IMG/VR virus record: IMGVR_UViG_3300042564_003748
Location: 1-34,718 of that record
Strand: one strand, 5' to 3'
Length of the DNA: 34,718 bases
DNA from: a virus
Taxonomy: Duplodnaviria; Caudoviricetes
Positions 1 to 34,718 of this stretch are shown here, one piece after another; the stretch's first letter is position 1; each line of letters starts with the position of its first letter. The notes under the pieces were generated by a model. That model did not search any database, was not told the origin of the DNA, and saw only the letters and a program-made list of their open reading frames with translations. Both the position numbers and the translations under genes were made by a program.

Positions 1-668
1 AGATTGATGTTAAGGAATTTGACATCTATACAAGTTGTGAAGCGTATGGTAAACAAGCTGAATACATTCGTGATGGTTTAAATTACGAACAATGGAGAAA
101 CAACTTAGTACAAGTTATTGAGAAGGCAAACATTAGACAAGTTGTTATTATGATGACAATTAATAGTCTATGTTTATTCAGTATCACAGAATTCTTAGAT
201 GATATGTTGGAATTGAAAGCCAAATATGGTTGGAACAAACCAATCGTTGACTTTAATATTCTTAGATGGCCAGCATTTATGTCACCGTTAACATTACCTG
301 ATGACATTAAACATGATTTACACGGTAAATTATCAATGTGGTGGAGAAAGAATAAGAAGAACCCTTTAATTAACATGCATGAGGGTGCTCAAATTCAAAG
401 ATTAGTGGATTACATTGAAGTTGTTAATAGAGGTCATAACACGACTGAAATGGACATGGAAATGCAGTACCACGACTTCAAGAGTTTCTACACTCAATAT
501 GATATTAGAAGAAATAAGAATTTTGTTGAAACATTCCCTGAATTAGAAGATTGGTTCAACTCGATTGAAATTGATAACACTATACCTGACGTAAGAGTAA
601 CCGACGGAAGAATTACTCACTATGAACCTGGTGAATACATATCAGATAAGGAAAATTATAATTTATAA
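1..668 (+). CDS. Radical SAM protein, C-terminal part (5'-truncated by window edge)
   Basis: The frame is open from position 3 (IDVKEFDIYTSCEAYGKQAEYIRDGLNYEQWRNNL...) into the 150..668 ORF. The S.E..G...EYIR.G..Y..W..N segment resembles the C-terminal barrel of twitch/SPASM-type radical SAM enzymes (compare ISIDAGT..TYE..R.GG.W..L..N in 32525..33592). CxxxCxxC is not in the window. Confidence 0.65.
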   Translation, partial: IDVKEFDIYTSCEAYGKQAEYIRDGLNYEQWRNNLVQVIEKANIRQVVIMMTINSLCLFSITEFLDDMLELKAKYGWNKPIVDFNILRWPAFMSPLTLPDDIKHDLHGKLSMWWRKNKKNPLINMHEGAQIQRLVDYIEVVNRGHNTTEMDMEMQYHDFKSFYTQYDIRRNKNFVETFPELEDWFNSIEIDNTIPDVRVTDGRITHYEPGEYISDKENYNL

Positions 669-2770
669 TGGTTATTAGTAAAAAGGTACCGGTAATTCAA
701 AATATTGTACAATCGAATAAAGTTTTAAAATTCGGATCAACTGACACAGAAGAGAGTTTTTTATTAAACAAAGAAAGATTGGGTGAGAATTGGGAATATT
801 TCAATAAGGAAATTGAATATAGATACAATTCTTGGGGATATAGAACTAAGGAATTCGAGGAACTAAAAGATGATTATATGATTGTCTTTGGTTGCTCGTT
901 TACCGAAGGTATTGGATTACATTATGACGATTTATGGTCGACCAAATTAGGTAAAGAACTCAATCTTGATGTATTGAACTTAGGTATGGGTGCAACAGGA
1001 ATAGATTTTCAATTCTATAACACAATACTAATCCACAACTATATCTTAAAGAAGGGTAAATTACCAAAATTTGTTGTTTATCAATGGCCTGATAGATATA
1101 GAAAAACGTACGCTTTTAACTCAATAGAAAGTAACGTAAGTAGAATCAATTTAGAATTATTCTCGGCATCATACCCTAAAAACGTACATCCAAAATCCGC
1201 CGAAAATTATCTCGAATGGTACTTAAAAAGTTATGTCGATAATCGAGGTGAACAAACTAAAGACATTGCTTTAGGTGTAACATTGTGTAATAACATATGG
1301 AAATCATTAAACATTCCTGTTGTAAATTGGCAATGGAGTGTTGGAATCGATAAACAAATAGATTTCGTACATAAGAATGAAATAAAAATACTAAGTGTAT
1401 ATGACAATACCAATGATAAAGCTAGAGACTGTTCACATAATGGTACACTTTCACAAACATTAGTGGTCGATGAAATTTTAAAAGTATTAAGGAACGATAA
1501 AAAAGTGTATTGCTCACTTGAAGATTGGGATAGTGTATTGAATTATTATCGACCAAACGGATCATCAAAATCTTGGTATCTAAATGAAACAGGTTCATTC
1601 GATTATCCTAAAATGTGGGGTGTTTGGAACTTATTTAACATCGAAGATGGTAACAAACCGTTTGGTTATGATGTGATAGTGGAAAATACAACACCAAAGT
1701 ATGGTGACGATGTTGTATTTCAAACAAAAGATGAGATTAGAGGAAAGAAACATCTATACATCATCAATGTATATGATAATCAATTCTTTAAGAAAAATGA
1801 GGAGATTGGATTTAAATGTATATCTGAACAATATATCAATGACATCAAAAACGGTAAATGTAAAATCGTAATGATTCATCAATTTGAAGGTTATAGTGCA
1901 TCATCATCAAAGAACAACGATTTAGATATAATTGATTCTTGGATTAGAGAAATAGACTTACCTCACGAATCGGTGTATTATATACACGGCAATTTATTGG
2001 TAGATGAGGTTAGAAAAGAAAAAGGATTCAAATTTAATTGTGTTCCAATTTCTATTTTTGATTCTTGGATAGACTATAGAATCTTTAAAGATGAAATGGT
2101 TGAGTTTAAACCTGTAGATAATGGATTTCTTTTCTTATCTTATAATAGAAATCCGAGATACCATCGAGTTTATTTAGTTTCCGAGTTCCTAAGACAAGGT
2201 CTTTTAAATAAAGGTAGAGTGAGTATTGGTAAGTTTGATAGTGACGAAACTGAATCGATTAAATTGTTGTCAGAAATGTCACCGTTAATTATTGACAGGA
2301 CATTAGATATTAATTGGGCAGGAAATCTTGAATTACCTGACCATGAAGCAACTTTTATGTCGATTGTTACTGAAACATTAATTGATGAATCTGTTCTTTT
2401 CATTTCTGAAAAAATTTGGAAACCAATTGTTGTTGGACATCCATTTATGATTTTAGGTAATGTTGGAACATTGAGATATATCAAAGATTTAGGGTTTAAA
2501 ACATTCGATAAATGGTTTGATGAAAGTTATGATAATGAAACGATTCATCACAAAAGAGTGGATATGGTTGTTAGTGAAATCAATAGATATAGAGACAAAT
2601 CGATTGATGAATTAAAAGCAATCAGAGAGGAAATGAGAGAAACTTGTGTTTATAATAGAAATAGATTTTTGGAAATTATTAAAGACAAGTACGACTACGA
2701 CGGAATGGGTGGAAGTAATAATAAGAAACCATTGGTTGAAATTTTTAAAGAGATATATAAAACCTTTTAA
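668..2770 (+). CDS. Two-domain protein: N-terminal SGNH/GDSL-like domain plus C-terminal glycosyltransferase-like domain
   Basis: N-terminal motifs VFGCSFTEG, NLGMGATG and RDCSHNG. C-terminal motifs FLSYNRNPRYHR, SIVTET...FISEKIWKPI..GHPF and LGFKTF..WFDESYD are shared with three paralogs in the window. Confidence 0.6.
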   Translation: MVISKKVPVIQNIVQSNKVLKFGSTDTEESFLLNKERLGENWEYFNKEIEYRYNSWGYRTKEFEELKDDYMIVFGCSFTEGIGLHYDDLWSTKLGKELNLDVLNLGMGATGIDFQFYNTILIHNYILKKGKLPKFVVYQWPDRYRKTYAFNSIESNVSRINLELFSASYPKNVHPKSAENYLEWYLKSYVDNRGEQTKDIALGVTLCNNIWKSLNIPVVNWQWSVGIDKQIDFVHKNEIKILSVYDNTNDKARDCSHNGTLSQTLVVDEILKVLRNDKKVYCSLEDWDSVLNYYRPNGSSKSWYLNETGSFDYPKMWGVWNLFNIEDGNKPFGYDVIVENTTPKYGDDVVFQTKDEIRGKKHLYIINVYDNQFFKKNEEIGFKCISEQYINDIKNGKCKIVMIHQFEGYSASSSKNNDLDIIDSWIREIDLPHESVYYIHGNLLVDEVRKEKGFKFNCVPISIFDSWIDYRIFKDEMVEFKPVDNGFLFLSYNRNPRYHRVYLVSEFLRQGLLNKGRVSIGKFDSDETESIKLLSEMSPLIIDRTLDINWAGNLELPDHEATFMSIVTETLIDESVLFISEKIWKPIVVGHPFMILGNVGTLRYIKDLGFKTFDKWFDESYDNETIHHKRVDMVVSEINRYRDKSIDELKAIREEMRETCVYNRNRFLEIIKDKYDYDGMGGSNNKKPLVEIFKEIYKTF

Positions 2771-2772
2771 TA

Positions 2773-4062
2773 ATGAATTTTGTATTTGAAGATGTTTCTA
2801 CGTGTAGAAATTTTATAAATAATTGGGAGATGAATGGTGTTGGTTCATATAGATTTACCATATCACCGCTATTCAATAGAATGTTCATTTTAGGACATAT
2901 AATCGAAGGGTTTGACGCTAACGTTAAGATATTTGACATCAACGATAAACCTGAAAATTATATCGTACCAGTGGGTGTACACAATGATCCACACATTTGG
3001 GCGGGAGGAGAATTTTCATCCAATCAAGAGGTGAGAAGTTTGTTTGAATTTTTAAATGAAACCTATTTGGATGATTTAATAAATCGTAAAGCACATCTTC
3101 TAATTGACTCAAGTTTAGAGGGTTACCATGAAGATTGGGTATTTGATTTCTTCCACAAAGAATGTGATAAAAGAGGTATACCTGCTGACAGAATGATTTT
3201 TGTTACAGGTAATTCTATTGTTGAAGAACGATATGAAAATTGGTTGAAAGAGAATCCGAAAGAAGTAAGAATGGTACCATTACCATATTCACATTTCGAA
3301 AATGATGTTTATTTAACATCTAAACAAATGTTGGACAATAATGATTTACCAACTTTCGAGGAACAAGTAAACCATAAGGAAAATAATTTAGATAGTATTA
3401 AACTCTACAATAACTTAAACAAGAAACCAAGAGAACATAGAATATGGTTTTACAGTAAACTATTCTACAATGATTTATTAGAAAAAGGATTGGTTAGTAT
3501 GAACCAAATTCACGTTTCACAAAGAAGATATTGTGGTGAGTTTATGGAACAGGAGTATGTTGAGAATTTTGCTAATACTCTACCATCATTGATATATGGA
3601 ACATCGAATGAAATTGAGGATACCGGTTATTACATCAATAGAGTCAACCATAAAGTTTGTGATGATAGTTGGATTTCAGTAATTAGTGAGGCGAGATTTG
3701 AAGATGAGGAGGGTACGGTATTTTTAAGTGAAAAAGTTTTCAAACCTATTGCGTCTCATCACCCATTCATTATTATGGGTAACAAACATAGCCTAAGAGA
3801 AATGAAAAAGTTAGGTTATAAAACATTTTCAGATTGGATAGATGAAAGTTATGATGAGTTGGATAATTTAGAAAGAATGGATGCGATTATCAAAGTCTTA
3901 AAAGATATTGATAAGATTGAAAATAAATTAGAATGGTTCAAGGGTATGGAAGAGGTGTTAAAATTTAATTACCAAGTCCTAAAACAAAATGTGATTAAGA
4001 CATACCCATATGCCTTTAATAAATTAACCGAAATATACGGTGAAAAGAAAAAATTGATTTAA
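2773..4062 (+). CDS. Putative glycosyltransferase-like protein (GT-B/GT10-like 'SEK..KP' family)
   Basis: LNKKPREHR, SVISE...FLSEKVFKPI..HHPFI, LGYKTF..WIDESYD. Paralog of the C-terminus of 668, and of 5223 and 15224. Ends KKKLI. Confidence 0.55.
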   Translation: MNFVFEDVSTCRNFINNWEMNGVGSYRFTISPLFNRMFILGHIIEGFDANVKIFDINDKPENYIVPVGVHNDPHIWAGGEFSSNQEVRSLFEFLNETYLDDLINRKAHLLIDSSLEGYHEDWVFDFFHKECDKRGIPADRMIFVTGNSIVEERYENWLKENPKEVRMVPLPYSHFENDVYLTSKQMLDNNDLPTFEEQVNHKENNLDSIKLYNNLNKKPREHRIWFYSKLFYNDLLEKGLVSMNQIHVSQRRYCGEFMEQEYVENFANTLPSLIYGTSNEIEDTGYYINRVNHKVCDDSWISVISEARFEDEEGTVFLSEKVFKPIASHHPFIIMGNKHSLREMKKLGYKTFSDWIDESYDELDNLERMDAIIKVLKDIDKIENKLEWFKGMEEVLKFNYQVLKQNVIKTYPYAFNKLTEIYGEKKKLI

Positions 4063-5223
4063 ATGAAAGTTGGATTTATTGGTGTAGGTAAATTAGGTAA
4101 AGATGCTGCTGAAGTAATGTATGAAGCGGGACATGATGTTTTAGGATATGACACTAGAATTGTTAAAGGTTGTAAACATGAAATGACATGGTTAATTGAG
4201 GATGTTTGTACACACGGTGAGATTATTTTTATTGCGGTACCAACACCACACGACCCATTATATGATGGGAAATATCCCACATCACATTTAAAACCTAAAG
4301 ACTTTGATTATACAATTGTAAAAGATGTTCTAACTGAGGTTAACAAATACACAAATAAAAATCAATTAGTTGTTCTAATATCAACAGTTTTACCTGGTAC
4401 AATACGTAAGGAATTCATACCATTATGTACTAATTTTAGATTTATTTATAATCCATATCTAATTGCTATGGGTACTGTTAAAGAGGATATGATAAATCCT
4501 GAGATGTTAATAATTGGTACTGAAGATGGTAGTAGAACTGGAGATGCCAATATACTAACAGAGTTTTATGGGACGTTTATTAATCCAAAAACAAGATGTG
4601 AAATAGGAACGTGGGATGAAGCTGAGGCTATCAAGATATTTTATAACACGTTTATATCAACTAAAATTGCGTTAGTTAATATGATACAAGACGTTGCTGA
4701 AATTAGAGGTAACATCAACGTTGATGTAGTAACCGGAGCACTTGAAAGGAGTACGAAAAGAATTATTAGTCCTGTATACATGAAGGCAGGAATGGGAGAT
4801 GGAGGAGGTTGTCACCCAAGAGACAATATTGCTTTAAGAACTTTGTCATCAGAATTGGGTTATGATATTTTTGATTCTATAATGAAAGCCCGTGAAAAAC
4901 AAGCGGAAAACTTGGCAAAAAAATTAGAAAATCTATCTAAAGAATATGGTTTACCGGTAATTATTTTAGGTAAGTCCTATAAACCCGACGTTGAATATAC
5001 CGAAGGTTCAACATCGATATTAACAAGTCACTATTTGGAAAAAAATGGAGTTGACTTTAAGTTCGATTCAGAACCCGAAACAGCAATCTACTTATTGGCA
5101 CATAGAGGAAAGTTCTATGATTACCAATTCCCAAAAGGTAGCGTAGTATTAGATGTGTGGAGAGAATTTGAGACTGACAATAATGACATTAAAATTATCC
5201 ATTACGGTAACACCAGAAAATAA
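4063..5223 (+). CDS. UDP-glucose/GDP-mannose dehydrogenase family protein
   Basis: Rossmann GFIGVGKLG, IAVPTP, STVLPGT, EAIKIFYNTF...K, catalytic GGGCHPRD, and LGKSYKP. Confidence 0.92.
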   Translation: MKVGFIGVGKLGKDAAEVMYEAGHDVLGYDTRIVKGCKHEMTWLIEDVCTHGEIIFIAVPTPHDPLYDGKYPTSHLKPKDFDYTIVKDVLTEVNKYTNKNQLVVLISTVLPGTIRKEFIPLCTNFRFIYNPYLIAMGTVKEDMINPEMLIIGTEDGSRTGDANILTEFYGTFINPKTRCEIGTWDEAEAIKIFYNTFISTKIALVNMIQDVAEIRGNINVDVVTGALERSTKRIISPVYMKAGMGDGGGCHPRDNIALRTLSSELGYDIFDSIMKAREKQAENLAKKLENLSKEYGLPVIILGKSYKPDVEYTEGSTSILTSHYLEKNGVDFKFDSEPETAIYLLAHRGKFYDYQFPKGSVVLDVWREFETDNNDIKIIHYGNTRK

Positions 5224-6566
5224 TGAAAAGAAAATTAAATTTAGTATATGACGATTGGGCAGTAGGTGAAGAAAATCCCAAACCAAACGGTGTTAAAATA
5301 TACAACGGTGATTTATTTTGGGATGGTGAAATGTTAGTCAGAAATTATTATGATAGAGGATTAGCGTTTGGATACTATGAAGACCAATTCCCTGAAGAAT
5401 CGGATAGATTTGAAACCGTAAAATGTAGAATGGAGGATGTTAAACAAAATCCAAATCAAAAATACTACTACGTAATTGATTATTTCAGATTTGATTTATG
5501 TAAAGCACTTTGTTGTGGAGGAATAGAACACGGAGAAGTTATCGAAGCAGTTTTAAATCGTATCCCACCTATGGGAGAAGAGGTGTTAAAATCATTGAGG
5601 GAAGATGATAATTTCTTTCTTTTAATGATGACAGCACATGAACCTGAAGGTGTTAAAGCGTTCGAATGTCTAAATGAATTCGTGGAGAAACATTCCATCA
5701 ACCCCAAAAAAATATTCATTGTAAATAACAATAGTAAATTAAATGAATTAAAGCACACATATTCACCCGATGTGAATGTACACTCGTTAAAATTTATACC
5801 AAGTACATCAAACTATAGTTTAACAAGAGTTAATTCAAGATTCAATCCAAATAAAGAAGGTAAATTTTTCTTGTGTCATAACAGATCACCCAAGGTTCAT
5901 AGATATACTATCTTAACATTACTTAAACATGAAGGATTATTGGATGATGTGAATTGGTCATTAGTGCCAAGTTATAGTGCTGCTGACAGAGCATTTTTTG
6001 GCACACTATTGAATAGAGAAGATTTTAAAAAATATGACAATGAAATTGAATATTTCAGGTCAGTGGATATTAAGAGAAGTGATTACGAAGTGGATGAAAA
6101 GTGGTTTAAACCAAACACACCTGAAATTAATGTTGAGGGTTTACCTGTGTGGATGAGAGTACCCGAAAAAGAACTTACATTTGAGAATTCATATGTTAAT
6201 ATTGTGACGGAATCGGCATACATTAATAGTGAGTTTATTGTACATATAACTGAAAAATCATTTAGACCTTTTTATCATTATCAACTACCAATTTTCGTGG
6301 CGTCACATCATCACATTAAACATCTAAAAGAGATATACGGTTTTGATATGTTTGAAGACATAATTGACCACTCATATGATGACGTTGTAAATCACAGAGA
6401 TAGGTTATTTAAAATTGTGGAGGAAATTAAAAGATTGGATGGGAAGAAAGAGGAGATTAAGGAATTCTATAAGAACAATTATGAAAGATTTGAAAAAAAT
6501 AAAATTATAATATATAACATCCTAAAGAATACGGATGATTATTTATTTTTTAGAAATTTGATTTAG
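5223..6566 (+). CDS. Putative glycosyltransferase-like protein (paralog family)
   Basis: LNLVYD N-terminus, FLCHNRSPKVHR, SYVNIVTES...ITEKSFRPF, GFDMFEDIIDHSYD. Ends RNLI. Confidence 0.55.
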   Translation: MKRKLNLVYDDWAVGEENPKPNGVKIYNGDLFWDGEMLVRNYYDRGLAFGYYEDQFPEESDRFETVKCRMEDVKQNPNQKYYYVIDYFRFDLCKALCCGGIEHGEVIEAVLNRIPPMGEEVLKSLREDDNFFLLMMTAHEPEGVKAFECLNEFVEKHSINPKKIFIVNNNSKLNELKHTYSPDVNVHSLKFIPSTSNYSLTRVNSRFNPNKEGKFFLCHNRSPKVHRYTILTLLKHEGLLDDVNWSLVPSYSAADRAFFGTLLNREDFKKYDNEIEYFRSVDIKRSDYEVDEKWFKPNTPEINVEGLPVWMRVPEKELTFENSYVNIVTESAYINSEFIVHITEKSFRPFYHYQLPIFVASHHHIKHLKEIYGFDMFEDIIDHSYDDVVNHRDRLFKIVEEIKRLDGKKEEIKEFYKNNYERFEKNKIIIYNILKNTDDYLFFRNLI

Positions 6567-6568
6567 TT

Positions 6569-7306
6569 ATGAGTAAATTATGGGTTTTTGGTGATAGTTA
6601 CACTGCGGAATATTTTCCCGTGGGAGAGGAATTTACAGTTAGTAATTATGACCATTATAAAGAATTTAAAGGAGGTGTTTTACCTGATATTTGGCCAACA
6701 CTATTAGGTAGGAAACTTGGTTACGAAGTTAAGAATTATGCGGTTGGAGGTTCCGCCAACACCAACATATTTTTAAGTTTTCTTAACGTATGTGAACAAT
6801 TGGAAGAAAATGATAGAGTGATAATTGGATGGTCTAATAATAAAAGATTTGTAGCGGCAAATTTTAATATTGACATCTTCAATAATATATTACCATGTGA
6901 TAGTGAGTTTTTAGAAACACACCTTTCAAAAAGAACAATTGATGAAATCTTCTATAATAGAACACACCCAATATGGGTTGAGGAGGTTTATGGTTGGATT
7001 AAATTAATCAATCTTTATTGTGATTTAAAAAAGGTTAAAATACATCATTGGTCTAGTGATGATGATATGACTTGTCACTTCAATCAAATCGATGATGTAA
7101 AATTTATTAGTGTTTTAGATTCGGTGAACAAATGTTTAGGATTAATGGAACGAATTTCAGAATTGAATTACGAACAAACAGGACAACATAGTAGAATTAT
7201 TTTTGAAACTGATAATAAAATTGTGGATGGTCATTTTGGTGAATACGGTCACATTGCTCAGGCGGATTATTTTTATAACTTTATTAAAAAACACGAACAA
7301 TGTTAA
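6569..7306 (+). CDS. SGNH/GDSL hydrolase-like protein
   Basis: Block I WVFGDSYT, block II NYAVGGSAN, C-terminal DGHF...GH. Confidence 0.7.
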   Translation: MSKLWVFGDSYTAEYFPVGEEFTVSNYDHYKEFKGGVLPDIWPTLLGRKLGYEVKNYAVGGSANTNIFLSFLNVCEQLEENDRVIIGWSNNKRFVAANFNIDIFNNILPCDSEFLETHLSKRTIDEIFYNRTHPIWVEEVYGWIKLINLYCDLKKVKIHHWSSDDDMTCHFNQIDDVKFISVLDSVNKCLGLMERISELNYEQTGQHSRIIFETDNKIVDGHFGEYGHIAQADYFYNFIKKHEQC

Positions 7307-8046
7307 ACATAGGAGTTGCCGGTTGTTCACATTCAGGAGGTGGTTATGGACATGCTTGGACATATTATATGTCACATAAATTAGGTTGTAAATTAACCGA
7401 CGTGACAGCACCTGGTGTCGGTAACGAAATGATGGTTGAGAAGATTAAGAAAACTTTAGAAACCAAAATTGAACATGACGAAGTAGACTTTTATATATAT
7501 CAAATAATCGAACCATCAAGACTTGTCTTGGGGTTAAATGGAAATGACGTAGAGGAAGAGTATAAAAAATATCAAACTGGAATCCAATATAATCCAACCA
7601 ACATTAATTGTCATAGACAAACTAACGGAATTTCTTATTTTACATTTCAACAATCTTTTTGTAATAATGATGTAAATAGAATTATTGATGGGAACTACGA
7701 TGTAGAAAAATTCATAAGAAAACATATTTTGATTTCGGACTTTAACATGAAAGTTAAAGTTTTTCATACTTTAATGGCCATTAAAAACCTATGTGATTTT
7801 TATAAAAAGAAAGTTTTATTTTTTTCTTGGTCGGTAGACATTAAAGAACTTGCAAAGGAGGTAGGATATGAAGATATACTAACCTCAATGTATGTTATGG
7901 ATGGTAACGTTGAAACGTTCGCAAAAGGTAGAGAATTAAAAACCGTAAGTGAGCTTGACTTTCATTACGGATCAGAATCCCAACGAGTAATTTATGAAGA
8001 TTATCTTCATGAAAATATTGTGGATTTTATAAATAATAAATTATGA
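7300..8046 (+). CDS. SGNH/GDSL hydrolase-like protein
   Basis: VAGCSHS, PGVGNE, C-terminal DFHYG. Confidence 0.6.
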   Translation: MLNIGVAGCSHSGGGYGHAWTYYMSHKLGCKLTDVTAPGVGNEMMVEKIKKTLETKIEHDEVDFYIYQIIEPSRLVLGLNGNDVEEEYKKYQTGIQYNPTNINCHRQTNGISYFTFQQSFCNNDVNRIIDGNYDVEKFIRKHILISDFNMKVKVFHTLMAIKNLCDFYKKKVLFFSWSVDIKELAKEVGYEDILTSMYVMDGNVETFAKGRELKTVSELDFHYGSESQRVIYEDYLHENIVDFINNKL

Positions 8047-8681
8047 GATTATTAACATTCGGAGATAGTTGGACCGCAGGTCATGGAATTGAAACTGACG
8101 TAATTTACAAAGAGAACGCTCACCCAATACAAGGAAAGGGTTTCATTGTTAATCTGAGGAGATTTAATTCGTGGCCAAGATATGTTGCAGAAAAACTCGA
8201 TTGTGTGTTCGTAAACAATGGTTACTGTGGTGCAGGCAATCATGACATATATAGTGAAGTTAAAATACTATTCGATGATAAAATGATTGAAGACGATGAC
8301 GTATTTATAATCATGTTCTCATATCCACACAGATATAGAGTTAAGAAACCCGAAAATAATCCGATTAAAATATTCGAAAAATTAGAAGAATTATTAAAAT
8401 CACATAAACGTTTTTACTTCAACAGCTTTTACCCAACATTTAAAGATGAGGATGGATTTGATACTTCAACGTTACCCGATTATTTTATTAATCCAAATGG
8501 TACAATGGTTGATATGTTAAGAGACTATGAGGTTTCAAACGACGTATCGGTTTGGGAATATGGAAGTAGAAGTGTTTGGGAAAATGAACATAACCTTTGG
8601 TGGGGTGATTATCACCCGAATCTTTTAGGATATAAATTGATTGCGAATGAAATCGTAAATCAAATTCAGAATAGGTTATAA
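8043..8681 (+). CDS. SGNH/GDSL hydrolase-like protein
   Basis: LTFGDSWTAG, NNGYCGAGN, DYHPNLLGY. Confidence 0.75.
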   Translation: MRLLTFGDSWTAGHGIETDVIYKENAHPIQGKGFIVNLRRFNSWPRYVAEKLDCVFVNNGYCGAGNHDIYSEVKILFDDKMIEDDDVFIIMFSYPHRYRVKKPENNPIKIFEKLEELLKSHKRFYFNSFYPTFKDEDGFDTSTLPDYFINPNGTMVDMLRDYEVSNDVSVWEYGSRSVWENEHNLWWGDYHPNLLGYKLIANEIVNQIQNRL

Positions 8682-9394
8682 TGTATAATGAAATCAATAA
8701 CGGATTGTTTATCAACCATTTATCAAAACAATTTGATAAATTAAAATACTATACACCAAATGTTGCTACAGATTCTAAACTTGTTGCCGTTATTGTTGAG
8801 TGCCGACCATTACCCTACCTTTTAACAGTAATTAAAACGGTAATGTTTTATTTAGGTGATAAATGGTCATTACAAGTATTTCATGGATTAGAACATGAAG
8901 AGGAATTGAAGGGTGAGATGAAATCTTGGGGAGACGTTCACTTTGAAAGTATGGGTGTTGACAACATCACCAAAATAGAATATAACAACTTATTGAAATC
9001 ACCAAGTTTTTGGAATAAAGTTAAAGGTGAAAAGGTTTTAATATTCCAATCTGACGCAATTCTTCTTAGAAAGGGTATTGAGGAGTTTTTAGAATACGAC
9101 TATATCGGTGCTCCGTGGATAAAACCCAAAGAAAATAGTTACGTTGGTAACGGTGGACTATCACTAAGAACGAAAGATGTGATGTTAAAGATTGCCGAAG
9201 AACATACCGACGACAACGACCCACAAGAGGATATATTCTTTATAAAGTACTTGGATGGTTATAAGGTTGCCGATGTTAAAACCGCAATGAAGTTCAGTGT
9301 TGAAGACGTATACTTCCCAAATCCATTGGGGTTACATAATCCCGTGAAAATCAATCCGAGCCTATTGTTTAATATTTTGGAAAATAATGAGTAA
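8681..9394 (+). CDS. DUF5672-like putative glycosyltransferase
   Basis: LIFQSD, YDYIGAPW, VGNGGLSLR, EDIFF, A..FSVE and GLH motifs. Confidence 0.75.
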   Translation: MYNEINNGLFINHLSKQFDKLKYYTPNVATDSKLVAVIVECRPLPYLLTVIKTVMFYLGDKWSLQVFHGLEHEEELKGEMKSWGDVHFESMGVDNITKIEYNNLLKSPSFWNKVKGEKVLIFQSDAILLRKGIEEFLEYDYIGAPWIKPKENSYVGNGGLSLRTKDVMLKIAEEHTDDNDPQEDIFFIKYLDGYKVADVKTAMKFSVEDVYFPNPLGLHNPVKINPSLLFNILENNE

Positions 9395-9400
9395 ATACAT

Positions 9401-9429
9401 TTGTATTTTTGACATTTTTTCATTATATT
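9401..9429 (+). promoter_or_regulatory. Putative promoter TTGTAT-N17-TATATT, 6 nt before ATG 9436 (leaderless)
   Basis: TTGTAT at 9401-9406, 17-nt spacer, TATATT at 9424-9429. Same geometry as three other intergenic sites. Confidence 0.6.
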
Positions 9430-9435
9430 TTAGGT

Positions 9436-10635
9436 ATGAATCATGATTTTAACTGGCCGTTAATTAACGATAACATATCCCAACAAGACAGAGAAGTCCT
9501 TGCTGACTTTGTTCTGAATGGTAAAAGATTCACTAATGGAGAAAAAGTTAGAGAATTCGAATCTATTTGGTCCAAATGGTTAGGTGTGAAACACAGTACT
9601 ATGGTTAACTCTGGTAGTTCTGGTAATTTCATATCGATGGCAATGGTTAAGGAATTAAGAGGTGTTGGTGAAATTATAGTACCACCACTTGGTTGGGTTT
9701 CCGACATATCATCTGCGTTACAATTAGGTATGACCGTTAGGTTTGTTGACATCTCAATTAGAAACCTTTCAATAACGGCAGACAATATTAGAAAAGCAAT
9801 TACACCTGAAACTAAAGCAATTGTATTAGTCCATTGTTTAGGTTTCAACGCCATCAATGAAGAAATAATCAAAATTGCTAAAGAACATAATCTATTATTA
9901 ATCGAAGATTGTTGTGAAGCACACGGAGCAACATTCAACGGTCAAAAAGTTGGTTCATTTGGTGACATATCAATATTCTCATTTTATTTTGGACATCACA
10001 TAACAACCATTGAAGGTGGTATGGTTTGTGTTAACGATGACAAACTACATGATTTAGCTCGACTATTTCGTTCACATGGAATGACAAGAGAGGCGTCAAC
10101 TGAATTACAAGCGAAGTATAGAAAATCACACCCACACTTAAATCCACTATTCACATTTTCGGTACCAGGTTTTAATATGAGAAGTACCGAACTTAATGCC
10201 GTTTTAGGTATTGAACAAATGAAGAGAATTGACTACAATATCGAGAAACGTAGACACAATTTAAAAGTTTGGTTGGAGAATTTAGATAATAGAAAATACG
10301 TCACAAATTACAATACAGAAGGTAATAGCAGTTTCGCTTTACCATTAATAATTTTACCTGGTTATTCATCACAGTTCAAAGTAAATGATGATTATTCAAG
10401 TGTATGTGATTTGTTGAATTTTGAAAAAGTTGAGTATCGTTTAGGGACTGCAGGTGGAGGTGACCAAACATCACAACCATACATGGAGAAGTTCACGTAT
10501 TTTGTACATGGTAGTACCGCAAACATTGATTGGGTACATAATAATTCATTATATATCGGTAACCATACTGATTTAACAGATGAACAAATAATTAATTTAT
10601 GTAATAAACTAAATAAGGTATTCGATGAGTTTTAA
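9436..10635 (+). CDS. DegT/DnrJ-fold PLP enzyme, ColD-like NDP-4-keto-6-deoxyhexose 3-dehydratase
   Basis: VNSGSS.N, IEDCCEAHGA, SFYFGHHITTIEGG (His at the position of the PLP Lys), RSHGMTR, GFNMR. Start reassigned from TTG 9409 to the in-frame ATG 9436. Confidence 0.8.
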   Translation: MNHDFNWPLINDNISQQDREVLADFVLNGKRFTNGEKVREFESIWSKWLGVKHSTMVNSGSSGNFISMAMVKELRGVGEIIVPPLGWVSDISSALQLGMTVRFVDISIRNLSITADNIRKAITPETKAIVLVHCLGFNAINEEIIKIAKEHNLLLIEDCCEAHGATFNGQKVGSFGDISIFSFYFGHHITTIEGGMVCVNDDKLHDLARLFRSHGMTREASTELQAKYRKSHPHLNPLFTFSVPGFNMRSTELNAVLGIEQMKRIDYNIEKRRHNLKVWLENLDNRKYVTNYNTEGNSSFALPLIILPGYSSQFKVNDDYSSVCDLLNFEKVEYRLGTAGGGDQTSQPYMEKFTYFVHGSTANIDWVHNNSLYIGNHTDLTDEQIINLCNKLNKVFDEF

Positions 10636-11599
10636 AAATAAGAAAATATTAATTACAGGTGGTTGTGGAATGATTGGAAGATCATTGGTAGATAAACTAC
10701 TAAAAGAGGAATGTGAAATAACTGTGGCGGATTTAACTGCGCCAACAGATTTACCTGATGGTGTTAAGTTTGTTAAAGTCGACTTGAGAGATTTTCACGC
10801 GTGTTTACACATATGTGCCGACAAAAATTATGTTTTCCATTTAGCAGGTGTTAAAGGTTCACCAAAAATGGCTTTAGAACAACCTAAAGATTTCATGGTT
10901 CCAATGTTACAGTTTAACACTAACATGATGGAGGCTGCGTTTCGTTCTAATGTTGATTGGTATCTTTACACTAGTTCAGTTGGTGTTTACTCACCCGCAG
11001 AAGTGTTTTTTGAAGATACCGTATGGTCAACATTTCCATCACCAAACGACAAGTATGCTGGATGGGCAAAAAGGATTGGTGAACTACAAGCTGAAACATA
11101 TAAAATACAACACAGTTGGGATAGGATTTCAATAGTAAGACCGGCAAACGTTTACGGTTTATACGATAACTTCAATCCAAAAAATGCGATGGTTATTCCT
11201 TCACTAATAAGAAAAGCACAAGAGAATGATGTACTTGAAGTATTTGGTGATGGTAGTCAAATTAGAGATTTCATATTTGCTGATGATGTTGCGAATGGTA
11301 TGATTCACGCTGTTAAAAATAAGATAACACAACCCATAAATTTAGGTTCAGGTAAAGGATTCACAATAAAAGAAATTGTTGATATTGTTGTAAAATATTC
11401 AGGTAGAGATATTGAAGTTAAATGGTTAACCGACGCACCTGCTGGTGATAAAATTAGATTGTTTGATACGACTCGTGCTAAACTTTATGGATTCGAAGCA
11501 ACTATAGGTTTAGAAGAAGGAATTGGGAACACAACTAATTGGTTCATCAACAATAAAGAAACATTAGATAAAAGATATAACGCATTTGTTAATGGATAA
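10625..11599 (+). CDS. NAD-dependent epimerase/reductase (extended SDR; GDP-fucose synthase/GDP-mannose epimerase-like)
   Basis: ITGGCGMIG, HLAG, SSVGVY, YAGWAK, RPANVYG.YDNF, VIPSLIRK, RDFIF..D. Confidence 0.85.
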   Translation: MSFKNKKILITGGCGMIGRSLVDKLLKEECEITVADLTAPTDLPDGVKFVKVDLRDFHACLHICADKNYVFHLAGVKGSPKMALEQPKDFMVPMLQFNTNMMEAAFRSNVDWYLYTSSVGVYSPAEVFFEDTVWSTFPSPNDKYAGWAKRIGELQAETYKIQHSWDRISIVRPANVYGLYDNFNPKNAMVIPSLIRKAQENDVLEVFGDGSQIRDFIFADDVANGMIHAVKNKITQPINLGSGKGFTIKEIVDIVVKYSGRDIEVKWLTDAPAGDKIRLFDTTRAKLYGFEATIGLEEGIGNTTNWFINNKETLDKRYNAFVNG

Positions 11600-12545
11600 T
11601 TTTTTTAAAGATAAGAAAGTAGTTGTTACTGGTGGTTCTGGTTTTATTGGTACCCATTTTTTAAAGGAATTGGTAAACAGAGGTGCTAGAGTAAGAACGT
11701 CAACAAACAACGCACAGTTACAATTTGAAAGTGACGAACTAATAGTTTATAATGGTTTAAATTTATTATCATTAGATGATTGTCTTAAACTTACGGAAGA
11801 TGCTGACTATGTTATTCATTGTGCCGGTGAAGTGGCGCATCCATCATCAGTACCAACCGATGTACAAATATCTTTAAAACAATTAAATTTAATCGGTAAT
11901 GTATTAGAGTCTTGTGTTAAGAATGGTGTTAAACGATTCTTAGATTTGAATAGTTCGACTGGTTATCCTGATATTAGACGACCACTAACTGAGGATGAAT
12001 ATTGGGTAGATGAACCGTATAAATCTTATTATGGCTATGGTTGGATGAGAAGATATAGAGAGAAGTTAATGGAACATGTTTCTAAGTTCTCAGGATTAGA
12101 AATCGCACTCGCAAGATGTACCGCAATATTTGGTCCACATGATAACTTTAACCCTAAAACTTGTCACGTAGTTCCGGCATTAATCAAACGAGTACTTGAT
12201 GATGAAAATCCTTTCACCGCGTGGGGTTCACCTGATGTAGTAAGAGATTTTTTATATGTTAAAGATGTTGTCGATGGTGCGTTACTGATTTTAGAAAAAG
12301 GCGAATCGATGAGACCATATAATTTAGGTTATGGTGGTGGAATTACTATCGGTGAAATATTGGATACCATATTAAAAGTAACAGGTAAAACACCTGAAAT
12401 TGTATGGGATAACACTAAACCAACAACAATTCCATATCGTGCTGTTAGTACCGATAGAATTAAAAATGAATTAGGGTTTAAACCGAAATACACATTTGAA
12501 GAGGGTATTAGGGAAACAATAGAATATTATAAAAATAAAAGTTAG
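11592..12545 (+). CDS. NAD-dependent epimerase/reductase (extended SDR; GDP-fucose synthase-like)
   Basis: VTGGSGFIG, FGPHDNF, HVVPALIKR, WGS....RDFLYVKD. The YxxxK motif appears as YGWMR. ATG 11592 is preferred over TTG 11586. Confidence 0.85.
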   Translation: MDNFFKDKKVVVTGGSGFIGTHFLKELVNRGARVRTSTNNAQLQFESDELIVYNGLNLLSLDDCLKLTEDADYVIHCAGEVAHPSSVPTDVQISLKQLNLIGNVLESCVKNGVKRFLDLNSSTGYPDIRRPLTEDEYWVDEPYKSYYGYGWMRRYREKLMEHVSKFSGLEIALARCTAIFGPHDNFNPKTCHVVPALIKRVLDDENPFTAWGSPDVVRDFLYVKDVVDGALLILEKGESMRPYNLGYGGGITIGEILDTILKVTGKTPEIVWDNTKPTTIPYRAVSTDRIKNELGFKPKYTFEEGIRETIEYYKNKS

Positions 12546-12548
12546 AGT

Positions 12549-13556
12549 ATGAATGTATTAATTACGGGGATTTGTGGAATGGTGGGATCACACTTAGCTG
12601 ATTTTCTTTTAGAAAACACTGATTGGAAGATTTATGGATTTACAAGATGGAACGATTCTTTAGAAAATTTAGAACACCTATCGGATAGAATAAATAAGAA
12701 AAATAGAATTGAATTGGTATATGGAGATTTAAACGACCTTGTATCAATATCAAATGCTGTTGAGATTGCTAAACCTGCTTATGTTTTTCATTTAGGGGCA
12801 CAATCATACCCACAGACAAGTTTCATATCACCAGTGGAAACATTACAAACTAATATCATTGGTACAACTAACTTGTTAGAGGCATTAAAGAACTCAAGAT
12901 ATAAAGAGGCTTACATTCATGTTTGTGCCTCAAGTGAAGTGTTCGGTAAAGTGCCAAAAGAAAAATTACCGATTGATGAGGAGTGTAGTTTTCATCCAGC
13001 GTCACCATACGCAATTTCAAAAATTGGAACTGATTTGATTGGTAGATACTATGGTGAGGCTTTTGGAATGAATGTAATGACAACAAGAATGTTTACACAT
13101 ACAGGACCAAGAAGAGGTGATGTGTTCTCTGAATCAACATTTGCGAAACAAGTGGCAATGATTGAAGTTGGATTACAAGAACCGAAAATTTATGTAGGTA
13201 ATTTAGAATCATTAAGAACTTATGCGGACGTTAGAGACGCGGTTAGAGCATATTACATGTTATTAACCATCAACCCTACTAAAGGTGAGTATTATAACAT
13301 TGGAGGAAGTTACACTTGTAAAATCGGTGATGTATTGAATTACTTCATCAGTAAATCAACTGTTAAGAATATTGAAATTGTAATTGACAAAGATAGATTA
13401 AGACCTATTGATGCCGATTTACAAGTACCAAATACAAATAAGTTTAAACAACACACTGGTTGGGAACCAACTATACCTTTTGAAAAGACAATGGACGATT
13501 TGTTGGAATATTGGAGGGATAGAGTTAAGACTGGTAGAAAATTTTTAAATAGATAA
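12549..13556 (+). CDS. gmd: GDP-mannose 4,6-dehydratase family protein
   Basis: LITGICGMVGSHLADFLL, HLGAQS, ASSEVFG, SPYAISK, F.HTGPRRG..F, GNL...R...DVRD.V.AY, RLRP.D. Confidence 0.75.
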   Translation: MNVLITGICGMVGSHLADFLLENTDWKIYGFTRWNDSLENLEHLSDRINKKNRIELVYGDLNDLVSISNAVEIAKPAYVFHLGAQSYPQTSFISPVETLQTNIIGTTNLLEALKNSRYKEAYIHVCASSEVFGKVPKEKLPIDEECSFHPASPYAISKIGTDLIGRYYGEAFGMNVMTTRMFTHTGPRRGDVFSESTFAKQVAMIEVGLQEPKIYVGNLESLRTYADVRDAVRAYYMLLTINPTKGEYYNIGGSYTCKIGDVLNYFISKSTVKNIEIVIDKDRLRPIDADLQVPNTNKFKQHTGWEPTIPFEKTMDDLLEYWRDRVKTGRKFLNR

Positions 13557-13557
13557 A

Positions 13558-13992
13558 ATGAAAGAGAGAAAGTACTTGCCGACATTGGCAGAATTGATTG
13601 ACCGAATGAGTATTTCACAACTTAAAGAAGTATTCATTACAGAACATAAAGAAGAGTACGGTAAAGAAATCAGTGATATTCAACACGACGTACAACTTTT
13701 TTTAGATGATAACCCTAACTGTATAACTGCGGAAACTATCAGAGCAATTATTGTTTTAGCTCAGACTAATTTACACATTTGGCACAACGAATCTAATTAC
13801 CGTAAAGGAATTAAAGAAGGGAATAATCTTGAACTAACACATGGTTTGAATGGTGTTAGAAATACCGCTAAGAATAGAATACAAGAAGTTGTTGGCGGTA
13901 GAAAAGATTATAAGTTAGATTGTTTAGCCGCTGAATTCCAAAATTGGGGAATTAGTTGGGAAGGAAATAAAGCAGAAGAAAACGAAGGATAA
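13558..13992 (+). CDS. Hypothetical helical protein within the NDP-sugar module
   Basis: Clean 144-aa ORF coupled to both neighbours. LAELIDRMSI.QLK, N..IWH.E and N..RN..K..I are reminiscent of DUF4254/DUF6165-type proteins. Confidence 0.55.
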   Translation: MKERKYLPTLAELIDRMSISQLKEVFITEHKEEYGKEISDIQHDVQLFLDDNPNCITAETIRAIIVLAQTNLHIWHNESNYRKGIKEGNNLELTHGLNGVRNTAKNRIQEVVGGRKDYKLDCLAAEFQNWGISWEGNKAEENEG

Positions 13993-14603
13993 TGTATAGT
14001 AAAAATAAAACTGATTTAATTGAATTAGGTTATACGGTTATTGATGATTTTTTACCAATTGACGTTGCCAAAAAAATTCATTCATTATTTGTGAATGAAA
14101 CGAATTGGGAATTGAAACATCAGGTGAGAGACCATCATTATGAACATGTGTTTAAAACCGAATCACCTTTCCTCCCGAAAGGAGATGAACCATATTCAAC
14201 ACGATTTAATAGGTCAGTTAATTTGGAACAAAATGATGATATTAAAAATATCTACGATGAATATTTTGTTCCGATGTTAAAAGAAGTTTCTCCATTTGAA
14301 TTAAATGAATTTGATGTGAGATGTCACAAGTCCGAGAAGGGTGATTATTTTAGAACACATATCGATGACTACGGTGGAAACATTAATCTAATTTATTACG
14401 TCAACGAAAAGTGGATGTGGGATTGGGGTGGAATATTGAACATTGCCGATGACAAAGACTTTGATTTTAATAAACAAATATTACCAAAATTTAATAGAGT
14501 TACATTATTGAATAATAAGGTTTTTAGATCTCCTCACTTTGTAACATCTGTTGAGGAATACGCACAATTTCCGAGATATTCAATTGTGTCATTTAACAAA
14601 TAG
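13992..14603 (+). CDS. 2OG-Fe(II) oxygenase (prolyl-hydroxylase-like)
   Basis: HID (HxD), W..DWGG.L, PKFNR, distal HFV, RYS. Confidence 0.85.
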   Translation: MYSKNKTDLIELGYTVIDDFLPIDVAKKIHSLFVNETNWELKHQVRDHHYEHVFKTESPFLPKGDEPYSTRFNRSVNLEQNDDIKNIYDEYFVPMLKEVSPFELNEFDVRCHKSEKGDYFRTHIDDYGGNINLIYYVNEKWMWDWGGILNIADDKDFDFNKQILPKFNRVTLLNNKVFRSPHFVTSVEEYAQFPRYSIVSFNK

Positions 14604-14606
14604 AAT

Positions 14607-15239
14607 ATGATTAAAAATTTATATGACCATTTACCCATAGTTAATGAGCCTTTATGGGACAAAGCGGGATTGGTTCAGTTTGAAAGAAAAATGGCTGACC
14701 ATTGGGAAGCTGGCAAAGTAAGAGGACCGATACATTTAAGTGGAGGTAATGAAGATGAACTAATTGAGATATTCAAGTACGTTAAAAAAACGGATTGGGT
14801 ATTTTCAACATGGAGGTCACACTATCACGCACTATTAAAGGGAATTCCATCCGAATGGTTAGAACAAGAAATATTAGAAGGACGTTCAATTACGATTGTT
14901 AATAAAGAAGAGAAATTCTATAGTTCGGCAATTGTTGGTGGAATTATACCGATAGCAGTTGGTGTTGCGATGTCAAATAAACGAAAAGGTATTAATGACA
15001 CTGTTTGGTGTTTTGTGGGTGATATGACATTTGAAACCGGTACCTTTATGGAAAATTATAAGTACTCCAAGAATTTTGACTTACCAATTAAATTTGTAGT
15101 TGAAGATAACGGAGTATCAACTAATACACCAACAATTGATACATGGAATAAAAAAAGTGAAATACCTGAAGATGTAATTTGGTATCAATATAAAAAAGAG
15201 TGGCCGCACTACGGAACAGGGAAATGGGTAATTTTTTAA
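14607..15239 (+). CDS. TPP-dependent dehydrogenase E1 alpha-like subunit (short)
   Basis: G.IHLS.G.E, STWRSHYHAL.KG, IVGG..P.AVG.A, TPP motif GD...E.G.F.E...(N)..VVEDN. Confidence 0.85.
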   Translation: MIKNLYDHLPIVNEPLWDKAGLVQFERKMADHWEAGKVRGPIHLSGGNEDELIEIFKYVKKTDWVFSTWRSHYHALLKGIPSEWLEQEILEGRSITIVNKEEKFYSSAIVGGIIPIAVGVAMSNKRKGINDTVWCFVGDMTFETGTFMENYKYSKNFDLPIKFVVEDNGVSTNTPTIDTWNKKSEIPEDVIWYQYKKEWPHYGTGKWVIF

Positions 15240-16426
15240 ATTTAGTTTATGATACTCTTAATGTGACTAAAGAAGAAGTCACAAATTACATGGATACCTA
15301 CGTTGGGTTTTCCGATTATAAAGTGTTTCATATAAATGAGATTCCAAATAATGACGAAAAATACTATTACTTTTTTGAGTATAGATATTATCTTACATCT
15401 TATATTGTTGCAGAGAAAAAATTACCATTTAATAATTTAGTTTTGGACCTTTTAAAAACAAACCCAAACTTCAATTTAATAATAAAAAATGATGCCGAAT
15501 CCGATGATGATATTTTAATTGAATCACTTGACTCGATTTTTAAAAACATTGGGATTGATACGAATAAAATCGTGGTTATTAATTGTAACGAAAGGAATTT
15601 AGATTTAAAACAAAGACTAAAAACAAATATAAAAACACAAACAACCAATAACGGTAAATGGGCTATCGCTAAATTACTAACACAATTTCCATACGAATAT
15701 AAGATTGATAGGTCTTCGTTATTTATGACTTATAATCGTAATGTAAAAATACATCGTTTCGCATTATTGGCACGTTTAATGAAACATGGTATAATTGATA
15801 ATGTTGATTGGAGTTGGATTAGGGGATATGAGGTTAGAAATCATTTTTTACCGTTAGATGTTGATATTCATGATTGTTGGTTCCTAAAGCCATTGTTCAC
15901 TGATGATGAAATTAAAGAATGTGAGAAGGAAATCACTGAATTGGCGAATATTGACATTAAAAAAAGTGTTAATGAGAAGGATTACGAAGTTGATTTCCCA
16001 CCTTACAGATTTGATTGGGATGCTTCTTATTCTAACAACCCTTATTCGTACTCGTATATCAACATTGTTACGGAAACAAATTTTGATAAGGATGATATAA
16101 TCATATTGAGTGAAAAGTCATTCATACCATTATACTATTCACAAATACCGATAATCATGGCAAGTACCAATCATATAAAGAAAATGAGAGATCTTTACGG
16201 ATTCGATTTTTTTGATGATGTGGTGAATCACGATTATGATAGTGAACCAAACCCTAAGAAAAGATTTGAGATGATTATCAATGAGGTAATCAGATTAAAT
16301 AATAAAAAAGAAGAGATTGTTAACTTCTTCAAAGAGAACAAAGAACGTTTTGACAACAATATTAAAATTTTTGAGAAAATAAAAACCGACAAAACAGATT
16401 ATAATTTTTACAATAGTTTACGATGA
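15224..16426 (+). CDS. Putative glycosyltransferase-like protein (paralog family)
   Basis: Start reassigned to ATG 15224 (MGNFLNLVYD, compare MKRKLNLVYD of 5223). FMTYNRNVKIHR, SYINIVTET...LSEKSFIP, GFDFFDDVVNHDYD. Confidence 0.55.
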   Translation: MGNFLNLVYDTLNVTKEEVTNYMDTYVGFSDYKVFHINEIPNNDEKYYYFFEYRYYLTSYIVAEKKLPFNNLVLDLLKTNPNFNLIIKNDAESDDDILIESLDSIFKNIGIDTNKIVVINCNERNLDLKQRLKTNIKTQTTNNGKWAIAKLLTQFPYEYKIDRSSLFMTYNRNVKIHRFALLARLMKHGIIDNVDWSWIRGYEVRNHFLPLDVDIHDCWFLKPLFTDDEIKECEKEITELANIDIKKSVNEKDYEVDFPPYRFDWDASYSNNPYSYSYINIVTETNFDKDDIIILSEKSFIPLYYSQIPIIMASTNHIKKMRDLYGFDFFDDVVNHDYDSEPNPKKRFEMIINEVIRLNNKKEEIVNFFKENKERFDNNIKIFEKIKTDKTDYNFYNSLR

Positions 16427-16962
16427 ATCAAGATACAAGTTACAAAGACGCATTAACAAATGCAATGACATTTTTAGGTGAGAAAACCGACACCCTTTTT
16501 ATCGGGCAACAAACCCTATACCCCGGTAATCCGATGAGTACCACATTAGGTAATGTTCCTAAGGAAAAGATTATCGAGTTACCTGTGATGGAAGATTCAC
16601 AAATGGGAATGACTTTGGGTATGGCTATGACAGGTGATTTTGTTGTTAGTTTTTATCCGAGATGGGACTTCCTTGTTTGTGCCACAAATCAATTACTGAA
16701 CCATTTAGATAAGATTAAATTAATGAGCAATAATCAATTTAATCCAAACATCATTATTCGTTTAGGTAAGGGATCAGATACCCCAATTGACCCAGGACAT
16801 CAACATAAAGGAAGTTACTTTTTAGAATACCAATCATTATGTAGAAACATCACGTTCCACAATCTTTCGTCATTCGAATCAATCGAAGAGACGTATAAAG
16901 AGGCGTACGAAGAAGGTGGAATCCACATTATTGTCGAATACCCTGAATTATATACTCGTTAA
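16423..16962 (+). CDS. TPP-dependent E1 beta/transketolase pyrimidine-binding domain protein (lacks C-terminal domain)
   Basis: Y.DAL..AM, FIGQ, ELPVME..QMG...GMA..G, DFL..A.NQL.N..DK, GHQH. Confidence 0.8.
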   Translation: MNQDTSYKDALTNAMTFLGEKTDTLFIGQQTLYPGNPMSTTLGNVPKEKIIELPVMEDSQMGMTLGMAMTGDFVVSFYPRWDFLVCATNQLLNHLDKIKLMSNNQFNPNIIIRLGKGSDTPIDPGHQHKGSYFLEYQSLCRNITFHNLSSFESIEETYKEAYEEGGIHIIVEYPELYTR

Positions 16963-18011
16963 TGAAAATTGTACACACATATATACCAACTAAAAACGGA
17001 GGTACGTTAAATCGATATACAGCATATTGTATGTTGTTATCAACATTACTTGCGAAAAAACATCATGAGCATGTTTTTCTTTACACAAATAAAGAAATTG
17101 AAAAAATCGTTAAGAAGATTGGTATACCATATAACGTAATTGACACTGAAGTTTTAGAAGGTGTAGAAGTTGAAACATTTAGTGTACCTAAATTAATGGT
17201 ATACACCAAACAAACCCAACCATACCTCCACATCGATTTAGATAGTTTTATTTACCAACCAATTGAAGTTAAATTAGTTGATAGAATTTATTCATCCTTT
17301 GCTGAAGGTTCATCAAATGTTCTATCCTTTGAAAGAAACAATTCGGTTTTCTTTAAGACATATTTGAAAGGTGCTTTTGAAATTCAAGATAAATTACCTG
17401 AAGAGTTTTTGGAATACGTTAAATTTCAAAACATACCTAACATGTCAATATTTGGGGGTCATTCGTGGAAATTAATTGCTGAGGCTACTGAGTATTGTTT
17501 AAAGATATATGAGGATAATAAGGAGTTCTTTGATTCTAATTACTACAATGCTTGTATAATTGAACAACTATTCATACCGGCTGCTATTAGAATGATTCTT
17601 GACAGGGAGAACGAAGAAATTGTAATGGAAAAGGATATATTCAATTTTATTTTTGATAAGAATCCAACAGTAATAGAATTTACCGGGGAAAAGTGGGATT
17701 ACCCCTTTATTATCGAATCAAACGCAGATGTATTAAAGATTGAATCCCAAACCGACCTCTTTAGGAATCTAAACTACAATTTTAATGGATTCCTACATTT
17801 AAATGGGTACAAGACATTTGATGAGGTAATTTTTATGATTAGACAACGAATCATTGATGAATTCGGAGGAAATCATTATATTAATAAAATAGATAAATTA
17901 TTCACCGAAGAAACCAAAACAGATAAGATATTTGATTCGTATTGTGATTATTTAAGAATCAATTTAGATAAAATGGTGAGTATGAAAAATAAAAGTTTTG
18001 GTTTAATATAA
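16962..18011 (+). CDS. DUF6734-like putative DxD transferase
   Basis: LS..LAKKH...LYTN, PKL..Y..Q..PYLHIDLD, PNM.IFGG, IIEQ, FLHL.G. Ends FGLI. Confidence 0.6.
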   Translation: MKIVHTYIPTKNGGTLNRYTAYCMLLSTLLAKKHHEHVFLYTNKEIEKIVKKIGIPYNVIDTEVLEGVEVETFSVPKLMVYTKQTQPYLHIDLDSFIYQPIEVKLVDRIYSSFAEGSSNVLSFERNNSVFFKTYLKGAFEIQDKLPEEFLEYVKFQNIPNMSIFGGHSWKLIAEATEYCLKIYEDNKEFFDSNYYNACIIEQLFIPAAIRMILDRENEEIVMEKDIFNFIFDKNPTVIEFTGEKWDYPFIIESNADVLKIESQTDLFRNLNYNFNGFLHLNGYKTFDEVIFMIRQRIIDEFGGNHYINKIDKLFTEETKTDKIFDSYCDYLRINLDKMVSMKNKSFGLI

Positions 18012-18020
18012 TTATTAATA

Positions 18021-19643
18021 ATGTATATAATTGGAGTATCAGCATATTATCACGATTCCTCTGCTTGTTTGTTCAAAAACGGTGAGTTATTGTTTGCGTG
18101 CGAAGAAGAAAAATTTACGGGAATCAAACATGATTCATCGTTCCCACATAAAACCATAGACTACATCTTTAAGACGTATAAGCTATCAAAAGAAGACATC
18201 GAATGTGTTTGTTACTACGAAGACCCAACTCTGAGATTTAAAAGGAAAAAATCGTTCTTTACTTCGTTATTGAATAACATTAAAGTTAGATATAATTTAA
18301 GTAAAATATCAAGAAAAATTCATTATACCCCACATCACTTATCACATATGGCGTATTCATATTACTCATCAAACTTTAATGATGCTGTAGTAGTTTCAAT
18401 TGACGGTGTGGGTGAAACATCGACAGTATCATTTGGTAAGGGTATTGGTGGTGGATTAAAACAATTAAAAACGATTGAGTACCCACATTCAGTTGGTTTG
18501 TTCTATTCGGCAATGACAGCCTTCTTGGGTTTTAAACCTAATGAAGGTGAATATAAAGTAATGGGATTGGCATCGTATGGTAACCCTGCGAAATATAGAG
18601 ACAAAATGGGTCAATTGATAAAATATAAACAAGAGACCTTAATATGTAATATGGATGTCTTTGTATGGGATAAAGAAGATACAATGATGTTCAATCACCA
18701 ACTTGGTGAGTTATTAGGTTTACCAAATCGATTACCTAACGACAAATTAACTCAAGACCACAAAGATTTAGCGGCCGCAGTACAGGAAAGATATGAGTAT
18801 ATCTTCTTTAAGATTTTAAAAGAGGCTAAACATATGTTTAAATCTAATAACTTATGTTTGGGTGGTGGATGTGCTTATAATGGAAAGGCGAATGGTACTG
18901 TTGTTGATAGTGGTCTATTTAAACATTTATGGGTACCACCAGCACCTTCAGACGCAGGTAATGCTATTGGTAGTTGTTTGTATTATCTTTCATTAACTAA
19001 ACCTACCAGAATCAATCCTTCGCCATTCTTAGGTCCATCGTACAGTGATGGTGAGATTTATAACGCACTTATGGAATATAAACCATTAGTTTCATTTGAA
19101 AGGTTAAATGAAGAGGTATTAATTGCGAAAATTGCTAAATGTTTAAATAATAATTTAGTTGTTGGGTGGTTTAAAGATAGAATTGAATTTGGTGCCAGAG
19201 CTTTAGGTAATAGATCAATATTGGCGAACCCCACACCTCCTGATATGCAAGATAGAATTAATCGAGTAATCAAAAAACGAGAAGGGTTTAGACCATTCGC
19301 ACCTATGGTCGCATTTGAAAATCAAGAAACGTATTTTAAATCAAAAGAATATGTACCTTACATGAACCAAGTTGTTGGAGTCAAAGACGAATACAAAGAT
19401 AAGTTATTGGCGGTAACTCATGTTGACGGAACTGCGAGAATACAATCAGTAACACCTTACAATAAAATTTATTTATTGTTAAAAGAGTTTGAAAAATTAA
19501 GTGGATACCCAATCTTATTGAATACATCATTCAATGTAAAAGATAAGACAATGGTATTAACACCACAAGACGCATTATTCACATTCATCGATACTGAAAT
19601 GGATATTTTAGTATTAGGAAATTATATAGTATATAAAAAATAA
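18021..19643 (+). CDS. O-carbamoyltransferase (NodU/CmcH/TobZ family)
   Basis: YHDSSA, EEKF...KHD..FP, HHLSH, DGVGE, EYKVMGLASYG, GGCAYN, EFGARALGNRSILA.P, KKREGFRPFAP, HVDGTARIQ, LLNTSFN. Confidence 0.95.
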   Translation: MYIIGVSAYYHDSSACLFKNGELLFACEEEKFTGIKHDSSFPHKTIDYIFKTYKLSKEDIECVCYYEDPTLRFKRKKSFFTSLLNNIKVRYNLSKISRKIHYTPHHLSHMAYSYYSSNFNDAVVVSIDGVGETSTVSFGKGIGGGLKQLKTIEYPHSVGLFYSAMTAFLGFKPNEGEYKVMGLASYGNPAKYRDKMGQLIKYKQETLICNMDVFVWDKEDTMMFNHQLGELLGLPNRLPNDKLTQDHKDLAAAVQERYEYIFFKILKEAKHMFKSNNLCLGGGCAYNGKANGTVVDSGLFKHLWVPPAPSDAGNAIGSCLYYLSLTKPTRINPSPFLGPSYSDGEIYNALMEYKPLVSFERLNEEVLIAKIAKCLNNNLVVGWFKDRIEFGARALGNRSILANPTPPDMQDRINRVIKKREGFRPFAPMVAFENQETYFKSKEYVPYMNQVVGVKDEYKDKLLAVTHVDGTARIQSVTPYNKIYLLLKEFEKLSGYPILLNTSFNVKDKTMVLTPQDALFTFIDTEMDILVLGNYIVYKK

Positions 19644-19647
19644 AATT

Positions 19648-19767
19648 ATGATAAAGAAACTTATTAATTGGGTTAAAGCAAAAATTGCTAAAAGAAAAAA
19701 GGAAAAGGAATTTAAAAAGAAATTAGAAGAACTTAGAAGAAGAGACCCATTCATTTATAAACACTAA
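19648..19767 (+). CDS. Small basic protein (39 aa) with DPFIY motif, likely carbamoyltransferase partner
   Basis: Translated by hand: MIKKLINWVKAKIAKRKKEKEFKKKLEELRRRDPFIYKH. It fills the gap between flanking genes. PFIY resembles the C-terminus of SxtK/DUF5989 proteins. Confidence 0.7.
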   Translation: MIKKLINWVKAKIAKRKKEKEFKKKLEELRRRDPFIYKH

Positions 19768-19770
19768 TTT

Positions 19771-20499
19771 ATGTATTTTGATAAACCATTAATTCCAACT
19801 AACCAAGAGAACATATTTCATCTTGCCCCCATTCCTGTGTTTTTTAAACAGTATCATGACCATGATTTACATGATGAAGTTTTTAACTTAGGATTCAATG
19901 AGTTGACTGAGAAAGAAAAACAAATGGGACAAGAATTACCTGAACAATATGATGTCGAAAGACAGTCAAATTATAAGGTAGAGTATTATAGGTATGATCA
20001 ATGGGTAGAACCAACTGAATTCAATCCTATTGGTAGTCGTTTTTCAGTTCCACCTAACAATTTTTTAAATAGAAAGGAGGAATGTGTTAAGTTGATACGT
20101 AATAGATGTGAAGAGGGTTATCTTGAGTTATTAGACAAGATTAATAAAACACATAGCAATAATCCAAAGATAACTGAGAGTTGGATGCAGTTTTATAATC
20201 CAACATCTGGTAGAGGACACAATAAACATAATCATTGTAGGTGGTCACCAGATGAAGAGACACCACTTAGTTTTGTTGGTGGTTATTATCTTTCTGACGG
20301 AGACCCAATCGCAGATCACCAATATAGTGGTGTGTTTACTTTCCATATTAGAGGTATGTCATATTTTATCAGACCAAAGAAAGGAATGTTATTAATATGG
20401 CCATATGATGTTGTTCACTCAGTTAAACCATTCTACGGTAAAACACATAGATGTGTTATCAATTTCAATATTGAGGATGGTGGTGTAAAGTTATTATAA
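19771..20499 (+). CDS. Putative 2OG-Fe(II) oxygenase (TIGR02466-like)
   Basis: SW..F....GH.KHNH, GGYYL, P.KG.LLIWP....HSV.P, R..INFN. Ends VKLL. Confidence 0.75.
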   Translation: MYFDKPLIPTNQENIFHLAPIPVFFKQYHDHDLHDEVFNLGFNELTEKEKQMGQELPEQYDVERQSNYKVEYYRYDQWVEPTEFNPIGSRFSVPPNNFLNRKEECVKLIRNRCEEGYLELLDKINKTHSNNPKITESWMQFYNPTSGRGHNKHNHCRWSPDEETPLSFVGGYYLSDGDPIADHQYSGVFTFHIRGMSYFIRPKKGMLLIWPYDVVHSVKPFYGKTHRCVINFNIEDGGVKLL

Positions 20500-20500
20500 C

Positions 20501-21268
20501 ATGAAGATAATCAGAATATTGTGGGGTGATTTCGAAAGATATTCGAATCAAATCATTAACGCAAAGAAGTACAATCTCAACGAGAAAGTATTTGTTTGGG
20601 GAAAAGAGAATTATCAAAAACTCACATCATTAGGATATGATTGTCATTTAATTAACGAACAACCTTATGATTATGAAATTGCCGATAATCACACGTTCAT
20701 TAGTTATAATAGTCTAACCCATAAAATATTAGGACTAAAAATTGCGTTAGAATTATTAGGTGAAGTATTATTCTTAGATTGGGATTGTATACCAACAAAA
20801 CCCTTAGATGATAATTTTTACGAACAAATTAGACTAAAGAATTCGTCTCTACAAGTTCCATTATATTGTTACCCTAAAATTGCGTTTGATGTGATGAGAT
20901 TACAAACGGATGATGTTGTCATGAACAAATTTTTTGATGTTTTGGATAAAAACATCTCACAACATTCTCACGTACTAAATGATTCATATGTTTTACCAAA
21001 CACCGGATTCTTCTATTGTAATGACGTAGAAATAATTGACGATTTGTTAGAGGTAATCAAGGGTAATGATTTACAGGGTATACCCGATGAACTATCTGTG
21101 TTATTATACACAAAGGATTTAGGTTTAGATTGGTACATTGATAACATCGAACCTACCGTAATATCAGGCAAGAATCATAATCTCGATTTTTGGAATGACG
21201 AAGAGGAGAAACTGTCAAATTTCATTAAGGAAAAAGTAACGAAAGACAATTATTTTGAACACCTTTAA
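20501..21268 (+). CDS. Putative DxD (GT-A-like) transferase
   Basis: IRILWG, HK..GLK.A, LFLDWD, LPNTGF.YC, PDE. Paralog of 21799. Confidence 0.5.
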   Translation: MKIIRILWGDFERYSNQIINAKKYNLNEKVFVWGKENYQKLTSLGYDCHLINEQPYDYEIADNHTFISYNSLTHKILGLKIALELLGEVLFLDWDCIPTKPLDDNFYEQIRLKNSSLQVPLYCYPKIAFDVMRLQTDDVVMNKFFDVLDKNISQHSHVLNDSYVLPNTGFFYCNDVEIIDDLLEVIKGNDLQGIPDELSVLLYTKDLGLDWYIDNIEPTVISGKNHNLDFWNDEEEKLSNFIKEKVTKDNYFEHL

Positions 21269-21818
21269 AACTTTTTGTATATCACTTAAGAAAGATACGA
21301 ATCGAAGAAGTCACATGTTAACCATTAAAGATAAAATGGGACTCGACTTTGAATTTTTTGATGCCGTTGAATCGGATGATATTACTGAAGAGATTGAAAA
21401 AAAGTATTTCTCAAACACTGACTTCTATGAGTGGGATATAAATCAGAAAGCTGTTATGGCTACATTTATGAGTCATATAAAACTGTTGAAATATTCCTGT
21501 GAAAACAAGACCAATCTTTTAATCATTGAAGATGATATTGATTATATCGGTAACATAAACTTCAACGATATTAAATTCAATGAGTTCGACATTTTAAATG
21601 TTGGAACACCTTTCGGTTGTTATTCATACTTTGTTTCACATGATGGTGCGTGTAAAATACTTAATGAGATTCATTCTAAACAAATCACACAAGCTTACGA
21701 TTGGGAATTAAACAAATTAACCACGGTAAGAAAACAAACAACAAACATACCACAATTTACACAAGTGGAAAATAAATTCGTATCAAATATTTCACCCAAT
21801 GGATACAAGAGGTATTGA
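21255..21818 (+). CDS. Glycosyltransferase family 25
   Basis: ISL....RR, FEFFDAV, SH, LIIEDD, SY.VS..GA.K.L, D. TTG start is uncertain. Confidence 0.8.
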   Translation: MNTFKTFCISLKKDTNRRSHMLTIKDKMGLDFEFFDAVESDDITEEIEKKYFSNTDFYEWDINQKAVMATFMSHIKLLKYSCENKTNLLIIEDDIDYIGNINFNDIKFNEFDILNVGTPFGCYSYFVSHDGACKILNEIHSKQITQAYDWELNKLTTVRKQTTNIPQFTQVENKFVSNISPNGYKRY

Positions 21819-22545
21819 GTTTGTTAGAATTCTATGGGGTAACTTTAATGATATTAAGTTACAACCACTTTATAACGAAACGGTGTACGTTTGGGGGTTA
21901 GATAATTACAACAAATTAATTGACTTAGGTTATAAATGTGTATTAATATCAAATCAGAATACGATACATGACAACGAGAACACTAAATTTCTACATAAGT
22001 TAATTGGATTAAAAGAAGCATCGTTAAATCATGATAAGTTTATCTTCATGGATTGGGATGTAGAAATTGTCAGAGAATTGGATGATGATTTCTTCAGTGA
22101 GTTTGATGGTAAAGAATTTTTAATGCCGACATATTCGTACCCAATTGAATACCTTTCATTAACCGATAAACTATCGGATGTTGGGGCAAAAAATTGGACT
22201 AACCAACAAATAATAGAAATGGAAAGGTACGGTTGGAGAGAAGAAGATATAATTGTTTTACCTAACGCTGGTTTCATCTATTGTGCTGACAAATTCATAC
22301 CAAGTAGATTACTTGAAATTGCGTTGGAGTATAATCTAACAACTTTAGTGGAGGAGTTTGCTATGTTCATCTATTCACAATCCGATTTTAAGAGTTATAT
22401 TTTAAAATATGAACCATCAGTAATATTTGGTAGACCTATTGATACCATTTTTACCATCCATAACATAAAAAGAAACACTGAGATAATATTACATAATAAA
22501 ATTGAACAATTAATTAGAAAAAATGTCTACCTCACCCATCAATAA
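21799..22545 (+). CDS. Putative DxD (GT-A-like) transferase
   Basis: VRILWG, HKLIGLK.A, IFMDWD, LPNAGFIYC, VEE. Paralog of 20501. Confidence 0.5.
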   Translation: MDTRGIEFVRILWGNFNDIKLQPLYNETVYVWGLDNYNKLIDLGYKCVLISNQNTIHDNENTKFLHKLIGLKEASLNHDKFIFMDWDVEIVRELDDDFFSEFDGKEFLMPTYSYPIEYLSLTDKLSDVGAKNWTNQQIIEMERYGWREEDIIVLPNAGFIYCADKFIPSRLLEIALEYNLTTLVEEFAMFIYSQSDFKSYILKYEPSVIFGRPIDTIFTIHNIKRNTEIILHNKIEQLIRKNVYLTHQ

Positions 22546-23230
22546 AATATGGACATTCGGATGTTCCTTTTCGACAGATCACTACCTCCAAATGAATGAA
22601 ACTTATACAGGAGTTCTTTCAGAAAAATTGGGGGTTGACTACGAGAACTTTGCGGAAAGTGCGATGTGTCACGAAGAATGTTTTAATAGGTTAACTCAGA
22701 ATATGAATCGATTTGAAAAAAACGATTTGATAATCTATCAGTTTACTGCGGGTACAAGGGAAGGATTTAAAATCAATAATGATTTTTATTATACCAGTGC
22801 CGGATTGACCAGAGACTTGAATCTAATGTTCGATTTAATGAACAAATATTCAGGAGGTAGAGATAGATTTCCAATTAAAGATGACCAATTCATATTACTG
22901 TGTGATTATATGAATCATTGGGCACCTCATACAATATACCACAAATACCATAGAGTATTCAATACCTTAAGTTTCTTACAGAGTAAAGTTGGGATCAAGT
23001 ATAGAATTCTATGTTTAGATAATGACTTCAAACCATTTAGAACTGAACACTTTATTAATTTCCCAACAAGTTCCGATGAGAATAATTTATCAATAATGAA
23101 TTGGGTTGATGAAAATAAATGGACCTTAGGTGACACCAAACCCACCCAGGTTATGAGAACAGATAAACACCCTAATGAAGAGGGACATTATAATATAGGA
23201 ATACGTTTATATGAAAGCAATATTTGTTAA
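22523..23230 (+). CDS. SGNH/GDSL hydrolase-like protein
   Basis: WTFGCSFS, NFA, IIYQFT...R, DKHPNEEGH. Confidence 0.7.
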   Translation: MSTSPINKIWTFGCSFSTDHYLQMNETYTGVLSEKLGVDYENFAESAMCHEECFNRLTQNMNRFEKNDLIIYQFTAGTREGFKINNDFYYTSAGLTRDLNLMFDLMNKYSGGRDRFPIKDDQFILLCDYMNHWAPHTIYHKYHRVFNTLSFLQSKVGIKYRILCLDNDFKPFRTEHFINFPTSSDENNLSIMNWVDENKWTLGDTKPTQVMRTDKHPNEEGHYNIGIRLYESNIC

Positions 23231-24137
23231 TTGGACGGCACCTTTTTTCCATAAAAAGGATGCTCAAGGATATAACCATCTTAAGATGTTTGATTTACCT
23301 GACAATGAATATGACATCGTTGATTACGAGTTATTAATTCAAGAAGTTGCGGTTAGAAGTGCGAAGAAATACATAGGTCAAACTAAATTATACACTGATA
23401 ATGTTGGGTATGAATTTTACCGAAAAAAAGGAATGTTAGATTTGTGGGATGAAATTGATGTGGACACTTTGGAAAACTTTAATAAAGAATATCCTGAAGT
23501 TAATCCTGGTAGATTTTGGACAACAGGCAAATCAATAGTGATTGGTAAGGAACCGACACCATATCTATTTTTAGATTTAGATTTCATTGTTAGAGGTTAT
23601 CTACCATCATGGACAAACAACTATGATTTAGTTCACACACAATGGGAAATACAACGAGGAGAATTCTTTGTATTCGAACATCAATTAGATAAGATTGGAG
23701 GTATATCTGATTTCTCACAAAATATGATGATGCCCAACACATCGTTCATATTAATGAATAGTGATAAACTTAGGGATGAATATCTCAAAAAACATTTGGA
23801 TATTATAACTAGAAAATATGATGAGGTTCCTGAATGGTTATGGTTATTGGCGGACCAAGGGATTATGGGATATAGTGTGAGAAAATGTAAATCCAAGGTT
23901 GAAACTATTGAAAACAGATTATACATGTCATATCCTGAATTACCTGTATTAGGACCTAAGTTGCCAGGTAAAGGATTATTTTGGGTTAAAGACCCTAACA
24001 GAGTAGACCACATAGAAAATTTAGATTACTACCACGTATGGTTAGAGAAGTATTATTATAAAACAGACACCAATTTTAGAGATACCAAAGTCAAAGAACT
24101 ACAAAAAGAACTCGAATCACTTAAAGAAACAATTTAA
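23211..24137 (+). CDS. DUF6734-like putative DxD transferase
   Basis: KLYTD..G, FW..GK, PYLFLDLD, MPNTS, LADQ, YYHVW..K. Similar to 16962. Confidence 0.55.
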   Translation: MKAIFVNWTAPFFHKKDAQGYNHLKMFDLPDNEYDIVDYELLIQEVAVRSAKKYIGQTKLYTDNVGYEFYRKKGMLDLWDEIDVDTLENFNKEYPEVNPGRFWTTGKSIVIGKEPTPYLFLDLDFIVRGYLPSWTNNYDLVHTQWEIQRGEFFVFEHQLDKIGGISDFSQNMMMPNTSFILMNSDKLRDEYLKKHLDIITRKYDEVPEWLWLLADQGIMGYSVRKCKSKVETIENRLYMSYPELPVLGPKLPGKGLFWVKDPNRVDHIENLDYYHVWLEKYYYKTDTNFRDTKVKELQKELESLKETI

Positions 24138-24138
24138 T

Positions 24139-24167
24139 TTGACTTTTTAGAATATTTTTGTTATATT
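24139..24167 (+). promoter_or_regulatory. Putative promoter TTGACT-N17-TATATT (with TGn extension), 7 nt before ATG 24175 (leaderless)
   Basis: TTGACT at 24139-24144, TG at 24159-24160, TATATT at 24162-24167. Confidence 0.7.
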
Positions 24168-24174
24168 ATCTTCT

Positions 24175-24612
24175 ATGATATATTGGTTTACAGGTCAGCC
24201 TGGAGCAGGTAAGACCACATTAGCAAAACACTTAGTGGCATTTTTGATGAACACTAGTAAAGTCCTCCACATCGATGGTGATGATTTGAGAGACATATTC
24301 AAGAATAAAGACTATTCCGAAGGGGGTAGGAGAAAGAACATCGAGAGAGCACAAGACATTGCTCTTTTCATGAATGAAAAAGGTCATGATGTCGTAGTAT
24401 CATTAGTTTCACCTTACAGAGACCAACGAGAAGAATTTAAAGACAAATCTGAAGCAGTTGAGATTTATGTTCACACTACCGAAGAAAGAGGTCGTGAGAA
24501 TTTTCACGTTACCGATTACGAAAAACCTGAAGAGAATTACGTTGATGTTGATACAACAAACGTATCCGACGTAGAGTCATTTATTGATTTAATTAAAAGA
24601 ATAGATTTATGA
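24175..24612 (+). CDS. cysC: Adenylylsulfate (APS) kinase
   Basis: IYWFTGQPGAGKTTLA, IDGDDLR, DYS..GR..NI, VVSLVSPY...R, YE.PE. Confidence 0.85.
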   Translation: MIYWFTGQPGAGKTTLAKHLVAFLMNTSKVLHIDGDDLRDIFKNKDYSEGGRRKNIERAQDIALFMNEKGHDVVVSLVSPYRDQREEFKDKSEAVEIYVHTTEERGRENFHVTDYEKPEENYVDVDTTNVSDVESFIDLIKRIDL

Positions 24613-24989
24613 GTAAAAAGTATGCGTTGTATGTAGGCCGTTGGCAAAATTGGCACAAAGGTCACGAATGGTTAATTAACCAACAATTAGAAAAAGGTAA
24701 AAATGTTTGGGTGGCAATTAGAGATGTCCCACAAGATGAGAACAATCCTAAAACTGCGATTCAAATCTTACATGAATTATCCAATGAACCCTTTTTCAAA
24801 GATAATTTTGATAGAGTATTAATCTCAATCATTCCTGACATTGAAAGTATTAACTACGGTAGAGGTGTTGGTTATGATGTAATCTATCATGAGCCACCCG
24901 CAGATGTTGCGGTTATTAGTGGTACCGCAATTCGAACTGGTCACATGAAACCAGATGGAACAGTTACTTACGATGAAAATAAAGGATAA
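24609..24989 (+). CDS. HxGH cytidyltransferase-like nucleotidyltransferase
   Basis: GRWQNWHKGH, NP, YGRGVGY, ISGTAIR. Confidence 0.8.
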   Translation: MSKKYALYVGRWQNWHKGHEWLINQQLEKGKNVWVAIRDVPQDENNPKTAIQILHELSNEPFFKDNFDRVLISIIPDIESINYGRGVGYDVIYHEPPADVAVISGTAIRTGHMKPDGTVTYDENKG

Positions 24990-25213
24990 TGATAGTAGAA
25001 AGAAAAAGACACATAGCTAAAACAATATCGTATCGTATTATATCTACCTTAATTGGATTTGGTATTATGTGGTGGATAAGTGGTGATGTTAAAGTAGGTG
25101 CGGCCTTTGGTGTAGCTGAATTAGTGTATAAACCCATCCAATACTATCTACACGAGAGAGTATGGTATAAGTGGATTAAATTTGGACTAAGAAAAGAAAA
25201 GAATATAAAATGA
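24989..25213 (+). CDS. DUF2061 family small membrane protein
   Basis: RHIAKTISYR, hydrophobic hairpin, K...YYLHERVW...KFG. Confidence 0.85.
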   Translation: MIVERKRHIAKTISYRIISTLIGFGIMWWISGDVKVGAAFGVAELVYKPIQYYLHERVWYKWIKFGLRKEKNIK

Positions 25214-26442
25214 AAAATGTAGTTATTATTGGTGGCGGTACTGCTGGGTGGTTAACATCACTTTTTATACGGAAAAATTGGGTAGGTGTTAATATTACAT
25301 TGATTTCTAGTTCTAATATTGGAATACTTGGTGCCGGTGAATCAAGTACAACTAATTTCCCTGATCTTTTAATAGGATTAGATATAGATGAAGTTGATTT
25401 TATAATAAAAACTAAAGCAACAATAAAAATCGGTAATGAATTTGTAAATTGGAGAGGGGACGGTAAAAATATGGTACACCCATTTGTCGGTGGACCAAAA
25501 TCGTTACATGGATTCCATTTCGATGCCAAATTAGTTGCGGATTATTTACAAAACATAAGTTTAAATAGAGGTGTTAAACATATTGATTCAGAAGTAATTG
25601 GATTTAATCAATTAGATAATGGAGATGTAAATGAAATATTATTGACCAATGGAACTAAAGTACAATCTGATTTTGTATTTGATTGTAGTGGTTTTGCGAG
25701 ATTAATTATAGGTAAATTGTATAACCAAGAATGGATTTCATATAACAAATACCTTAATATCGATTCGGCGATTGCTTTTTTCCTACCACAAAAAGATAAT
25801 TTAAATCATGAGTCCGAAACCACAACCAAGTCTATAGGGATGAAGTGTGGTTGGATGTGGAATGCTCCACTACAACACAGATGGGGTTGTGGGTATGCCT
25901 TCAACTCAAACTACATTAATGATATTGAAGCAAAAAAAGAGGTTGAGGATTACGTTGGAGAGGAAATTACCATAGTGAAAAAATTTAACTTTAATCCTGG
26001 CACATATAAAAATTCTTGGGTTAATAATTGTGTAGCTATCGGACTCTCCTCGTCATTTTTAGAACCACTTGAGGCGACATCTATGTTAACGTCAATTATG
26101 TTATTGAGGAAATTAAAAAAATTTGATTTTAATCCAATTAATAAAAATGAGTTTAACGACTATTTTAATCACTTAAATGAACAAAATTTATTATTCATTA
26201 AGTATCAATATATGTGTGATAGAGATGATACTAAATTTTGGATAGACCAAAAAATGGTAGAAGTTCCCGATAACTTATTAAAGTTGGTGAATAGAAAGGG
26301 TGAATTGATAGTTAAATCAAACGATGAAATTAAATCGGCATTAAACATTGTGGACGATAGTCGTAGTTTAGTTTTTGGGTTTTATAGTTATAACACAATC
26401 TATAAGAAAAATTCGAAAAAATTTAGTAATTCATTAATATAA
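25210..26442 (+). CDS. Flavin-dependent (tryptophan) halogenase family protein
   Basis: IIGGGTAGW, GAGES, ATIK.G..F.NW (catalytic Lys region), FDCSGF, GWMWNAP (WxWxxP), F.EPLEATS. Ends NSLI. Confidence 0.88.
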   Translation: MKNVVIIGGGTAGWLTSLFIRKNWVGVNITLISSSNIGILGAGESSTTNFPDLLIGLDIDEVDFIIKTKATIKIGNEFVNWRGDGKNMVHPFVGGPKSLHGFHFDAKLVADYLQNISLNRGVKHIDSEVIGFNQLDNGDVNEILLTNGTKVQSDFVFDCSGFARLIIGKLYNQEWISYNKYLNIDSAIAFFLPQKDNLNHESETTTKSIGMKCGWMWNAPLQHRWGCGYAFNSNYINDIEAKKEVEDYVGEEITIVKKFNFNPGTYKNSWVNNCVAIGLSSSFLEPLEATSMLTSIMLLRKLKKFDFNPINKNEFNDYFNHLNEQNLLFIKYQYMCDRDDTKFWIDQKMVEVPDNLLKLVNRKGELIVKSNDEIKSALNIVDDSRSLVFGFYSYNTIYKKNSKKFSNSLI

Positions 26443-26448
26443 AGAGAT

Positions 26449-27102
26449 ATGGAAAAGTTATATTTTGATGAGACCACATATATTTGGAAAACAAAACTTA
26501 ATAAGTTAAATGAAAAGTCATCATTTTTAAAAGAGGCTTATTTGGTCATAGAATCTCAGCCAGATGTAAAAACGGACGGGTTCGGTTATAAGAAAGAATG
26601 GAATAATAATTTAAATTTTATTGGTGAAATTGAGGTTGAAACAAATTTAGATTACGTGGTTCAAAAAGGTATAAATCTTTGTAAAGAACTCTATGGGGAA
26701 AAAAATATACCTTATAATAAAATAAACACCGACTCTTGGGTTAATGTTGTAAGATCACAAAACCCGGTACAACTACAATTTCGACATGAGGAATTGAAAG
26801 GTGTTGATAAATTCCATGTTCACACCGATATTAATAGAGATAGTAAAACTTTTATACCACATTACACTTATGTATATTACATCCAAATGCCCGATGTAAT
26901 GAATGGAGAAGATGGTGTATTATACTTTAGAGGTAAAGACAATCAAGAGTTTTGGATTAGACCTGAAGAAGACGATTTTATTATAATGGAAGCCGATATG
27001 CCACATTCACCAAACAACGCTCCTGATTCGACAAATGATAGAATAGTTTTGGCGGGAAACGTTGGATTTGAATTTATTAAAAAAGAAAAATCGTTAATAT
27101 AA
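26449..27102 (+). CDS. Putative 2OG-Fe(II) oxygenase (TIGR02466-like)
   Basis: SWVNVVR, HVHTD, YVYYIQMP, G.L.F, PEE.D..I.....PHSP, RIVLAGN. Ends KSLI. Confidence 0.7.
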   Translation: MEKLYFDETTYIWKTKLNKLNEKSSFLKEAYLVIESQPDVKTDGFGYKKEWNNNLNFIGEIEVETNLDYVVQKGINLCKELYGEKNIPYNKINTDSWVNVVRSQNPVQLQFRHEELKGVDKFHVHTDINRDSKTFIPHYTYVYYIQMPDVMNGEDGVLYFRGKDNQEFWIRPEEDDFIIMEADMPHSPNNAPDSTNDRIVLAGNVGFEFIKKEKSLI

Positions 27103-27671
27103 TGTTTGTAAAATATATTGAGAATTTTTTAACAAAAGAAGAATGTGATCAGATTATCCTTTTAGGGGAATCCGTGGGACTAAGTCAAATGAAATCATCA
27201 TTAATTGTGAACGGTAAACTTATTGAAGAGAATGTAAGTTATGATGGTAACAAAAGAATGGGTTGTTATTTTTACGATGAATTATTAGAAAATGACGTAT
27301 TAAAAAATTTGACAAATAAGATTGTCGAATTGTCGAATAACTTAAACCCATTCAATGGTATAAATTATATTAAAGTACCGAAATATTCATTTAACAGATA
27401 TGGTGAAGGTGATTTTTTAGATTGGCATCCTGATAATCATGAAATATTAAACGGAGCAACAATTACATTTATCATTCAACTTAATGATGATTATGAAGGT
27501 GGAGATGTTAAATATATCACAGATGGGACCAATCAAACCACACCTAAAAAAACAGGAAGTGTATTAATATTTGATTCAAATATAGTTCATTCAGTTGACA
27601 AGGTAATAAAAGGAATCAGATATTCATTGAATGTATGGCCAAGTAAAACAATTAAACAATCGATATTATAA
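27102..27671 (+). CDS. 2OG-Fe(II) oxygenase (prolyl 4-hydroxylase-like)
   Basis: NFLTKEEC, Y..G....WHPD, QLNDDYEGG, G...IFDS...HSV..V..G.RYSL..W. Ends QSIL. Confidence 0.88.
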   Translation: MFVKYIENFLTKEECDQIILLGESVGLSQMKSSLIVNGKLIEENVSYDGNKRMGCYFYDELLENDVLKNLTNKIVELSNNLNPFNGINYIKVPKYSFNRYGEGDFLDWHPDNHEILNGATITFIIQLNDDYEGGDVKYITDGTNQTTPKKTGSVLIFDSNIVHSVDKVIKGIRYSLNVWPSKTIKQSIL

Positions 27672-28462
27672 TGTTAGTAGATAATAAATTCATTTATTTA
27701 AGTTTACCTAGATGTGCATCAACTGCGTTTAATTATTCATGTATTCTTAATGACGTAAGCTTACAAACATTCAACGGAGAATGGGAAAAATCTAATTTAG
27801 ATATTGATTTTAATTCAATTGATAAGTCTAAAATAATGGATTATATCTACCATGGACACGAATCGATAACAGACTTACAAAACAAATTTGGTAATGAGTA
27901 TCCGGTTATTGCGGTTAAGAGACAAAGACATGAAAGATTTTTTTCTCTATACAAACACGTTTTGTTTGATTTACAACGTACAGGATTTCATAGAATATAT
28001 GATGTTTTTAGTAACATGACATTAGACGAGCTATTTTTCTTTACCAAAGACGACCTATCAAGTAAGAAAAAACGTTGGGAGGTAATATGTGATTTATTGA
28101 TAAATTTGAAAATATTGGATGAAAGAATCGATATTTCTGTTACATCAAAATTTAAAAAATCTGAAGAGGAGTTTTTTAAGAAAAGTACAAAGGCTTATGC
28201 GGTTAATATGATTGATATATTATTAACCCCACTATCGTATTGGACAAACAATAACCAAAATATCATTTGGTTTGATTTTAACGAAATGGATAAATTTGAG
28301 GGTTGGGTATCTAAAACATTGGAAAAACCCTTTAAACTCTATTCCGTAAATTCAAGTAAACATATGGAGTGTAAAATCGTATTAAATGATGAGTTTAAAG
28401 AAAAATATGACAGTATTTATGATTATTACGATTTTCCTAAATTAAAAAAAAGTTTAATATGA
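27671..28462 (+). CDS. Sulfotransferase family 2-like protein
   Basis: KFIYLSLPRCAST (5'-PSB-like loop), HES, R...ERF.SLY (3'-PB-like), N.S, late Y..YD. Ends KSLI. Confidence 0.6.
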   Translation: MLVDNKFIYLSLPRCASTAFNYSCILNDVSLQTFNGEWEKSNLDIDFNSIDKSKIMDYIYHGHESITDLQNKFGNEYPVIAVKRQRHERFFSLYKHVLFDLQRTGFHRIYDVFSNMTLDELFFFTKDDLSSKKKRWEVICDLLINLKILDERIDISVTSKFKKSEEEFFKKSTKAYAVNMIDILLTPLSYWTNNNQNIIWFDFNEMDKFEGWVSKTLEKPFKLYSVNSSKHMECKIVLNDEFKEKYDSIYDYYDFPKLKKSLI

Positions 28463-28746
28463 TAGATTATAAGGAGATATTTGAAGCATGGAAAACATCA
28501 TATAAACCAACAGAAAAACAGGAAGAACAGGCAAGAGAAAGATTGGATATATGTTTAGGGTGTGACCATAGAAAAGAAGTACTAAAAGGTGTTAAATGGT
28601 CAGCATATTGTAACGATTGTGGGTGCCCAATAAACAAAAAAGTATTTTCGAAAACTTTTAACGCGTGTACCCAAAAAAAATGGGAGGAAGTTGATTCAAA
28701 ATACATGGACGTTGTCCCAACAAAATATAAGAATTCATTGATATAA
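28459..28746 (+). CDS. Small Cys-rich metal-binding protein (DUF6171-like)
   Basis: RL.IC..C...C..CGC....K......C...KW. Ends NSLI. Confidence 0.65.
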   Translation: MIDYKEIFEAWKTSYKPTEKQEEQARERLDICLGCDHRKEVLKGVKWSAYCNDCGCPINKKVFSKTFNACTQKKWEEVDSKYMDVVPTKYKNSLI

Positions 28747-28770
28747 CATATACATATATATAACTAATAC

Positions 28771-28799
28771 TTGACAAATATTATCGTTATCGGTATATT
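28771..28799 (+). promoter_or_regulatory. Putative promoter TTGACA-N17-TATATT upstream of the ATP-grasp-Hint gene
   Basis: Perfect TTGACA at 28771-28776, 17-nt spacer, TATATT at 28794-28799, followed by an A-rich leader before ATG 28823. Confidence 0.75.
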
Positions 28800-28822
28800 T
28801 ATATAGTAAGATAAAAAAAATT

Positions 28823-30313
28823 ATGAAAGCAACAATAATAGGTAGTGACTTACTTCAATCGAATGGTTCGGTTAAATTCTTAGAAATAAACACCAACACC
28901 ACAATATATAATGAGGGGGCGGATTTATTGGATTATGATTCATTGTTCACGATGTTAAATGACAATGAAATTAATGAATTCCATTTCATTTGGACGGAGT
29001 TGGACTCATACAAACCATTAACTGAACAATTCAGATTTAAGAAAATTTTAGAAGAAAAATGTGAAGAAAATAACATTTCTTTCTCAGAATACATGGTACC
29101 TGTAAATTCGGTAACAGTACCATATATTGAGGACGCTAGTAACAAATTCATATTGAGACAATCATTTGACACTACCGCATTGGTGGACGAAACATATTGT
29201 GCGGATAAATTTGAATTTTTCTCTTTAATGAGTGGAACAACATACGTACCTAAAACATATTTTACTTCAGATTTATTAACATTAGACACGTTAGATGAAG
29301 TTGACTTTAATGTTACTGACGTTCCAAATTTATTAGTTAAGCCGAGAAATCCTGGTTACAATTCACTTACTTATCCAGCGTTATATCGAGCATCAAGTTC
29401 AGCTGAATTAGCAACATTGAAAAGTGAATTAACAACAAGTGATTTAGTTCAGGAATTCATTTTCTCAGAAGATAACCTTGTTAATGGTAGATATTCAGTT
29501 ATTAGAAGTATTGACATTATATATGGTTCTAATTTGGATATTATTCATATGGGTGGTTACACACAATCCACAATAATTCCAATATCATTCACTCAAGATG
29601 AATTTGTAAGTGGGACCAACAAGTTAAATCAAAAAAGTAGATACAAATATATAACTAAGGAATTAGGTAATTCATCTCCTATTAACTACCATACTGATGA
29701 TGATAGCGTTATTTTAAAATTAGACGGTACTTTAACTGATGTTGATACAATCGCGTTAGGTGATTATGTTCGTTCAATTGATTATACCGATTTTAACGAT
29801 AATAAAGCATCCAAATTCGATGAAAAAATCTTCACATTTGGTTGGGACAGTAATTTAGTTAACGATAACGAAACATTAATTCAAACTGGAACTAGTTTAC
29901 AACATATGGTATCTGCTGCGGTTGATACGATTTATATTCGTATAACATTGTCCGATGGTAGAACGTGGACAGACTCACCGTCCGCAACATATTATATCGA
30001 AGAATCGGGATCAACATCCACAAGATTCGAAAAGGTTAATAAAATGTACGTTGGTGATAAGTTAGTAATTACCGATGCTTCAACCAATCAACTTACTACA
30101 GTTGAAATAACTGGTTTGGAGATGGAACACGCACAAAAAACCATTTATAGCTTAGATTTTGAACCATCCGATTTATTTTTAGTGGATATTGGTGATGGGG
30201 ATTTCAGTGTGATGCACAACTCATGTTGGTGTCCTTGGAACTATTGTGGTCACTGGTGTAATAGTAACTATTGTCCATCATGTAATGGAGGTGGTTTTGA
30301 AAGTAAACTTTAA
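28823..30313 (+). CDS. Circularly permuted ATP-grasp domain + Hint (intein-like) domain + C-terminal Cys/Trp-rich peptide
   Basis: ATP-grasp-like motifs: N-terminal GSD...G.VKFLEINTN, then DK....L...VPKTY, LLVKP, LVQEFI, IR. Hint block A-like HTDDDSVILKLDG....I.LGDYV (residue 290 onward), I.I.LSDGR, block F IYSLDFE..DLFLV, block G VMHN|S (Asn466). Followed by a 30-aa tail with 6 Cys. Confidence 0.7.
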   Translation: MKATIIGSDLLQSNGSVKFLEINTNTTIYNEGADLLDYDSLFTMLNDNEINEFHFIWTELDSYKPLTEQFRFKKILEEKCEENNISFSEYMVPVNSVTVPYIEDASNKFILRQSFDTTALVDETYCADKFEFFSLMSGTTYVPKTYFTSDLLTLDTLDEVDFNVTDVPNLLVKPRNPGYNSLTYPALYRASSSAELATLKSELTTSDLVQEFIFSEDNLVNGRYSVIRSIDIIYGSNLDIIHMGGYTQSTIIPISFTQDEFVSGTNKLNQKSRYKYITKELGNSSPINYHTDDDSVILKLDGTLTDVDTIALGDYVRSIDYTDFNDNKASKFDEKIFTFGWDSNLVNDNETLIQTGTSLQHMVSAAVDTIYIRITLSDGRTWTDSPSATYYIEESGSTSTRFEKVNKMYVGDKLVITDASTNQLTTVEITGLEMEHAQKTIYSLDFEPSDLFLVDIGDGDFSVMHNSCWCPWNYCGHWCNSNYCPSCNGGGFESKL

Positions 30314-30343
30314 TAACAGAAATAATTTAAAACATATTTTAAA

Positions 30344-30484
30344 ATGGCAGTAAAAGAAAGAGTAGAAAGACCGGCACAAACAATTAAACCAATTGTCGCT
30401 CCGTTATCAAACGCGGTTAAGGAAAAAATAGCAACAGCATTTCAAGCAGTTGTTAATGAGGTTAAAACCAAACACTTGGGGTAA
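30344..30484 (+). CDS. Small hypothetical protein (46 aa)
   Basis: Translated by hand: MAVKERVERPAQTIKPIVAPLSNAVKEKIATAFQAVVNEVKTKHLG. A-rich upstream context, and its stop is 3 nt before the next ATG. Confidence 0.7.
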   Translation: MAVKERVERPAQTIKPIVAPLSNAVKEKIATAFQAVVNEVKTKHLG

Positions 30485-30487
30485 TTT

Positions 30488-31309
30488 ATGAAACTATTCA
30501 CATATGGTGATAGTTGGACCGAAGGTGCTGGTGTCGACGTTGTTAAAGAAAATTTAATCGAAACAAGAGAAGAAAGAAAAAAATTTAGAAACGATAGGTC
30601 TTGGCCGACAAAACTTTCTAAATTAATGAATCTCGAAGTTCAAAACCAAGCAATTTCAGGATCAAATAATAATTTCACGTTTAACGAGGTTATTGAAAAT
30701 ATAAAATCTAATATAATAAATCCTGGAGATTTAATAATAATAATGTGGACATCATCCTTGAGGGATGATGTTCCTTTTTTCCCCAAAAACGAATGGCACA
30801 CATGGGGGTCCAATTTCATTAAAGAAAATTATAAACAAAAATGGTTTGTCTCTAAAGATTTAACCAAAAATTCAACATATAATGATTTCTTAATTAATTA
30901 TAAGGAATTTTTTATTGGTGAATTATTTACTCAAGATTATTATAATATAGTAAATCAAAATTACATTTTATTTATTCAAAAATTATGTGAACACTATCAA
31001 ATAAATTATATCTTTTGTGATGCGTTTGATAAAATGATTGATGAGATTAAATCAGAAAATGATAAGACTAATTTAATAAATAAAAATCCTTATTGGGGAT
31101 TCGGTGAGAAAACATTTAAAGATTTTTTAATTTCTAAAGATAATAAAATGGTATGGGAGTTACCCCAATTAGATATTTCTAAAACTCCAGGTATGCATCC
31201 ATCCGAAATTGGGTATGAATTTATTGCTGAAGAAATTTATAGATTTATAAATTCTAATAAAAATAATATTATTAGGTACGATAATAACAAAAAAATCAAA
31301 ATTTTGTGA
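30488..31309 (+). CDS. SGNH/GDSL hydrolase-like protein
   Basis: FTYGDSWTEG, NQAISGSNN, IIMWT...R, MHPSEIGY. Ends KIKIL. Confidence 0.75.
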   Translation: MKLFTYGDSWTEGAGVDVVKENLIETREERKKFRNDRSWPTKLSKLMNLEVQNQAISGSNNNFTFNEVIENIKSNIINPGDLIIIMWTSSLRDDVPFFPKNEWHTWGSNFIKENYKQKWFVSKDLTKNSTYNDFLINYKEFFIGELFTQDYYNIVNQNYILFIQKLCEHYQINYIFCDAFDKMIDEIKSENDKTNLINKNPYWGFGEKTFKDFLISKDNKMVWELPQLDISKTPGMHPSEIGYEFIAEEIYRFINSNKNNIIRYDNNKKIKIL

Positions 31310-31875
31310 TTCAATATAGTGTAAATGGTAATTTTTTTAACAAAGACGAGATTAATGATATTTTAACCTTTTGTAAAAAAAATGGAGAATCTTTTTCTTA
31401 CAACCCAAATGAAACTTGGGACTGTAAACGAATTTACGATGAAGAATTCAAACAAAAAATATTATCTAAATTTATTGAAAACATTAAGTCTAATGATTTT
31501 GAGTTATGGTTTGATTTCGAAACCTTCGATTTAAAAAATTTCAATATAAGTTTAACGTCCTATTATGATGGTAGATACCTTAATCTACATAAAGATAAGA
31601 CAAGTGAATTGACAACCGTAATTGTACTATCTGATGATTTTGAAGGAGGTCAATTTGTATTAACTGAAGATGAGAACCCACCATATAATTTTGAAACGTT
31701 AGATGGTTTGATAATATCCGATTTAAAGTTAGGGGATAGCATTTCATTTAACGGTTCTAAAACGTTTCATGGAGTTTTACCTGTGACCGAAGGTACAAGG
31801 TACGCATTGAACATATGGATGACCGAAACTGATTTCGATTACCCAAAACTAAAAAACAATAAAACATTGTTATGA
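31306..31875 (+). CDS. 2OG-Fe(II) oxygenase
   Basis: Y..G..L.LHKD, L.DDFEGG, F.G....HGV.PV..G.RY.L..W. GTG start overlapping the upstream TGA. Ends KTLL. Confidence 0.85.
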   Translation: MIQYSVNGNFFNKDEINDILTFCKKNGESFSYNPNETWDCKRIYDEEFKQKILSKFIENIKSNDFELWFDFETFDLKNFNISLTSYYDGRYLNLHKDKTSELTTVIVLSDDFEGGQFVLTEDENPPYNFETLDGLIISDLKLGDSISFNGSKTFHGVLPVTEGTRYALNIWMTETDFDYPKLKNNKTLL

Positions 31876-32525
31876 GAATTGCTATCGTTTGTAATGGTCG
31901 AAGTGGGTCAACATCATTAACATATTTCATTAATTGTTGTTTGTTGTTTGAGAACAAAAAACATTCTTTATTTTTTGAACCTTTTAATTATAGAAATTTA
32001 GATAAGGAGAAAAAAATTAAAAGAATTGATGAGATAGTAAATAAACAAAACGTACTAGTTAAGACTTTCATTGATAGAGACAATTTTCCGCACGAGTCAT
32101 TTAAAAATATTGAGGAGTATTGGGATTGGTTTTATACCTTTTTTGATAAAGTAATCGTATTAGAAAGAGAAAACAAAAGACTCCAATCCGAGAGTTTACT
32201 GTATCATCTAAAAATATCTGAAAATCAAACAGTAACACCTCATTGGCATAAACAAAAATACTATGACTTATCTATTGTTGATGAAAACGAAATTATTGGG
32301 TTAACTAAACATTTAGAATCTGAATCTAATTTTTTAAAATCAATATCAGATATGGGTTATCCACATTATACCTATGAGAAGATATTTGTGGATAAATGCT
32401 CGGAGACTATAACCGACTTATTAAATTATTTAGGTTTATCTTTCAATCAAAATTGTGTAGATAAATGGATTAACTCACCATATAAAAAGGTGAGGTTAGA
32501 TGAAAAAACAAATAAATTATTATAA
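31872..32525 (+). CDS. Sulfotransferase-like protein (Stf0-like)
   Basis: IVCNGRSGST, EPFN, VIVLEREN..LQ.ES, YE.IF. Ends NKLL. Confidence 0.65.
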   Translation: MRIAIVCNGRSGSTSLTYFINCCLLFENKKHSLFFEPFNYRNLDKEKKIKRIDEIVNKQNVLVKTFIDRDNFPHESFKNIEEYWDWFYTFFDKVIVLERENKRLQSESLLYHLKISENQTVTPHWHKQKYYDLSIVDENEIIGLTKHLESESNFLKSISDMGYPHYTYEKIFVDKCSETITDLLNYLGLSFNQNCVDKWINSPYKKVRLDEKTNKLL

Positions 32526-33592
32526 TGGTCAACCTTAAAGAATATATATGTTCAGTACCATTTAATGGTTTAGAAATACACGATAATAGTGCGTTCATGT
32601 GTTGTGCCAGTTGGTTAACAAAACCACTACCAAAAAATGGGGCAATTAAAGATTTATGGAAATCCGAAGAGGCAAAGGAAATTAGAAAATCTGTAACAGA
32701 CGGTTCATATAGGTTTTGTGATAAGAAACTTTGCCCATACCTAAGTGAATTACAAAAGTTCAATAGAACTCAAGTAGGTCCGGTAAAACATATTAATCAA
32801 GTATCGGATGAAATTAAAAACTATATTGAAAACGGCGAGGATAGTTTTACAAGTGGACCGACGATACTTCAAATGTCATTCGATAGGACATGTAATTATA
32901 AGTGTCCGTCGTGTAGGGTAGATATGATTGTGGCTAGTAGTGATAAAATTAAAACAATTAACTTAACGATTGACGAGATTGAGGAGGCTTATTCCGATTC
33001 AATCGAAACGATTTATTGTTCGGGTACCGCGGATCCATTTGCGTCGGTATCATATAGAAACTTTCTTAGAAACTTCAACCCCAAAAAATACCCTAATTTA
33101 AAATCTATACACCTACACACCAATGCTAGTTTATGGAATAAAGAAATGTGGGATAGTATGCCCAACATACATAAATATGTTCGTAGTTGTGAGATTAGTA
33201 TTGATGCGGGAACACAAAACACTTACGAAAACGTAACGAGATTAGGAGGTAATTGGGATAATTTATTAAACAATCTTAGATTTATCTCAACAATCAAATC
33301 AATTAGAAATGTAAAATGCTCATTTGTAGTTCAACAATCAAACTATAATGAGATGAGTACATTTTTTGATTTAATACGTTCAATTTTCGGTAAAAAAACT
33401 AAAGTCTTTTACGGTAGATTGACAAATTGGGGAACATTCTCCGATGAAATGTTTAAGTTTTTAGATGTTGCCGATGAAACCCATCCCGAACATTCATTTT
33501 TCTTAGAGGAATTTAACAAAGTGGCAATAAGTCCTTTTGTCTTTCATAATTTACATGATTTTATTGAAAAAAAGGAAACTAAGTTGATTTAA
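32525..33592 (+). CDS. Radical SAM protein with N-terminal SPASM/twitch-like Cys cluster
   Basis: C..PF...CC...W......IR.....G.Y..C....CP, then CNYKCPSC (CxxxCxxC), DPF, HTNA, ISIDA, FVVQ..N..EM. Ends TKLI. Confidence 0.9.
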   Translation: MVNLKEYICSVPFNGLEIHDNSAFMCCASWLTKPLPKNGAIKDLWKSEEAKEIRKSVTDGSYRFCDKKLCPYLSELQKFNRTQVGPVKHINQVSDEIKNYIENGEDSFTSGPTILQMSFDRTCNYKCPSCRVDMIVASSDKIKTINLTIDEIEEAYSDSIETIYCSGTADPFASVSYRNFLRNFNPKKYPNLKSIHLHTNASLWNKEMWDSMPNIHKYVRSCEISIDAGTQNTYENVTRLGGNWDNLLNNLRFISTIKSIRNVKCSFVVQQSNYNEMSTFFDLIRSIFGKKTKVFYGRLTNWGTFSDEMFKFLDVADETHPEHSFFLEEFNKVAISPFVFHNLHDFIEKKETKLI

Positions 33593-33612
33593 TAGATAAA
33601 ATTACTTATATT
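33584..33612 (+). promoter_or_regulatory. Putative promoter TTGATT-N17-TATATT, 7 nt before ATG 33620 (leaderless)
   Basis: TTGATT at 33584-33589 (overlapping the last codons of the upstream gene), TATATT at 33607-33612. Confidence 0.6.
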
Positions 33613-33619
33613 TTATCTA

Positions 33620-34718
33620 ATGAAGATACTTGCTCACGCTCCGTTTATTGGTACAACAGGTTACGCAAACCACGCACGTTCATTCTTTTGTGCACTCAAC
33701 AAGTACCATACAGTAAAAGTTAGAAACCTTACCATTGGAAACAGTTGGAAGGGTATGAATAATCGTCCACATGATGGTGAATCTTATTTCACAGAAGAGA
33801 TTGGGGACATGTTGATATTACAGACATTACATAGGGCCGATGGTAATGGAAGGGTAGATGAACCTATGTACGATTACAAAGGTGATTTTGTACCCGACGT
33901 TCACATTGTTTTAATGGAAACGAATAACCATTACTTCTATGAAGATTATGATGGGTATAAAATCGCATACAACGTATGGGAATCAACAAGATACCCCGAT
34001 GAATTCTTCAATAGATTATTCTATTTTGATGAAGTATGGGTGCCGACACAATGGCAATTTGATTGTTTAGTTGAACAAGGTTATCCGAAAGAAAAGATTT
34101 TCATCGTACCTGAGGGTGTTGATGTTGATACATTTAAACCAATTAAAAAATTCCCTAAAAGAGAAAAGGTACGTTTCGTACATTTCGGTAGATGGGATTA
34201 TAGAAAAGGGACGACAGAAATATTACAAGCCTTTGCTGAAGAATTCAAAGATGTGGATGATGTGGAACTTTTGGCATCTGTTGAAAACCCATATCCATAT
34301 GATGGATTAAAGACAACTGATGAAAGAGTTAAACATTATGGTATTGACACTAAGAATATTAAATTTCTAAATTTTCCCTCAAGAGAAGAATATGTAAATT
34401 ATTTACAAACTGCACACGTATTTGTTTCGTGTGCTCGAAGTGAAGGTTGGAACTTACCTTTAATTGAAGCAATGGCTTGTGGAACACCGTCAATATATTC
34501 AAATTGGGGTGGACAATTACAATTTGCTGAAGGTAAAGGTGTGCCAGTGGCAATCAAAGGATTAAGACCTGCTAACATCGAACATAAAGAGTGGCCCGGT
34601 GAATATTGTGAACCAGATTGGGATGACTTAAAGCGTCAGATGAGACAGGCGTACGATTATAATACCGCAATGTGGGTGACAGCTGTTGGTGACGCAAAAG
34701 ATATTCACAAAAAATTTA
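33620..34718 (+). CDS. Glycosyltransferase family 4 (GT-B), 3'-truncated by window edge
   Basis: Absent from the ORF track because it has no stop in the window. Translated by hand: MKILAHAPFIGTTGYANHARSFF...VWES...DEVWVPTQW...VPEGVD..F...GRWDYRKG...RSEGWNLPLIEAMACGTP (ExxxxxxxE GT4 signature). Confidence 0.9.
   Translation, partial: MKILAHAPFIGTTGYANHARSFFCALNKYHTVKVRNLTIGNSWKGMNNRPHDGESYFTEEIGDMLILQTLHRADGNGRVDEPMYDYKGDFVPDVHIVLMETNNHYFYEDYDGYKIAYNVWESTRYPDEFFNRLFYFDEVWVPTQWQFDCLVEQGYPKEKIFIVPEGVDVDTFKPIKKFPKREKVRFVHFGRWDYRKGTTEILQAFAEEFKDVDDVELLASVENPYPYDGLKTTDERVKHYGIDTKNIKFLNFPSREEYVNYLQTAHVFVSCARSEGWNLPLIEAMACGTPSIYSNWGGQLQFAEGKGVPVAIKGLRPANIEHKEWPGEYCEPDWDDLKRQMRQAYDYNTAMWVTAVGDAKDIHKKF

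Follow-up and report, generated by a model that had tools for sequence, protein, structure and literature searches.

A C-terminal Leu/Ile tag marks one gene module around a putative ATP-grasp/Hint hub in an uncultured jumbo phage

In recognition of PTS1 by the Pex5 TPR domain, of class I ligands by PDZ domains and of the EEVD tail of Hsp70/90, three or four terminal residues and a free carboxylate recruit unrelated proteins. A class I PDZ ligand carries Ser or Thr third from the end and a hydrophobic last residue, and the ClpX signal C-motif-2 consists of basic residues followed by a nonpolar terminal dipeptide. In RiPP clusters the tailoring enzymes bind the leader of their substrate. The ATP-grasp relatives RimK, LysX and ArgX have carboxylates of peptides or proteins as their substrates. 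YgiC ligates peptides to spermidine (PMC11762307).

This study was concerned with a stretch of 34,718 nucleotides from an uncultured jumbo phage, all of which is called the window. Between positions 25210 and 33592, nine of the 11 ORFs have a basic-rich C-terminus of the form x-[LI]-[LI]-COOH, with a consensus of a Lys-rich stretch followed by Thr/Ser/Lys/Asn-Leu-Ile and a free end. The two untagged ORFs, named like the others by their first position, are 28823 (the hub, ending ESKL) and 30344 (its 46-aa partner, ending KHLG). The features are as follows, with the fraction of homolog ends that are [IL][IL] given last.

2773..4062, plus strand: dispersed tagged protein outside the cluster (KKLI); 6/8
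5223..6566, plus strand: dispersed, probably tagged protein (RNLI); 7/11
19771..20499, plus strand: 2OG oxygenase-like protein with a possible tag (VKLL); 2/5
24175..25213, plus strand: untagged neighbours serving as internal negative control, namely APS kinase (2/43), a protein we take to be nucleotidyltransferase-like (0/61) and DUF2061 (0/53)
25210..26442, plus strand: flavin-dependent halogenase of the Trp-halogenase family (Pfam PF04820, E 2e-88), tag NSLI at 26428-26439; 27/27 distinct ends
26449..27102, plus strand: 2OG-Fe(II) oxygenase (PF13640, weak, E 0.002), tag KSLI at 27088-27099; 37/51, with two hydrophobics in 50/51
27102..27671, plus strand: 2OG-Fe(II) oxygenase (PF13640, E 5e-13), tag QSIL at 27657-27668; 71/79
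27671..28462, plus strand: sulfotransferase-like protein (weak profile match to heparan sulfate 2-O-sulfotransferase, E 0.007), tag KSLI at 28448-28459; 53/61
28459..28746, plus strand: 95-aa Cys-rich protein (CxxC...CxxCGC; DUF6171 as a lead only, score 0.88), tag NSLI at 28732-28743; 86/118
28823..29668, plus strand: N-terminal part of the hub, residues 1-282, a circularly permuted ATP-grasp fold by AF2 model and structure match
29690..30220, plus strand: Hint domain of the hub, residues 290-466 (NpuDnaB intein, Z 15.6, rmsd 2.0, 139 aligned)
30221..30313, plus strand: cargo of the hub, a 30-residue, six-Cys, Trp/Tyr/His-rich variable peptide ending K-L
30344..30484, plus strand: untagged partner of 46 aa, in which a stretch that looks amphipathic ends K-x-K-H-L
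30488..31309, plus strand: SGNH/GDSL-like hydrolase or acyltransferase (PF00657, E 5e-6), tag IKIL at 31295-31306; 32/35
31306..31875, plus strand: 2OG-Fe(II) oxygenase (PF13640, E 8e-9), tag KTLL at 31861-31872; 35/38
31872..32525, plus strand: putative sulfotransferase, so named from a motif only, tag NKLL at 32511-32522; 15/16
32525..33592, plus strand: radical SAM enzyme (PF04055, E 1e-4), tag TKLI at 33578-33589; 104/117 full-length database homologs, with two hydrophobics in 117/117

A preliminary description of this DNA had listed the nine C-termini, seven terminal codon pairs and several gaps to the next start, all of which were confirmed; the gaps behind the nine tagged genes are 6, -1, -1, -4, 76, -4, -4, -1 and 27 nt. 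Its enzyme names were borne out by Pfam for the halogenase, the 2OG oxygenases (two over the cut-off, one weak) and the SGNH and radical SAM (under the cut-off) proteins, while the sulfotransferase labels of 27671 and 31872 found no Pfam match (none informative for 31872). A scan with the halogenase for further loci returned only near-identical ones. The APS kinase and its neighbours likely supply the sulfate donor.

The tag is concentrated in this interval. Elsewhere in the window 4/29 complete ORFs end in [IL][IL] (2773 KKKLI, 5223 FRNLI, 16962 SFGLI and 19771 GVKLL; p=1e-4), and clustering of the tagged ORFs was significant by permutation (p=0.002). The tag is not equally frequent in relatives, with 9/11 in the interval against 13/502 ORFs of at least 90 aa in three related phage records without the hub gene (9/221, 1/166 and 3/124; Fisher p=4e-12). 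Whole-genome counts, from which G001 is excluded because it is readable in part, gave 13/15 tagged cluster ORFs against 14/295 elsewhere in G002 and 9/11 against 12/224 in G003. None of 25 ORFs was tagged in the 2OG clusters of two cyanophages. The comparison of tag loss with hub loss rests on few homologs of the enzyme families (three in G004, none in G005 and G006), two of these hub-negative records being complete.

Selection on the tag acts on the protein, as had been claimed from its persistence at different gene spacings. The tail might instead be a by-product of DNA or RNA signals, either translational coupling, in which case it would follow the gene overlaps, or a cassette recombination site. 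For coupling, there are TAATG/ATGA overlaps with A-rich start regions, the last codon of an overlapping gene must end in A (ATA in 273/289 Ile), and in hub-negative records [IL][IL] ends 6/95 overlap-coupled genes against 1/243 well-spaced ones. However, 6/95 is far below the interval (p=7e-8) and below the 182/229 overlapping genes tagged just downstream of hubs. These by-gap counts rely on genes not chosen for the tag, an earlier by-gap table being circular since its families had been so chosen; in the unselected set the tag also ends 86/114 genes with a short gap and stays in 87/136 with a gap >5 nt, so that it is not lost with the overlap. In non-overlapping genes, codon usage in the last three codons equals internal usage: Ile at -1 uses ATA/ATT/ATC 85/81/12 times against 83/80/16 expected, Leu at -2 uses TTA/TTG/CTA/CTT 121/19/20/17 times against 114/26/19/19, and Ser is drawn from both codon boxes. 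Ends with two hydrophobics number 976; in these Phe, which is a single base away from Leu, is five-fold too rare (38 against 191 expected), and Val occurs 25-32 times against 157. The motif does not follow the overlap. An origin at the DNA or RNA level, including coupling, was therefore rejected as very improbable, the tag being overlap-independent and its codons free while its amino acids are constrained.

The tag marks one gene module built round the hub. It was found around five hub groups that are 20-30% identical to one another, is common to some two dozen enzyme families, and is conserved as a protein feature in many related phages. Loci newly found via a tagged enzyme contained a hub in 44/48 cases, the other 4 ending at or just past that gene. 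In 439 tag ends the third-last residue is S/T in 256 and K/N in 113, and the last is I/L in 431. The tag is nearly constant while the hubs diverge, and its co-variation with them is limited to small shifts between hub groups, confounded by kinship. Length beyond the 2OG fold, measured with a crude pattern, has an uninformative median of 19 in both tagged and untagged proteins. The phages carrying this module are abundant aquatic jumbo phages, with Bacteroidota as their probable hosts.

The hub cargo is a Cys peptide, a Peptidase_S74 fibre chaperone, another Hint, or nothing. One hub group lacks the Cys cargo peptide, and in one group a second Hint lies right behind the first, with no Cys cargo, in 40/43 cases, the enzymes still being tagged. 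Since hubs without the Cys peptide keep the tag, the tag is not tied to that peptide, and tailoring of the peptide as the sole purpose of the tag was rejected as a general rule on account of the multi-Hint hubs. Nor does the module fit a RiPP biosynthetic cluster, where a core peptide would always accompany the tailoring enzymes: such a peptide is present in this window and three hub groups, but the 40/43 hubs of the fourth have the second Hint instead. The Cys-rich protein 28459 co-occurs with hubs bearing Cys-rich or S74 cargo; its homologs accompany 35/35, 40/40 and 26/26 hubs of three groups and 6/43 in the multi-Hint group.

The ATP-grasp start of 28823 had been missed in the preliminary description, which called it a Hint gene; the Hint fold itself stood. 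The AF2 model (pLDDT 89.9, pTM 0.83) replaced an earlier one from a 36-row alignment (pLDDT 62.7). Its ATP-grasp part matches YgiC (Z 10.2, rmsd 4.0, 202 aligned) and GspS (Z 9.3), as well as RimK, LysX and ArgX at Z about 6. Among 145 hubs, the Asp and Glu-x-Asn metal ligands D9, E21 and N23 are present in all, the ATP Lys K173 in 144, and R112 and R228 are invariant. The GspS-family Arg two residues before Asp is G/S/A/T in 145/145 and Gly here. Cp1B requires this Arg (R139; PMC12568646). Ligase activity of the hub would thus depend on another Arg, for which R112 or R228 may substitute. The model begins at YgiC residue 94 and its RimK match ends at residue 217, and the partner probably represents a helix of the ATP-grasp fold that has become a separate protein. 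By HMM search the partner is found at 35/35, 25/26 and 43/43 hubs of three groups, and in a fourth a 25-36-aa ORF follows 46/55 hubs.

In the Hint domain, His replaces the N-terminal Cys/Ser (H290 aligns with intein position 1), and the terminal His-Asn is kept (H465 in 142/145, N466 in 144/145). The position behind Asn is unconstrained (S, G, A, V, Y, P). With that position variable and the N-terminal nucleophile absent, splicing is not expected, and the hub Hint was rejected as a splicing intein. It is predicted to cut at its C-end only, and the hub is probably self-cutting. At block F, where we presume the His position to lie, Asp is found in 98/145 hubs and His in 28/145. The hub had no match among 50,697 GenBank phage records and no Pfam or PHROG family; a distant hub matched inteins only, and among prokaryote genomes there were three matches, all on MAG contigs that are possibly phage.

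Because 28823 belongs to a carboxylate-activating family, it is the prime candidate for a reader of the tag. G002 has 20 proteins that G003 and G007 also encode but the hub-negative records do not; of these, only the hub is a module member without the tag, the partner being too short to pass this filter. The preliminary description had suggested a shared docking signal of PDZ/TPR-ligand type. The shared scaffold held up, in that the tag belongs to one module with the hub as likeliest reader; the PDZ/TPR part found no support, as PDZ_2 (PF13180; one model, control 14/14) and TPR_8 (PF13181; one short model) were each found in 0/5 related genomes. ClpP was found in 2/5 and is absent from two complete hub genomes. 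A universal reader of PDZ, TPR or ClpP type was thus not found in the phages, a tentative negative from single models and 5 genomes. The proposed prediction of a tail with 28823 and 30344 gave a weak signal for one tail. With hub residues 1-466, the partner, ATP and the last 32 residues of 27671, the score was 0.32 (runs 0.27, 0.47, 0.32), against 0.00 for the best of 3 controls, one with the hub swapped out and the partner kept. At least 43% of contacts are common to the runs, and the tail has a pLDDT of 34-38. The score mark was reached by 116/157 solved complexes and 2/215 mismatches, scores <=0.60 by only 18 solved complexes and both mismatches; a pass this weak is more often wrong than right unless the complex was likely beforehand.

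The best explanation, to which we give about an even chance, is that the hub is the reader of the tail, which would either dock on it or be used through its free carboxylate. The tail would be a protein-level label common to the enzymes of one phage module, and its likely reader the ATP-grasp and Hint hub, probably completed by the partner. Each enzyme would insert its tail into one hub site; with such a shared site, unrelated, freely swapped enzymes could take turns on a hub-held substrate. These would be hydroxylases, sulfotransferases, methyltransferases, the halogenase and the radical SAM enzyme, and the substrate here is likely the 30-residue Cys-rich peptide, which Hint would release. 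As ATP-grasp enzymes activate carboxylates, the tail may fit into the pocket in which the ligase takes up its carboxylate. Docking of the tail only is a tentative version of this reading; a covalent bond between the tail and an amine seems rather improbable. In the latter, for which our expectation is equally low, a split ATP-grasp ligase would recognise K-x-L-I-COOH, activate its carboxylate with ATP and conjugate the tagged enzyme to an amine, be it in a polyamine or lipid, in a lysine of a scaffold or virion protein, or in the cargo that Hint releases, as a sortase-like or ubiquitin-like system of new build.

Counted against reading by the hub were the constancy of the tag despite hub divergence, which a conserved host reader fits equally well, the position of some tagged proteins far from the hub, the missing R of R-x-D in 145/145 hubs, the tagged enzymes around multi-Hint hubs that have no Cys cargo, and the weakness of the one-tail complex prediction. 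A host reader could be a protease, either ClpXP, through a signal of the C-motif-2 type, or Prc/Tsp, a PDZ protease, with the tail as a degron by which module enzymes would be cleared after a brief window of action; this is unlikely. The basic residues and nonpolar free end resemble the C-motif-2 degron of MuA, CILEQNRRKKAI (PMC12723719), a conserved host reader fits tag constancy across distant hubs, and ClpP is encoded in 2/5 related genomes. However, hub-negative relatives carry the tag at about chance level (13/502), the neighbouring supply enzymes lack it, early or regulatory proteins should bear it as well if it were a generic degron, MuA has Ala where the phage tag has a penultimate Leu/Ile, and the weak complex signal required the hub.

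The tail could also be an address for another host or phage factor, such as a chaperone, a membrane or virion-assembly site or an export route, which would gather the enzymes where a virion fibre or a cell-surface polymer is modified, with the hub as a co-inherited member only. This has a low probability, similar to that of the degron. Distant glycosylation regions also contain tagged genes of radical SAM, SGNH and glycosyltransferase-like type, the module often adjoins long fibre-like genes (a G002 homolog has a PHROG tail-fibre match), and some hub cargos end in the Peptidase_S74 fibre chaperone. However, there is no shared phage PDZ/TPR match (one model each, 5 genomes), the hub and partner are untagged though needed at the same place, and the same genomes encode many paralogs without the tag.

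The tag shows which orphan oxygenases, halogenases and transferases of these phages work together, and jumbo phages may swap modifying enzymes in and out of one pathway, the tail being all that a newcomer would require. Should the tail be read or ligated by the ATP-grasp hub, this would amount to a new principle of docking or protein conjugation, from which a four-residue tool for ligation may follow; with conjugation, four terminal residues would enlist any enzyme into a modular assembly line. If the tail is only a host degron, it would be a variation on an already known type of signal. No paper describing this labelling scheme was found in the literature searched, which did not cover most subscription papers and supplements.

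Compared with the known systems, the tag resembles ClpX C-motif-2 in its basic residues and nonpolar free C-terminus on unrelated proteins, and Lys, commonest at positions -4 to -8 before [LI][LI], fits that composition. It differs in that MuA ends in Ala-Ile (PMC12723719), whereas the phage tag ends in Leu/Ile-Ile and is largely confined to a single module of biosynthetic type. Its tightly kept penultimate Leu/Ile and its tolerance of Lys/Asn third from the end set it apart from class I PDZ ligands. Unlike PTS1, PDZ and EEVD tags it occurs in a phage and has an ATP-grasp/Hint protein as its candidate reader, the PDZ_2 and TPR_8 models having matched nothing in 5 genomes. The hub shares its fold and the invariant D..E-x-N metal ligands with GspS, YgiC/YjfC, Cp1B, RimK and LysX/ArgX, whose substrates are carboxylates, for some of them the ends of peptides or proteins. 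It differs from YgiC-type ligases in that YgiC residues 1-93 and the Arg of R-x-D have no counterpart, and in having a separate small partner and a Hint fusion. Like bacterial intein-like and pretoxin Hint proteins and the Tetrahymena BUBL BIL, it has a Hint fold (Z about 15), His-Asn and swappable cargo, and by its fold and terminal His-Asn it would belong with the C-cleaving Hint proteins, cleavage being a prediction; it differs from them in lacking the N-terminal nucleophile and in its cargo of Cys peptide, S74 chaperone, Hint or none. Lastly, as in RiPP clusters, a variable Cys/aromatic peptide lies beside a halogenase, hydroxylases, a radical SAM enzyme and transferases. Here, however, the tag stays where the core peptide is absent, and it is the enzymes, rather than the substrate, that carry the shared recognition sequence.

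The C-terminal tag, a basic-rich end closing in two residues that are each Ile or Leu ([IL][IL]), marks a gene module. All nine tails at 25210-33592, their terminal codons and the gaps between genes were confirmed as first described, and homologs of all nine proteins keep the tag.

Tagged genes of the window, with distinct C-terminal homolog ends scored for [IL][IL]
25210..26442 (+), halogenase, 27/27 tagged
26449..27102 (+), 2OG protein, 37/51 tagged
27102..27671 (+), 2OG protein, 71/79 tagged
27671..28462 (+), sulfotransferase-like protein, 53/61 tagged
28459..28746 (+), 95-aa Cys-rich protein, 86/118 tagged
30488..31309 (+), SGNH protein, 32/35 tagged
31306..31875 (+), 2OG protein, 35/38 tagged
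31872..32525 (+), putative sulfotransferase, 15/16 tagged
32525..33592 (+), radical SAM protein, 49/57 tagged

The adjacent genes are rarely tagged in homologs (APS kinase 2/43, nucleotidyltransferase-like protein 0/61, DUF2061 0/53, carbamoyltransferase 1/32). Members swapped in at other loci, such as SET and FkbM methyltransferases, are tagged too; a number of their paralogs at other sites of these genomes are untagged. Across 439 distinct ends from 24 families selected for having the tag, the consensus is K-rich, with K (242), T/S/K/N, L (350) or I (78), and I (329) or L (102).

In the window, 9 of 11 ORFs inside the interval end in [IL][IL] versus 4 of 29 complete ORFs outside, a clustering with p=0.002 when the window's labels are permuted. 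The preliminary description had asked whether the motif is equally frequent in unrelated genes; it ends 13 of 502 ORFs (p=4e-12), and 6 of 95 overlap-coupled ORFs (p=7e-8), in three related records (two complete, one 63%) that match neither the close nor the deep profile of the hub, the ATP-grasp-Hint protein at 28823. Two related genomes with the hub repeat the pattern: 13/15 ORFs of the inverted cluster in G002 versus 14/295 elsewhere, and 9/11 versus 12/224 in G003. Two cyanophage 2OG clusters held no tag among 25 ends.

The three genes downstream of each distinct hub were counted without regard to the tag, which was carried by 182/229 overlapping genes, 86/114 closely spaced genes, 87/136 spaced by >5 nt, 9/27 with longer overlaps and 9/14 with no next gene. 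The last codon ends in A in overlapping genes because the overlap forces it; in spaced genes, synonymous codon use at the last three positions equals internal use. Phe at each of the two end positions was found 38 times against 191 expected (976 ends with two hydrophobics). The tag thus persists without overlap, with background synonymous codons and Phe depleted, which upholds the earlier proposal of selection on the protein rather than on the next gene's start and makes a nucleotide-level by-product extremely improbable.

A search started from a tagged enzyme gave 79 loci, and the hub was present in 44 of 48 new ones examined; the other four stop at, or just past, the query gene. The tag was found around five hub groups, mutually 20-30% identical. 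Within five places of distinct hubs, on both sides and hence with non-module genes included, 400/426, 222/428, 95/227 and 173/374 genes of four groups end in [IL][IL]; in the fifth group, 49/121 neighbouring genes do. The Cys-rich protein accompanies the cargo at 35/35, 40/40 and 26/26 hubs of three groups, and occurs at 6/43 hubs of a group in which 40 lead directly into a second Hint. Since this last group keeps the tag, a tie to the Cys peptide was ruled out; what the tag goes with is either the ATP-grasp-Hint core together with its partner (the 46-aa ORF at 30344) or a conserved host factor.

The hub model is confident (pLDDT 89.9, pTM 0.83, 145-row alignment). It matches permuted ATP-grasp ligases over residues 1-282 (YgiC, Z 10.2, rmsd 4.0, 202 aligned; GspS, Z 9.3) and RimK and LysX/ArgX over residues 49-282 (Z about 6); residues 290-466 form a Hint domain (Z 15.6) that keeps His-Asn but lacks the first nucleophile. 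D9, E21, N23, R112, D122 and R228 are invariant in that alignment; unlike in GspS, the Arg at hub position 7 is always replaced by G/S/A/T. As cargo after His-Asn, the window's hub carries a six-Cys peptide. In other hubs this place is taken by a longer Cys-rich peptide, by a Peptidase_S74 chaperone or by a second or third Hint, or it is empty. The Peptidase_S74 fibre chaperone, which in some hubs comes after the Cys-rich cargo (proteins P0153, P0163, P0181; loci L373-L412), hints that this cargo is a fibre-tip-like trimer. In hubs with at least two tandem Hints (L445-L524), later domains retain the N-terminal Cys and finish His-Asn-Lys, and therefore could form a thioester without an internal acceptor.

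Nearly all hubs are followed by a small partner, 46-50 aa long in most groups and 25-36 aa in one. In that one group (L293-L371) the 25-36-aa ORF, present just after 46 of 55 hubs, falls under normal gene-calling limits and mostly ends N-S. The hub starts at YgiC residue 94 and the RimK match stops at 217; a helix ahead of the Asp strand would be expected there, and the partner may be this helix, split off from the ATP-grasp fold.

Twenty G002 proteins are common to G003 and G007 (a third genome with the hub) and absent from the hub-negative records. Among the module members in this set the hub alone is untagged; the proteins from outside the module are glycosyltransferase-like, fibre-like, radical SAM or without assigned kind. 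A phage-encoded PDZ/TPR reader, suggested earlier, was not found in five related genomes (PDZ_2 and TPR_8, one model each). The suggested complex with the hub and partner gained weak support from the one tail predicted: hub 1-466, partner, ATP and the last 32 residues of the 27671 protein scored 0.27-0.47 (median 0.32), versus 0.00 for three controls, with at least 43% of contacts shared among runs and tail pLDDT 34-38. The calibration mark is reached by 116/157 solved complexes and 2/215 mismatches; at or below 0.60, only 18 solved complexes and both mismatches reach it. The prediction moves the odds slightly toward the hub as reader and is no proof of it.

The tag marks one module, with the hub as the best candidate reader, a reading given an even chance. 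ATP-grasp enzymes activate carboxylates. YgiC joins peptides to spermidine (PMC11762307) and Cp1B requires R139, D141, E163 and N165 (PMC12568646); the tail's free end would accordingly fit a docking pocket or ligation. Docking, in which enzymes would take turns on a substrate held by the hub, is a tentative possibility; covalent ligation of the free end is rather doubtful. The missing Arg, the cargo-less hubs and the constancy of the tag across distant hubs call for caution. By analogy with MuA's C-motif 2 (PMC12723719), the tail might be a host degron, which is judged unlikely; ClpP occurs in two of five related genomes and is absent from complete G002 and G007. A different host or virion-assembly receptor is given a similarly low chance.

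The window, a 34.7-kb virus record of about 31% GC with genes on the + strand, has relatives of 229-316 kb among records retrieved via the 28823 protein. In complete G002 the genes for sheath, portal and capsid are T4-like. The G002 capsid protein shares 53% identity with its counterparts in Flavobacterium phage immuto and in a phage deposited under the name Microcystis Mel-JY01, so a Bacteroidota host is likely, judged from G002 rather than the window. A hub gene also lies on a 248-kb contig in a Flavobacteriaceae MAG (L526); this contig is probably phage DNA that was binned together with the host's. A block of signal-peptide-like proteins in G002 (L084:15379-19315, L085:318-3172), without PHROG match, is 58-77% identical to that of G003, versus 22-38% for replication genes: a second module, exchanged recently.

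Other features of the window
668-18011 and 20501-24137: long glycosylation-type region with nucleotide-sugar epimerases/dehydratase, DegT aminotransferase, UDP-sugar dehydrogenase, split TPP enzyme, several SGNH-like and DUF6734 proteins, and paralogs without family (668, 2773, 5223, 15224)
19648-19767 (+): uncalled 39-aa Lys/Arg-rich ORF directly after the carbamoyltransferase, without Pfam match; numerous related loci show the same ending, RDPFIYKH
20501-21268 and 21799-22545: paralog pair whose homologs end in conserved Y-F-x-H-x, probably catalytic and distinct from the tag

In the literature covered, no publication on this tag or hub was found. The idea of a C-terminal address tag is not itself new. 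If the tail is a degron, the tag is a variation on something known; if the hub reads it, the system would be new. In this phage module it is the enzymes that are tagged, with an ATP-grasp/Hint protein as their likely reader, a combination that fits none of the families tested.
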